Source: a bacterium
GTDB lineage: Bacteria > Zhuqueibacterota > Zhuqueibacteria > Residuimicrobiales > Krinioviventaceae
Direction of reading: 5' to 3'
Length of the DNA stretch: 64,000 nt
Assembly (NCBI GenBank): GCA_963674595.2
Contig: CAXXFV010000005.1
Coordinates: forward strand, 10,500 to 74,499
Shown: in pieces, positions 1 through 64,000 of the stretch
Layout: each line of letters begins with the position of its first letter
Position numbering within the stretch: the first letter of the stretch is position 1
Position numbers and translations under genes: made by a program
Notes under the pieces: generated by a model
What the model was told of the DNA's origin: nothing
The model's input: only the letters and a program-made list of their open reading frames with translations
Database searches by the model: none

Positions 1-1
1 A

Positions 2-361
2 GAATGCTTACCTTCTCCATTACCTAGCTGGTTTTACAACGTTTCCAGTGGTGACTATGCTTTAGAGTTACTATTGACAACCAATGGCGATTCCTATTAT
101 ATGAACGAGACAATGAGTATTTATCGAAAAAATGCGTTAAATAGTTTAAGTTTGCAAGGTAACAAGCCGCTGGAACATCTCTTCAATCTTTATTATTTAC
201 AAAGAGAATTTTTGAAAATACACTATAAGAAGGATCCATTAATCATGCATTATATACTTCTACGGACTAAATATAATATTATGAAAGTATGGATATACAA
301 CCACTTTCAATTCGTTGAATATTTAAAAAACAAAATATTCTATTCACAAAAATTTATGTAA
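2..361 (+). CDS. C-terminal part of a glycosyltransferase (probably GT2), 5'-truncated by the window edge
   Basis: The frame is open from base 2. ...SGDYALELLLTTNGDSYYMNETMSIYRK matches the GD-x-L...Y-x-x-E-x-MS-x-YR tail of GT2 enzymes, and the gene sits in a polysaccharide locus. Confidence 0.65.
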   Translation, partial: ECLPSPLPSWFYNVSSGDYALELLLTTNGDSYYMNETMSIYRKNALNSLSLQGNKPLEHLFNLYYLQREFLKIHYKKDPLIMHYILLRTKYNIMKVWIYNHFQFVEYLKNKIFYSQKFM

Positions 362-455
362 CTTTAAATCAGTTTGGGAAATTGGGTAAAATGAAGTTCT
401 ATAATGATACTTCAGATGTTTTTATGCTTACTAGGTTTAAAAGGTCTATTCAAAA

Positions 456-1682
456 ATGTTGATTTTTTTTACAGTGCTTTTCATTTTTCTTTTTATCGTT
501 GCGAAGAAAAAAGGCGAACCGTATGTACTAAGTAAATTCTTATTTTTGTTATACGGAATTTCTTTTTTGTGCTCTCTAATATTGGATATTTTTTATATTA
601 CTCAATATGTGAATTGGGAACCTTTAGTATATTTTAGTATTATTTTAATATTATGGATATTTCCATTTAATAAGATAAGTTCAAGGACCATTTCTGAACA
701 ATTGTATTTTAATCAAAGCCTGCTTAAAAAAATATCTATTTTCTTTATAGTATTCTCGTTAATTACGGTTTTGTTTTATTTGTTTCCCACAATTTTATTG
801 TTCAATTCTGACTTTTTTTATGCTAGAACGAACTTATTTGATCCTGATAGATCTTTAATTACAGGTGCTCTATCGAGCTTTTGGGCAATAATACCTCCAT
901 TATATCATATAAATCTGATTCTCTTTTTTCTTGCAACAAAATACAAATGGGATAAGAAGTATAGTATTTTGTTATTTATTTCTTCTTTTAGTTTTCCTAT
1001 TCAGACACTAGCGTTTTTTGGACGTGATGGCATGGTTTTATGGATATTAAATTTTTTCATTTTGTATTACGTCTTCAAATATAAAATGAATCGACATAGA
1101 TTGAATTATATTAGGAATAAGTTGCTTATATCTTTTTCTACAATATTTATTTTTTTATGGATAATCTCCTCATCTAGGTTTGGTGTTACGAGTATTAATT
1201 ATAACATCTATGGGGGTAAAGTATTGCTATCATTTATTGATTACATGGGACAGCAACCAGAGAATTTTTCTCGTGCATTTTTAATTGATTATCGAGAACA
1301 GCCGAACTATTTTCCTACAATTAATATTCTAAAATCAAAATTCTTAGGGATGAAAGTAGCAAATGATGATACAAAAAAGGAGCTCACAAGTTTGGGGCTG
1401 CTTGAATATTATAATGTTTTTGGATTTTTTTTGAAAAAGTTTATTTGGGAGTCCGGTAAGATAGGGACTCTTTTTATATCTATATTTTTTTTAATAATTT
1501 TTAGTAAACTTCGAAATAAATTTTTGCGGGATACAAGACTATCATCGTTTATAATTCTGTATACATTTTATCAAATTCCCATGAATGGGGTCTTCTATTA
1601 TCGACAGGGTGTTGGATCGTTTGATATTGCCTATGGTTTTATAATTGGACTTTGTCTGTATTTGAGAAATAATAATTCGTAA
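456..1682 (+). CDS. wzy: O-antigen/capsule polymerase (Wzy-like)
   Basis: 408 aa, about 10-11 hydrophobic helices, very low GC, lying among glycosyltransferases. Confidence 0.75.
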   Translation: MLIFFTVLFIFLFIVAKKKGEPYVLSKFLFLLYGISFLCSLILDIFYITQYVNWEPLVYFSIILILWIFPFNKISSRTISEQLYFNQSLLKKISIFFIVFSLITVLFYLFPTILLFNSDFFYARTNLFDPDRSLITGALSSFWAIIPPLYHINLILFFLATKYKWDKKYSILLFISSFSFPIQTLAFFGRDGMVLWILNFFILYYVFKYKMNRHRLNYIRNKLLISFSTIFIFLWIISSSRFGVTSINYNIYGGKVLLSFIDYMGQQPENFSRAFLIDYREQPNYFPTINILKSKFLGMKVANDDTKKELTSLGLLEYYNVFGFFLKKFIWESGKIGTLFISIFFLIIFSKLRNKFLRDTRLSSFIILYTFYQIPMNGVFYYRQGVGSFDIAYGFIIGLCLYLRNNNS

Positions 1683-1724
1683 AAGCGCTAATAAGTTTAT
1701 AAATTTAAAATTCATCTATTTATT

Positions 1725-3071
1725 ATGTTAAAAGATCAACCAAGGGTTCTCATTATCAGCCATAATTCACTTTCTTTGCACCAAAATAATGGTAAAACGT
1801 TGCATTCATTATTCCAAGAATGGCCCACCGATTCAATAGCACAACTTTATTTTCAGAGTGAGGTTCCAGAATCTAGTAAATTCAACAATTTTTTTCGCTT
1901 AACAGATTTGGACATTATCAAGACAAAAATTTCTTTAAATAAAAAAAAATGTGGACAACAATTATCAATAAATAGGGAAGACCGTTCAAAATATAGTTTT
2001 ATTGCAACTCTAAGAAGAATTTTTGTGGGTCTTTTGAAAGACAATATTGGAATGATTTTGATTTTAAGGAATAAGATTTATGGAACAGACCTTTGGAAAT
2101 CTGAAAATCTAATTCACTGGATTGGAAAATTTAAACCTGATATTATTTTTTATTTAGGTGGTAATTATGTGTTTTCATTTCGAATTACAGCTTGGATATC
2201 AGAAAAATTTAAAATACCCTTCGTTGTCTATCTCACTGATGACTATGTTCTGAATTTAAAACCGAAAAACAATTTGGAAAAAGATATTATTAATGAATTA
2301 AAAAATACCTATTCAAAAACATTTAAAGAAGCACGTAAACGATTTGTTATTGGCGAGTTAATGGCAAAATCTTTTTCTGAGTACTTTAAATATGATTTTA
2401 TACCAATTATGAACACTACCGAAATTCGAGATCATTCGCTTAACGAAGAATGTACTGATAATGAAAACGTTAGAGTGGTATATATGGGGGGATTACATCT
2501 TAACCGATGGAAAAAGCTCGTTGAATTTGGTCAGATTGTTTATGATATTAATCAAAATTTTACCAATAGAAAAAAAATTGTAGTTGAAATTTTTTCCATT
2601 TCTCCTCCAAGAAAAAAAATTATTAATCTTTTAAATAATTCACCATTAAGATATTTTGGTGCATTGTATGGTGGTGCAGTAGTGAAAAAATTAAATGAAG
2701 CTGATATTTTATTGCATGTCGAAAGTGATGAAGAACCATATCGTTCTTTAACAAAATTGTCAATTTCGACTAAGCTATCCGAATATTTTGCATCTCACAA
2801 ATGTGTGATTGGTTTTGGTCCCTCTGATGTAGCTTCAATACGTTTACTATCAGATAATAACATAGGAATTACTTTGACAGAATTAGATTCGAACGAAGAC
2901 AAAAGAGAAAAAATATTGAAGTTAGTTAAAGATAGAAAAATATTAGAGAGCTACGGGGAAAGGAGTTACCAATATGCCCTTAAAAATTTTCATGGAGATG
3001 TAGTCAGGGAAAAGCTTAAAATCTTATTGAATGATTGTATTATACAAAGAAACGAGGGAAATAATGCTTGA
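1725..3071 (+). CDS. Glycosyltransferase (GT-B/GT4-like)
   Basis: VVYMGGLH...ADILLHVES...STKLSEYFAS motif typical of GT-B enzymes. Confidence 0.75.
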   Translation: MLKDQPRVLIISHNSLSLHQNNGKTLHSLFQEWPTDSIAQLYFQSEVPESSKFNNFFRLTDLDIIKTKISLNKKKCGQQLSINREDRSKYSFIATLRRIFVGLLKDNIGMILILRNKIYGTDLWKSENLIHWIGKFKPDIIFYLGGNYVFSFRITAWISEKFKIPFVVYLTDDYVLNLKPKNNLEKDIINELKNTYSKTFKEARKRFVIGELMAKSFSEYFKYDFIPIMNTTEIRDHSLNEECTDNENVRVVYMGGLHLNRWKKLVEFGQIVYDINQNFTNRKKIVVEIFSISPPRKKIINLLNNSPLRYFGALYGGAVVKKLNEADILLHVESDEEPYRSLTKLSISTKLSEYFASHKCVIGFGPSDVASIRLLSDNNIGITLTELDSNEDKREKILKLVKDRKILESYGERSYQYALKNFHGDVVREKLKILLNDCIIQRNEGNNA

Positions 3072-4080
3072 TAATTATGTTCTACTTCTTACTGGAGGTA
3101 CTGGTTCATTTGGGAATGTTGTTTTAAAGAGATACCTTAAAACAGACATTAAAGAAATACGAATATTTAGCCGTGATGAGAAAAAACAAGACGATATGCG
3201 AGCGCTATATAGAACAGATAAAATAAAGTATTTCATTGGAGATGTACGAGATTATAGCAGTATTGAAGATGCACTAAACGGTGTTGATTATGTGTTTCAT
3301 GCAGCGGCACTTAAGCAAGTACCTTCGTGTGAATTTTTTCCGGGAGAAGCAGTTAGGACGAATGTGTTGGGAACGGAAAATGTTCTCAATGCAGCACTAA
3401 GAAAGGGGGTAAAAAAAGTAATTTGCTTAAGCACAGACAAGGCAGTTTATCCTATAAATGCAATGGGTATTTCTAAAGCTTTGATGGAAAAAGTAATGGT
3501 AGCTAAATCTCGGTTAGTTAATAATACAATTTTGTGTGGTACACGCTATGGAAATGTTATTGCTTCAAGAGGATCTGTGATCCCACTGTTTATTGACCAG
3601 ATTAAAAAAGGACAACCATTGACAGTGACAGATCCTAATATGACACGTTTTATGATGTCACTCGATTCTGCAGTTGACCTAGTAATATTTGCATTTGAAA
3701 ACGGCAATCCCGGAGATATTTTTGTACAAAAAGCACCGGCCGCAACGATTGGTGAGCTTGCCCAGGTAATGAAAGAACTGTTTAATGTTAAGAATGAAAT
3801 AAAAATGATTGGTACACGACATGGTGAAAAACTGTATGAGACCTTGCTTACACGGGAAGAATTTGTGAGGACCGAGGATCTGGGTGACTATTACAGAATT
3901 ACCCCGGATAACCGTGACCTGAATTACAACAAGTATTTTGTTGAGGGTGAAGCAGAAATAGCTTCAGCTCATGATTATACTTCACATAATACTCATCGGT
4001 TGACGATGGGGGAATTAAAGGAAACTCTATTAAAGGTGAATTATATTCAAAAAGCTTTAGAGGAATGGAATGCAGGATAG
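3064..4080 (+). CDS. fnlA: UDP-GlcNAc 4,6-dehydratase/5-epimerase (FnlA/CapE/WbjB)
   Basis: TGGTGSFG, FSRDEKKQDDMR, HAAALKQVPSCEFFP, STDKAVYPINAMGISKA; likely start ATG at 3064. Confidence 0.93.
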   Translation: MLDNYVLLLTGGTGSFGNVVLKRYLKTDIKEIRIFSRDEKKQDDMRALYRTDKIKYFIGDVRDYSSIEDALNGVDYVFHAAALKQVPSCEFFPGEAVRTNVLGTENVLNAALRKGVKKVICLSTDKAVYPINAMGISKALMEKVMVAKSRLVNNTILCGTRYGNVIASRGSVIPLFIDQIKKGQPLTVTDPNMTRFMMSLDSAVDLVIFAFENGNPGDIFVQKAPAATIGELAQVMKELFNVKNEIKMIGTRHGEKLYETLLTREEFVRTEDLGDYYRITPDNRDLNYNKYFVEGEAEIASAHDYTSHNTHRLTMGELKETLLKVNYIQKALEEWNAG

Positions 4081-5182
4081 AAATATATTAATCACAGGTT
4101 CTGAAGGCTTTATTGGTAAAAATCTCTACTATCGACTTAAGGAATCGGGATTTACCCAGATATATGGCTGGGACAAGCAGAACAGTATTGCCGAGTTATA
4201 TGATTATCTGACAAAAGCAAATACTGTTTTCCATTTGGCAGGCGTTAACCGCCCTGAGAATATATCCGAGTTTGATGAAATTAATTCAGGGCTTACTGCA
4301 ACAATCGTCCATTATCTTGTAAAAATAAAAAAAACGCCTCAAATTATTTTCAGTTCTTCAACACAGGTAGCATTGGATAATCCTTATGGTAAAAGTAAAA
4401 GAGGGGCAGAAGAGTTACTGAAGCGTTACTCTGAAGAAACGGGTGCAACTGTTACTGTTTACCGTTTAACCAATGTTTTTGGAAAATGGTCAAGGCCAAA
4501 TTATAACTCTGTTGTCTCTACATTTTGTCATAATATTGCCAACGGTCTGTCAATTGAGATTCATGATAAGAATAAAGAGTTAGAACTTGTTTATATCGAT
4601 GATGTGGTTAAGTCTTTTGTTTCTCAATTGGCGAATATAAAGAAAAATGGTTTTATAATAAAAACAGGTGAGCCAACATATAGTATTACGTTGGGACAAC
4701 TTGCTGAATTGGTGACGTCACTAAGAAACTCCCGACATGACCTTGTATTATCTGATTTTTCTGATCCTTTTATTAAAAAGCTTAATTCAACTTTTTTAAG
4801 CTATTTACCAGAACATAATAATTTTCCTATTACAAAGGAGGATAACAGGGGCAAATTGACAGAGTTGTTAAAATCTAAACATATCGGACAAATATTTATA
4901 TCTACAACAAAAGAAGGTGTTATTAGAGGAAATCATTATCATCATACAAAAGTGGAAAAATTTTGTGTGATCAAGGGAAATGCTTTTATATCTTTACGGA
5001 AAATTGATAGTGATTCAATTATTAAATATAATGTTTCCGGTAAGAAAATAGAAATCGTTGATATTCCTCCCGGTTATACGCACAATATAGAGAATATCGG
5101 CAAAGATGAAATGATTTGTTTATTTTGGGCTAGTGAAATTTTTGATCCAGAAAACACAGATACATATTTTTTAAAAGTTTAA
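4070..5182 (+). CDS. fnlB: FnlB/CapF/WbjC reductase-epimerase with C-terminal cupin
   Basis: ITGSEGFIGKNL, HLAGVNRP, NVFGKWSRPNYNSVV, RGNHYHHTKVEKF cupin. Confidence 0.92.
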   Translation: MQDRNILITGSEGFIGKNLYYRLKESGFTQIYGWDKQNSIAELYDYLTKANTVFHLAGVNRPENISEFDEINSGLTATIVHYLVKIKKTPQIIFSSSTQVALDNPYGKSKRGAEELLKRYSEETGATVTVYRLTNVFGKWSRPNYNSVVSTFCHNIANGLSIEIHDKNKELELVYIDDVVKSFVSQLANIKKNGFIIKTGEPTYSITLGQLAELVTSLRNSRHDLVLSDFSDPFIKKLNSTFLSYLPEHNNFPITKEDNRGKLTELLKSKHIGQIFISTTKEGVIRGNHYHHTKVEKFCVIKGNAFISLRKIDSDSIIKYNVSGKKIEIVDIPPGYTHNIENIGKDEMICLFWASEIFDPENTDTYFLKV

Positions 5183-5243
5183 AGTTATTAATATTACCTA
5201 AAACTGTTTAAATTTAAATCGAACCCTCCTAGAATGTAATAAT

Positions 5244-6395
5244 ATGAAAAAATTTAAAGTTATAACTGTCGTTGGAACTCGTCCTGAAATAATCCGGTTA
5301 TCAAGGGTTGTTTCCAAATTAGAGACTTGTGATGCCATTGAACATGTATTGGTACATACAGGTCAGAATTATGATCATGAATTAAACCAGATATTTTTTG
5401 ATGAACTTGAAATAAAAAAGCCAGAATATTTTTTGAATGCTGCTGGTAAAAACGCTATTGAAACCATTGGGAAGGTTATAATTAATATTGATCCTATTCT
5501 TGATATAGTTCAACCTGATGCTTTTTTGGTTTTAGGTGATACAAATAGTTGTTTGTGCGCAATTCCTGCAAAAAAACGAAAAATACCTATTTTTCATATG
5601 GAAGCAGGAAATCGTTGCTTTGATCAAAGAGTACCAGAAGAAACAAATCGGAAAATAGTTGACCATATAAGTGATATAAATTTGCCTTACAGTGATATTG
5701 CTCGTGAATATTTGCTTAGAGAAGGAATATCGCCTGACAGGATAATAAAAACCGGCAGTCCCATGTTTGAGGTGTTAAATTATTATTTACCCAAAATACA
5801 AAAATCAGGTGTTCTTGAAAAGCTTAATTTAAAACCACAGAAATATTTTCTTGTTTCATCACATCGAGAAGAAAACATAGAAGGAAAAGGTAAATTTGAA
5901 AGATTAGTTGAATTGCTTAATAATTTAGCATCTATCTATAATTATCCTGTTATTGTTACAACCCATCCCAGAACAAGAAAAAAAATTGATTCTGAGGGTA
6001 TTACTCTCAATCCGTTAGTAAATTTGTTAAAACCTTTTGGATTGGTTGATTATGTGAAGTTGCAACTTTGTTCTTTTGTTACACTCTCTGATAGTGGCAC
6101 TATTTCTGAAGAATCTTCTATTCTTAATTTTCCGGCTTTGAATATTCGTGAGGCACATGAAAGACCTGAAGCGATGGAACAGACATCTGTAATGATGGTA
6201 GGTTTTAATATTGATCGGATTTTACAGGGTATTAAAATACTCGAAAGACAAAAAAGGGGCGCTTTACGCACACTTGAATTGGTTAATGATTATTCTATGC
6301 CTAATGTTTCGGAAAAAGTTTTAAGGATTATTTTATCATACACTGACTATGTAAATAGAATTGTATGGGGAAAAACCAAAATTGAATCTTGTTAG
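5244..6395 (+). CDS. fnlC: UDP-2-acetamido-2,6-dideoxy-L-talose 2-epimerase (FnlC/CapG/WbjD)
   Basis: [46 protein letters not shown]. Confidence 0.92.
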
Positions 6396-6398
6396 TTT

Positions 6399-7610
6399 AT
6401 GCGTATTTTATTTTTGACACAGTGGTTTCAACCAGAACCTATGTTTAAAGGTCTTCCTTTTGCGAAAGCTTTACAAGAAAAAGGACACCATGTAGAAGTA
6501 TTGACAGGTTTTCCTAATTATCCTAGTGGGAAAATTTATCCAAAGTACAAATTAAAATTCTATCAAAAAGAATTAATAGATGGAATATTAGTACATCGTC
6601 TTTTCCTCTATCCTAGCCATGACCGTTCGGGTATTAAAAGATTATTGAATTATCTAAGTTTTATGGTTTCATCTTTATTTCTTGCACCTTTTCTTACCGA
6701 GAGGAATGATATTATTTATGTGTATAATTTAATAACGTTAGGTTGGACTGCTAGGTTTTTGCGAGTTTTTAAAGGTGGTAAAATTGTATATGATGTCCAA
6801 GATATGTGGCCTGAATCTGTAACAAATTCAGGTATGTTGAATAATGAAATGTTGAATTGGATATTGAAATGCTGGAGCAATTCAATTTATAGAAAAGCTG
6901 ATCATCTAGTTGTTCTTTCCCCAGGATTTAAAAAGGAATTAATGAATAGAAAAATTCCTGATGAAAGAATTTCTATAATTTATAATTGGAGTGATAGCTA
7001 TGTCAAGGAAAGGACCTTTCTTTCTGATAACATAGAGAATTTATTTAAGTCAAGACAAAATTTTAATATTGTTTTTGCTGGTACAATAGGTTTCTTCCAA
7101 GCTTTGGATGTCTTGTTGGAAGCAGCTAAAGAATTGAAACAATATGATTCTTTTATTAAATTTATTGTGGCAGGTAGTGGAACAGAGGTTGAAAGGCTTA
7201 AAAAATCAGCACAAAAAATGTATCTTGATAATGTTCATTTTGTTGGACAAATAGATCGGCAAAATGTTGGTACATTTTTATCAAAGGCTGATGCACTATT
7301 GGTGCATTTAAAAGATGATCCCCTTTTCAGGATAACTATTCCATCAAAAACCCAGACTTACTTATCAATTGGTAAGCCTATTTTGATGGGTGTAAAGGGA
7401 GATGCTGCCGATATTATTAAAGAGGCTGACTGTGGTTATTGTTTTGAGCCTGAAGATTCTAGTAGTTTAATAAAAAACATATGCAAATTAAAAACAATAA
7501 GTATTGATATGAGAAACAAAATGGGAGAAAACGCTAAAAATTTTTATAATATAAATATGTCTTTTGAAAAGGCATTGGAATCTTTTTTATACCTTTTTAA
7601 TAATTTATAA
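6399..7610 (+). CDS. GT4 glycosyltransferase, WbuB-like (probable L-FucNAc transferase)
   Basis: LTQWFQPEP, VLTGFPNYPSGKIY, DMWPES, TIPSKTQTYL; follows fnlABC. Confidence 0.85.
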   Translation: MRILFLTQWFQPEPMFKGLPFAKALQEKGHHVEVLTGFPNYPSGKIYPKYKLKFYQKELIDGILVHRLFLYPSHDRSGIKRLLNYLSFMVSSLFLAPFLTERNDIIYVYNLITLGWTARFLRVFKGGKIVYDVQDMWPESVTNSGMLNNEMLNWILKCWSNSIYRKADHLVVLSPGFKKELMNRKIPDERISIIYNWSDSYVKERTFLSDNIENLFKSRQNFNIVFAGTIGFFQALDVLLEAAKELKQYDSFIKFIVAGSGTEVERLKKSAQKMYLDNVHFVGQIDRQNVGTFLSKADALLVHLKDDPLFRITIPSKTQTYLSIGKPILMGVKGDAADIIKEADCGYCFEPEDSSSLIKNICKLKTISIDMRNKMGENAKNFYNINMSFEKALESFLYLFNNL

Positions 7611-7617
7611 AAATTTT

Positions 7618-8220
7618 ATGTATTTAAAATTTAAAAATGTTATTGATATCATTTTGGGTATAATATTAATTTTAATTTTTTCTCCATTATTTTTAGTATT
7701 AATAATACTTTGTCTGATTTTCCAAGGAAAACCAGTTTTCTTTATTCAAACAAGGCCAGGATTGTCTGGTAAATTATTTAATATAGTTAAGTTTAGAACT
7801 ATGTTAAATAGAACAAATAAGGATAGTCTACTCCTTCATGATTCAAAAAGACTAACAAAATTTGGTTTTTTTTTAAGAAAAACAAGCTTGGATGAACTAC
7901 CAGAATTATTAAATATAGTAAAGAGACAAATGAGTTTTGTTGGGCCTCGTCCTCTTTTACCTCAGTACTTGGATCGATACACACCTGAGCAAATGAGACG
8001 TCATGAGGTGAAGCCAGGAATTACAGGATGGGCCCAAGTGAATGGTAGAAATACTTTATCTTGGGAAGAAAAATTTAAATTGGATGTTTGGTACGTTGAT
8101 AATATCTCTTTTAAACTAGATATGAAAATATTATTTTTGACACTTGTTAAAGTGATCAAACGTGAAGGAATAAACCACCCAGGTACGGCAACAATGGAAG
8201 AATTTTTAGGATCTGAATGA
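7618..8220 (+). CDS. Initiating undecaprenyl-phosphate sugar-1-phosphate transferase (PglC-like)
   Basis: KFRTM, RKTSLDELPEL, MSFVGPRPLL, KPGITGWAQVNGRN; likely start ATG at 7618. Confidence 0.9.
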   Translation: MYLKFKNVIDIILGIILILIFSPLFLVLIILCLIFQGKPVFFIQTRPGLSGKLFNIVKFRTMLNRTNKDSLLLHDSKRLTKFGFFLRKTSLDELPELLNIVKRQMSFVGPRPLLPQYLDRYTPEQMRRHEVKPGITGWAQVNGRNTLSWEEKFKLDVWYVDNISFKLDMKILFLTLVKVIKREGINHPGTATMEEFLGSE

Positions 8221-8849
8221 TGACAGATATTCTTGTAATAGGTGCTGGAGGGCATGGTCAAGTCGTTGCAGATATTCTAAGTATGAATCCATCTCATAAT
8301 ATTTTAGGTTTTCTAGATGACGATGAAAGTCTTAAAGGTACTCATATTTTAGATTATACTGTGTTGGGGCTTATTGATGATCTTTCAAATATTAAGCATG
8401 ATGCTGTTATTATTGCTATTGGAAATAATAAAATTCGGAAACAAATTGCTGAAAGGATTAAGAGGATAACCCGCTTTTGTAATGCGATCCATCCATCTGC
8501 TATTATTGCCAAAGATGTAATTATTGGAACTGGGATCGTTATTTGTGCCGGTGCTGTTGTTAATCCAGGTTCCCTTGTTGGTAATCATGTTATCTTGAAT
8601 ACCTGTAGTTCTGTTGATCACCATAATATTTTACAAAAATATATACATATCGCACCAGGGGCTCATTCTGGTGGTAATGTAAAAATGAATGAAGGTACTT
8701 TTGTGGGGATTGGGGCATCCATTGTTCCTGGAATAAGTATAGGTCAATGGGTTGTTGTTGGTGCAGGTTCTGTTGCATTAAATAATGTTGATGATTTTCA
8801 GGTTGTTGTTGGAAATCCAGCTAGAGTAATTAGGGATTTAAGAAAATAA
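8217..8849 (+). CDS. Sugar acetyltransferase, NeuD/PglD hexapeptide family
   Basis: IGAGGHGQVV, hexapeptide repeats, VVGNPAR. Confidence 0.9.
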   Translation: MMTDILVIGAGGHGQVVADILSMNPSHNILGFLDDDESLKGTHILDYTVLGLIDDLSNIKHDAVIIAIGNNKIRKQIAERIKRITRFCNAIHPSAIIAKDVIIGTGIVICAGAVVNPGSLVGNHVILNTCSSVDHHNILQKYIHIAPGAHSGGNVKMNEGTFVGIGASIVPGISIGQWVVVGAGSVALNNVDDFQVVVGNPARVIRDLRK

Positions 8850-8850
8850 A

Positions 8851-9987
8851 ATGGATAAAATTTGGCTTTCATCACCTCATATGGGTGAGACTGAACTTGG
8901 ATATGTTATAGATGCTTTTAAGAGCAACTGGATTGCACCTTTGGGTCCATATGTAGATAACTTTGAATATGAAATTTCACGTTATATAAAAGTTGGGCAC
9001 TGTGCTGCCCTCAGTTCCGGTACGGCTGCTATTCATTTGGCTTTAATTGCATTGGGGATTGGAAGAGGGGATGAAGTATTATGTTCTACGTTTACTTTTT
9101 CTGCCTCTGCTAATCCTATTCTTTATCAGTCAGCGGTTCCAGTATTTATCGAGAGTGAGGACAAGACATGGAATATGAATCCATTTTGGTTAAAAAAAGC
9201 AATTGAAGATCGCATTCACAAGGGCCAAAAACCAAAGGCTTTAATTTTAGTGCATCTTTATGGAATGCCTGCACAAATTGATGAAATTTTAAATATTTGT
9301 GAATTTTACCGTATTCCTGTGATTGAAGACGCAGCCGAAGCTCTGGGTTCCAAATATAAGGACAGGTTTTTAGGTAGCTTCGGAACAATAGGGATTTTTT
9401 CCTTTAATGGTAACAAAATTATTACTACCTCAGGTGGTGGAGCACTTGTTTCATCTGATAACGAAATTGTCAATAAAATCAGGTTTCTGGCTACTCAGGC
9501 ACGAGACGAGGCCCCACATTATCAACATTCTCAGGTAGGTTATAATTATCGAATGAGTAACATACTGGCTGCATTAGGTTTAGGGCAAATTCAAGTGTTG
9601 GATGATAGGGTGCGTCAACGGCGCTCTAACCATTATTACTATTATCAGGCATTAAAAGATATTGATGGAATTTCTTTTTTATCTGAGCCATCAGAAGATT
9701 ATTTTTCCAACCATTGGTTGACTTGTATTTTAGTTGATCCCAGATATACTGCTGGAATAACACACGAGGATATTCGGTTAGCACTTTTAAATGAAAATAT
9801 CGAATCAAGACCACTATGGAAACCGATGCATTTACAGCCTGTTTTTACTACTTACCCATATTATGGTGATGGTATATCTGAAAGACTTTTTAAAAATGGA
9901 TTATGTTTACCTTCAGGATCAAATTTATCTAAAAATGTTTTAAAAAAAATAACAAGTATCGTTCGAAAAACTGTTAAAAAAGATTAG
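8851..9987 (+). CDS. DegT/DnrJ/EryC1/StrS aminotransferase (PglE-like)
   Basis: SSGTAAIHLAL, IEDAAEALGS, SFNGNKIITTSGGG, GLCLPSGS. Confidence 0.92.
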   Translation: MDKIWLSSPHMGETELGYVIDAFKSNWIAPLGPYVDNFEYEISRYIKVGHCAALSSGTAAIHLALIALGIGRGDEVLCSTFTFSASANPILYQSAVPVFIESEDKTWNMNPFWLKKAIEDRIHKGQKPKALILVHLYGMPAQIDEILNICEFYRIPVIEDAAEALGSKYKDRFLGSFGTIGIFSFNGNKIITTSGGGALVSSDNEIVNKIRFLATQARDEAPHYQHSQVGYNYRMSNILAALGLGQIQVLDDRVRQRRSNHYYYYQALKDIDGISFLSEPSEDYFSNHWLTCILVDPRYTAGITHEDIRLALLNENIESRPLWKPMHLQPVFTTYPYYGDGISERLFKNGLCLPSGSNLSKNVLKKITSIVRKTVKKD

Positions 9988-10049
9988 CCTTTCACCTCAA
10001 TTTTTTTTCAACTTTTTATTTTATTATTGTTTTTGCGGAGGGTTTAGAA

Positions 10050-11927
10050 ATGCGCATTACGATTATGAATAATATTCGGCGCAGTATAAAAATTTTTCTT
10101 GATCTCATTTTGGTTGCTTTAGCCTATTATGCAGCTTTTAATATTAGGCTTGATGGAGATATAGTTGAACCTTATAAGTCTACGATGAAGGAGACTTTCT
10201 TCTATGTATTAATGATTTATTTTGTTGTGTTTTTAGTTGTGGGGCTTTATCGTGGTGTTTGGAGGTACTCGTCTATTCGTGATCTCGGTTTAATAATGCT
10301 TTCAAATACGATCAGTGCTGTTATTTGTCTGTTAGTTTTTCATGAGTTTGGCATATCTAGTGTACCGCGTTCAGTGATTGTTATCTTTTGGCTTTTAGTT
10401 TTAATATCGGTTGGCGGTGTTCGTTTTGCATATAGAACATTTACTTTATATCTTCCAATGTTGGTTCATAATCGAAAACATGTTCTGGTTATTGGTGCAG
10501 GGAATGCAGGGGAAATGTTGGTACGTCAGGCTTTAAAGGAACCCACTCTTGGCTACAAGCCCGTTGCGCTTATTGATGATAATGTAAAACTTCAAGGCAG
10601 CCAAATACACGGTATACGGGTAATTGGAAAAGTATCTGATATTCCAAAAATTATTAAAAAGCACCATATTGATGAAATAATTATTGCTGCACCATCTGCA
10701 AATGCCACTCAAATGCGTCGTATTGTTAATTTTTGTGAACAAGGAAATGTTCCTTTTAAAACGTTGCCCGGACCAAAGGAAATTATAAACGGAGATGTAA
10801 TTATTAGCAAAATTCGAGAAGTGAAAATAGAGGACCTATTAGAACGTTCTCCTGTTGAAGCCGATTCTAATAGTTTGAAAAAATATTTTGAAAACAAGGT
10901 AATTCTCGTTACTGGAGCTGCCGGCTCTATCGGTTCTGAGTTGTGTCGACAATTGTCTAATTTTCCAATATCGAGGTTGATTGCCCTTGATCGGGCTGAA
11001 AGTGATTTGTTTGATCTTGAGCATGAACTGTATAGTATCTGTTCAAAGCGCAAAGATTGTTTGAAATGTATTATTGCTGATATTACTCACACTTTTGAAC
11101 TTGAAAAGGTGTTTGCTTTTTATAAACCTCATATTGTTTTTCACGCTGCTGCTTATAAACATGTTCCTTTTATGGAGTATTTTCCCGAACAGGCTGTTAA
11201 AAATAATGTATTTGGAACTATTAATGTTTCTACTATCGCGGAAAAATATGGAGTAGATCGATTTATTATGATTTCGACTGACAAAGCCGTCAATCCTTCC
11301 AGCATAATGGGAGCTACAAAACGACTAAGTGAATTATATTGTGTTTCAAAAAATGGTCATACAACATTGAAACATATAGTAGTACGTTTTGGAAATGTAC
11401 TTGCTAGCAAAGGAAGTGTAATTCCGTTATTTCAACAACAAATTCGAAACGGTGGTCCAATTACTGTAACCAGTAAAAAGATTAATCGTTTTTTTATGAC
11501 AATTCCCGAAGCCGTTGGTTTGGTTTTAATGGCTGGGACATCTGGTATTGGCGGAGAAATATTCATTCTTGATATGGGGGACCCTGTCAATATTTATACT
11601 ATGGCTAAACATCTGGTTTCGTTATCCGGTCTTGTGCTTGATAAAGATGTAAAAATTGAGATTACTGGTTTACGTCCTGGAGAAAAGCTTTATGAAGAAT
11701 TATGGAACAAGGAAGAAAATCCCGTTGCTACAGATATGCCCAAAGTTTTAAAATCGACCCAGGTTTCTCAAAATGGTAATATAAAAGCGGACAAGTTAAA
11801 TCTTTTAAAACAATTTGCAGATGCTGGAGATAGAAATAAAATTGTAAAATTACTACAGGAAATGGTACCAACTGCGCAATTCGAAAAAAGTATCATTCAT
11901 GAATCAATTAAACAGTATGCAGGATAA
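10050..11927 (+). CDS. Membrane-bound nucleoside-diphosphate sugar 4,6-dehydratase (PglF/CapD/WbpM)
   Basis: N-terminal TM helices, IGAGNAG, VTGAAGSIGSEL, HAAAYKHVP, STDKAVNP, RFGNVLAS. Confidence 0.92.
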   Translation: MRITIMNNIRRSIKIFLDLILVALAYYAAFNIRLDGDIVEPYKSTMKETFFYVLMIYFVVFLVVGLYRGVWRYSSIRDLGLIMLSNTISAVICLLVFHEFGISSVPRSVIVIFWLLVLISVGGVRFAYRTFTLYLPMLVHNRKHVLVIGAGNAGEMLVRQALKEPTLGYKPVALIDDNVKLQGSQIHGIRVIGKVSDIPKIIKKHHIDEIIIAAPSANATQMRRIVNFCEQGNVPFKTLPGPKEIINGDVIISKIREVKIEDLLERSPVEADSNSLKKYFENKVILVTGAAGSIGSELCRQLSNFPISRLIALDRAESDLFDLEHELYSICSKRKDCLKCIIADITHTFELEKVFAFYKPHIVFHAAAYKHVPFMEYFPEQAVKNNVFGTINVSTIAEKYGVDRFIMISTDKAVNPSSIMGATKRLSELYCVSKNGHTTLKHIVVRFGNVLASKGSVIPLFQQQIRNGGPITVTSKKINRFFMTIPEAVGLVLMAGTSGIGGEIFILDMGDPVNIYTMAKHLVSLSGLVLDKDVKIEITGLRPGEKLYEELWNKEENPVATDMPKVLKSTQVSQNGNIKADKLNLLKQFADAGDRNKIVKLLQEMVPTAQFEKSIIHESIKQYAG

Positions 11928-11933
11928 TATAAT

Positions 11934-13475
11934 ATGTCTGTAGAGAAAGTTTTTAATATAACACTTTTAAAGTTATTTTGTTATACATTGATATTGTTTT
12001 TGGGCCCGGTTTATTTGTATGCCGGGTCTTTTGCTTTTAATGATTGGCGGAATGATTATCTTTTGTTGATTCATAAACGAGGTGATTTTGGTCAAAAATC
12101 TCTTGGTGTATGGCCAATTGGAATGAGAGAAGCTAAATTACTTTCGATTAAGAAAGAAATTTGGCTGAATAATCTACTTTTTGATATTTTTACTAATGAC
12201 AATACAATTGATCAATCAGATTATTCAGAAACAGGTATTTCATTATCATCTGGTTTTCGGGAAAATGTTAAGAGTGTTTCCCCTAATATTTCTATATTTA
12301 GCCAGAGTTGGGTCAGATTGTTACCTAAATTATCTTTTTTTTTAAGGATTCGTGCAACAAGTGATATACATGGAATTCCTTCATTTACAGGGATAGACAG
12401 AGGTTCGCGATTTGGGTTTAAAGCTGCTGAGGCCGATTATTTTGTACTAAATTATGAAGGAAAGTATGGTGGGTTGAGCTTTGGCCGGATGCGTCATGAA
12501 TGGTCTGCTGAACCTGGTGGTTCATTGTTATTGTCATCAACAAGTTCAAGTTATGATGGTGGATCGGGTTATTTAAAGTATGGCCCTTTTAGTTTATATT
12601 TTGTATCTGCTTATTTAGAGTCGTTTAATACTGCGGATAGTTCATATATGACACATCGATATCTTGCAGGTCACTATTTGACCTTTAAGAATAAGGGATT
12701 ATTACTATCGCTTGGTGAAAGCATTATATATGCAGGTAAAAATCGACCATTTGATGTTGTTTATACCATACCTTTTATGACGTATGTTGAGGCAGACTAT
12801 AATAAAAGATTTAATCAGGTTGGTCCTGAAATAGATAATGCCCTAATTCATTTTTCTATGCGATATCAGTTTATAAATAAATGGTCAATATTTGGAGAGT
12901 TTATTGTTGATGAATTACAAATTGATAGCGAAGATAGCAAGAAATATCCCAACGCTATGGGATATCGATGTGGATTTAATATACCATTTGGCTCAATTTT
13001 AAAATATAGTGTGTTAAGTGTTGAATATGCTAGTATTGGTACATGGGTATATCGTTATCATCAGGAATATGGCAATTATGCTTCACGTGGTATCAGTTTA
13101 GGATGGCCAGATGGAAGTGATATTAAAAAAGTGCAAATTTCCTGGCTTGGATTGCCTTTTTCCAAACTATATTTACGTGCTAATTGTTTTTATAGTCGGT
13201 CAGGTGAGGAAAATTTTATTTATAATATTTATAATCCTGAGGTTTTTGAAAAACGGTCTTTTCCCAGTGGTGTTGTTGAAGAACAATTTGGCTTTTTAAC
13301 GGTTCTAAGGTATCAGCCACGTCAACATTTACGAATAGAATTTTTTAATGAATGTATTTGGATGAAAAATGAAAATCATATAAGCGGTAGAGAATCAAAT
13401 ATTTTTCGTATAGGGATTAAATTTGAAACAGATGTAGGTTATTCTTTTTTCCCTAAAAGCTTTATCAAATATTAA
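11934..13475 (+). CDS. Capsule assembly Wzi-like outer-membrane beta-barrel protein
   Basis: Signal peptide, GR-x-x-x-x-W...SLLLS, aromatic-rich beta strands, GEFIVDE, LGWPDGSD; last gene of the polysaccharide locus. Confidence 0.65.
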   Translation: MSVEKVFNITLLKLFCYTLILFLGPVYLYAGSFAFNDWRNDYLLLIHKRGDFGQKSLGVWPIGMREAKLLSIKKEIWLNNLLFDIFTNDNTIDQSDYSETGISLSSGFRENVKSVSPNISIFSQSWVRLLPKLSFFLRIRATSDIHGIPSFTGIDRGSRFGFKAAEADYFVLNYEGKYGGLSFGRMRHEWSAEPGGSLLLSSTSSSYDGGSGYLKYGPFSLYFVSAYLESFNTADSSYMTHRYLAGHYLTFKNKGLLLSLGESIIYAGKNRPFDVVYTIPFMTYVEADYNKRFNQVGPEIDNALIHFSMRYQFINKWSIFGEFIVDELQIDSEDSKKYPNAMGYRCGFNIPFGSILKYSVLSVEYASIGTWVYRYHQEYGNYASRGISLGWPDGSDIKKVQISWLGLPFSKLYLRANCFYSRSGEENFIYNIYNPEVFEKRSFPSGVVEEQFGFLTVLRYQPRQHLRIEFFNECIWMKNENHISGRESNIFRIGIKFETDVGYSFFPKSFIKY

Positions 13476-13519
13476 ATAAACGTAATAAAAAAGTTTTGAT
13501 TTATATAGATCGTTCTGAA

Positions 13520-13692
13520 TGTCAGGGGCGCTTGAAAATGTACTACTTGTTCGGGTGGTACATTTTAAGTTCCCCCTGGAATCTTCCTCCAATTATCCGA
13601 AGGCAGTTTAGTAACAATGAACATTTTTTTCAACCTGATAATGGCCGCTTTTAAAGTGCACTAAAGTGGCCGTTTTTGTGTACCCGATGACA
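13520..13692. mobile_element. IS21-family miniature (internally deleted) element, 173 bp
   Basis: Bounded by TGTCA...TGACA, with repeated subterminal motifs (AAAATGTACTACT; AAAAACGGCCACT/AAAAGCGGCCA on the - strand) as in IS21 ends. The ends resemble those of 24382-24729. No ORF and no clear TSD. Confidence 0.65.
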
Positions 13693-13963
13693 TCAATGCC
13701 TGATGTTTTATAGATTAATATTCTGAAAGTTAATCGTTTTCGAGGCTATAATATCTTATTAAAGTGGCCTAACGATCAGTTTATGCGATACATCCAACAG
13801 TAGCACTCAGATTGATACGCTTTAAAACATTCTTAACTGCGCAGACCAATCCATCTAAAGAAACGTACAATAGACGACCTAAGTCGTTAGAAAATTTATA
13901 TTAAAAAGACAAGAAAGTCCAATCGCGTCAGTATGAAACGTTGGTTGACCACTTCCTTTTAAA

Positions 13964-15382
13964 TCATTGAAAGACACCCTGTATATACCCAAGTACCTCT
14001 TTGGGCTGATTTAAAATTTGATTAAATAATAACTTTGATGAAAAATATGGATATTTTTTTAAAAATTTCCATATTCTTCTGTTTTTCTTAAAAATTTTAA
14101 AACCAATTTCATCCCTTATTTTCTCCAGATCTTGAGATGATAAACTATAAGTCCTTACATTTGCATGAAACAGGTCATATTTAGAATAATCATCTTTATT
14201 GGTAATTAATTCCTGCAGGAGAAGATCATTACGAATCTCGGTTTTTGGAAATGGTGTTAGAATGAGAAAAAGGGGGATATCTACATTGATATGATTAGCG
14301 AATTGAAAATTTTCATAAATAATTTCACGTGTATCACCCGGATTCCCGATAATGAATGATCCAATCACAGTAACACCATAACCCTGTAATTCATTAATGA
14401 CATCTTTGGTTCCAGAAAAGTCAAGAGATTTAGTATCCAAAAAATTAGTGTTTTTATCGAAACTATTTTCTATACCCAGAAAGCATATATCCACTCCAGC
14501 CTCTGCCATTAGTTTAGGTAATCCAGGCGCTCGTGTTAAACCAGGAATACTCGCCTGAACAGCATACTTTATATTATTCAACTTGTTTTTTACAATTTCT
14601 TGACAAATATGCTCAAAACGCACTGAATCTACTGTTATATTATCATCCGCTATTAGAATTGCTCGAGCACCATTGTCATATGAATTTTTAATATCTTGTA
14701 TAACACGTTCAATTTTATATTTTCTGAACGTTGAACCATACATCTGTCTAATACTGCAAAATTTACAGCGATTAACACATCCCCGGGATGTTTCAATAAC
14801 ATCCGCAGGTATTCCTAGAATGTGAAATCCCTTATTTAAAATTCGATTCTCTCTATCTGGAAATTTTACATAATCCAAATCAAGGACTTTATCCATAGGA
14901 TTATGGACAGCAATTCCATTGTCTATATATGAGAGAGAAGGGATTTTATGGTATTGCTTCTTCCCCCGAATCTGTTCTATGAGCAGGTTAAATGTGATTT
15001 CACCTTCATTTCTTAGAATAAAATCAATGTATTGTTTTTGATCACTTGCAAATATATTTTCAAAATCAATTGTAGGATGATAACCGCCTAAAACAATTTT
15101 AATCTGGCTATTATATTCTTTCACCAATCTGACAAGTTGCATTGTATTATCAAATTGAAAAGTCATACAACTGAATCCAACAACATCTGGTCTATAGAAT
15201 TTGAGGATTTTAAGTAAAAATTGATCAACTCTGTTTTTAATTAAAACAAGATCCAGTATTTTTATATCTATATCATCGTTTAATATATTTGAAGCAATAG
15301 AATTCAAGCCCAGGTTTGGAAGTTTTGTGAGTCTATCAAACCCTAAAATTGTTTTAGGACTACCAATAAGTAAAATGCGCAT
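13964..15382 (-). CDS. B12-binding radical SAM protein (class B methyltransferase-like)
   Basis: Cobalamin-binding N-terminal domain (PDVVGFS, LGGYHPT), ETSRGCVNRCKFC CX3CX2C motif, ADDN. Confidence 0.9.
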   Translation of the reverse strand: MRILLIGSPKTILGFDRLTKLPNLGLNSIASNILNDDIDIKILDLVLIKNRVDQFLLKILKFYRPDVVGFSCMTFQFDNTMQLVRLVKEYNSQIKIVLGGYHPTIDFENIFASDQKQYIDFILRNEGEITFNLLIEQIRGKKQYHKIPSLSYIDNGIAVHNPMDKVLDLDYVKFPDRENRILNKGFHILGIPADVIETSRGCVNRCKFCSIRQMYGSTFRKYKIERVIQDIKNSYDNGARAILIADDNITVDSVRFEHICQEIVKNKLNNIKYAVQASIPGLTRAPGLPKLMAEAGVDICFLGIENSFDKNTNFLDTKSLDFSGTKDVINELQGYGVTVIGSFIIGNPGDTREIIYENFQFANHINVDIPLFLILTPFPKTEIRNDLLLQELITNKDDYSKYDLFHANVRTYSLSSQDLEKIRDEIGFKIFKKNRRIWKFLKKYPYFSSKLLFNQILNQPKEVLGYIQGVFQ

Positions 15383-15479
15383 AAAAATTGTATGCCTTTT
15401 TTATGGTTAACGGTAAAATTCAGTTGCCTGCAGAATTAATACACAGGACTTCAACAGTGTAATAACGTTATTTTTATTC

Positions 15480-15556
15480 TAAATTTGCTATATTTTAGTG
15501 GACAAAGTTAATCTCCTTTTATATTATAAACCAAAGGAGGTGTCCACAGGACAAAC
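15480..15556 (+). mobile_element. IS3-family left-end remnant (copy 1 of 4)
   Basis: TAAATTTGCTATATTTTAGTGGACAAAGTTAA...GGAGGTGTCCAC resembles the IS3 left end (TAGTGGACAC...GAGGTG..CACATG); the same sequence occurs at 28904, 31523 and 31867. Confidence 0.6.
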
Positions 15557-15930
15557 ACTCGATGGTAAATTTTTAAAATACAAAAACAGTAATTCGCACA
15601 TCGGTTTGTATTTTTTAAGATGATTTAATTTTTTAAAAATAAAAACAAGAGAGGTATTTGTCAGGGATAAACAAACAGTCTTTATTCTACTGAATAATTT
15701 TAGGATGGTAAGAACAGGAATGTGGTTATGGACCGGCACAACAATTTATTCCTCGTATTTGCTTTTAAAACCCATATTATAAAAAGTACTGATTCAGCTA
15801 AAGGACATCAGGAATTCCCGTATTCGACCAAATTGTCCTGAAAACAATCCTTTATATTTGACAGATAATGATACAAATTTTTAATTTTTCCCACAAGTTG
15901 TTTTTAAAAAATTTATATTTTTTTTCTGCT

Positions 15931-16056
15931 TGAAAAGCACACAGGTTTTCTACTATATTATCAAATTATTAAGCCCGTACACCACTCTTTAAAACACCAA
16001 AGCCCCACATATTTGCAGGGCTTGATAAATGATTGAATTCCATTATTATTGGTTTT
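15931..16056. repeat. Dispersed ~125-bp repeat R3 (copy 1 of 3) with AAGCCC-N12-GGGCTT inverted repeat
   Basis: Aligns by eye with 28761-28884 and 29595-29722. Confidence 0.65.
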
Positions 16057-16356
16057 TAGCTCTCTATAATCACCACCTTCTTTTATATAATTTAACATTT
16101 ATATCCATCATCTCACATCAATCCAGACATGGGCAATACTACTTCAGTTTTCTATCACTTCAACAACCTTTAAATCCATCCAACATCTTCAAGAACCTCT
16201 TTTAGAAATATATGATGCAATTTTGGATGAATTCGAGAATTAAACAGTTTATGCTTTATTTGTTTTAGATCCTCGTTTCTATTTCCATTTATTATCCCTG
16301 CTCCCGCCGATCTAATAGTTGATTCTATCAGTCAGGAATACATTATAATCCTTGTA

Positions 16357-16920
16357 CTAGATATTAATACTTAATTGTTCCGAATAAACTTTTATTAATT
16401 CATTCCAGGGCTGTTTTTGAGATAATAAAGGCCATTTATGACTCGTGGTTGCCAATTGATGCAATGCCTCAAATGTCTTGTTCCCAACATAACGATTAGC
16501 AAATTGAAACACATATCTTCCAATTAAGGCACTATCGATCTCCGGCATATTTCTTAAATTCAACTGAAGAGTCTGTAAAGACATTTGACGCTTCATATAA
16601 TCCTGGTGCCCGGACCGGTTCCATTGTGACGGGCTAATGAGAATATAAGAATCAAATATCTCTTTACAGATCGTCAATTGAGTTTGAGTGACATGGGCAT
16701 TCACATCCCATGTCATGTTACTGTTTATGCTCTGCTCATGATCCTCAATCACTGCAAACGCAATATTGTGATGTTGTTTAGTTTTGTATAATCTTTCACT
16801 ATAATCAAGATGTCTAAAATATTTTATTGTTCCGGTGTTTATATATTTACCATACTGGTCCCAGATGGTCAAACCGGTAAAACTACCTGGGGAAATACTC
16901 ACAAATGTCATGTTATTCAT
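16357..16920 (-). CDS. RuvC/RNase H-fold protein, probably catalytically altered
   Basis: FVSISPGSFTGLTIW (Ser in place of the DPG Asp), AVIED, ISPSQW, EIDSALIG; paralogue of the adjacent gene; likely start 16920. Confidence 0.6.
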   Translation of the reverse strand: MNNMTFVSISPGSFTGLTIWDQYGKYINTGTIKYFRHLDYSERLYKTKQHHNIAFAVIEDHEQSINSNMTWDVNAHVTQTQLTICKEIFDSYILISPSQWNRSGHQDYMKRQMSLQTLQLNLRNMPEIDSALIGRYVFQFANRYVGNKTFEALHQLATTSHKWPLLSQKQPWNELIKVYSEQLSINI

Positions 16921-16936
16921 AATCACACCTTTTATT

Positions 16937-17521
16937 TTAATTTTCAAGCCATGGTTTTAATTGATTGACAGTCGGATATGGCAGTTGTTCAAAAGCCATC
17001 TGTTTCATGGCAATAAATCCAGCCCCATTCGTGTCGAAATCAATAATTTCAAAAGTTAGTTTCCCCATAAGAGCTGAATCAGTTTGATGAGAATTGGGCA
17101 GTTGTTCTCCAAATAGATCCCTGGCCCATTGTCGTTTAAATTTATCTTTACATTTATTCCGGTTCCACTGCGTGTGAAAGATTAGGATGTGATCCGGGAA
17201 CACTTCTTTACATACCTGGATTTGAATTGAGACTTTATATGAGTTTTTTCTTTTCATACCGATAAACGGTTTGTAATCTTCCAGAAGGATAAATTCAAGC
17301 TTGTACTCTTTCTCAATGTGTTCCAGTAACAGTCTGTATTGTTGTGTGTCTTTAAAGGGTAGATTCTTTGAACAAACCTTTGATCCCATACTGTTAAACA
17401 CACTGATCCCACCGGGATTGCCCGGATCAACCGCACCCCAAAATCTGTTTAAATTCGACATGGTTTCTGTCTTTTGAGATTCCACCAAAGCTGTAATCAT
17501 ACTATTCTGTAATCGAATCAT
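16937..17521 (-). CDS. RuvC-like Holliday junction resolvase (phage type)
   Basis: GAVDPGNPGGISV, ILLED, TQW, QTDSALMG: the RuvC D...E...D pattern. Confidence 0.7.
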   Translation of the reverse strand: MIRLQNSMITALVESQKTETMSNLNRFWGAVDPGNPGGISVFNSMGSKVCSKNLPFKDTQQYRLLLEHIEKEYKLEFILLEDYKPFIGMKRKNSYKVSIQIQVCKEVFPDHILIFHTQWNRNKCKDKFKRQWARDLFGEQLPNSHQTDSALMGKLTFEIIDFDTNGAGFIAMKQMAFEQLPYPTVNQLKPWLEN

Positions 17522-17535
17522 GTCAAACTCCTTTT

Positions 17536-18075
17536 CTATTTCTCATTGATACTAGATAATTCAATTTTTTTCCATTTTAATTCTCTGGACATCGTATCTG
17601 TCGTAAACTGTTTTTTCTCTTCTACCTTGCGGTTATTTTTATAAGCATCCAAAAAAAGTTTGCGTGTGGCGGCAATGGCAGTGGTGGATCGTATTTCAGG
17701 TCCCCACTGTACAAGAAGAGGATATAAATGCCCTTCACCGTTTTTCTGCATTCGTTTTTCTATCACCATCATCATACAGGAACCAATGGATGGATCATAA
17801 AAATGGTCAAGATACATTTTAATCCGATTCCATGCCACTTGAGCTTGCTGTTGAAGAGGATCCTGTCCCCGTAAATCTGCCGGTGACGGGAAAAAAGCAT
17901 TTTTATTTCTAAAATATAAAACAGCATTCTTTTCAATTTCCTTAAAACTCAGGTCCTGTAATATCTTGAAATAAAAATCTATCTTCTCTACGGTCAACGG
18001 TTGTTTATTATTCACAGCAACAGTTTCCATTTGCCACATGAGTTTTGAAAAACATTCTCTATCTTTTTCAGTCAT
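17536..18075 (-). CDS. Phage replication-region protein (DUF6475/loader-inhibitor-like)
   Basis: MTxxDRxxF...IDFYFKILQDL...FFPSPADLR...AQVAW...RKLFLDAY pattern seen in genes following phage replication initiators. Confidence 0.5.
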   Translation of the reverse strand: MTEKDRECFSKLMWQMETVAVNNKQPLTVEKIDFYFKILQDLSFKEIEKNAVLYFRNKNAFFPSPADLRGQDPLQQQAQVAWNRIKMYLDHFYDPSIGSCMMMVIEKRMQKNGEGHLYPLLVQWGPEIRSTTAIAATRKLFLDAYKNNRKVEEKKQFTTDTMSRELKWKKIELSSINEK

Positions 18076-18239
18076 ATATCAACCTCTATGATAAGACATT
18101 AAGATGTTACCTTTTTATTAATTTCATAATCAATAGATGTTACATCTGTTGATTGATTATTTTTTATCAAATTTCTCAGGCCGTCGTATTTAAACGACGA
18201 CCCGGAGTATTAAAAGAACATGGCAACAAACCAAAATTC

Positions 18240-18650
18240 CTAAAACGGCAGGTCATCTGCCGGTTCATCAGGGAAATTTGTTTGTTGTTCCTGTTCATAG
18301 GTTTGACTGTATTGTAAAATCTGCACCTGTTCTGCTTGTATTTCTGTCATATATTGCTTGTTGCCATCTTTATCATCCCAGGAACGAGTGGCAAGCTTGC
18401 CTTCGATATAAACCAGATCACCTTTTTTAGCATATTGAGAAATCATTTCAGCGGTTTTTCGCCATATAACGACACGATGCCATTCTGTTTTTTGGACAAT
18501 TTCTCCGTCCTGGGATTTATAGGATGTATTGGTTGCCATGTTTAACGTCACAACAGCCACCTCGGAATTGGTGTATTTGATTTCCGGGTCTTTACCTAAT
18601 CGACCGATTAACATGACTTTGTTTAATGTTGCTTTACTATTGTATGCCAT
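18240..18650 (-). CDS. ssb: Single-stranded DNA-binding protein
   Basis: LNKVMLIGRLGKDPE, TEWHRVV, KGDLVYIEGKL, acidic DDLPF tail. Confidence 0.96.
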   Translation of the reverse strand: MAYNSKATLNKVMLIGRLGKDPEIKYTNSEVAVVTLNMATNTSYKSQDGEIVQKTEWHRVVIWRKTAEMISQYAKKGDLVYIEGKLATRSWDDKDGNKQYMTEIQAEQVQILQYSQTYEQEQQTNFPDEPADDLPF

Positions 18651-18655
18651 TTTTA

Positions 18656-19372
18656 TTACCTCACTCGTATATCATCTTTTGAATAAACTCTAATGCCTTG
18701 AAATTTATCAACAGCATCTTTTTTTAATTTTTGTACTTGAGCGTTAATTTTTGAACGGGACGGTTCGCATAGTTCCGGGTGATGTTGACACACCAGGTCC
18801 GGATCTGTTATGTCATATTTCCAGTAGGTCACAACACTTGAAGTCGCCTGAATGGATTGAACCGATGATTTTGCGACAATCTCCTGACTTGCTACATGTT
18901 TGACAGCTTTATCCAGTGCCTGCTTTGTTTCTTCATCACCCGCAGCTTGTTTGGCTTGTTCAAGTTCTTTGATTTGTTGTGCTTTCTCTGCTTTTAAACG
19001 TTGTTCTTCTTTGTGTTTTTTCCCCTTTTGATATGCCAAAAGTTTTGATCGCAGCATGCCATTCAGCTTTTCAACTTCATTTGTTAAATTTTTAAATGGC
19101 TGCTCTTTTGTTTTTATCTGTTCCTTTAATTCTTTTACCGATTCTTTTTTAGCACTATCAAGGTACTTTATAAATTTTGATATTTTTCCGGTATAATCGG
19201 TCACCTCAAAAATAGTAGCATCATCAACCGTTATATCGACAACTGTTAACCGAATGTCTGTATATGTTGAGATGATCATTACGTCATCTATTTCTGCCAA
19301 CTCCGGTAACGCTTCTGCTTCAATGACATCAGGTACACCATTCAAAATGCTGTCGAAAAAATCATTTTCCAT
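18656..19372 (-). CDS. Phage coiled-coil protein of recombination modules (Gp157/Gam-like)
   Basis: Long coiled coil and C-terminal WKYDITDPDLV...P...KI...GIRVY motif; lies between the annealase and ssb. Confidence 0.5.
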   Translation of the reverse strand: MENDFFDSILNGVPDVIEAEALPELAEIDDVMIISTYTDIRLTVVDITVDDATIFEVTDYTGKISKFIKYLDSAKKESVKELKEQIKTKEQPFKNLTNEVEKLNGMLRSKLLAYQKGKKHKEEQRLKAEKAQQIKELEQAKQAAGDEETKQALDKAVKHVASQEIVAKSSVQSIQATSSVVTYWKYDITDPDLVCQHHPELCEPSRSKINAQVQKLKKDAVDKFQGIRVYSKDDIRVR

Positions 19373-20246
19373 TATCCGTCTCCTTTTTCTCTTGTTGAAC
19401 CTGCTGCATTCTCTCTTTTAACTTTTGCAGGAAAAAGTTTTGTTTTTTCTTGTCTATTTTTTGGGCTGTTGTCACACCCATATCCTCAAGCATTTTTAAA
19501 TAAATGGTGTGCGTTCCTGTCTGTTTAAAAAGCCACTCTTTGGCATTTTTACATTTGTCCTCAAAGGACGGTTCAGTTTTTGATTTTTGATCAAGTTGAT
19601 TGTTATTAACAGAATCACCGTGCGTGTTATTGTTTGAAATCTCATAGGGCCAGCCATATTGAGGATAGTCTTTGCGCCGCCACAACAAAACTTTATTATT
19701 ATCTCTTTTATCTGTATACCATTCACTAATAGCAAAGTCTTGTTTCCATTCCATGATAAAATTGGGAGACCACAGTTCTGTAGCAATTCCCAAATCTTTA
19801 CAACATCGGGTCAGACAATCTGTTTTGGCTCCTTCAACAGCACTGGCATAGGTCATGGACTTGTTGTTCGGATGGTATTTCTGTTCTCCGACAGCTTCAG
19901 ATATAAACTGTCCAAGAACAAATAAAACCCCGTGATAACAGACCAGATTGATGTTTTTGTCATAAAAAATATTTCGACTATACAAGGCCCATCCACCAGC
20001 ATGAAAAGCTTCAATTAATCTTTTACGATAAAAAACACCCGGTAAATAAATAATGCCATCGGGCCGGATGGCAACATCGTTTTTATCTATTTCAGCAGAC
20101 AACTTTCGTTGAACCTGATCTGTAACAGGATTCTCAGCAATGTTATTATACAGATCGATTTCACAATTTTCCTGAACTGTCACTTCTTTATTTTGGTCTG
20201 ACTTTATTGCCAAAGCAACTTGAGATTGATTTCCATTTCCATTCAT
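19362..20246 (-). CDS. Mgm101/Rad52-superfamily single-strand annealing protein
   Basis: IRPDGIIYLPGVFYRKRLIEAFHAGGWAL...GEQKY...AVEGAKTDCLTRCCKDLGIATELWSPNFI matches the Mgm101 core (IKPDG-IYLP...FG-GGW...EG-KS--LMRCCKDLG---ELW-P-FI). Confidence 0.85.
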   Translation of the reverse strand: MNGNGNQSQVALAIKSDQNKEVTVQENCEIDLYNNIAENPVTDQVQRKLSAEIDKNDVAIRPDGIIYLPGVFYRKRLIEAFHAGGWALYSRNIFYDKNINLVCYHGVLFVLGQFISEAVGEQKYHPNNKSMTYASAVEGAKTDCLTRCCKDLGIATELWSPNFIMEWKQDFAISEWYTDKRDNNKVLLWRRKDYPQYGWPYEISNNNTHGDSVNNNQLDQKSKTEPSFEDKCKNAKEWLFKQTGTHTIYLKMLEDMGVTTAQKIDKKKQNFFLQKLKERMQQVQQEKKETDNGK

Positions 20247-20254
20247 GATTCACC

Positions 20255-20521
20255 TCAAAAATTTAATTTATCCTGATCTGTAAATCCTATTTGCATATTC
20301 TCAATGATTTGATTCATAAGGATTTCTTTGACATCCATATTGGAATAGGCTATTTTGACAGCACCTTGTAATGCCACCATTCCAATAGAATTGTTCCCAC
20401 CAAGTATGATTTGTGCAAGAGACACAATATCATGATCAATGGTAATGTCGATGTTTAAATTCTCTATCAGCATTTTTGCTGCTGAGACTTGTCTCTCTTT
20501 TGAAGGATATTTTTTTCCCAT
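20255..20521 (-). CDS. Hypothetical phage protein
   Basis: 88-aa ORF with GGAG RBS, co-oriented in the module. Confidence 0.6.
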   Translation of the reverse strand: MGKKYPSKERQVSAAKMLIENLNIDITIDHDIVSLAQIILGGNNSIGMVALQGAVKIAYSNMDVKEILMNQIIENMQIGFTDQDKLNF

Positions 20522-20688
20522 TTCTAATCTCCAGTAATAATTGTTAAAAATATTATGGCCATGTTTTACACGTAGCCTGACATCATGCCGCTACTATGTT
20601 GCACCGATACTTTTTCCGCTTTAGGTTCTCTCCGGTGCTGAACACTAAACAAGAATTTTTATGTAATTTATCATAGCTATATTAAAAT

Positions 20689-20952
20689 TTACATCCATGT
20701 CTCAAAGAGTCCTGATGCCGGGTCATACTCTATATCAAACATCCTCTTACAATAGCTGATGGGACATTTTATAGAGTCTGTTGCTCCGGTTTGAACCTGT
20801 TCTACGATTTCAGAATCCAAATATCCATCCACAACAGTACCACAATGCGGACAAATAATATGAAAAGCTTTTGTGTCGATTTTTTCCTTTTCAGGAACAT
20901 CAAAAGGAGCCACAAATAACGGATTCGTGTCCATGTCATCATGATACATCAT
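20689..20952 (-). CDS. Small zinc-ribbon protein
   Basis: CPHC...CPISYC; likely start 20952 with GGAG RBS. Confidence 0.55.
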   Translation of the reverse strand: MMYHDDMDTNPLFVAPFDVPEKEKIDTKAFHIICPHCGTVVDGYLDSEIVEQVQTGATDSIKCPISYCKRMFDIEYDPASGLFETWM

Positions 20953-21301
20953 CAGTATCTCCGTCTCTTTGACGTTTACTGGTATGATCATACAAGTACA
21001 AATCTTCACAACCCATGATGTTTCTGGCCATACGAAGCCATCTTAAACGATTAGCTTGTCTGATTAAATTGGATATAATCCGAAAGTCTCCGGCATCTAT
21101 CGGTGTCCGGCCCCCTTTACATAAATTGTTTAATCGCCCGATTGTCATTTTCGCTTCCTGAGCAAACCATTCCCTGGTCAGTTGTTTATTCTGTGAGATA
21201 CAATCCTTGATAGCATTATCGATTTCTGATGCAATAAACCGAAACAGTTTCTCTTCTGCTGTTGAGAGTGTATCTTGTTTTTCAAATTGTCTTTCTTTCA
21301 T
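20939..21301 (-). CDS. Putative HTH regulator (Cro/CII-like position)
   Basis: LTREWFAQEAKMTIGRLNNLCKG HTH-like segment; first gene of the leftward operon divergent from the repressor. Confidence 0.5.
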   Translation of the reverse strand: MKERQFEKQDTLSTAEEKLFRFIASEIDNAIKDCISQNKQLTREWFAQEAKMTIGRLNNLCKGGRTPIDAGDFRIISNLIRQANRLRWLRMARNIMGCEDLYLYDHTSKRQRDGDTDDVS

Positions 21302-22018
21302 TTTCTACTCGCTTTTTTACGTGGTTTTATAATTGATGATTAATTTTTGCACATTCCTGCAAAAATTAATGGCACTGCCCATTGAAAAAACCATTCACCC
21401 ATATTATATTGAATTGTCAACTTTTAAAAAATGAGGTCAATTATGAAAGCAAAGAAAAGAGAACCTGTTGAATATACACTGAATTTAAGCTGTGAAATCA
21501 ACTTTGATTTATTGAGGATTATCGAAGCGGCATGTATTTTTCAGAAAGCTTTTATTTCTTTATTGTTAAAAGACAAGAATTTCACTATCTTCAAATACAA
21601 AGGCTGCTCAGGTGCTTATGTTGATATTCAACAGGCTCTTTGCAGTTCTTTTACGTCACCCTCTGGTTTGCAACGTTTGGCGACTGAACAGACCAGGGGG
21701 TTTTATTTTAATTGACCTGAAAATTCAACTTAACAAGGATCACGAATTTTCAGACGAGAGCAATTTTCCATTATAGTTAAATGCTCTATTGTTTGAATGT
21801 CGTTCTGACAGATCAATTGACTAAATGACCTCTTATTTATTATTGATTTTAAATGTTTTTTTCTTTAAAATAAAAATCAGCATAACCATATAAAAATAAA
21901 TGTGTACGGAGTCTGTTCCCGGTCCGCAGAGGGTCACCAAATTATAGGATTAAAAATTAATATATCCTATCGTACACATTGCACCATAGTTTAATTAATG
22001 TTATTATAAGTAGTTAAC

Positions 22019-22426
22019 ATGACAATGGCAAGCAAAGATTATAATAATCACATTTTTTTTGAAAATCTTTTACATCTATGCAAAGAGAAAAATTGGTCCC
22101 CAAACAGATTGGCAAAAGAAACACATGTGTCAGCTTCTTTTATTTCAAAAATTAAAAATATGGGTGCACATTCATCAAATACCCTTTTATTAAATTTGTA
22201 CAATATTTTTTCAGACGAAACCAAAATATTAAATCCGTTTTGGCTTTTTTATAATGAAGGTCCGCAATATCTCTACTTGAAAAAAGAAAATATTTTAAAA
22301 TCAGATCCTCTTCAAAACGAACCGGATCAAATTGTTCAGACTGTGAAAAAGATCCGAACCCTGCCTAAAGAAAAACAAGATTCCTTATTACAAATTATTA
22401 ATGGATTTATTACATTTAATAAATAA
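22019..22426 (+). CDS. XRE-family (CI-like) repressor without peptidase domain
   Basis: WSPNRLAKETHVSASFISKI HTH, LNPFWLFYNEG; divergent from the phage early genes. Confidence 0.75.
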   Translation: MTMASKDYNNHIFFENLLHLCKEKNWSPNRLAKETHVSASFISKIKNMGAHSSNTLLLNLYNIFSDETKILNPFWLFYNEGPQYLYLKKENILKSDPLQNEPDQIVQTVKKIRTLPKEKQDSLLQIINGFITFNK

Positions 22427-22852
22427 TTTGAAATATCCAACCAGTAAAAGAATTTTATAAAAATTTAATTATCTTATTGATTCCGTAAAAATCATGCCGG
22501 GGATAAACTGATAAATTCCTAATCGAATCAAAATACTAAATACATGTTGTATTACACATTCATCCGGATTAGGTTCACTATGGCGAATTCCAAAATTTAA
22601 TCAAATCAAATATTATAATTAGAAAATTACAAGAAATCAGGGGCATAAAGAAAGTGAAGTTTCAATCCACCTGTAACTACATTTGCTTACCCAATAAATA
22701 AATCGCTACGGTAAATCATTCTGGAGATTTGGGTCTTGTTTTTTATGGACCTGTGGGAGTTAAATTAAGGCTAGATAGAAAATTTCAGGTTAGAGTAATA
22801 AAATCTCAAGATTGCTCCAATAAAAATATAACAAGGCAATATTCGGATACAT

Positions 22853-23094
22853 ATTCCAGAGCAAAATTGCCACCAATTCCAGTGAAAACTGCCACCATGA
22901 TAAATTAAAATTGTCAAAATGTTTGGATTGTTCAGTACTAAACTTTCAGCCGAAATCACTGGCAGGCTTTATAAGAACACACAGTAAGATTCAGGCTGAT
23001 AGTAAAAATGACCTGAAATGGGGAATTGAGTTAAAAGAAGAACAATACAAGTCAAAGGTTTGAAGCCTTTAATTTAAAATTAATTTGTTAAACA
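22853..23094. repeat. Dispersed repeat R2 (80-bp core CTGCCACCATGATAAATTAAAATTGTC...TGGCAGG) within a ~240-bp duplication of 31623-31866
   Basis: Near-identical to 31623-31866. The core also occurs at ~24807, ~29041, ~31659 and ~31998. Confidence 0.85.
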
Positions 23095-23342
23095 GGGTGA
23101 AAAAACAATAAAATTTTAAAGACAGCTTAATATTATTTGTGTTAATTATGGCTTTTCTCATATTTCCCTTGAATTATTACAAGACCTGGTTTAATTGGCT
23201 TAAATAAAAACAATTGTTCTTATACTTTTACTTTTGTATAATAACAACACAGATTATACAATTATGGCACTATTCATTAAAAAACATTATGCAAAAAAAT
23301 AGATATGACGATTTAGATTTGTATACTTGAGAAAACTTTGCT

Positions 23343-24326
23343 ATGAATGAATCAAATATCAGGATATATCAGCTACAAGACGGAAAAACAGAAATTAATG
23401 TAAAGTTGGATAATGAAACTGTTTGGTTGAATTTAAATCAAATGGTTGATTTGTTTGAACGCGACAAATCAGTAATATCCAGACATATAAATAATATATT
23501 TAAAGAGAAGGAATTACTTAAAGATTCAGTTGTTGCAAAAAATGCAACAACTGCTTCAGATGGTAAAACATATCAAGTAGATTATTATAATCTTGACGTA
23601 ATTATTTCTGTTGGTTATCGGATTAAATCCAAACGGGGCACTCAATTTAGAATTTGGGCAAATAACGTTATAAAGGATTATTTAATAAAAGGATATTCAT
23701 TAAATGAGAAACGATTATCTCAACAAAATGAACTATTAAAAGAACTCCAGGAATCAGTTAAAATTCTGGGAAATGTATTGAATTACAAAATTTTGACTAA
23801 TGAAGAAAGTATTGGATTACTTGAAATAATTTCAAATTATGCATATGCATTGGATATTTTAGACCAATATGATTATCAAAAACTTGAAATAAAAGATACA
23901 TCCGGAAAAGAAACTTATCAATTAACATATAAGGAAGCAACAGAGCAAATAAAAATTGCAAAAAAAGCACATGGGAATAGTGATTTGTTTGGACATGAAA
24001 AGGATAATTCATTCAAGAGTTCAATATCAACGATTTACCAAACTTTTGAAGGAGAGGATTTATATCCCAGTATTGAGGAGAAAGCAGCTAATTTGTTGTA
24101 CTTTATCACAAAGAATCATTCATTTACCGATGGGAATAAACGGATTGCTGCATTTTTATTCCTATACTTTTTAGAAAGAAACGGAATTTTGCTGGATGAA
24201 AATGGAAATAAGAGAATAGCAGACAATACACTGGTTGCATTGACACTGATGATCGCTGTGAGCAAACCCGAGGAGAAAGAAACAATGGTAAAAGTGGTAG
24301 TAAATTTGATAAATAAGAATAATTAA
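23343..24326 (+). CDS. RhuM/Fic-DOC family protein
   Basis: RhuM N-domain (ETVWL, YNLDVIISVGYR, GTQFRIWA) plus Fic motif HSFTDGNKRIA. Confidence 0.92.
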   Translation: MNESNIRIYQLQDGKTEINVKLDNETVWLNLNQMVDLFERDKSVISRHINNIFKEKELLKDSVVAKNATTASDGKTYQVDYYNLDVIISVGYRIKSKRGTQFRIWANNVIKDYLIKGYSLNEKRLSQQNELLKELQESVKILGNVLNYKILTNEESIGLLEIISNYAYALDILDQYDYQKLEIKDTSGKETYQLTYKEATEQIKIAKKAHGNSDLFGHEKDNSFKSSISTIYQTFEGEDLYPSIEEKAANLLYFITKNHSFTDGNKRIAAFLFLYFLERNGILLDENGNKRIADNTLVALTLMIAVSKPEEKETMVKVVVNLINKNN

Positions 24327-24381
24327 TACGTGGCAAAATGCGGTCATAAAATATTTCGTAGAAAGTGGAGTAATAATTTTT

Positions 24382-24729
24382 TGTCAGGGGATACATCAAA
24401 GTGTACCACCTTTAAACCGGAAAAATAATAGATTCTTCCGTATAAAAACAGGAGGATCTGTAAATGGCGAACAGGTTAAAGATGGTGCAAAAAGTCCTTT
24501 TTTTACAAAACTGGTCTATTCGTAAGATCAATATAGTAAAAGAGATACGCCAAAAAACATTACAACATATTGAGATGAGTGGCAACATCTTCAAAAGGAA
24601 GCGTCTCAATCAGGTAAAAAAGCTTCTGCACTAAAGCCGCCTACAAAAAAAGGCACTTGTCATCTAAGTGTACCACCCAGACGAAAAAGTGCCCACCGAT
24701 AAAGTAGCACACTTTCAAGTACCCCTGTC
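24382..24729 (+). mobile_element. Decayed IS21-family element with istA 5' fragment
   Basis: Left end TGTCAGGGG...AAAGTGTACCACC; GGAGG RBS then MANRLKMVQK...NWSIRKI (IstA-like N-terminal HTH); degenerate right end matching the 13520 element. Confidence 0.65.
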
Positions 24730-24806
24730 TTGTGCATAATTATTATAAAATTGCAATGAATGGAGATTCCATGAGAAAAATTTTCTGTAAACATTCCAGC
24801 TCAAAA

Positions 24807-24885
24807 CTGACACTATGATAAATTAAAATTGTCAAAATGTTTGGATTGCCCAGTACTAAACTTTCAGCCAAAATCAGTGGCAAGT
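24807..24885. repeat. Repeat R2 core copy
   Basis: ATGATAAATTAAAATTGTCAAAATGTTTGGATTGCCCAGTACTAAACTTTCAGCC, as in the other copies. Confidence 0.85.
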
Positions 24886-25549
24886 TTTATCAGAATATGC
24901 ACATTGAACAAAATGTCCCTGAAATGCAACATTTTTTCGCACCATTTCATGATCAGTTATTATATGACAATATCAGCTTAAATTATTTACATGATTTAAC
25001 ATATTAAATAGTCTAATGTTATCATTATGTGAAAGTCGTCCTGCCACTGAATATGGATTTTTTTAAATTTGTATTACAGGCATAAATATTGCAAAAACTA
25101 TAAAAAAAGGGGATAAATAATTACGTGGAAAGTATTGACTGCTTTTCTTTATATAACTGATTTGCCGGAGTTGACTCTAACTTGTTAAATCAGTTACAAG
25201 CAATTATCATTTATTCGAGTTCATACCTATCACTGCCGGAACAAGGAGCGGATTGCTTTATTTCTATCCACTATCAGGATTGTTCTTTAATGGCGTGAAA
25301 AGTTGCTTTGTTTATATCGATTATTGAATGGAAACTAAAAAGAAACGGCTTCTGAAACATAAAAAGCATAACGTCTCTGAGAAGAAAATTCCTTCATTCA
25401 TTATTTTGAAATTAATTTTTAGGTTCTAGTTTAATTAGAATGATTTCTTGTTTAAAATCATAAATAGAGCCTCTGAAAAATTGAAAGATATTTAAATAAT
25501 TATGATATCTTTATCGACTAATTTTTTTGAATTAATTTAGAATGTTAAT

Positions 25550-25774
25550 ATGGCTACTATCGAGTTTGATTTAAAAGGCAAAATTTGTCCATTTGTTGTT
25601 ATGCATATCATAAAAAAAATCAGCACAATGGAAATTGGTGATGTTTTTAAATTTCAGGTCTGTGATCCATTGGCAATAAAATCCATACCTGAAGAGCTTG
25701 AAGACTATGTTGATTTAAATGTAGAAATTGAAACTATAAATAGTGGCTGGACAATAATTATTGCCAGATATTAA
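25550..25774 (+). CDS. TusA/YeeD-family sulfur carrier
   Basis: DLKGKICP motif, DPLA-x-x-SIP, 74 aa. Confidence 0.88.
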   Translation: MATIEFDLKGKICPFVVMHIIKKISTMEIGDVFKFQVCDPLAIKSIPEELEDYVDLNVEIETINSGWTIIIARY

Positions 25775-25784
25775 GGAGAGCGAG

Positions 25785-26213
25785 ATGTCATTTATTAATT
25801 TCTTTAAAAAACCAACAGCCATAATAGTATTTTTCGCGTTATTAAATATTATCATGTATATGACTATAAAAAAATTCTGGATTGGAGGTAGCAGTTTTCT
25901 TCCGATGATTGGAAAGTTTGGACCTGATAATAAATTTGTATTTTCACTTTTTGTAAATCTGGGCGTCATTTTCGGTGCTTTTTTAGGAGCCCGGTTTAAC
26001 GGTGAGTTTCGCATTCGAATCCCCAATAAAATAAATGTGTTAAAAGCAATCACAGGAGGAATACTTATCGGTATTGGTATAACATTGGCACCTGGGACAT
26101 GTACAACAGCTTTTGTAACAGGAATTCCTATGCTTTCTATCTCTTCTTTTCTTTCAGCAGCCGGTATATTTATTGGGGCTTACATTGTTTATAAAATTAT
26201 GTGGAAGGAATAA
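25785..26213 (+). CDS. YeeE/YedE thiosulfate-transporter family protein (half-size)
   Basis: LGVIFGAFLGA, GGILIGIG...APGTCT; AAGGAG RBS before ATG 25785. Confidence 0.82.
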   Translation: MSFINFFKKPTAIIVFFALLNIIMYMTIKKFWIGGSSFLPMIGKFGPDNKFVFSLFVNLGVIFGAFLGARFNGEFRIRIPNKINVLKAITGGILIGIGITLAPGTCTTAFVTGIPMLSISSFLSAAGIFIGAYIVYKIMWKE

Positions 26214-26215
26214 AA

Positions 26216-26770
26216 ATGTCATTTCCTATTTTAATTCTTGTAGGGTTTATATTCGGTATTGGGTTTGGTTTTATTGTGCAGCGAGCCGGTTTTTGTATAG
26301 CTATCGGTTTGGGTGAAGTTTTTATTGGTAGGGGCAAACGAATAATTAGGTTATTGCTTTTGATTTTTATCATATCAACCATTGGTTTTTCATTATCCCA
26401 TTATATTTCACCTGGTTTGGGAATTAAACCAATCGGCCAAATTCGTGGATATGGTTTTTACAATATTATTTCCGGTATGTTTTTTGGAGCGGGTATATTT
26501 ATAAATGGGGGGTGTATTCTTGGTACATTACGTCAAATCGGCGAAGGTGATTTGACATTTCTCATCGTTCTCTTTTCTTTCATACCGGGGATGGCTTTTG
26601 TTGTATATTTTCTTGACCCGATACTCGCTGAAGGTTATAATATCCAGCAATTGACATTATCACATTTATTTGGAGTGCCGGCTGTTTATATTTCAGTTGT
26701 TTTGGCTTTTGCGGCTTTGTTTTGGTTGTATTCCATCCGTTCACATAAAAAGAAAATTCAAAAGATTTAG
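26216..26770 (+). CDS. YeeE/YedE family protein (half-size)
   Basis: GFGFIVQRAGFC, GMFFGAG...GGCILGTL. Confidence 0.85.
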   Translation: MSFPILILVGFIFGIGFGFIVQRAGFCIAIGLGEVFIGRGKRIIRLLLLIFIISTIGFSLSHYISPGLGIKPIGQIRGYGFYNIISGMFFGAGIFINGGCILGTLRQIGEGDLTFLIVLFSFIPGMAFVVYFLDPILAEGYNIQQLTLSHLFGVPAVYISVVLAFAALFWLYSIRSHKKKIQKI

Positions 26771-26795
26771 CTTGTAGATTTATCAGTACCTGAAA

Positions 26796-28403
26796 ATGAG
26801 ATTATCTATCGTGAATTCAGAAAAACCCAAAACAGTTTCAAATATTTTTTCAGACAGACTCCATCTCGATATATTGGAGAAACGAAATGAAGCCTTTCGA
26901 TTATTGTATAATACAGTGATGGAAGTTGAAGGGGCAGATGATAATGATATTTTTCAGATCCTTTGTCGAAATCTCAGCTTAATGGCAAATGCGGAATGGA
27001 CCGCTTTGGCTTCTTTTAATGCTTATTCAAAAACGCTTACACTCGAATCAATTGTGATTAATAAAGAGAAAGATGCATCGTTTATAGAACAAAGACCACG
27101 AATCGTCAGAAAAATTAATAATGACGCCATTTTCAAATTTAAAGAAAAAACGATTTCCAAATGTCATGAGCATCGTGACTGTCTCATAAAAATATTTTCT
27201 GACAGTTCCTTAAAGCAACTGTTGAACCAGGATGATAAAGTCTGTTACCGTTTGTCATGTATAAGGGGAGGAGAACTAGTAGCCGTAGGTTTACTCCATC
27301 TAGGAAATGGAGAACGCCTTCAGTTAAAAGACATGGTTGACACATTTCTCGGTTTTTCCGGTGTAATTATTCAACGTGTCAATTCAGTAAAAGCTTTGCA
27401 GCATAGTGAAGAACGTTTTCGTTCTGTTGTGGAAACTGCCAATGATGCTGTCATTGTGGCTGACGAAAATTTTAAAATTGTTTCATGGAATTTTACAGCT
27501 AAATCTATGTTTGGATACAAAGTTAAAGAAGCAATAAATATGTCATTAAAAAAGATCATTCCTAAAACATGCTTTCATGACTATTTAAAATCCTATACTG
27601 TTAACGACAAAGTTTTTAGTGGAAGAACTATCGAAAATATTGGTGTAAAAAAGGATGGAACCCATTTTCCTATTGAACTGTCTTTAACGGAGTGGAATAC
27701 GCACGAGAATTATTTTTACACATTTATCATTCGCGATATAACTCTAAGAAAACAAACAGAACTTCAGATTGTCAATTCATTAGAGGAAAAAGAGGTCCTT
27801 TTAAAAGAAATACATCATCGTGTGAAAAACAATTTACAAATTATCTCTAGCCTGTTATATTTACAATCAAAGAATAAAGATCCATATACGGCTTGCCTTT
27901 TACAGGATAGCCAAACGAGAATAAAATCAATAGCACTAATTCATGAAATGTTATATAAATCGGAAGATTTGGCTAACATAAATTTTTGTAAATATATTCA
28001 ATGCCTTGTCGAAAATATCTTTCACTCATATTCCGACATAGCCAAACGTGTAAAAAAGAATGTAAATATTAAACCAATAAATTTGCGTATAGAAACGGCT
28101 ATTCCCTGTGGATTGATTATTAATGAGCTTGTATCAAATTCTTTAAAATATGCTTTTCCTGATGATCGTTATGGAACTATTAATATTGAGTTTAATAAAA
28201 TCAACGATACTCAGACTTCTAACAAATATAGGCTTGTTATTGCAGATGATGGAGTTGGTTTTCCGGAAAATTTTAATTTAGATGAAATAAATTCATTGGG
28301 TTTGCAGCTTGTAAAAAATCTTACTGACCAAATTGACGGCGCACTTTTGGTTGAAAATAAAAATGGGATCAGACATCAAATTGAATTTAAATTTGAGGGT
28401 TAA
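26796..28403 (+). CDS. PAS-domain sensor histidine kinase (HisKA_2 type)
   Basis: PAS (EERFRSVVETANDA...KDGTHFPIELS), LLKEIHHRVKNNLQ H-box, NELVSNSLKYAF, DDGVG. Confidence 0.93.
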   Translation: MRLSIVNSEKPKTVSNIFSDRLHLDILEKRNEAFRLLYNTVMEVEGADDNDIFQILCRNLSLMANAEWTALASFNAYSKTLTLESIVINKEKDASFIEQRPRIVRKINNDAIFKFKEKTISKCHEHRDCLIKIFSDSSLKQLLNQDDKVCYRLSCIRGGELVAVGLLHLGNGERLQLKDMVDTFLGFSGVIIQRVNSVKALQHSEERFRSVVETANDAVIVADENFKIVSWNFTAKSMFGYKVKEAINMSLKKIIPKTCFHDYLKSYTVNDKVFSGRTIENIGVKKDGTHFPIELSLTEWNTHENYFYTFIIRDITLRKQTELQIVNSLEEKEVLLKEIHHRVKNNLQIISSLLYLQSKNKDPYTACLLQDSQTRIKSIALIHEMLYKSEDLANINFCKYIQCLVENIFHSYSDIAKRVKKNVNIKPINLRIETAIPCGLIINELVSNSLKYAFPDDRYGTINIEFNKINDTQTSNKYRLVIADDGVGFPENFNLDEINSLGLQLVKNLTDQIDGALLVENKNGIRHQIEFKFEG

Positions 28404-28760
28404 TATGATTAATTACATTATTTAAATATTATGATTTAAAGATGACCATCATAAGATAAGAACAGTACCATAAACAAAATATGTCAATTTTAAAACGATA
28501 TTTGATTTTTTTACCTACACTTGACGTTAAATTTTTAAAAAATCCGATATTTTAATAAAAAGCAAAAGAACTCTGCACCATCGGCTCTTGCATTAAGGAT
28601 TTAGCTAGGTAAGCAATGAATACTTAAAACAGCCTTACCCTTGTTAAATGTGAAAAACGTAAAATTTTAAAAGCGTTTAGGAACATCAAATACTCTCCTT
28701 GTATCCCGTCAATGTATATCACCAGAACATTTCGGACACTTTTATTTTAAGAAAAAGATT

Positions 28761-28884
28761 TGCAAAGTACACAGATTTTCTATTATCACATCAAATTAAA
28801 GTCCCTACATCTTTTATATATACAAAAGCCCCACAGTATCGTAGGGCTTGATATATAATTGAATTCTCTTTATTTGATTTCAAC
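28761..28884. repeat. Repeat R3 copy 2
   Basis: AAAAGCCCCACAGTATCGTAGGGCTTG...TTGAATT. Confidence 0.65.
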
Positions 28885-28903
28885 AAAATCATTTTCACAA
28901 TAT

Positions 28904-29000
28904 TAAACTTGCTATATTTTAAAGGACATAAAGACAAGCACTTTGTATATTATAAACCAAAGGAGGTGTCCACATGACAAACAGAAGACGACGCTATACT
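28904..29000 (+). mobile_element. IS3-family left-end remnant with orfA start (MTNRRRRYT)
   Basis: TAAACTTGCTATATTTT...GGAGGTGTCCACATGACAAACAGAAGACGACGCTATACT; R-rich OrfA-like start, truncated after ~12 codons. Confidence 0.65.
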
Positions 29001-29271
29001 ACATATTCCTGACCAAAACTGCCAACAATCCGTTTGAATACTGCCACCATGATAAATTAAAATTGTCAAAATGTTTGGATTGTCCAGTACTAAACTTTCA
29101 GTTTGAATAAGTGGCAGGTTTTATCAAAATATAAATGTACTTTAGTATTTGATTATAAATAGGTTATCTCTCACAATTCAAAACTATAGCCACATAAGTA
29201 GCATAACTCCACATTTTCCTTAAAGCTTCAATTATTTGACAGACAGTATAATTCTGTTTACCCATTATGGA

Positions 29272-29575
29272 CCAGTGTCAAAAATGTAAAAAATGTAAAA
29301 ATACCACCCTTTAATCGTTATTCCTTGAAGTGAAAAAGGTGAATCCAGGATCTCCATTTCCGATTATGACCTCTGCTCTCTCCCGATAACAGCGATAAAA
29401 GCCTACCAGTGTATAAAGTGTGTAAAATTAGGAAACTTTCGGTTTTTGATTTATAAAACTTTGATCCTTACATCCATTTCCGATTATTATCTCTGTTCCC
29501 TCGCGATGACAGTTATAAAAGCCTACCAGTGTCAAAAATGTAAAAAATACCATTCTTTAATCGTTATTCCTTGAA
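29272..29575. repeat. Short sister array (B unit, A unit, partial B unit) of the ~121-134-bp repeat
   Basis: ACCAGTGT anchors at ~29272, 29405 and 29525; same core as the main array. Confidence 0.9.
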
Positions 29576-29594
29576 TCTATAATTTCTTTCCCAC

Positions 29595-29722
29595 TTGAAG
29601 AATACATGGATTTTTTATTACAATACAAATTATGTAAGCCCCAACAGTCGCTATATTAAACAAAAAGCCCAACAGTATTGTAGGGCTTAGTAAACTATTG
29701 AATTTCATTATTCGGTTTCAAC
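29595..29722. repeat. Repeat R3 copy 3
   Basis: AAAAGCCCAACAGTATTGTAGGGCTTAG...TTGAATTTCATTATT. Confidence 0.65.
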
Positions 29723-29821
29723 TGTCGTATTCGGTTCTACCACACCTATTACTTAACCATGGGAAAATTCCTAAGGCGAGTAAAAATTAGAAAAAATGGA
29801 ATACTGTTCGATCCCGAAAAA

Positions 29822-30982
29822 TTAGTAAATCTGTACACTGAATTTACAGTTGAAACCTGGTTTATTTATTATCTTCATTTCACTGTTTAACTGTTTAATT
29901 AGTGATTTGATTATTAACATACCAAATGAATTGCTTGATTCAAAATCAAATCCTTCAGGAAGCCCAACCCCATTATCTTCGTAATGTATGGACAATCGTT
30001 TTAAAGATGTTGATGATATCTTAATTTTGATATAAGGTCGCTCAATCGAATGAAAAGCATATTTGATCGAGTTTGTCGTTAACTCTGCGATAATTAAACC
30101 AATAGGAAGCATCTGTTCTTGATTGACGATAATATCATTAGCATCAACAATCAAATTAATATCACTTTTAGTAAGATTGGAATCAATATGCCCACACAAT
30201 TCAGTTATATAATCTTTAATTGAAATGCTCGATGTATCTTTGGACATATATAGTTTTTCGTGAATAAGGGAGATTGCAGTGATGCGATGTGTAATGTCAC
30301 CTAAAATACTCAAAAATTCACTTTCATTGTTTATTTGTTTTGATTGAAGACGAATAGAGCTTATTAATACATTAAAGTGGTTTTTAATTCTATGATGTAT
30401 CTCACGTACTATTAAATCAGTATTAGTAAGTTTATCCTTTAATTCTTCATAAAGCGTTAGCTGATTTAAATCTGACTCTATAATGCTTTTAAATTCTTGC
30501 AAAATATCGATATATAATTTTGAATATTCATTTTCTTTGTTATCCAGAACACAAAAAGTGCCAAATATTTCACCGTCATTCCATGTTATTGGAAATCCCA
30601 GATAGGAAATCATATTTAATTTTATATCAGGATTACTTTTCCAATATTCTGATTCCAGTGCATTTTTTACAAGTAAGTCTCTTCGTTTACCAACAACTGT
30701 TTCACAATACAAGCCCAGCCCCAGCACCTCAGAATCATTTTTATGATATGGGTTCCCTTTTGTATGACTGCTTGCATAAACTTCAATTCGGTCTTTTTTT
30801 AATTTCATAATGAGTGCTGACGGCACATGTAATAGTTCTGCGATTAAATCAAGTATCTTTTGCCATTTTACTTGTACATCGTCTGGTATCTCTGGTTTGC
30901 CCAAAGATGTGATAGGTACAATTATTCTGGCAGCTTCTTTCTCAACTTTAACTTTAGAATATTGATTTTTATTTACAGACAT
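29822..30982 (-). CDS. GAF-domain sensor histidine kinase (HisKA_2 type)
   Basis: GAF (GLYCETV, SYLGFPI, FGTFCVLD), EIHHRIKN, ELTTNSIKYAF, DNGVG. Confidence 0.92.
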   Translation of the reverse strand: MSVNKNQYSKVKVEKEAARIIVPITSLGKPEIPDDVQVKWQKILDLIAELLHVPSALIMKLKKDRIEVYASSHTKGNPYHKNDSEVLGLGLYCETVVGKRRDLLVKNALESEYWKSNPDIKLNMISYLGFPITWNDGEIFGTFCVLDNKENEYSKLYIDILQEFKSIIESDLNQLTLYEELKDKLTNTDLIVREIHHRIKNHFNVLISSIRLQSKQINNESEFLSILGDITHRITAISLIHEKLYMSKDTSSISIKDYITELCGHIDSNLTKSDINLIVDANDIIVNQEQMLPIGLIIAELTTNSIKYAFHSIERPYIKIKISSTSLKRLSIHYEDNGVGLPEGFDFESSNSFGMLIIKSLIKQLNSEMKIINKPGFNCKFSVQIY

Positions 30983-31522
30983 GTTGTTTGTACCTCACTA
31001 AAGTAATATTAAATATTAATATTTAAATACATATAAGATGGCGGTTCCGGATATGCAAGGTCACGAAGGTCCCTAAATGCCTGGTATTATCTGTTTCTTA
31101 TCCAAATACGTGTTACTTGAAAATGAACACAGTCGAATTTGTACTTTTCAATTTAGTTTTTATTTGTTTTGCGGTTGGTTATCTATAGGCAATTATTTTG
31201 AAAAAATGATTTTTTTGTGTAACATGTTACAAATTTAGAAATGAATTATAACTCTATCTCACGGGGTAAAATTTAACGCTACATAAAAGGTTTCATTGAC
31301 CGTAAGGAGGGATTAAAACCGATAGATCACTTTCTACCAAGTTAGAAGAAATACGTTTGTTGTGAACAGTACAAAAAATTTAAGTCAAAAGCAATCTTTT
31401 CTTCATGTTTGTCTGTAACTAAAGTATTGAAGAAGAAAATTAGATAAGGATACTATGAACTCATATGATCGACCAAATAATGCTAAAATACAATAATTTG
31501 GCTAAGATGCCAAGGTCGGGCC

Positions 31523-32075
31523 TAAACTTGCCATATTTTAGTGGACACAAAGTTAAGCACTTTTTATATTATAAACCAAAGGAAGTGTCCACATGAAAAC
31601 AAAAGACGACACTATACTACGTATTCCTGACCAAAATTGCCACCCATTCCAGTGAATACTACCTCCATGATAAATTAAAATTGTCTAAAGGTTTGGATTG
31701 TCCAGTGGTAAACTTTCAGCCGAAATCAGTGGCAGGCATTATCGTGGAATACATAGTCGGATTCAGGTTGATAGTAAAAATGGTCTGAAATGGGAAATTG
31801 AGTTAAAAGAAGAACAATACAAGTCAAGGATTTGAAACCCTTAATTTAAAATTAATTTGTTAAACATAAACTTGCTATATTTTAGTGGACACAAAGTTAA
31901 GCTCTTTTTATATTATAAACCAAAGGAAGTGTCCACATGAAAACAAAAGACGACACTATACTGCGTATTCCTGACCAAAATTGCCACCCATTAATACTAC
32001 CACCATGGTAAACTAAAATTGTCAAAATGTTTGGATTGTTCAGTGGTAAACTTTCAACTGGAATCAATGACAGGT
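31523..32075 (+). repeat. Two tandem copies of the [IS3 left end + R2] composite repeat
   Basis: TAAACTTGC.ATATTTTAGTGGACACAAAGTTAAG...GTGTCCACATGAAAACAAAAGACGAC at 31523 and 31867, each followed by an R2 core. Confidence 0.85.
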
Positions 32076-32226
32076 TATATCAGAATATAAACGTACTTTA
32101 GTATTTGATTATAAATAGGTTATCGCTAACCATCCAAAACCATGTCCACATAGGTAGCATGACTCCACGTTTTCCTTCAAGTTTCAATTATTTGACAGGA
32201 AGTATAATTCTGTTTACCCATTATAG

Positions 32227-35200
32227 ACCAGTGTCAAAAATGTAAAAAATGAAATAATGTAAAAATACCATCCTTTAATTGTTATTCATTGAAGTGAAAA
32301 AGGTGAATCCAGGATCTCCATTTCCTATTATTATCTCTGCTCTCTCCCGATAACAGCCATAAAAGCCTACCAGTGTATAATATGTAAAATAATGGACAAC
32401 CTTATCTGTTTTTAGATATAAAACTTTGATCCTTATTTCCATTTCCGATTATTATTTCTGTTCCCTCTCGATGACAGCCATAAAAGCCTACCAGTGTCAA
32501 AAATGTAAAAAAACCATCATTTAATCATTATTCCTTGAAGTGCAAAAGGTGAACCCGGATTTTCCATTTCAGATCATTACCTGTGTTCTCTCCCGATAAC
32601 AGCCATAAAAGCCTACCAGTGTGTAAAATGTGTAAAATTAGAAAACTTTCTGTTTTTAGATATATAAAATTTTGATCCATACATCCATTTCCGATTATTA
32701 TCTCTGCTCTCTCGTGACGACAGTTATAAAAGCCTACCAGTGTGTAAAATGTGTAAAATGTTTAAAATTAGAAAATTTTCTGTTTTTAGATTTATAAAAC
32801 TTAAATCTATACATCAATTTCCGATTATTATCTCTGCTCTCTCCCGATAACAACCATAAAAGCTTACCAGTGTGTAATAATTGTAATAATAGACGATTTT
32901 CTGTTTTTAAATATATAAAACTTTGATCCTTATTTACATTTCCGATTATTATCTCTGCTCTCTCCCGATGATAGCCATAAAAGCCTACCAGTGTGTAATA
33001 TGTAAAATAATGGACAACCTTATCTGTTTTTAGATACAAAATTTTGATCCTTACTTTCATTTCCGATAATAATCTCTGTTCCCTCCAGATGCCAGCCATA
33101 AAAGCTTACCAGTGTATAATATGTAAAATAATAGACAACCTTATCTGTTTATAGATATAAAACTTTGATCCTTATTTCCATTTCCGATTACTATATCTGC
33201 TCTCTCGCGATAACAGTTATAAAAGCCTACCAGTGTGTAAAGTGTGTAAAATGTAAAAATAGACAACTTTCTGTTTTTAGATATATAAACTTTGATCCTT
33301 ATTTCCATTTCCGATTATCATCTCTGTTCTCTCCCGATGACAGCGATAAACGCCTACCAGTGTGTAAAATGTGTAAAATGTTTAAAATTATAAAATTTTG
33401 ATCCATACTTTCATTTCCGATTATTATCTCTGTTCCCTCGCGATGACATCCATAAAAACCTACCAGTGTCAAAAATGTCAAAAATGTAAAAGTACCATCC
33501 TTTAATCGTTATTTCTTGAAGTGCAATAGGTGAACCCAGGATCGCCATTTCCGATTGCTATCTCTGTTTCTTCCCGATGACAGTTATAAAAGCCTACCAG
33601 TGTGTAATAATTGTAATAATAGACGACTTTCTGTTTTTAAATATATAATACTTTGATCCTTATTTCCATTTCCGATTACTATCTCTGTTCCCTCACGACG
33701 ACAGACATAAGAGCCTACCAGTGTATAATATGTAAAATAATAGAAAACTTTCTGTTTTTAGATATATAAAACTTTAATCCTTATTTCCATTTCCGATTAC
33801 TATCTCTGATCCCTCGCGATGACGGAAATTAACGCCTACCAGTGTGTAAAATGTGTAAAATGTATAAAATTAGAAAACTTTCTGTTTTTAGATTTATAAA
33901 ACTTTGATCCTTACTTTCATTTACGATTGTTATCTCTGTTCTCTCGCGATGACAGCAATAAAAGCCTACCAGTGTATAATATGTGAAATAATAAACGACT
34001 TTTTGTTTTTAGATGTATAAAACTTAAATCTATAAATCCATTTCCGATTATTATCTCTGTTCCCTCGCGATAACAGCCTACCAGTGTGTAAAATGTGTAA
34101 AATGTATAAAATTATAAAATTTTCTGTTTTTAGATTTATAAAACTTAAATCCTTACATCCATTCCCGATTATTATCTATGTTCCTTCCAGATGACAGGAA
34201 TAAACGCCTACCAGTGTATAAAATGTGAAAAATGTAAAAATACCATTCTTTAATCGTTATTCCTTGAATTGCAAAAGGTGAATCCAGATTGTCCATTTTC
34301 GATTATTATCTCTGCTCTCTCCCGATGACAGCTATAAAAGCCTACCAGTGTATAATATGTAAAATAATGGACAACCTTATCTGTTTTTAGATATAAAATT
34401 TTGATCCTTATTTACATTTCCGATTATTATCTCTGCTCTCTCGACGACAGCGATAAAAGCCTACCAGTGTGTAAAATGTATAAAATTAGAAAACTTTCTG
34501 TTTTTAGATATATTAAACTTTGATCCTTACACCCATTTCCGATTATGATCTCTGCTCCTTCGCGATGACAGCCACAAAAGCTTACCAGTGTGTAAAGTGT
34601 GTAAAATGTCAAAAATTAGACAACTTTCTGTTTATAGATATAAAATTTTGATCCTTATTTACATTTCCGATTATTATCTCTGCTCTCTCGACGACAGCGA
34701 TAAAAGCCTACCAGTGTGTAAAATGTATAAAATTAGAAAACTTTCTGTTTTTAGATATATTAAACTTTGATCCTTACACCCATTTCCGATTATGATCTCT
34801 GCTCCTTCGCGATGACAGCCACAAAAGCTTACCAGTGTGTAAAGTGTGTAAAATGTCAAAAATTAGACAACTTTCTGTTTATAGATATAAAACTTTGATC
34901 CTTATTTCTATATCCGATTACTATCTCTGCTCTCTCCCGGTGACAGCTATAAAAGCCTACCAGTGTATAAAGTGTGTAAAATTAGAAAACTTTCGGTTTT
35001 TGATTTATAAAACATTGATCCTTATTTCCATTTCCGATTATTATCACTGTTCCTTCCCGATGTCAGCGATAAACGCTTACCAGTGTAAAAAATGTGAAAA
35101 ATGTGTAAAATTAGACAACTTTCTGTTTTTAAATATATAAAATTTTGATCCATAAATCCCTTTCTGATTATTATCTCTGTTCTCACCCGATGACAGTTAT

Positions 35201-36235
35201 AAAAGCCTACCAGTGTGTAATAATTGTAATAATAGACGACTTTCTGTTTTTAAATATTTAAAACTTTGATCCTTATTTCCATTTCCGATTATTATCTCTG
35301 TTCCCTCGCGATCACAGCCATAAAAGCCTACCAGTGTATAATAATTATAATAATAGACGATTTTCTGTTTTTAAATATATAAAACTTTGATCCTTATTTC
35401 CATTTCCGATTATTATCTCTGTCTCTCCCGATAACAACCATAAAAGCCTACCAGTGTATAAAATGTGAAAAATGTAAAAATACCATTCTTTAATCGTTAT
35501 TCCTTGAATTGCAAAAGGTGATTCCAGGATCGCCATTTCCGATTATTACCTCTGCTCCTTCGCTATGACAGTTATAAAAGCCTACCAGTGTCAAAAATGT
35601 AAAAAATGTAAAAGTACCATCCTTTAATTGCTATTCCTTGAAGTGAAAAAAGTGAACCCAGGATCGCCATTTCAGATCATTATCTCTGTTCCCTCGCGAT
35701 GACAGTTATAAAAGCCTACCAGTGTCAAAAATGTAAAAAATGTAAAAATACCATTCTTTAATCGTTATTCCTTGAATTGCAAAAGGTGAATCCAAGATTT
35801 CCATTTCCGATTATTATCTCTGCTCTCTCGCGACGACAGCGATAAAAGCCTACCAGTGTATAAAGTGTGTAAAATTAGAAAACTTTCTGTTTTTAGATAT
35901 ATAAAACATTAATCCTTACATCCATTTCCGATTATCATCTCTGTTCCCTCGCGATCACAGCCATAAAAGCCTACCAGTGTATAATAATTATAATAATAGA
36001 CGATTTTCTGTTTTTAAATATATAAAACTTTGATCCTAATTTCCATTTCCGATTACTATCTCTGTTCCCTCCAGATGACAGCTATAAAAGCCTACCAGTG
36101 TGTAATAATTGTAATAATAGACAACTTTCTGTTTTTAGATTTATAAAACTTTGATCCTTACATCCATTTCTGATTATAATCTCTGTTCCCTTGCGATGAC
36201 AGCCAAGAAGCCTACCAGTGTATAAAGTGTATAAT
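32227..36235. repeat. Large non-coding tandem array of ~32 degenerate units (106-142 bp; mostly ~121, ~130 or ~134 bp)
   Basis: 33 ACCAGTGT anchors counted from 32227 to 36214. Constant core CCATTTCCGATTATTATCTCTGYTCYCTCSCGATGACAG-ATAAAAGCCTACCAGTGT, two variable module types, and an exact 247-bp internal duplication. Confidence 0.97.
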
Positions 36236-36237
36236 AT

Positions 36238-36272
36238 AAAAAAAGGCCGGAAAAATTTTCCCGGCCTTTTTC
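36238..36272. terminator. Bidirectional intrinsic terminator
   Basis: AAAAAAGGCCGG-loop-CCGGCCTTTTTT, between the array end and the stop of the 36294 gene. Confidence 0.85.
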
Positions 36273-36293
36273 TATAATATATAATATGTAATC

Positions 36294-38615
36294 TTATTTA
36301 ACATAAAATAATTTTTGTAACGATCTGTATCCCGGGGTTTTCATTTCTATAAAGTACACGCCTGTCGACAACAATTGGTTGTGTGAATTTAAACTGTTCC
36401 ATATTAACCGGTGCTGACCGGCCTGTTGTTCACCATTATAAAGAGTCTGGACTTTTTGTCCCAATGTGTTATAAACAGTCAAGGTGACATGTTCACTCTT
36501 TGGCAATGAGTAGCTGATAACAGTGGAAGAATTGAATGGATTTGGATAGGGCATTGACAATTTATACTGATCCGGAGTTTGCATAGTAACGGTAACCGTC
36601 TCCGAATAGGTGCTGCTGCCGTCCAGGTCTGTCATCTTTAAACGATAACTGTTTGTTTGGTCCGGGGAATTATCTGTAAAAGAATAGTTCTGTTCCTGTG
36701 TTGATGTGCCGGCTGCTTTTTCAAATCCGATTTGCTGAAATTTATCTCCTACTTTTTTTTCAATATAAAAACCAAGGGTATTGGACTCTGTTGCTGTTTT
36801 CCAGTTCAGAATAACGGAATTTGATTCGGTGGTTTGCGCGCTAAAAGAGACCAGCTCTACAGGCACTACCGATCCGGTTGATAACATGGAGGTATTGCCA
36901 TTAGCATCTGTAACGGTTGCTGTGGCATGACTTTGTGATATGGTGCCGTTCCATGTAAAGTTACCTGTTGCACTGGATGTTGTTTTTCCCAAATAGGTTT
37001 GTGCCTGGGTCCCATTATCGGAAAACAACTCGACTGTGCTGTTGGCGATTGTCGTACCGGTAATTGTTGTCTTGTTGGCACCGGTGATTTGCGGGGCAGG
37101 AACTAATGCATTGAGTCCGGTTTGGATAAGGATGGCAAATTCACCATTATTATAAATGGAATTTTGAGAAATGGTATTGTTTATGGTATCTTCTCCTTTT
37201 ATCCAGATGCCATAGTAACCATGTCCGGTTATAACATTATTTGTACCGATAAAATTTTGACTTGCCCCTGAAAAGAGCATAATCCCCGTATCATATCCTG
37301 AGATCAGGGTTTGGGTGGCGTTTGTGCCGAGATAATTATTTTTAATGGTTGTATTAAAATTACCAGCACCAGTCATTTTTATAGCCGCGTAGGACAAGTC
37401 CGGTTCCATATTCTGACCGACGATGACATTCCCGGGACCGATTATGTTACCATCCGGCAGGCCGCCTTTAGCTTCAGGCATAATCACCAGTCCGTTACCC
37501 GTGTTGGGGACAACGGTTGAACCATCTGCACTGCTGCCGATATAATTGTTTTCCATCACTGTATTGTGTGCACCCCTGATTTCAACGGCATTGGAGGTGT
37601 TTCCTGAAAGAACATTGTTTTTAATTTTTGTGCCGTCTGCAATATCTACGATCCAGATGGCACCTTCACCGTTCGGCAATGCGGTTTGTCCGTCGGCACC
37701 GACACCGATATAATTGTATTGTATAAGATTATTATCTGTGCCTTCATCTTTGGCATCTTTGATAATAATAGCCTGGCGCCCGCAGGCACACATGACATTC
37801 CCGGAGTCCGGAGTGGAACCGCCGACCTGGTTTGAGTAACTTCCGTTTCGGATATACATACCTGCCCAGGGACCGCCATAGGTTACATCTACGCCCCAAC
37901 CAATAGGCAATTCTGATATACCGGATTTGTTTACACCGATATAGTTACCGATGATTTTATTATCATGTACATTTAAAACCATTTCTATCGCTTCGTAATA
38001 AAACCCACCCATAATATTTCTATCCTCACCGACGCCGCCGATGACATTATGATGGGCGCCTTCCCGGATATTAACACCGTTACTTTTCTGTACAACATAA
38101 GACTGATTGCCGTCCGGATCAGTACCGATAAGGCATCCACGGATGATATTATGGTGTGCGTTTTCACCTTCAATCCAGAAATGATGGGCACGAAATTTAC
38201 CGATACATATTCCCTCTATGGTGTTATAGGCGGAATAAATACTGATTGCCGGCAATTCGACCGGAGAACGGTTGCTGAGAATAACAATTTCCAGACCGTC
38301 TGCGTTGGTATTGCCGATATTTCCGGCCTGACTGTGACCGTCGATATGTGTGTTATCATCCGTAATATCCGGCAGGGCTGTTGTACATTCAATTTCAAAT
38401 GTTCCGCTGCTTGCTGAATAATTAGGATCGCTTGTTGGTATGGCAAACTCAATCGTATCTGCACCGGGATTGGCGGCTGCCTGGGTCATGGCCCATGTTA
38501 ATGATCCGTTTCCTGTCTCATTGGTATTTGTGACCGTGTAGGTATTTGCCGACAGGATTGCCGGGAGTGCCAGCATTATTAAAATTGATTTTATGTTTTT
38601 AATAACAAAAGACAT
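36294..38615 (-). CDS. Secreted parallel beta-helix repeat protein with C-terminal T9SS-type/FlgD-Ig sorting domain
   Basis: Signal peptide, VTNTNETGNGSL, repeated N-x-I-x-GNYIG-x-x-x-x-G units, PVELVSFSA, YPNPFNSST...GVYF; GGAGG RBS before ATG 38615. Confidence 0.85.
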   Translation of the reverse strand: MSFVIKNIKSILIMLALPAILSANTYTVTNTNETGNGSLTWAMTQAAANPGADTIEFAIPTSDPNYSASSGTFEIECTTALPDITDDNTHIDGHSQAGNIGNTNADGLEIVILSNRSPVELPAISIYSAYNTIEGICIGKFRAHHFWIEGENAHHNIIRGCLIGTDPDGNQSYVVQKSNGVNIREGAHHNVIGGVGEDRNIMGGFYYEAIEMVLNVHDNKIIGNYIGVNKSGISELPIGWGVDVTYGGPWAGMYIRNGSYSNQVGGSTPDSGNVMCACGRQAIIIKDAKDEGTDNNLIQYNYIGVGADGQTALPNGEGAIWIVDIADGTKIKNNVLSGNTSNAVEIRGAHNTVMENNYIGSSADGSTVVPNTGNGLVIMPEAKGGLPDGNIIGPGNVIVGQNMEPDLSYAAIKMTGAGNFNTTIKNNYLGTNATQTLISGYDTGIMLFSGASQNFIGTNNVITGHGYYGIWIKGEDTINNTISQNSIYNNGEFAILIQTGLNALVPAPQITGANKTTITGTTIANSTVELFSDNGTQAQTYLGKTTSSATGNFTWNGTISQSHATATVTDANGNTSMLSTGSVVPVELVSFSAQTTESNSVILNWKTATESNTLGFYIEKKVGDKFQQIGFEKAAGTSTQEQNYSFTDNSPDQTNSYRLKMTDLDGSSTYSETVTVTMQTPDQYKLSMPYPNPFNSSTVISYSLPKSEHVTLTVYNTLGQKVQTLYNGEQQAGQHRLIWNSLNSHNQLLSTGVYFIEMKTPGYRSLQKLFYVK

Positions 38616-38673
38616 GTTCCCTCCAAACAAAGAGTGATGAGTTAAATGATTAATAAATTTAATAAAACGCATT

Positions 38674-38949
38674 TCAATAGATTTCATCATGATGACCTAC
38701 GTTTACGAGAATGATTTCTTTTTCAGTAATATAAAATTCTAATACAATTCGATATGAAATGTTTATTGATACGGAATATAGTTTGTTAAATTTACCCTTT
38801 AATTGATGCAACCTAAGGGATGGATGGTCGGGATTCATTTCTAAAATTTTTAATGTTTTTTCATATTGTGAAATTATTTCCGGATGCTTTTTTAAAAATT
38901 TGGATGCTCTTTTGATATAACTGTACGTATAAACAAGTTGATATGTCAT
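38674..38949 (-). CDS. Type II toxin, RelE/YafQ superfamily
   Basis: 91 aa, NPDHPSLRLHQLKG, SVSINISYRI, VGHHDEIY. Confidence 0.85.
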   Translation of the reverse strand: MTYQLVYTYSYIKRASKFLKKHPEIISQYEKTLKILEMNPDHPSLRLHQLKGKFNKLYSVSINISYRIVLEFYITEKEIILVNVGHHDEIY

Positions 38950-39197
38950 TTTGTTACTCGTTGAACATGTTCTTCAACAGATTCTGTAACAAAATTTCCG
39001 GCTTTATAATCGGCCTCTGTTTCGCGTAAAGCAGCATCAAGTTCACATTCACGGAGATAATTATAGTATTTCATATCCATAACGACAAATTTTTCTTTAC
39101 CACGAACAGTAATTACCAATTCGCTATTGTCTTCAAGATTGCTCTCTATAGCAGATATACCTTTTGTTTTTAATTGATTGGCTGTTATCGTATTCAT
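38946..39197 (-). CDS. Type II antitoxin, Phd/YefM family
   Basis: ITANQLK...VITVRGKEKFVVM; 4-bp overlap with the toxin gene. Confidence 0.85.
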   Translation of the reverse strand: MNTITANQLKTKGISAIESNLEDNSELVITVRGKEKFVVMDMKYYNYLRECELDAALRETEADYKAGNFVTESVEEHVQRVTK

Positions 39198-39408
39198 AAT
39201 AAACCTTTTTAGAATGCTTTTAATAGTACTCTTGTGAGTGATAATATATTAACATTCGATACGATAATCAAGTTAAAATTTGATATATGCTTTTCCTGTG
39301 CATTTGTCATGGCTCAACCTGTTTACGGGTATTTCTTTATATATACAGAAAAAAATACATTTTCGCCTAAAAAATAAATGATTTTATTTAAAAATAGAGT
39401 AACATTTT

Positions 39409-40782
39409 TTATTCAAGTTCCTGAAAACAAATATCATTAAACCAGCTTTGTCCTGATCCTTGCTGATAAAGCAGCAAATGAACTCTGTCCGGTGCCGGTG
39501 AAATGGGCGGTGTTATAACAGATATTTTTTGCCGGACAACGGTACCGGTCAATTGTGTGTTGCTATTATATATTTCATAACTTTTTATGTCAAATACATC
39601 GCCGATTCCTGTTTTGTGCAGGCGAACGGCAATGCCGGTATGACCGCTAATATTTTCCGTACAAATATCACATGTCAACTGGTATCGTTTACCATCAATA
39701 AATGACGGCTGTCCGTAGGCCGGACCCAATGCTGTAAACTGCCAGATGGAATAAGTGTCCTGTTTATTGATTATTGTTAAAGATGGATTTGGGTTTTCAA
39801 GTTGGTCTTTATCGATAAATCCTTTGGCTGTATTTACCTCTGCATCTGAGGTGAATTCCCAGGGCCAGAGATCGCTGAGCTGGTCGGGATAGTCCAGAAT
39901 TGTTTTTGAAAAGTCATTGATGCCGTTTACGAATATGGGGAACTGTTCCAATTGTTTGATATTCGTCAGTTGGGCCTGTTTAAAATATGGTTGTGCCGTC
40001 GCTTTGTTTATGGAATAGATTTGAAACCCGGCTGAATAGGTGAGGGGGCCGACAAGATCAATATCGGTTTTGTCGCAAACTTTATAGCCAAAATGGGCGT
40101 CCCACATATAGGCGCATACACCGGCATGTACGGTTTTTTTCGATAAAAGCTGAAAAATCGGATTGTGTTCTTCATGCATCCACATAAACCGATTGTTTGA
40201 ATTTAGGATAATGTTGTTTTTATCATCTGTGGGCAGGTGGTGGTGAGGTATTTTGATGATTTTTTCACCGTTATCAACAACACACGCCTGATATTTTTTT
40301 TGCATACCGGATTTACTGTGAAAACAGTCCAACGGCCAAAAGTTGCAAAATTCCAGTTCCCCATGTGACGGATTGGCCTTGATATGCCATTTTGTATTAT
40401 CCGGTATTTCCAGCACAGCGTTTATGTGGTAAACATAGCTTGAAAATGTTTCCGAATAGTTTATTGTTACTTTATACTGACCGGACGCTGTTTTGGATTT
40501 GTTTTCGCCTGTTACCGTAAATATCGCGTGATCGTCATTTTGCTCGATCAATTTTAATTGAATGTTAGAACCCAGATTTCGGTCCGGATGCTGGTGTTCT
40601 GCATATTGCCACCAGTAAAGCGGCATGGGCACGTCCTTGCCGATGATTTCTTTAGTCATATCGCTCATAATCAGATATGAAAAACAACCTTTGGAAATAA
40701 CCGCTATTGTCCGCTCTTTGTGTTGTATCTCGGCCGAGTCTGTGGATTGTTGTTCAAATGTAAAATTACATTTTTTTTGCAT
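39409..40782 (-). CDS. Hypothetical protein, possible C-terminal carbohydrate-binding-like domain
   Basis: 457 aa, last gene of the sugar operon; C-terminal ...GSGQSWFNDI resembles beta-sandwich CBM ends. Confidence 0.55.
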   Translation of the reverse strand: MQKKCNFTFEQQSTDSAEIQHKERTIAVISKGCFSYLIMSDMTKEIIGKDVPMPLYWWQYAEHQHPDRNLGSNIQLKLIEQNDDHAIFTVTGENKSKTASGQYKVTINYSETFSSYVYHINAVLEIPDNTKWHIKANPSHGELEFCNFWPLDCFHSKSGMQKKYQACVVDNGEKIIKIPHHHLPTDDKNNIILNSNNRFMWMHEEHNPIFQLLSKKTVHAGVCAYMWDAHFGYKVCDKTDIDLVGPLTYSAGFQIYSINKATAQPYFKQAQLTNIKQLEQFPIFVNGINDFSKTILDYPDQLSDLWPWEFTSDAEVNTAKGFIDKDQLENPNPSLTIINKQDTYSIWQFTALGPAYGQPSFIDGKRYQLTCDICTENISGHTGIAVRLHKTGIGDVFDIKSYEIYNSNTQLTGTVVRQKISVITPPISPAPDRVHLLLYQQGSGQSWFNDICFQELE

Positions 40783-40785
40783 GGA

Positions 40786-41646
40786 TTAACCTCTTATACC
40801 GCCGACGTTAATTCCTTTCATAAAATGGCGCTGGGCCAAAAAGAATACGACAATATTGGGGATCAGGACGATAACCGAACCTGCCATAATAATATGCCAT
40901 TGAGTGGCGCCGGAACCGATAATTTGTGTCTTTAACAAATTGAGTCCCAGTGTCAACGTTGCTTTTTCAAATGAATTAATATAAATAAGCGGATTGAAAA
41001 AGTCGTTCCACACACCGATAAAGCTGAATACAATCACCGTGGCGATAGCCGTTTTTGCCATGGGAAGAATGATATTCCAATAGATTCGGAAACGTGAGGC
41101 CCCGTCGATAAGGGCCGCTTCATCGTATTCATAGGGTATATTGAGAAAAAATTGTCTGAGCAAAAAGATGTAAAAGGGTGATCCAAAAAAAGCAGGGACT
41201 ATGAGGGGGAGGAATGTATCGACCCAGCCCAGTTTGGAAAAAAGCACATAAAGGGGAATCATGGTTACCTGGCCCGGCAGCAGCATGGTTGCTATACAAA
41301 GGCCGAACAGTTTATTTTTTCCGACAAATTTTAAACGGGCAAAACCATAGGCAACCAAGGTGCTTGAAAAGACGGTTCCGAAAATAACGGAAAAGGTTAT
41401 AAGGACCGTATTAAAAAGATATTTTCCGAACGGCAGCAGCGTCATGGCATCGATATAGTTTTTCCATTGAAAATCTTTTGGTATCCATTGAAAGGGGATG
41501 GAGAAAATGGTGTTGCTGTTTTGAAAAGAGCATGAGAGCATCCACAATAATGGCGTGATAAAAACCAGCGCCATGACTGTCAATCCCAGGTATGCAAAAC
41601 CCAGGCTCACATATTGCAGTATTGGAGTTGATTCTTTTTTGATCAT
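40786..41646 (-). CDS. Carbohydrate ABC transporter permease (MalG-like)
   Basis: AYGFARL, EAALIDGAS EAA loop, WNDFFNPLIY. Confidence 0.93.
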   Translation of the reverse strand: MIKKESTPILQYVSLGFAYLGLTVMALVFITPLLWMLSCSFQNSNTIFSIPFQWIPKDFQWKNYIDAMTLLPFGKYLFNTVLITFSVIFGTVFSSTLVAYGFARLKFVGKNKLFGLCIATMLLPGQVTMIPLYVLFSKLGWVDTFLPLIVPAFFGSPFYIFLLRQFFLNIPYEYDEAALIDGASRFRIYWNIILPMAKTAIATVIVFSFIGVWNDFFNPLIYINSFEKATLTLGLNLLKTQIIGSGATQWHIIMAGSVIVLIPNIVVFFLAQRHFMKGINVGGIRG

Positions 41647-42581
41647 ACGCCTTTGTCCTTTGCTTCGTAATAAACCCATCGTTTTGACATGCTAAATTGA
41701 AAGATTGTAAAAACAAGAATAATGATAAAAAGCACCCAGGCTAAAGCGGATGCATAACCCATTTTAAACTGTTGAAATGCTTTTTTGTACAGATACAACA
41801 CGAAAAAGAGAGTTGAGTTGTTTGGTCCGCCTTCCTGACCCTGGTTGGAGGAGGCCGTCATAACAAAGGCCTGGGTAAAAACCTGAAACGAGCCGATCAT
41901 GTTCATCACCAGGTTGAAAAACAGGGCCGGTGAAATGAGCGGAATTGTTATATGTCTCAATTTCCTCCAGCGTCGGGCGCCGTCCAGTTCTGCCGCTTCG
42001 TATAATTCAGGGGGAATTCCCTGCAATGCCGCCAGATTAATGATCATGCCGCCGCCGATTCCCCAAAGCGACATGATGATAAGCGCCGGTTTTGACCATA
42101 TTTCGCTTTGCAGCCACAGGGGGCCGGTGATATGAAATATATCCAAAAATCTGTTAATCAGACCGAATTCCGGGTTGAAAATCCACATCCACAAAATCGA
42201 TACAGCAACAAGATTCGTTACGGATGGTAAAAAATAAACCGTACGAAAAATGGATATCCCTTTTAATTTTTGGTTCAGCATAAGCGCCAACACCAGCGAT
42301 AAAAGAACACCTGTGGGAACGGAAAATAATACATAATAGGCTGTGTTCCACAGACTTTTGTAAACCAACGGATCGTCTGTAAATACCTGTTTATAGTTAT
42401 CAAAACCGATCCACTGGGGCGGAGATAATAACGACCAGCGTGTGAAACTCATATAGAGCGATATCAGAATAGGACCGGCTGTCAAAAAAACAAATCCGAT
42501 GAGCCAGGGCGAAATGTACAGATACCCTTCCAGATTTTGTTTTAATGTGATGGTTGGTTTGGAGGATTTCCTGAAAATCAT
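41643..42581 (-). CDS. Carbohydrate ABC transporter permease (MalF-like)
   Basis: WIGFDNY, FRTVYFLPS, ELYEAAELDGA, MGYASALAW. Confidence 0.93.
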   Translation of the reverse strand: MIFRKSSKPTITLKQNLEGYLYISPWLIGFVFLTAGPILISLYMSFTRWSLLSPPQWIGFDNYKQVFTDDPLVYKSLWNTAYYVLFSVPTGVLLSLVLALMLNQKLKGISIFRTVYFLPSVTNLVAVSILWMWIFNPEFGLINRFLDIFHITGPLWLQSEIWSKPALIIMSLWGIGGGMIINLAALQGIPPELYEAAELDGARRWRKLRHITIPLISPALFFNLVMNMIGSFQVFTQAFVMTASSNQGQEGGPNNSTLFFVLYLYKKAFQQFKMGYASALAWVLFIIILVFTIFQFSMSKRWVYYEAKDKGV

Positions 42582-45106
42582 TATAAAGCCTCGTAAATAA
42601 TTCGCAAATTGTGTGTGCCGTTCAATTCGAATTGATGAAAAATTTCAGTTTTTTGCGGCTGAGAATCAAACAGGAATTGATCATCCAGATGGACCGTAAA
42701 TGCAACATCAGATTGTATGACCATATCTGTTAAACCATAGCCGTTTACTTGCACCATTAGATTATTATCAGAATGAGTGATATTTAAAATTTCAGCGCCC
42801 CATAATGCTTTGAGTACAGGATGGGGTGGTTTTGTTGTTGTTCGGACAAGTACCAAATCATGTGGACCGGGCGTATAAAATTCCCTGGGGATTTTGTAAC
42901 AGCCTTTAATAACATGATTATCAACGCGTATTTCTTTAATATAATTTCCCTGACCGGATTTTGATACGTTCCATTTTCCTTTTCGGAAGGACAGGTTTTT
43001 TAAAGTCACCTCCGGTACATCGCCGGTGCTGTGGCAGGTTATGCCGCCCAAATCACATTCAACCCCTGTCATGGCATCAATGATGGCCTGATACCAACCG
43101 ACCGAACAGTTCAGGTTCCAGGCGGCCCCGTGTCGTGACCATTTTTTATCCGGGGGCGTGTTTGTGTCTGTAAATTCGGGACAATAACCAAGTGATGTAT
43201 AGGCATCGTTTACGGTTTCAAACCATTTGCCGACAGCCGTGGTCCCGGACGTTTGTGATAACAGCTTTAATGCCGGGTAATCCCAATGCGGATACCAGGC
43301 CGACATGACCGGTTCACTGGTGTGGAACACGTCCCATTCCGGTGTTTGCTGAATGCCCTGTTCTGTTATCAGTAATTTTGATATAAAGTCAGCACATTGA
43401 TGGATTTTGTCTTTTAATAAATAATAACCAAAAGCTGATTCCATGAATAAAAATGAAAATAGCGGGTAACTTTTGACCTGGGGAATTTTGTTTTTATCAA
43501 CCGAATCAAACAAAAATCCTTTTTCATCGTCCCAAAAGAGGTTAAAATTTGCTTCTATCTTTTTTGCCATTTGGTTTGCCTGACTGGCGGTACGGTCGTC
43601 TTTGAGCAGCCGGGCAATTTTTTCCATGTTGCGGCAAAAGCAATACCAGGCGCCGGCATCAATGGCAACATAGCCGTCTTCCGAACGTCCCATTTTTTGC
43701 GGTAAATCAGGATACATGCCGATTGTTTTATACAAACCGTTTTCATCAGACCGGTTTACAAGCGTTGTAAAAGCATGGAAAAGTACCGGATAGTTTGAAT
43801 AGAGTATTTGCGTATCCAGCGTTTCAGCATAATAGCCGAGAACCAGATTGGAGAACAGAAAATCCAGTGCGCCGATACCCCGGGTGTCCATGGCCTGCAA
43901 ATCCCGTGTCCAGCGGCCCGGAATGGCCCCGTCCGTGTCCCGGTGAATGCGGACAAAATCAATCACTGATTTCATCAGGTCCAGATTTCCCCACCGGGCC
44001 AGGGCCGCCGCTGTCACCAGGTTGTCCCAGGCCCAGATCCAGTAATAGGTACCCGGACAGGCCCGGGTCATGCCGGTATTACGGACATGGGCGGATTGAA
44101 CGATTTGCGGCGTTTTATCAAAAAATTGAGAGACACCTTTTTTATCGCACTCTATTTGCGGAATGGTTGCCGCCAGGTTTTTATAGCGTTTTTTTTGCCT
44201 GGCTGATACTTTTTTATGTGTACGGTCCGGCTTTTTGTTTGTTTGATTGAACGGCTGATTGGAAGAAAAGCTCAGGATAAAATCATCACTTTGCCATAAA
44301 TCCGTTTTATGCTGCTTCATGCCATTGTAAAAACCGGTCCATTGTCCGTCGATTGATATCTTGTTGAATTGGCGGTATTTCAAAAATACATACGTATCGG
44401 CCTGATAGATATTTAATTCCGAATGCTGGTATTCGGCCCAGACATCTTTCATTCTACCCAAACCGGATACGAACCGCGTTTTAAAGATCAGTTTTCTCCA
44501 TCCCTCGGGAATGAGAAAATCTCCCTGATAATCACCTGTTCGCTGCAGCCATTTGTCCAGTTGTATTTTTTCAGTCGATTTAAAAACATCAACCTTTTTC
44601 GTGGTTTCTGCGAGTTGAGTCCAGCTCCGGTCGCCATGGATTTCCGTTGACAGGGCCTGGTTGTTAAACAAAATATAAAATTTGGGCGCTGATTCGGATT
44701 TGTTTTTATTTTTAAACCGAGCGGTTATATAAAGTGAATCCTTGTACAGGGTTATTTTGATCTGTAACGTTCCCTGGTCAAATTTTTGCCGTATCATCGT
44801 TCCGTATACGGAGGTGTAAATTTCTGCCTTTTCAAACGATACAGGATATTCCTTGTTGCCTGTTTTTATTTTGAACGTCAGGACGCCTTTGGGATGCTGC
44901 AATATTTTGGCGTTTCTGCTGACCGGCTGTGAACCATGAAAATCGATTTGCTCAAGTCCGTTGCAGGCAAGGGAAAGACACGCTGAAATTCGGTCGTCGG
45001 ACATCCAGCAGTTTTTGTCAATTGTATCGGATAGATTGGTTTTTGTAAATATCAACACAGCCTCGTTATTTTTAATACAACTCTTTCGGTGTAAAGAACG
45101 GATCAC
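42581..45106 (-). CDS. Putative (alpha/alpha)6-barrel glycoside hydrolase
   Basis: YYWIWAWDNL motif, FWDDEKG, GYCPEF; located in a sugar ABC operon. Confidence 0.6.
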   Translation of the reverse strand: MIRSLHRKSCIKNNEAVLIFTKTNLSDTIDKNCWMSDDRISACLSLACNGLEQIDFHGSQPVSRNAKILQHPKGVLTFKIKTGNKEYPVSFEKAEIYTSVYGTMIRQKFDQGTLQIKITLYKDSLYITARFKNKNKSESAPKFYILFNNQALSTEIHGDRSWTQLAETTKKVDVFKSTEKIQLDKWLQRTGDYQGDFLIPEGWRKLIFKTRFVSGLGRMKDVWAEYQHSELNIYQADTYVFLKYRQFNKISIDGQWTGFYNGMKQHKTDLWQSDDFILSFSSNQPFNQTNKKPDRTHKKVSARQKKRYKNLAATIPQIECDKKGVSQFFDKTPQIVQSAHVRNTGMTRACPGTYYWIWAWDNLVTAAALARWGNLDLMKSVIDFVRIHRDTDGAIPGRWTRDLQAMDTRGIGALDFLFSNLVLGYYAETLDTQILYSNYPVLFHAFTTLVNRSDENGLYKTIGMYPDLPQKMGRSEDGYVAIDAGAWYCFCRNMEKIARLLKDDRTASQANQMAKKIEANFNLFWDDEKGFLFDSVDKNKIPQVKSYPLFSFLFMESAFGYYLLKDKIHQCADFISKLLITEQGIQQTPEWDVFHTSEPVMSAWYPHWDYPALKLLSQTSGTTAVGKWFETVNDAYTSLGYCPEFTDTNTPPDKKWSRHGAAWNLNCSVGWYQAIIDAMTGVECDLGGITCHSTGDVPEVTLKNLSFRKGKWNVSKSGQGNYIKEIRVDNHVIKGCYKIPREFYTPGPHDLVLVRTTTKPPHPVLKALWGAEILNITHSDNNLMVQVNGYGLTDMVIQSDVAFTVHLDDQFLFDSQPQKTEIFHQFELNGTHNLRIIYEAL

Positions 45107-46913
45107 TATTTTCAGGCGCTTTAATTGTCAGGTGTTGAATGTTTTCCGGGATATTATTAAAAGTGCGGCTTTCAATACGTTCCGCCAGGGGATCGTAACA
45201 GAATTTCATATCAAAATCTGGATTTTGCATTTGTATACATCGCGTAAAAGGCTTATTTATCTCGTCAGTCACTTTTGTCTGTTCCAGTAAAGATGCCGCC
45301 TTTTTATTGTCTGAATTTTCAAGAATGCAGGCAAAACCGTTAAAAGTTTGGCTTATTTGTGCTTTGGTAAAATCTTTACGTGCCCCTTTAAAATTATAAA
45401 AAGAAATGATAAACAGTTTACCGGTGCTCCATAATCTCACGCTGCCCGGATAGTTTTCCAGCGGCGTAATATTTAAGGGGAAAATTATAAAATTGGTATT
45501 GTAATCACGAATCAGAATATGATTGACGGATTTACATGTAAATGGAAATTTTTTAACCGGCCGGTCATTAATTTGAACGTAATCAAAGGATTTGTTATAG
45601 GTAAAAATAATATCCAACCGTATTTCAGTTACATTTTTATGTCCGACTCTTTTTGGTGTATAGGCGACAATGGCCTTGTTTTGATGCTGATAGGTAAATA
45701 CCCTGCCTTCTTCGTAAAGATAATCTTTTGAACCCTGATAATTAGAAACATGGCAAAAGTTGGCCTGTCCGGCTGTGGAACCGTTATAAACCATGCGTGA
45801 ATAAACACCGCGAAAATCTTTAACATGGTGGATTGATTTGTTACATCGAATGCGGACCGAAAAAGAATCGGTTTGCGCGGCATTAACATAGGGCCTGGAA
45901 GCCGTACCCATACAAAATTCGTCTGTTAAATAACTCGTTAAATCGCCCCAGCCGCCGGGATAAATATCCGGATAAAAAGATGATTTTTGTTGGTAGATTA
46001 AATTTTCATGATACTGTTCGCAATAGGTGGTTTTTTGAACATAATAGGGCAAAGGCTTTTCAAAGGCCATTTTTTTCATTTTTGGGGGAAGATGGAAATC
46101 CAGCAAAGCTATAAAAGCGTTTTCGATAAGCGCAGAGGGATGGACATACTGGACCGGTAAATCCGGGTCCAGGAATATATCTTTATCAAGTGCATAGCCA
46201 AAGGTACAGTGCAGGGCTGAAAAACCTCCCAGGGAATCTTCGCTGTAGGCCCTTGAAAACGGACCACAAAATTGCTGTGTTGGTTCGTGCCAATGCATGG
46301 CTACATTCAACCATAATTTTTGTTCGATCAACAGCGCCAGTTCACGGGCATTTTTATCTTGCGCATATTCGGCAATAATGGATAAAAACCAGAGCGTTAA
46401 CGCCGTATAGGTGGGACTGTTATATTCCGACATTTCCGCCTGTTTAAGCGGGCCGTGCTGTCTTTTGCAGGTGGATTTGTAAAATTGTTCCAGTTGTTGC
46501 ATGCCGAATTGGGTATAAACTTTATCATCAAATAATTCACCGCAGCAAATCAGGGCGGCAAACGCGGCCACCGGATGATTGACATTCCCTTCGGAAAATC
46601 TGACTGTTGAAGCAATAGAGAGATTATTTTTCATCTCTTTTTTAATATGGGATATACAGGATTTTGTCAACCGGTGCTGTAATTTTTTATGGATAACATA
46701 AAGCGTACAGGGAGAATGGGTGCCGTCGTTAAAAGAGAGTTGTGATAATAATTCATTTCCGAATTTTTGGTCTGCTTTTTCATCGCTCATAAGCAAGGTA
46801 ATGGCATACCATGCCGTTTCCCGGGGTATCAAACAGAGTTTGGTTTCCGGATCGTAATATTTTTCCGCCTCTTTACGCGCACCGGATAAAAGCCATTCTT
46901 TATTTACTTTCAA
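45072..46913 (-). CDS. Hypothetical carbohydrate-active protein (alpha-toroid/lyase-like)
   Basis: NVNHP, SEYNSPTY, GPFSRAY motifs seen in uncharacterised proteins of sugar operons. Confidence 0.55.
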   Translation of the reverse strand: MKVNKEWLLSGARKEAEKYYDPETKLCLIPRETAWYAITLLMSDEKADQKFGNELLSQLSFNDGTHSPCTLYVIHKKLQHRLTKSCISHIKKEMKNNLSIASTVRFSEGNVNHPVAAFAALICCGELFDDKVYTQFGMQQLEQFYKSTCKRQHGPLKQAEMSEYNSPTYTALTLWFLSIIAEYAQDKNARELALLIEQKLWLNVAMHWHEPTQQFCGPFSRAYSEDSLGGFSALHCTFGYALDKDIFLDPDLPVQYVHPSALIENAFIALLDFHLPPKMKKMAFEKPLPYYVQKTTYCEQYHENLIYQQKSSFYPDIYPGGWGDLTSYLTDEFCMGTASRPYVNAAQTDSFSVRIRCNKSIHHVKDFRGVYSRMVYNGSTAGQANFCHVSNYQGSKDYLYEEGRVFTYQHQNKAIVAYTPKRVGHKNVTEIRLDIIFTYNKSFDYVQINDRPVKKFPFTCKSVNHILIRDYNTNFIIFPLNITPLENYPGSVRLWSTGKLFIISFYNFKGARKDFTKAQISQTFNGFACILENSDNKKAASLLEQTKVTDEINKPFTRCIQMQNPDFDMKFCYDPLAERIESRTFNNIPENIQHLTIKAPENSDPFFTPKELY

Positions 46914-49248
46914 AAATTAATTCCTCTTTTTGGTCATGAAAATAGAGTGTAATTGTTTTAGTAGGTTCTTTTGATGTTATTTCACATTTATACCGGGTCG
47001 GTTTTAATGTGATCATGACCAGAAAAGTAACGTTGTTACCGGTGTGGTCAAGTTTTAAAAAATAGTCTCTTTTGCCTGGATTCGGATAGGCCGGTACAAA
47101 TTCGGACAAGCCGGTTTGATAGCCGGGAGCATCAGGGCTTAAACAGGTGATATTGACGGATTTTTTGTTTGTTAACTGAAATGATAACGAATTTTTTTTA
47201 ATCATTTCAATAGGAGAGTAAGAGTGGATGTTCCACTCAATGTGCCGCTCTTTATCGAGTTCGATTTGGTCATAGATAAGAAAAACATCCGGTTTGAGAT
47301 AAATAAAATCACGATGGAATTTTATTAAACCCAGATGGTCAGGGTAAATATGGGTCAGGTCCGTATGCACTCTTTCGGTGTGTTTTGTGCTTTTCTCCTG
47401 GACCGTGGTTGGGAAATGCCGGTCCGGGATAAATTCAGGGGCCCACACCATTTTATCGCCTATTTGTCCGCACCCGTTCAAGGTCACCGTGTTATGCAGG
47501 CCGGTTTCTCTTTTATAAACAGGTCCGGGCCCGCAAATAAACAGGTCGTTATCATCACAAATAAGAAACGCTCCCTGGGCCGGATCGCTGTGTCCGTATC
47601 CGCTCCATTCGCCCCACTGCTGTCTCTGACTGCCAAGCATGGAGCCGGAACGAAACGTGGCCGTTATGTTTTTATGATGTACAATATCTTTCCAAAAAAT
47701 TTGACCGCCATCGGGAAAATAGAATGTGTTTTTATTGGCAGGTTTGCTTTTAATATCGTGATTAAAAAACAGATACTCCCACACACGTCTGCGGGGCGGC
47801 GTGTTGCGAAAATCTACAGAGCCGGTTTCAACCGGTTCCAGGTGTTTGGCCAGCCATTGAGCCTGGTTTGACCCTGTTCTGGAAGCAATGAGATAATGCA
47901 TCCAGGCATCTCCGCTGACCCGATATTGCGGATCGCCAAATGTAATGCCGTGTTTTTTATCCGGGCTCAGCGAGGCCCATCGAAACAGGGATGCATTCAG
48001 CCAATAGCGGCTTTCGGACCATAAATCGATTCCCGTACATTGTTTAAGCAATTCCAGATAACGTAACAGGAAGGTATGTTCATAAATCCACAAATTAATG
48101 CCGTGGGGATAAAAACCGTCTTGCGGCAGCATTTTTATGACGTGTTTGAAAACCGCGACCAGGTATTTTATCCATTCCATGGCCCTTGGATGTTCCTGCC
48201 AAAAGAGAAAAGAAAATGCCAGCAATCCATGACTGCACCCTAAAAAATGGGCCTGACCATAATCGTAACGGTTATAGCCCAAATGCTGCCATACTTTGTC
48301 AGCAACCTGAAATAATTTTTGTTTGTTCGCTGCTTTTATCTTTTCCGGCAAGTGATCGTATAACCAGTCATATCCTATACATAATGTAAAAAGACATTCC
48401 CCTGACTGGGTATCGATATTCATTGGTTCATATTGCGGCGACAAGGCCAGATCCAGCAAATGTTCCCAGGCGTGTAATGCTTTGTTTATGGAAGCTTTTT
48501 CTTGTGACAGCAACGCATGAAAAGCATTAACCACTACCCGGTCCATTTCGTTGAGACGTTCGGGGCCGTCCAAAGTTTTGCTTTCGGGTGTCAGTTTAAA
48601 GGGAATGGACTGGTTGTTCAGCAGCTTTTCTATTTTTTGCCATATCTCTTTATGAGTTGTATGTTTTTGCTTTTTCAATAAAGAAAGTTGCTCTTTTGAA
48701 AAAAGTAATCTGGGATAGGATACCGGCAGATTATTTAAAGGTTCGGTTTGAGATATTAAGTCTAGGTATTTTGGATTTTTGTAGAATGAAATTTCCAGCG
48801 GTGAAAATTCTTTTTCCGGTATTTGCAGAATGATACAATTATCCTTAACCTTGTCGATTTTTGTATAAAATAAAATTCGGCAGGTATTTGTATATTCTTC
48901 ATCTCCCCAAAAATTATACAATCCCTTTACTTTTTTATGATTGTGGACAAGATAAATATCCGGCATTTCAGGAATGCCTCTCCAACCCGGCCAGGGCCCT
49001 GTTTTGATGCCGGGTGGAGATAATTTGAAATCCATTTCGGAAAAAACCAGCTTGTCCAATTCTTCAAGGGATTCTTTTGATTGATGGCGCATATAACAAC
49101 AGTGCTTTACCAACGGATATTCGTTTGTTTTTATGACAAGGTGAATACCATAGTAACCTGCCTGAAGGTCTGGAAGTTTTACCGAAACATGGGATCCTTT
49201 GTCCGATTTCGGTATATTTATTTTAACATGATATTTACTTTTGGGCAT
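46900..49248 (-). CDS. Heparinase II/III-like polysaccharide lyase
   Basis: YPRLLF, GYDWLY, DGFYPHGINLW, GHSDPAQGAF, HNTVTLNG, FHRDFIYL...IYDQI. Confidence 0.75.
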   Translation of the reverse strand: MPKSKYHVKINIPKSDKGSHVSVKLPDLQAGYYGIHLVIKTNEYPLVKHCCYMRHQSKESLEELDKLVFSEMDFKLSPPGIKTGPWPGWRGIPEMPDIYLVHNHKKVKGLYNFWGDEEYTNTCRILFYTKIDKVKDNCIILQIPEKEFSPLEISFYKNPKYLDLISQTEPLNNLPVSYPRLLFSKEQLSLLKKQKHTTHKEIWQKIEKLLNNQSIPFKLTPESKTLDGPERLNEMDRVVVNAFHALLSQEKASINKALHAWEHLLDLALSPQYEPMNIDTQSGECLFTLCIGYDWLYDHLPEKIKAANKQKLFQVADKVWQHLGYNRYDYGQAHFLGCSHGLLAFSFLFWQEHPRAMEWIKYLVAVFKHVIKMLPQDGFYPHGINLWIYEHTFLLRYLELLKQCTGIDLWSESRYWLNASLFRWASLSPDKKHGITFGDPQYRVSGDAWMHYLIASRTGSNQAQWLAKHLEPVETGSVDFRNTPPRRRVWEYLFFNHDIKSKPANKNTFYFPDGGQIFWKDIVHHKNITATFRSGSMLGSQRQQWGEWSGYGHSDPAQGAFLICDDNDLFICGPGPVYKRETGLHNTVTLNGCGQIGDKMVWAPEFIPDRHFPTTVQEKSTKHTERVHTDLTHIYPDHLGLIKFHRDFIYLKPDVFLIYDQIELDKERHIEWNIHSYSPIEMIKKNSLSFQLTNKKSVNITCLSPDAPGYQTGLSEFVPAYPNPGKRDYFLKLDHTGNNVTFLVMITLKPTRYKCEITSKEPTKTITLYFHDQKEELIFESK

Positions 49249-49252
49249 AGTC

Positions 49253-50602
49253 TTATTGTGGAATTTGTTCGGTTTTCAACTGTTCCTGTATTTTTTGACG
49301 GAACTCGGGTTTAAGTCCGGGATTGGCCAGAAAAAAATCCAGTTCTTTGAGAACCTTTTTATTAATTTCCTGTTCGGAATTTATAATATCGGCTAATTCC
49401 AGTTTCCCGGCATAATACATGTCCATTTTGGGGCCTAACTGTTCGAGAATGGTCTGACTCGTCCAGGAAGAGTATCTGACAAAATTACGCTTGTCGCCGC
49501 CGTCATACTTTTCCGATAATTCCCATACCTGTCTAAAATTTTTCTTTGCCAGTTCCGGGTATTTGTTTTCATAAGCGTCGACAAAATTGTTGCTTAATAT
49601 GGGATTCGGTGTATTGTATTCGGACTTTGTTACCAGCCATTTAATCGTCTGCCAGGCTTCCTTCGGGTGTTCACAGGACGAACTGACGGACAAGCCGCCG
49701 GATGCGGAACGAAAGTATGACGGTTTTTTGTTTTTAAATCGGGGAATAGGCGCAACATCCCAGTCTATGGTTAAGGACTGTATAAAATCCAGATTCGGCA
49801 CGGCTTCAACAATCATGGCAACTTTGCCGGTATTCAGCATCTGCGAAAATTGCATGCCCTGGGCCTGGGTAAATGCCAGTGACGGCATAACCTGATATTT
49901 ATTCATCAAGTCCATGTACTTTTGCTGGACCTCGGCCGCCTCTTTTGGAACAGAGAAAAACAGCGGATTGGCTTGCTGGTAGGCGCCGTTCATTTGTTCA
50001 AATGCAGAGATAAAATGTCTGGCAATGAAAACACCATACTGGTCTGTTTTGCCGTCGTTATCCAGGTCTTTGGTCAGTTTTTTGGCTTTATCCAGCATAT
50101 CTGCCCAGGTCCATGAGGAATCCGGAAGGGAGACATTGTATTTTTCAAATAATGTTTTGTTGTAATAAAAGCCATAGGTAAACGTCCAGTCACAAAACTG
50201 GTACCAGCCGTTATCAATGGATTGGCCCCGTTTTAAATAGATGGGATTGATAATGTTTAAAATAGAATCACCGGCGGCAATGGTATTCAAATCCAACAGT
50301 CTGCCTTCGGCGGCCAGTCTGTCTTTAATGACCGAATTTGTGTAAAATATATCCGGCGGAGACCCGGCCGACATCATGGCATAAAGTTTTTCCTGTCCGG
50401 AAAAAGGAATGAGGCGCACCTTGATCCCGGATTGTTCCGTGAACTGCGGAAGTGATTGACGCAGGGATTTCAGCAAATTGGCGTTAGCCGGTACGTTCAG
50501 TGTAATTTCTATAGTTCCGGCATCATTTCCTGAATTGCAAAACAGGAATAATGAAAAGGACAAAAATAGTAAAGGGATCAATAATTTTTTAAACACAAGC
50601 AC
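49253..50602 (-). CDS. Sugar ABC transporter substrate-binding (lipo)protein
   Basis: Signal with Cys (LFLFC), PPDIF, YYNKTLF, WTWADML, GKVAM, WDVAPIP. Confidence 0.9.
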   Translation of the reverse strand: MLVFKKLLIPLLFLSFSLFLFCNSGNDAGTIEITLNVPANANLLKSLRQSLPQFTEQSGIKVRLIPFSGQEKLYAMMSAGSPPDIFYTNSVIKDRLAAEGRLLDLNTIAAGDSILNIINPIYLKRGQSIDNGWYQFCDWTFTYGFYYNKTLFEKYNVSLPDSSWTWADMLDKAKKLTKDLDNDGKTDQYGVFIARHFISAFEQMNGAYQQANPLFFSVPKEAAEVQQKYMDLMNKYQVMPSLAFTQAQGMQFSQMLNTGKVAMIVEAVPNLDFIQSLTIDWDVAPIPRFKNKKPSYFRSASGGLSVSSSCEHPKEAWQTIKWLVTKSEYNTPNPILSNNFVDAYENKYPELAKKNFRQVWELSEKYDGGDKRNFVRYSSWTSQTILEQLGPKMDMYYAGKLELADIINSEQEINKKVLKELDFFLANPGLKPEFRQKIQEQLKTEQIPQ

Positions 50603-50618
50603 CTCCGGTTTTATATCA

Positions 50619-51605
50619 TTAGAAAAGCCATTTATTCATAAAGTTTAAACCGTTCTCAAAATCTATTTCATGGTCGCCGTTATGTAAACACCAGTCAAAT
50701 TTTTCTTTGATGCCCAGCCTGTTATAATGTGCTGCCGCTTTTTCAATTTCTTTTTTAACAAGCGGGGGCCAGGCAACATTATCTTTTTCGCCTGTTTGGA
50801 CCTGGACCGGTCGTGGACAGGCCAAAGAGACTAAATCCGCATCACTGAATTGGGTCAAAAGACCGGGTAAAAAAGCGTGTTCTTCCTCCGTGCTTAAAAA
50901 ACACGAGTAATTGGGATTTTCGACCACCATCTTTTCCGGCCGTTTGTTGAACCAGGCTGATATGATGCCGAGTTTTATTTTTTGTTCAACCGGCAATGTA
51001 TAAAGCGTATAACCCCCGCCCATGCTGATGCCCCATAGGGATATTTTATTGTCGTCTATGTTATATTCGAATGTAATGAATTTTATAAATTCAAGGATTG
51101 CAAAGCTTTCCAGGGACCATATATGAAAACCGAGCAGCAAAGACAAGCGGTTGATAATGGCCCGATCGTGAAAATTATTTACCAGTTCCGGCGCTGTTAC
51201 GGCAAACCCGTTTTCCGTTAGTTTGGCTCCGAAATCGTGATAACTGTGCTTCAGCGAAGCATCAAGGCCCATCACCATTTCCGGTGTGCCGTTCATCCCG
51301 TGCAGACAGATCACAAGCGGCCAGGATTTTGCCGGTTTGTCCGGCTTTTTAAACAGGGAACGAAATGTAAACCCGTTTTCGAAACAAAGGGTTATTTCGT
51401 CAAGATCGTTTTTAGGTGTGATTGTATGCGATAACAATTTTAATGCCGGCAGGTTCCCTAATAAAACCGATTTCCAGTCTGCCTGTTTCCGGCTTGTGGA
51501 TAATTGATAGGCTTTTGCGGACGAATAATCAAATCCGGATTCGGATTGTCTTTGATCATATTCCAAAATCATCTGTTGTAATGGTTTTTGCAGGTTGTTA
51601 CACAT
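50619..51605 (-). CDS. Alpha/beta hydrolase (dienelactone hydrolase/esterase-like)
   Basis: LVICLHG, GISMGG nucleophile elbow, ACPRP, GEKD, GDHE. Confidence 0.82.
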   Translation of the reverse strand: MCNNLQKPLQQMILEYDQRQSESGFDYSSAKAYQLSTSRKQADWKSVLLGNLPALKLLSHTITPKNDLDEITLCFENGFTFRSLFKKPDKPAKSWPLVICLHGMNGTPEMVMGLDASLKHSYHDFGAKLTENGFAVTAPELVNNFHDRAIINRLSLLLGFHIWSLESFAILEFIKFITFEYNIDDNKISLWGISMGGGYTLYTLPVEQKIKLGIISAWFNKRPEKMVVENPNYSCFLSTEEEHAFLPGLLTQFSDADLVSLACPRPVQVQTGEKDNVAWPPLVKKEIEKAAAHYNRLGIKEKFDWCLHNGDHEIDFENGLNFMNKWLF

Positions 51606-51630
51606 TCTGGATCGTCTTTTTAGTAAAGGG

Positions 51631-52617
51631 TCATACCGGATACGTTTGGTTTATTGTTTGTTGTGTGTTTGTGTCAAGGGAGCGAATGGCGGCATCAATC
51701 ATTTCCTGGGCCATAAAACCGTCAAATATCGTACAGGGCGCTGTCTGATTTTTTCGGACAGCCTCAAGAAATTCTTTATTTTCCTGCTCAAAACCATCTT
51801 CCGTACCTGTAAATTCCTCAACATTTGAAGAATTGGCCGGTTTATAATATAATTTGGTGAGGCGGTTATTTATAAATATTGAACCCTGGGAACCAAATAT
51901 TTGCACACTGAATTTACTTGATACCGGAAGCGTCCCACAATCTCCCACCATAAGCGACGCGGCTGTTCCGTTTTTAAACTGAAACGTTGCGCTGATATTG
52001 TCGATCACGCCGGTCGGTTGATGATAATTGGCACCGGCAGCAAAAACAGAGCGGGGTTCATCGGCGACGAAAAATCGTAATAAATCCGTACCATGCACGC
52101 CCTGTGAAATAACATTACCGCCGCCCAGTTTCGGATCATTGGCCCAGAAATCAGCGGGCCAGGGATCGTCAATTATTTGTACCTGGACCATATATGGATT
52201 GGGAATAAGTTGTTTTGCTTTTTTTACCAGCGAATAAAATCGAAACTTGAAACCGGACATACAAACCGCACTGGTATTTTTAGCAAGTTGATAAAATTTA
52301 TACGATTCGGCGGCTGTTAATGCCAGTGGTTTTTCTATGAGAATATGTTTTTTATGTTTAACAGCCAGTGAAAATAAATCAAAATGACTGTTTGTGGTTG
52401 AGGTGATATAAACAACATCTATGTCGGGATGGGTAATCAGGTGGCCGGCATCTGACGTTATCTGTTCAATATGATAAGTGTTTTTTAAATCTTTTGCTTT
52501 TTGGGGATTGGTGTCACAGCACATCAACAAAGTGACATTATCATCATTCGAAAGACTTGAGGCATGAGTTTTCCCCATATCCCCACAGCCGATTATACCG
52601 ATATTCATTCTGCTCAA
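51631..52617 (-). CDS. Gfo/Idh/MocA oxidoreductase
   Basis: IGIIGCGDMG, ILIEKPLA, GGG...GVHGTD; start probably TTG 52617 or ATG 52608. Confidence 0.9.
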   Translation of the reverse strand: MSRMNIGIIGCGDMGKTHASSLSNDDNVTLLMCCDTNPQKAKDLKNTYHIEQITSDAGHLITHPDIDVVYITSTTNSHFDLFSLAVKHKKHILIEKPLALTAAESYKFYQLAKNTSAVCMSGFKFRFYSLVKKAKQLIPNPYMVQVQIIDDPWPADFWANDPKLGGGNVISQGVHGTDLLRFFVADEPRSVFAAGANYHQPTGVIDNISATFQFKNGTAASLMVGDCGTLPVSSKFSVQIFGSQGSIFINNRLTKLYYKPANSSNVEEFTGTEDGFEQENKEFLEAVRKNQTAPCTIFDGFMAQEMIDAAIRSLDTNTQQTINQTYPV

Positions 52618-52775
52618 AATTATCCTCGGACGTGACAGAGTGGTCATAACAGTTATCGTTCGGATAATGTAACCATAAACGGGGAGATTTGCAAAAGTCT
52701 TTTTCCCCAAAATAAAAAATTGTGAATTTAAATCATCTTTTTTCTGAATTCCATTATCAGTCGCCGCTTTTAAAC

Positions 52776-53192
52776 TTAATTAAAAATTTCATCTTTTGGG
52801 ACGCCCCTTATGGTTTCTTTGTGGTTTTTTAAATTTTGAAACACGTGAAGCAAAAGCCCTAATCCCCAGAAAAGAATAATTATAAAGATAATTTTTAAGG
52901 ATTCATACCTTAAATATCCTGATAAATACCATAAAATTGCAATTGTATTATAGATTATATACACAGCAAGATGATATTTAAAGCCAAGACTCAATCTGCC
53001 CGATTTTAGGTTATCTGCTTTGCCAAGTAGAAAAGCAGTTAAATAAATGACAATGCCATAAATGATAGATGTTGACCACGTTAGGGTATGATTGTGATGT
53101 ATGATTGACAGATAGAGAATATAACGAAAAACGAGTGTATAGACCGTGAAAAGAATTACAAATATTTTTAAATTTTTTGAGATTTTAATCAT
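52776..53192 (-). CDS. Four-TM membrane protein
   Basis: Four hydrophobic segments; overlaps the padR stop. Confidence 0.7.
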   Translation of the reverse strand: MIKISKNLKIFVILFTVYTLVFRYILYLSIIHHNHTLTWSTSIIYGIVIYLTAFLLGKADNLKSGRLSLGFKYHLAVYIIYNTIAILWYLSGYLRYESLKIIFIIILFWGLGLLLHVFQNLKNHKETIRGVPKDEIFN

Positions 53193-53562
53193 TTTTTAAT
53201 CCTTTCGAAAGTAAGGTTGCTATGTTGTCATTAAAAAACAATTTTATATTTCTTTCGATAAATTCACCTAAAATTTCCAGACCGAGAGTTGTTAGAAAAT
53301 AATATTTTCTGTCCGGTCCTTTGTTTCCTTTACCCGTTTTAAAATCAACCATTTCAAAATCATAATATTTTCTCAAAGTGCGATACAGGCTTTGCTCTTC
53401 ACAAGAGATGGTATTATTGGATTGTGTTTCAATGAAGTCTTTGATTTCATTCACATATTTTGGATTTTCCTTGAGGGCTAAAAACAGCCACAATGTTAGT
53501 TGGCCTTTTTTATAGGTTTCTTCCCAGGCATTTAAAAGCTGGTTTTTATAATCATTCATCAA
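53185..53562 (-). CDS. PadR-family transcriptional regulator
   Basis: KKGQL, SLYRTLRK, GPDRKYYFLT-x-x-G. Confidence 0.9.
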   Translation of the reverse strand: MMNDYKNQLLNAWEETYKKGQLTLWLFLALKENPKYVNEIKDFIETQSNNTISCEEQSLYRTLRKYYDFEMVDFKTGKGNKGPDRKYYFLTTLGLEILGEFIERNIKLFFNDNIATLLSKGLKND

Positions 53563-53573
53563 GTTCCTATTAT

Positions 53574-53588
53574 CTTGTATTATACAAG
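53574..53588. promoter_or_regulatory. Candidate PadR operator
   Basis: Palindrome CTTGTA-TTA-TACAAG just upstream of padR. Confidence 0.5.
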
Positions 53589-53682
53589 TTGTATTGTACT
53601 AATAAGCAAATAAAATCTGTTATTGTCAAGTGATTTATTATTTATAAATAGTTTTGGTAAAATTAAAAATTGAATTTTAAAA

Positions 53683-56600
53683 GATACGTGCGTCGGGTGT
53701 ATTTGAACAGGGGAACCAAGGATATTGTTCAGATTGTGCGTGAGAATGATGAAACCCCTGAGTTTTCAACATTGAGTGTTGATACTATTATTGCAAACTT
53801 AACTGATGTTAATGAAGGGGTATGTTGTTATGACACTTCATCTATTACGATATTTGTTGGAAGATCAGTTTGACGTGTATGGCACCAAAGAGGTCATTGA
53901 TGCAGTCGTGGAATTGATGAATCATGATGATGAAACCATTGTCAAGCGCGCGGCAATGGTCGCGGGGGATTTTGTTGAGTACGTTGATGCACATGATGCA
54001 GAGCGAGAAGGAATGAAGAGCCTTAAACAATATATTGCACAGCAATCAGTGAGCATAACAGCATTTCCCGATAAAAAAGATGATAAGTTTGTGGTAACTG
54101 ATTTTATGAGAAAGGCCGGTATTTCGCGGCAGGAGGATCTGACGGCCGATACTTTTGGAAGATTTATCCATTTGAGCGAAGCGTTTTATGAAACATATGA
54201 GATTGTAACATCACTTTGTATGTTCGAACAATTTGCCACAGATGCAATATGCACTCAAGAAAACTTGAGAAAATATTACAGTTGCAGGAAATGAATTGGG
54301 GACCGGATTTACTGCGTATGTATATTAAAAAAGATGTGAAACAATATTTTAACGAAACAATGCTTGCGGTGATTGTTGCACTGTTAAAGCAGATCTTGAA
54401 GTTGTCTCAAGTAGATGACACGTTGGTTGACTGGACTGATGCTGCGGCTTTATTTACTATGATACGTATATTTATGGAAGTGCGTACAGGATATAATAAT
54501 ATAGATGAATGTGTAGCTATTGCGATACCATTTATTACGTGGTCAAATGGTCTTGTGCAACTTAGCATATTTAGAATGCTCAGCACGCTTGCAACAATGT
54601 ACCCGCAAAACGTCTGTATGCCAGAGATTATTGAGCCCCTCATTGAAGCAACAAATAATAGTGATGACAGAATAGTGCAAGATGCAGTTGAAATTCTTGC
54701 TACGATTAGTGCCTACGCACAGCAATCAGGAAATGAATCACTTGTCAATGTAACGAAAAACATACACCTGTCAGAGAATATGCAATCCTCCATATCTAAT
54801 ATGAACGTGTTTCCGATGAGCAAGACGATGATTACCTTTCAGAAAACGACCCGGGAATACTTGATTTTTATGATACTGTTATCACATTTATAACCGATGA
54901 GAATAATTATCTGAATGCATTTGCCAAATGGTGGGTATTGGAAGGAGCAGCATCGCTTATGTCGGCTAATGCACCAAAAGTAAAACGTGTAGACGTGTGG
55001 AATCGTATGCATGATATTTTGACCATGTATAAAGGAGTTGAGGATGTACTCATTCTCAAACAATTAATGGGTATTATATTAAATGATAAATTAATCGAAA
55101 AAATTATTACGGGAGATGTCAAACTGGAGGTCTGTGAGTGGAATTCATATCAAGCAATCCTAGAGAATATTGAGCATGACGAATTACTATTATTAAAAAT
55201 AGTACGCTATCGTATTGCCCATTCATTTCAGGAGTATGCAACACCGGAAATGCTTGATAAGGTCATTGAACTTACCAATGCGGCGATGCCGCTTGTCGCT
55301 GAAACAGCAGTGTCAGTTTTAGCGGTGTATCAAGAAGAAGCACACAAGCATGGTCATGATACGAGTGAGTTAGCAATGATACAATCCATTGTAAATAATA
55401 AGCTTGCAACATTTCCTGAAAATAAATTTGTTATGACATATGATATGGAGAAGATTGGCATTACATCAGAAGCAGACTTGACAAAAGCAAAATTGATTGA
55501 GTTTTTCGATTATATTTCAAAAATACCGGCGATGAAAAATCTACGCCTGTGTATAGCGCACATGTTTTAAGAGAGCTGTTCGCTTAGCAATAAATCAATT
55601 TCAAACGTATGGTGTTGAAGAATGTTTTACCGCTCAAACGCTGACGCATTTGACAGATTTATTACAATTTCATGGCTATTATCCAGCAGACGTTAATTGG
55701 TTAATTGATACTATCGGTATTTTTATTAGAACTAATCGGAAGAAATGATTCAAGATACATATTGGGATATTTTATTTGATATAGTACAAGCAGATGAAAA
55801 ATATAGTCATTTCATAGTTGCAAAAGCATTACAGATCATTCCTGATTTTATTGAACGTAAGCCTCAAGACTATATAACGTCTGAGCTTATTAATGTATTG
55901 ATTTCGTTAACGGATAAGGAAGAGGATATTGCTAAAAAAGCGCTTGAGGTAATCGGATTGATTACACCATATATAATAGAAAAAGGGGATGATGCATTGT
56001 TGGCAATAATCACGGAAACAGCGCAGGTCCAGGCATTTCCAGAAGGTTTAACTGTGCAGACTTTTAGTGAAATAGTAGCGCATGCTATGCACAAAAGAGT
56101 AACACCAATGCATACAGCAATATATAAAGATACGCTAAGTGTTGCATTTGTTGCATTGATGGAAGCAACTGTTTCTGATGCGGATGAAGTATATGTGTAC
56201 TTTGAAAATATTAAAAATATTGATGATACATTATTGCATAGGCTTAACGCTGTGAAGGGAGTCACTGTGGTAACACAGCAGATTGAAAATAATGGGTATG
56301 CCTATGCTGAAAATTTTATAAAAGCGATTCAATTGCTTGATGTTGATTCCACATCTGATGTGCGTGTTATTGCACCGTATGAAATATTGCATAATGTATT
56401 TAATGGATTTGATACAAAAACACAACGACCCGAGTTTCTTTTTTCAGCGGGGCATGTGGCGGTTGATGTAATGCAACGTGAAGAACATGAAATGATTCTT
56501 TTCCCATTTGTTATACAGCCTGCCGATGCCTTCATGCCTGCTCTTGTTGAAGTCAAGAGAGAAGACAACGGTATCGCGTGTTTTTATCAACTTGCGGATT

Positions 56601-56704
56601 CTATTACCACTGCGACGAGTCTATATAGACAACAGCTGCTTATCAGTATCCGCGATGCGGTCGAGCGGGTTGCGCGCGAACGGACCATTCGCATTGCAGC
56701 ATAA
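53683..56704 (+). CDS. 3' part of a giant HEAT/ARM-like repeat protein, split into ORF fragments by single-base indels
   Basis: ORFs 53670, 53806, 54216, 54938 and 55745 join by +/-1 shifts at short homopolymers (e.g. GGGG at 53817, and near 54260, 54812 and 55737). Helical repeats; ends ...RTIRIAA*. Confidence 0.7.
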
Positions 56705-56706
56705 AA

Positions 56707-56735
56707 CCATGCTCGACTTCGTAGGTTGAGCATGG
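56707..56735 (+). terminator. Stem-loop after the stop codon (terminator/REP-like)
   Basis: CCATGCTCGAC-TTCGTAG-GTTGAGCATGG; no U-tract. Confidence 0.45.
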
Positions 56736-56921
56736 AGGGTATAGCTGCTTAAGGTTATCCACATTCAGGACCGTCCCTCGCTGTGGATAAAGGGTTGTAA
56801 AAAAGTAGTTAAGAGCCTAAGTGATTGTAAATAAAGATGATATGAGTTAGATAAAGTCTTTATAAAACCTTGTAATAATCAGATAATTTGGTATAATTTA
56901 TATAATTATATTAATTCTATA

Positions 56922-57035
56922 TATATAGGCAAAACCGCTGAAAAGTGGTGACGCAAAACTACAGGGTCTAAGAGGTCTCAGGGAAAGAGAGATCACGTCC
57001 GTAGGAAAACGGAAGCTTATGACAGCCAGTTGTAA
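56922..57035 (+). ncRNA. c-di-GMP-I (GEMM) riboswitch aptamer
   Basis: GGCAAA-ACCGCT-GAAA-AGTGGT-GACGCAAA-ACTACAGGGTCTAA...TATGACAGCCAGTTG matches the GEMM-I consensus; 5' of a large gene. Confidence 0.9.
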
Positions 57036-57072
57036 ACATAATTACATTATGTTTATAACTGGCTGTTTTTTT
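57022..57072 (+). terminator. Intrinsic terminator forming the riboswitch expression platform
   Basis: ACAGCCAGTTGTAAACATAAT-TAC-ATTATGTTTATAACTGGCTGT-TTTTTT; the 5' arm overlaps the aptamer 3' strand. Confidence 0.88.
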
Positions 57073-57270
57073 ATGTACAGATGTATACCTTATTAGTCAG
57101 GGTCTAGTTAATACAGTATAGATACATGATGTTGTGTCATTGCACCATATTCGTGTACGGGTATCAATGAAAAACAGCATCGATGAGAAGTAAAATCGTT
57201 GAACGGTATACATTAACAGATTTTTGTAAAAAATGTTTTCATTTGGGTCAGAAAAAAATAAGGGGTCTAC

Positions 57271-60200
57271 ATGTTAAAACGAGTAATCGGGTTGATTACA
57301 CTCGTTACGTTTTCATTTACGAATATAGGACTTTCATATGCACAAGGGGTGCAATCTGCACCGCAAACCAGCCACACATCTGTACAGCTTCCAACCATAA
57401 CGCTACCTCATACCCTCGCAACTATTGAACATGTCTGTCAAGGCGACCCAGAACAAACAGTTGTCATTATCAAAGATGCCCACTGTCATTTTCAAGCACA
57501 GATCAAACAAGTCAGTATTCTTGAAACTCTTTTCAATGATTATCAATTTGACTCGATTTATGTTGAAGGTGCTATCAATGATGTGGATACGACCTTGTTT
57601 ACCGCGTATCCTGAAGAGCATAGTAAGAGAAAAGTATTTACACATGAGTTAGAAAAAGGAATGATTACCGGAGCTGACTACTTTTCAATCATGCGCCAAC
57701 AACCGACATTTATGCACGGGCTAGAAAAGGAACGGCTGTATACTGAAAATACCGCAGTACTTCAGAATATTATTGCAATACAATCAGATGTTGAAACAAT
57801 GCTTGCCGAAATAAAGCAAGAAATATCACTTTTGAAAAATAAATATTTTTCAAGAAAGCTATACGCGATTGATGCCCTACGCATGAAATTTAACCAACAA
57901 AAAGACGTGTGCGATGAACAAACAATCATTGAGTATATATCGCTCCTTTTTGAGTACATACATGATTACAATATTTCTCTTACCGCATATCCTGAGCTAG
58001 AAACCCTGCGCACTACTCTGCAAAACCAGACTGCATATGATTCTGAAAATCCGCAACACCTCCTCGAAGATGTACGTATGTTTTCAGAACAATTAATGAA
58101 CATGCTTACTCGCAACAAAAGAGAACGTCAGATTCAAGCATTGTCAGACATTGCAATGTATCTTGAAAAAGGAATAACCCTTGATCTTATGCCGGAAGAC
58201 AATCTTTATTTTAAAAAACAAAAGAAAAATCTTAAGGCAGATGTAATAAATAGCATATTCCGCGCAGTCAATAGTTCATATGTTGCCGATGCGAGCCTGC
58301 TTGATAAAGGCATTCGTGTGATTAGCAAGTTTTATGCATTGGTGCAGAAACGGGACCGTGTATTGTACGAAAACTACATGAAATACGCGAAACAGAACAA
58401 TCACAAAAAATCAGTGATTGTTGCCGGCGGGTATCACGCAACAAAACTTTCCGAATATCTTACGAAAAAGAATATATCGCACATGATTGTATCACCCCAC
58501 ATTTCAAATGTTGGTAATTGTAAAGAAATATATATCAATAATGCTGCCATGCGTTATGCCGCGCCAATAACGTTGCAGTTAGCAAATATGTTTGATGATG
58601 CCCCTGGATATAAAATGATAAATCAAGAAACTGTAGTCGGTATGTTTAACAAAATTGTTGCCGAGCTGTTTGAAAGCAGTTTTGAGGGAAAAACAAAAGT
58701 AGAGTGGGATGCATTTGTTGCAATGTACCATAAGGCAGTCCAGAAATATCTTACTGAGCAACGTGGATTAAACGAAAACGATGCAGAGTATCAAACAGTC
58801 TTTGCATACTTTAAACAGGCAGTTGAAGAATGCGAAATTATTATTTCTAACTCAGAAAACAGCAAAGATGCACACGCGCTCACTACAATGCCGGTTAATG
58901 ACGCGTCTTTTGCTAAGCCAACGGATGATAGTAAAGGTGCGGTTCAGGCATTGGTAGATATCAACAAACAGATTAATACTTTTCCTAATGCAACTCATGA
59001 TAAATTTCAGCCAACAGGGTTTATGCAAGAAATGGGGATTGTGACTGAAGATGATTTAACCGAAGATAATTTAAAAGCCCTACTCTCCTGTCTGGCAAAA
59101 CCATGGCGTATACCGGGTGATATAGAAAGTGTTTACCAAGCAATCAAACAATTTCAATTATATGCATCACCTGACGTATTTTCTCAGGAACTTCTTGATT
59201 GGTTTTTATGGCGCGGTTTCCATGTATGGGGAAGAGATATAGTAAATATGTGGAGTAATGATGGACGTACGGTACAAGCAGCGTTGCATATATTGAGCAT
59301 GTTCATGGAAAAGCGGCCTGATACATTCGTAGTGAAAAAATATATAAATATTGCGGTACGTAAATTATATTACTGGGGTCATGTTATTGATGAGCATAAT
59401 CCTGATGTGCGTGCTGAAGCTTTGCGTGTCTTGCAAACAGTGATTCAACTTAATGGAAAAAAATATATAACCCCCTTCGTTTTTCATTTAATTGTGCGAA
59501 AAGTAAAAAGTTTGCATGCGGTTGTAAGCCAGGAAGCATTAAACACTCTTATGGTATGCAAAGAATATGGAATTTTACATGGTTTTAATAAAGTGAACTA
59601 TTTTATTGTTAAATCGACAATGCAAAGACCTGTCAGAGATGCTTTGTTTTCGATTATTGATTATTTTTACGATCGTTATGTTTTGCGGCGGATATCTAGT
59701 TTAGGGGTAATTGCTCTTTTTGCGTCAGTCGATGCAATAGCGTTTGCGCAACAATCGATATATGATTTCATAGCAAGTAAATTTAAAGGCGAATTATGTT
59801 GCTTTACCCAATTCAGTGGGCTATCAAAAAGAATTACTTCATACACTACAAACATTCGTTGAGCTCAATCCCGACTTGGCAATAGATAGTAATACGAGTG
59901 TTATTACCGAAGCATTAAATAGCAGGGTTGCTGAAACGCGTATAGCAGGTATTGAATTGCTGCAAGCATGTATGTTTGCAAGTAAAGAAAATAAGGATCA
60001 CGAGCATATTATTTGGTCAGGACAAGAACTCTTAACTGAAATGTTAGATGATGAAGATGAAAGCGTTGTAACGAAGAGCTTAGAAGTATTGCAGATGCTT
60101 ATCAATGATACGGCTGATGATGTATTGCTCGAATCTATGCAACAGACTAGTGAGAAACCAACAATCATTAAAAATGCCAGATTACCAGAACGATTAATGT

Positions 60201-63200
60201 ATATATTTAAATCAAAACCAGAGCGTGTGGGAGATTTGACATACGACCATTTGAAATCGATTCTTTGTGATTTTAATTTTTGGGGTTTTGGGAAAAATTT
60301 GAAACAGGATTATGAATTATTAAAGCTATTCACTATATATGCGCCACGTACTATGTACACAGAAGAATTATTGCATGACGTATTTGGACGCCTGCGAAGA
60401 AATTGGGAATTTGATGTGTATAGTTTTATGTTTCGCAAAGAAGATGTGCGGCATTCTGATATCGCGAAAACACTGATGGTGATTCTTGACGTATTTATCA
60501 ATAAACATCCGTTGCGTTTTATGAAAGAGGAATATTTTCGATATGCATTAGAATTCTTACAATACAAGACGTCAAAAAATCAACGTATCAATGAGGAAAT
60601 AGAGCAAAAAGCACTTTACAATATATACACATTTATCCAAAAAAGACCACGCGTATTTGCACGAGCGCGTATTTTGAAAAAAATAATGCGGAAAATGAAA
60701 AGCCCCAATAATGCTATTCGCAGCAAAGTATTAGATATACTGGATGTGTATATAAAGAATGATATTATTGCAAAAGAGAAATGGAATTTATTGGATGCAT
60801 GGATAGACCATACCATCCGACGCATGATAGTCAATGGTGGGCGCATGCATTCGGTCAGGGATATTCAAAGTGAGAAAATGAACTATAATTTTTTAGATAT
60901 TCGGTCGGATGCAATAAGAGCATTATGCAAATTATGTAAAGCAAACCCAAAAAAGTTTTATACACAAAAGAATTTTGATGCGTTACGTGCGTTGCTTAAA
61001 CAGTATATGTATCAATATAATTTTGAACGAGGGTATTCAGGTGTGCGTGCAAGTATGGGTTGGGATAATTATATCAAAGAGATTATTGAGGCTATGCGTA
61101 TGTTTATTGAATATGATACAAACTTTGCATCAAACGAGCAGTTTGCGAAAATGCTCGAAATATTTAGTAGAGACAAAAATGGAAAAATTGTGAAGCCGGT
61201 AGAATATTTTCTTGCCTCATTACTTGATGTTATTACACTGTTTATTGAAATGAATCCTGCGGATGTACCCGTTGAAGTGTATAATCGGATGATGTGGATA
61301 TTTTCAGTAAGTACGTATGATTTACGTAGTGTTGCGTTTGATATTCGCATGCTCAAGCTTGTGAATGCATTATTGGCACATGAAACATTTATTGTGCAAA
61401 ATCAAGAAACAGCATCGCAATGTTTCCAATATCTCACGCGTTTACTTGGACATGCAGAAGATGGCATGGCGCAAAAAGCACTTGAGGTATTAGCGTTCGT
61501 GCAAGAGCGGTATGCGGATAGTGATGCAATTAATATTGAAGCACTTGTCAGTGCAACATCAAACGAAACATATGCAAACTTTCCAAAGGGCACGACATTC
61601 ACTAAAAGAAAAGCCAAGAGCATTCACGATGAAAAAGATATTTTCGAGGCGCTCAATATTAAGAAGAATGCTGATTATACGGCAGATAACTTGGCGAAAG
61701 TCCTTACGTATCCTTTGCCTGATGAGCCGCTCATGGGAATGGTTAAACATTTATCACAAGGTTCGTATTCTGTGCCGGGCTATTTTGGGCATGAAGAAGT
61801 TATGCACTCTGTGTATCAATTTTATGACAAAGGACATCTTGGGGCTTTTACTTCTCGTAATTTTGAAATTGTAAAGGGCTTTTTAGAGTCAGACAATGAA
61901 AACGAATATGCCTTGGGTATTGAAGCGGCGGCTCTTTTTGTCAAAGTGAATCCGAAAGAATTTCTGACGGCTGATTTGTATCAGCATTTAGTGAATGAAG
62001 GCAACCTGTCGGACAATCTTTTGTATGCACGATGTAAATTGCTAGAAGTATTAATGCAGGTTGACCCGCATGGCCACGATTATCATCAATATTTTGCAGA
62101 TGTGAAACGGATCTTAGACGCCCTTTACCGTGAACATTATGTAAGTGTTGAATGGCAACAAGCAAAAAGACTGGCTGACCGGGGACTGGACATTTTTAAG
62201 CAATATATAATTCATTATCCTGAAATATATGCCACTAAGGAGTATTTTAGGTTGCTTTTACAGTGGGATAATGAACTCCGTCCATGGAGTTCAATTGGTG
62301 CTTCTGGAAAACTACGCGCAAATATAAATAGAATATTAACCATTACCCCTCATAATTTGTACACAGAAGAAATGCTAGGACTGATACTCAAGAAGTATCG
62401 GAATATACATTTTGATTCAAATTTATCATTTTATTGCAATATAATCCAGCGCTTCAAAGAGGAGGGGCCGAAGGAAGCATTTACTAAAGAAAATTGGATT
62501 CTTTTAACATCCGATTTCGAAAGCCGTTCTTTTTCATCTGATATCACGGCGCGTTTTAATCCAATGATAAACTTTGTAGACCTTTATCCTGAAGAGTATT
62601 TAGAAGCAGCGTATGATTTACTTTTCTTTTGTGTGGATCCGATTGCAAAACCGTATTACAAAACTCCCAATGTCGCAAAAGAAGTTATGCGTAATCTGGC
62701 GTATTTATTTGAAAAGTATCCCGATAGTGTTATAGATCAGGCAGACAAGTGGCAAAGTATAATAAACGTATTTATTGGACCCGACAGCATGTTACACCCA
62801 AGTGCAAATGCGATAAAGGCATTCCTTGTATTTGCGAAAATCATGTATCGCAAAAATCCGGAAAAAATAAATAAAATATTAACCCCTACGCTCGTTGAAG
62901 AAACCATAAAATGTTTACGACAATCGTCTAAGGATCCGTATCAAGTGAGAGCAACCGCCTACAGATTATTATTGTTTTTCAAAGAAGTGGGAGCCTACAC
63001 GTATAGTGAAAATACATTAATGGCATTACTGGATGTTTTAGAAACGGATGAGGCAATGACGCTTATCAACGAATTATATGCGCATGATAATGTTCGCGCT
63101 ATTTTCACGGAAAAAGCTATGAACGAGCTTCTTGATGAATTGGAAGCTGAATTATATTGGCATATTGTGGAAGAACAATATCAACATGTTTTTGAGGTTG

Positions 63201-64000
63201 TTACGATGTTTGTTGATCTCGATCCCGCAAAGTACTATACGCCGAAGTTATGGCAAACATTACTTGCCTACATTGATTTATTCGAAAGAGAACCTGAAGA
63301 TCATCAGACCAGTAAATTAGACAACAAACAAAGAATAGCAATCGGAGGATTAGATTTGTACATAGATTTAGTTGAAAAAGCCTATGTCGCAGGAATTGAT
63401 ACCGGTGTCGATGAACGGGTAATTAATGAATTTACCGAGTGTCTTGGCCGGGCTACTCCGTTAGCAGAGAAGGCTTTGTTTGTATTGCAACGACTGCAAC
63501 CGATTATTATTGATACGATGGGTGATGACGTATCCGAAGAATTGATGAGTGTAATGCGCAGTGTCCCTGCCGGCACACATGAAAATGCTGAGCCTGTGAT
63601 GACATTTCCCTCGGAAGCATTTCAGCCAAATATGTGGCACAAAAGATGTGGCATTCAAGATGTAAAAGATCTCACCCCTCAGAATGCACGTAAGGTTGTG
63701 CGATATATGATTGAGCATGCAAAGTATAATATTGAACCTGAAGGTATCTTAAATACGATAAAGCCTTTTGAGGCATACACCGGCACGGATGTGTTTACCG
63801 AAGATTTTGCTGATTGGATGCTTAAGGGTGGTTTGGGAGCATGGGCTTTAAAAAAGCGATATACAGTGAGCCCAGAGAAAGAAAGTGATGTGCGCACACT
63901 TACCATGAACACGCTAAAAATTCTTATGGGCTGGAAGCCCACAAAGTTTGTAACACAAAAATACTTAGACATATTATGGGAAAGCACCAATCCCTATATG
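57271..64000 (+). CDS. Giant secreted protein (>2200 aa, runs off the window): N-terminal DAH...EG...RD...GGYH domain plus HEAT-like repeat modules; one frameshift near 59775-59800
   Basis: Signal peptide, with frame +1 ORF to 59862. Frame +2 begins at 59774; every part I translated was open, and the ORF track reports no closed ORF there. Confidence 0.8.

Follow-up and report, generated by a model that had tools for sequence, protein, structure and literature searches.

A 4-kb non-coding tandem array in a bacterial genome, probably a satellite derived from sequence just ahead of a terS-like prophage gene

A bacterial genome carries a 4-kb array of head-to-tail non-coding units that can be traced to a region upstream of a putative small terminase gene (terS) in prophages. 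The best explanation of the array, to which we give a slightly better than even chance, is a satellite that arose in a decaying prophage through tandem duplication and unequal crossing-over. Under this explanation, a segment of ~135-150 bp was tandemly duplicated in a prophage related to two that still reside in the genome; read on the minus strand, the segment comprised the 3' end of the gene that precedes terS, a 90-bp intergenic region and the first terS codons. Unequal crossing-over and gene conversion would then have raised the number of copies to 32, one of the two unit types (A) would have arisen by replacement of ~55 bp, and slippage would have altered the number of 9-bp micro-repeats. 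A second, small array is the product of one segmental duplication. We infer that no dedicated machinery is involved and that most of the unit drifts. In bacteria, non-coding tandem arrays of this kind are uncommon, and where they come from is seldom known; as a satellite, the locus would be a traceable case of a 4-kb non-coding array built from a prophage control region. Positions below are those of the window, the whole 64,000-nucleotide stretch of DNA that was analysed.

Organization of the arrays and their flanks

Splitting the main array at ACCAGTGT yields 33 boundaries and therefore 32 units, which span 32227-36221, lie head-to-tail and measure 106-142 bp. The last unit is followed by a 14-bp partial 9-mer tail and then by a hairpin (Table 1). 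The commonest unit lengths are 121 bp (12 units), 134 bp (five), 130 bp (four) and 120 bp (three); lengths of 106, 112, 119, 125, 126, 127, 128 and 142 bp occur once each. Tandem Repeats Finder describes the array with a period of 121 (25.6-29.1 copies, score 2411) and, scoring above it, a period of 242 (15.8 copies, score 3052). Across the window the core pattern was counted 18 times, against none in 100 shuffles. A preliminary description of this DNA had counted about 32 tandem units and a partial one, in agreement with the ACCAGTGT split, and had placed seven B-type units at 32227, 32490, 33462, 34210, 35450, 35584 and 35718, coordinates that we reproduced in full. Its division into two variable modules stands insofar as the A and B types are real, while its claim of only two is too simple: the A-type units comprise at least three subtypes as well as deletion variants. 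That the array ends at a terminator also agrees with our data, a terminator-like hairpin lying just past the partial tail.

Each unit starts with 2-4 copies of a 9-bp micro-repeat (GTAAAATGT-like), the source of much of the length variation. The micro-repeats themselves vary in sequence, with GTAAAATGT, GTAATAATT and CAAAAATGT as examples. The relevant sense of the main array is the minus strand, that of the adjoining terS fragment. Many units read ATG GCT GTC ATC GGG AGA GAG CAG AGA TAA on this strand. A coding repeat or mini-ORF was rejected: its start codon is not kept, because the base after AT is G, A, C or T among the units. The array is non-coding, as had been claimed.

Table 1. Features of the array locus in the window and its surroundings
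Feature	Position in window	Position in genome	Strand
Remnant of a prophage early region with homology to the C10 prophage	16173-22420		minus
ParB-like nuclease fragment, in the early-region remnant	16173-16292
Solitary A-type-core-like sequence, at the start of the ParB-like fragment	16265-16310		plus
RhuM-Fic protein (PDC-S23)	23343-24326
Second putative terS pseudogene fragment, directly downstream of the small array	29128-29259	G000:C5:39627-39758	minus
Second array, 2.3 units (B, A, partial B)	29272-29575		.
Truncated left end (~90-110 bp) of a 1267-bp IS3-family element	31846-31954		plus
Leader, ~375 bp	31860-32234		plus
Putative terS pseudogene fragment, directly downstream of the main array	32084-32215	G000:C5:42583-42714	minus
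Main array, 25 A-type and 7 B-type tandem units and a short partial tail	32227-36235		.
G+C-rich hairpin between an A-run and a T-run, bidirectional terminator-like	36240-36275		.
798-aa T9SS-tailed beta-helix protein gene, convergent	36294-38690		minus
YafQ/Phd pair	38674-39197

The second small array is absent from the preliminary description. Its alignment to 31867-32539, flank included, extends over 684 bp (86.7%), and its units are closest to 35718-35980 (92%). Both arrays are preceded by the same leader, which runs from the truncated left end of an IS3-family element through a scrap with further copies at 22852-22977 and 24803-24898 to a terS fragment. Copies of the leader lie at 28904-29278 (85.9%) and, for its first 214 bp only, at 31523-31736 (90.7%). 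Truncated copies of the IS3-family element recur at 28903-28999, 31523-31610 and 15480-15557, and five full copies are present elsewhere in the genome. The preliminary description had noticed neither the IS3 debris nor the origin of the array upstream of a prophage terS-like gene. Both terS fragments correspond to residues 3-46 of the putative protein, the one beside the main array with 43% identity and 3 in-frame stops, the other with 50% identity and 1 stop. At the opposite end, the hairpin separates the main array from the 3' end of the convergent beta-helix gene. It is not among the terminator-scan calls, and it aligns on both strands to terminator hairpins of several sRNA models.

The units share sequence in a pattern that speaks for recombination. 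An exact repeat of 258 bp recurs at a distance of 247 inside the main array, and ten further exact tracts of 46-101 bp are common to array units. These tracts occur at varied phases, so that the array is mosaic and shuffled by recombination. It is not a simple VNTR, as the preliminary description held. Cassette boundaries at the conserved motif were considered and rejected: the exact tracts run across the motif and do not begin at a fixed phase. Nearest-neighbour identity between units is 76-100%, mostly 85-94%; the A-type mean identity of 77.7% and minimum of 57.4% are slightly too low, as the set included B-type unit 3. Signs of unequal crossing-over are present in the higher-order period of 242, a recent multi-unit duplication and the mosaic units. 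Growth of the array by crossing-over and conversion is supported by the shared-tract pattern, the 242-bp period and the recent 247-bp duplication. Low-depth contigs of runs from other studies carry different joints: in runs X3 and X4 the joints skip or go back within the array, as a copy number or unit order that differs between strains would predict, in contigs that are short and of depth 2-2.9.

Array copy number and unit order rest on one assembly, and a mis-assembled shorter repeat might in principle have produced both. The array is not spanned by any public contig, Logan contigs are interrupted within it, and the 258-bp exact repeat could be assembly stutter. We nevertheless regard an artefact as very improbable. 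The units have diverged to the extent given above, so that most are individually distinguishable, and two runs of the probable source sample cover all 30 bins of the stretch, with 130 of 147 and 84 of 98 pieces at least 99% identical. Runs of three studies, two of them other than the source study, contain unit pieces.

Single-copy counterparts of the unit in resident prophages

Two apparently complete prophages are found in the same genome, on contigs C10 and C3. In both, a small HTH gene lies directly ahead of a lambda-gpA-type large terminase gene, and because of this position we regard it as a putative terS. On C10 the HTH protein has 134 aa and overlaps the start of the large terminase (PF05876 GpA_ATPase, 3.5e-23; phrog_675, 2.6e-73), with RecT, YqaJ, a ParB-like nuclease and a formyltransferase encoded upstream and the portal, major head and tape-measure proteins downstream. 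The assignment of the HTH protein as TerS is putative, by position and by weak matches to phrog_309 (5e-4) and phrog_606 (5e-3). Against HTH_8 it scores 21.4 bits, below the cut-off of 22. A PDB sequence search returned weak Fis-type HTH matches only, and none of its 29 homologues in the protein collection bears an informative name.

When a two-unit query was searched against the genome, its only off-array matches were C10:54520-54588 (E 2.1e-8, 80%) and C3:119356-119425 (E 1.4e-7), progenitor-like single copies upstream of terS. The best genome match of the B-type profile is C10:54538-54628 (E 0.0019), and B-type units are collinear with this prophage segment. Collinearity extends into the flank of the small array, where 29193-29331 matches C10:54443-54588 with identity in 100 of 134 ungapped columns, and the terS-proximal array end is collinear with the single copies on both contigs. 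There the element abuts the putative terS, which overlaps the gpA-type terL, a location that fits a cos or pac site. At the level of sequence comparison, homology, collinearity and the putative terS pseudogene at the array end together establish a prophage origin of the unit.

The prophage at the array locus has decayed: stops interrupt the terS fragment, late genes are missing, and truncated IS3 ends and scraps have been inserted. A prophage early-region remnant in the window encodes a helicase loader, an SSB, an exonuclease and a Mgm101-type annealase; two of its genes share 78-83% aa identity with the C10 prophage and the regulators 57-87%. No late genes follow this remnant. The A-type module has no established source: its profile finds its best match outside the arrays in the solitary sequence at the start of the ParB-like fragment, which is not significant (E 0.38), and derivation of the module from the 5' region of the ParB-like gene is a candidate suggested by eye.

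Putative TerS relatives number none in the genome-contig collection and one in IMG/VR (L013, 52% identity), whose gene overlaps the preceding methyltransferase-like ORF and leaves no intergenic region to compare. A search of 43 genomes of the order recovered G000 and, beyond it, a single weak match (E 6e-4). A search of 60 relatives did not recover the array, the motif pattern retrieved nothing from IMG/VR, and the core pattern retrieved nothing from JGI metagenomes or GTDB genomes, from which the window's own genome was possibly left out. Loci L020 and L021, obtained from metagenomes with a looser motif pattern, were dismissed as chance matches in unrelated sequence.

The invariant motif and possible roles of the array

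The nonamer-wide motif TACCAGTGT is invariant, with 0 changes in 34 of 34 full units of both arrays, against an average of 2.42 parsimony changes per column of the unit. No other window of 9 columns is free of changes (permutation p 0.0002). All 38 copies of ACCAGTGT are intact when two flank copies and the two prophages are counted with the units. At 25 junctions the array is exactly identical to the resident prophages over 16-39 bp, while neighbouring sequence reaches only 65-80%. Of 31 occurrences of the 11-mer CCTACCAGTGT in 6.6 Mb, 29 lie in the arrays and the other two ahead of terS on contigs C10 and C3. The motif, which is not palindromic, corresponds to the element directly ahead of terS, ACACTGGTA on the minus strand. 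A Chi-like hotspot was rejected, since TACCAGTGT occurs 45 times outside the arrays against ~50 expected.

Pure drift predicts neither the invariance of TACCAGTGT nor the exact identity to the prophages. Array units differ from their nearest relatives by 6-15% and the two leader copies from each other by 13%; this similar divergence suggests that 4 kb of array have long persisted in a bacterial genome. Useless DNA is usually deleted from bacterial genomes. We read the invariant element as a putative phage protein- or RNA-recognition site that has been retained, at most a passive sink for a resident-prophage factor and not a sign of a new repeat system.

Because TACCAGTGT is invariant and the prophage match is exact over up to 39 bp, a live reading, if one with well under an even chance, is that the array serves as a chromosomal sink of 34 selection-kept copies of a phage cis-element, acting as DNA or as antisense RNA. 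If so, resident prophages would be tamed or related phages excluded, by an effector-free mechanism made from amplified viral cis-DNA. With two matching, apparently complete phages and a perfectly kept motif, the locus offers a direct test of viral cis-element decoys directed at packaging or at late gene expression.

As DNA, which we consider unlikely, the units would keep the putative binding site of a phage protein acting just upstream of terS. Candidates are a late regulator and the small terminase, the latter at a cosB/pac-like site. Thirty-four copies would titrate or misdirect the protein, or cause packaging to abort, and would thereby dampen resident gpA-type prophages or incoming relatives. 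In lambda and SPP1, the small subunit of terminase binds to repeats adjoining its own gene, and the large terminase here is of the lambda gpA family. A decoy would also agree with the exact prophage identity, with the 2-4 phased 9-bp repeats after the motif, and with a motif that is invariant in all units and, as the 11-mer, found off the arrays only upstream of terS in two complete prophages. Against it, the 9-bp repeats vary, so that only ACCAGTGT is constant, and selection on each of 34 redundant copies is expected to be weak. The literature searches yielded neither an amplified array of a terminase region nor a natural decoy that could serve as precedent, and we know of none in nature.

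The searches for RNA families and folds gave no signal. The Rfam gathering search assigned no family to the array, the sole match in the window being a c-di-GMP-I riboswitch at 56918-57037, and at E up to 10 all 17 matches fell on the hairpin region (36132-36384). Single units fold no better than shuffles (8 of 8 z-scores from -1.55 to +1.24). Consensus structure and covariation analysis of the 25 A-type units gave 0 pairs on the plus strand, and 11 pairs with 0 compensatory changes on the minus strand. The earlier proposal of an undescribed repeat system in the form of a processed ncRNA array is not upheld by these results, with no Rfam match, fold, covariation or conservation in 60 relatives. 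The preliminary description had itself held that an array without transcription, covariation or conservation in relatives would be a neutral satellite; the results on covariation and conservation point that way, and its third option, a satellite shuffled by recombination, is our best reading.

Transcription of the plus strand as an array of antisense elements is less probable still than the DNA decoy. It would start at the IS3-derived promoter, perhaps also at TTGATC-18-TATTAT pairs in A units, and run to the hairpin. Such an RNA would contain 32 copies of a sequence able to pair with phage terS mRNA at its start codon and 5' untranslated region, and would block terS translation or trigger decay. 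A promoter-like TGGACA-17-TATATT (10/12), which in the IS3 left end of the main leader is oriented into the array, is present in two leader copies facing the array, TTGATC-18-TATTAT-like pairs occur in 15 A units, the hairpin at the array end is usable on the plus strand, and both arrays have the same leader. Complementarity to the phage terS leader is mismatch-free over 16-39 nt at the 25 junctions. The promoter matches, however, are consensus matches in AT-rich repeated DNA, and the T-run ahead of the start codon is 4 in the array and 8 in the phage, so that pairing would be interrupted at the start codon. The RNA would also be without a stable or conserved fold and, at 4 kb and untranslated, prone to Rho termination.

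Comparison with known repeat systems

As in CRISPR, a constant part alternates with a variable part and an AT-rich 'leader' lies on one side. Unlike CRISPR, the 'spacers' recur as the B type (7 of 32) and a few A subtypes, cas genes do not accompany them, and the constant part of ~60 bp lacks a conserved hairpin and is itself variable at many positions. Cas families were found neither among 55 window proteins (Pfam) nor among 27 array-neighbourhood proteins (PADLOC). In these respects the preliminary description was right to set the array apart from CRISPR and to report no cas or known defence effector nearby: within ~10 kb Pfam and PADLOC yield only the RhuM-Fic protein and the YafQ/Phd pair. 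Nor is the core a genome-wide REP or MITE, a possibility it had raised. Mismatch-tolerant core scans, blastn and the 11-mer count revealed no other family, core copies being limited to the two arrays and the region upstream of terS on C10 and C3. The array does not qualify as an integron cassette array either: no tyrosine recombinase was found among the window proteins, and the units have no significant hairpin.

The ToxI RNA of type III toxin-antitoxin systems consists of a few units of ~36 nt followed by the toxin gene. The array resembles it in having tandem non-coding repeats between a predicted promoter and a terminator, and differs in that no same-strand toxin gene follows, the next gene being convergent. 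In plasmid F, sopC comprises 12 tandem 43-bp units bound by SopB, and P1 incA is an iteron array. These tandem protein-binding sites, which bind or titrate one protein, provide a mechanistic model for a decoy. They have the gene of the binding protein alongside, an active replicon and an inverted repeat in each unit, whereas the present array has no such gene beside it and its invariant motif lacks palindromic symmetry.

Lambda cosB with its R sites next to Nu1 and the SPP1 pac boxes are terminase recognition regions. The source element likewise lies directly upstream of a small HTH gene preceding a gpA-family terminase, and it contains short phased direct repeats. A phage terminase recognition region is single-copy and functional in packaging; by contrast, the array is amplified 32-fold beside a dead terS, and its element is a candidate cos/pac only.

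The satellite reading has its closest counterpart in the bacterial satellites of Subirana and Messeguer, described in their catalogue as species-restricted non-coding tandem repeats for which roles in small RNA or protein binding have been suggested and are unproven (PMC8161180). As in the satellites described there, the units of our array are head-to-tail, non-coding, fairly constant in size and variable in sequence (PMC8161180). The satellites described there have units of 52 nt or 20-21 nt and several families per genome, whereas the array comprises 32 copies of mostly 121-134 bp at one locus with a small paralogue (PMC8161180). It also differs from the satellites described there in being traceable to a prophage intergenic region (PMC8161180).

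Architecture of the array and its support in sequencing runs

Both the sequence itself and a tandem-repeat search delimit a head-to-tail tandem array (see the table). Cutting it at ACCAGTGT gives 33 boundaries and hence 32 units, with lengths of 121 bp (12 units), 134 bp (five), 130 bp (four), 120 bp (three) and eight others from 106 to 142 bp. Much of this variation is explained by the copy number (2-4) of a 9-bp micro-repeat that opens each unit. The core pattern occurs 18 times in the window and never in shuffled sequences, which together with the boundaries bears out the 4-kb array of the preliminary description. The starts listed there for seven B-type units all matched exactly. Its division into two kinds of variable module stands as a split into A-type (25 of 32) and B-type (7 of 32) units, but the A-type comprises at least three subtypes. 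The hairpin that follows the array aligns, on both strands, with the terminator of several Rfam sRNA models; a simple terminator scan of the window did not list it.

Features in and around the arrays (window positions)
Feature	Position	Strand	Remarks
Palindromic elements AAGCCC-ACAGTAT-GTAGGGCTT	15930-16047; 28820-28850; 29640-29700		short
Early region of related prophage	16.2-22.4 kb		
Scrap segment	22848-23094		88% match to 31618-31866
22-bp tandem repeat	22853-22897		two copies, within scrap duplicated into array leaders
RhuM-Fic/Doc fusion protein	23343-24326	+	edge of prophage remnant
Leader of small array	28904-29278	+	375 bp, precedes array
Small array	29272-29575		B, A, partial B; overlooked in the preliminary description
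Third leader copy	31523-31736		partial
Leader of main array	31860-32234	+	375 bp, precedes array
Main array	32227-36235		
G+C-rich hairpin	36240-36275		between A-run and T-run, begins 5 bp past array end
YafQ/RelE-like toxin and Phd/YefM antitoxin	38674-39197	-	
c-di-GMP-I riboswitch	56918-57037	+	62.2 bits, E 9.1e-10
863-aa ORF	57271-59862		no Pfam match

We saw no array in 60 relatives, of which 18 belong to the same family, another 24 to the order and another 18 to the class. Scanning IMG/VR, JGI metagenomes and GTDB genomes by pattern gave no match; a looser pattern gave two, both due to chance. For the probable source sample, Logan contigs from two runs fill every one of the 30 bins across 28300-36700, and 130 of 147 and 84 of 98 pieces reach an identity of 99% or more. 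Two other studies have runs with array pieces in 21 and 27 of the 30 bins; these also show joints, at depth 2-2.9, that jump ahead or turn back inside the array. This coverage establishes the array as real DNA in more than one sample, and we regard an assembly artefact as very improbable. No Logan contig spans the array; its copy number and order are those of the one assembly.

Origin of the repeat unit

Two other contigs of the same genome, C10 and C3, carry a full-length HTH gene encoding a 134-aa protein (P0001), the two copies being 99% identical. On C10 this gene overlaps the start of a lambda gpA-family large terminase (PF05876 at 3.5e-23, phrog_675 at 2.6e-73). Upstream of the pair lie YqaJ, RecT, a ParB-like nuclease, an ABC/GNAT protein (phrog_11143) and a formyltransferase, and the terminase is followed by portal, major head protein and a 1642-aa tape-measure protein. 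The C10 element (~26400-63500, loci L019 and L011) is apparently a complete prophage. A second, closely related and apparently complete prophage with the same gene set lies around 119 kb on C3 (TerS 99% identical). By its position P0001 is a putative small terminase (TerS); its own matches are weak (phrog_309 at 5e-4, phrog_606 at 5e-3, HTH_8 slightly under the cut-off), and neither its homologues nor a PDB sequence search supplied an informative name.

Just upstream of the prophage terS start codon, the plus strand reads AAAAAAAAGCCTACCAGTGT GTAAAATGT GTAAAATGT TTAAAG..., which corresponds to the join where one array unit ends and the next begins. Outside the arrays, a two-unit query matched solely C10:54520-54588 (E 2.1e-8) and C3:119356-119425 (E 1.4e-7), and the top match of a B-type profile in a genome scan was C10:54538-54628 (E 0.0019). 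From terS codons through the intergenic region, the small array's proximal end runs collinear with C10:54443-54588 (100 of 134 ungapped columns identical), and the unit-prophage match goes on to the final codons of the formyltransferase gene (TTCCGAT...). These four matches show that the B-type unit is a tandem duplicate of the terS start, the 90-bp intergenic region and the 3' end of the gene upstream. The core and the motif recur in A-type units, but their 45-bp module differs from that of the B-type; the best match of A-type units is a site at 16265-16310, at the start of a ParB-like gene fragment, and is not significant (E 0.38).

Formation of the arrays and possible function

The two full leaders are 85.9% identical, and leader plus first 2.3 units form a single 684-bp segmental duplication (86.7% identity). 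The first 90-110 bp of each leader come from a 1267-bp IS3-family element, of which they are the left end, truncated. Full copies of this element number five elsewhere in the genome, and the window has four truncated ones. Mid-leader is a scrap with other copies at 22.85 and 24.8 kb, and the last 130 bp encode on the minus strand a fragment of the small HTH gene (residues 3-46, 43-50% identity), interrupted by three stops in one leader and one in the other. The full IS3-family copies (C29:3110-4376, C18, C8 and two on C3) are 98.6-100% identical and look active; at the left end, an 8-bp inverted repeat (GTGGACAC ... GTGTCCAC) brackets a promoter-like region.

Most units are 85-94% identical to their nearest neighbour, one pair being identical, and the tandem-repeat score is higher for period 242 than for 121. 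A recent two-unit duplication is evident from an exact 258-bp repeat at distance 247; ten further exact tracts (46-101 bp) begin at various phases, often crossing a unit boundary. Identity pattern, 242-bp period and exact tracts mark the array as a satellite shaped by unequal crossing-over and conversion. We are highly confident of this origin and mode of formation.

The arrays contain the 11-mer CCTACCAGTGT 29 times, and its two other occurrences are both upstream of terS (C10 and C3); the repeat is not a dispersed element. The array has two defining features of a tandem-duplication satellite, descent of its units from a single-copy progenitor and signs of unequal crossing-over; the tested features of a CRISPR, an integron cassette array, a ToxI-type array and a REP/MITE family are absent. 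The nearest described case is that of non-coding tandem repeats of bacterial genomes with units of 52 or 20-21 nt, whose origin is not known (PMC8161180). In the literature we found no account of a 32-copy amplification of a terminase-proximal phage region. The array is unusual and its origin well explained; any function is putative.

The leader copies, with the dead gene inside, differ by 13%, about as much as a unit from its nearest relative, and one old amplification burst followed by drift fits most of the data. It does not fit the behaviour of one motif. On a neighbour-joining tree of 34 full units we counted 293 parsimony changes in 121 columns (mean 2.42, variance 7.43), and TACCAGTGT is the sole 9-column window with zero changes (permutation p 0.0002). 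No boundary had been missed, so this invariance is not a product of unit splitting. ACCAGTGT is likewise intact in both copies abutting terS fragments and in both prophages, and 25 junctions are exact to the prophages over 16-39 bp, with flanks only 65-80% identical. Drift leaves the invariance and the exact junctions unexplained. The phage element in the array is either still selected or refreshed by conversion from the resident prophages, and both imply a continuing relation of the array with resident phages.

Taken as a whole, the statement that the array is a satellite without dedicated function is somewhat favoured. The invariant motif would acquire a meaning if the array were a DNA sink titrating a protein that acts upstream of terS, which we consider possible but unlikely. 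On the model of lambda cosB and SPP1 pac, the small terminase would be the protein concerned. An antisense RNA running from an IS3-derived promoter (promoter-like TGGACA-17-TATATT, 10/12) to the hairpin would also give the motif a meaning, and is more doubtful still. The units match no Rfam family, and a tRNA search found none. Single-unit folds (four units on both strands, n=8) did not surpass those of shuffles (z -1.55 to +1.24). Applied to 25 distinct A-type units, RNAalifold predicted zero pairs on the plus strand and 11 weak pairs on the minus strand (-2.56 kcal/mol), with 0 compensatory changes.

Genomic surroundings

The prophage early region at 16.2-22.4 kb has two genes at 78-83% amino acid identity to C10 and regulators at 57-87%, and also encodes a helicase loader, SSB, an exonuclease and a Mgm101-type annealase. 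No late genes were found after it. The arrays, terS fragments, IS ends and duplicated scraps look like the wreck of this prophage's packaging end.

Pfam and PADLOC detected no cas or known defence genes flanking the array. The RhuM-Fic/Doc fusion protein is a full-length match to the candidate defence family PDC-S23 (E 5.6e-141). The toxin-antitoxin pair is the immediate upstream neighbour of the T9SS-tailed beta-helix protein gene adjoining the array, and the riboswitch lies upstream of the 863-aa ORF. The palindromic elements, found in intergenic DNA around the small array, match one another at 74-76% and may be a small REP-like family or terminators.
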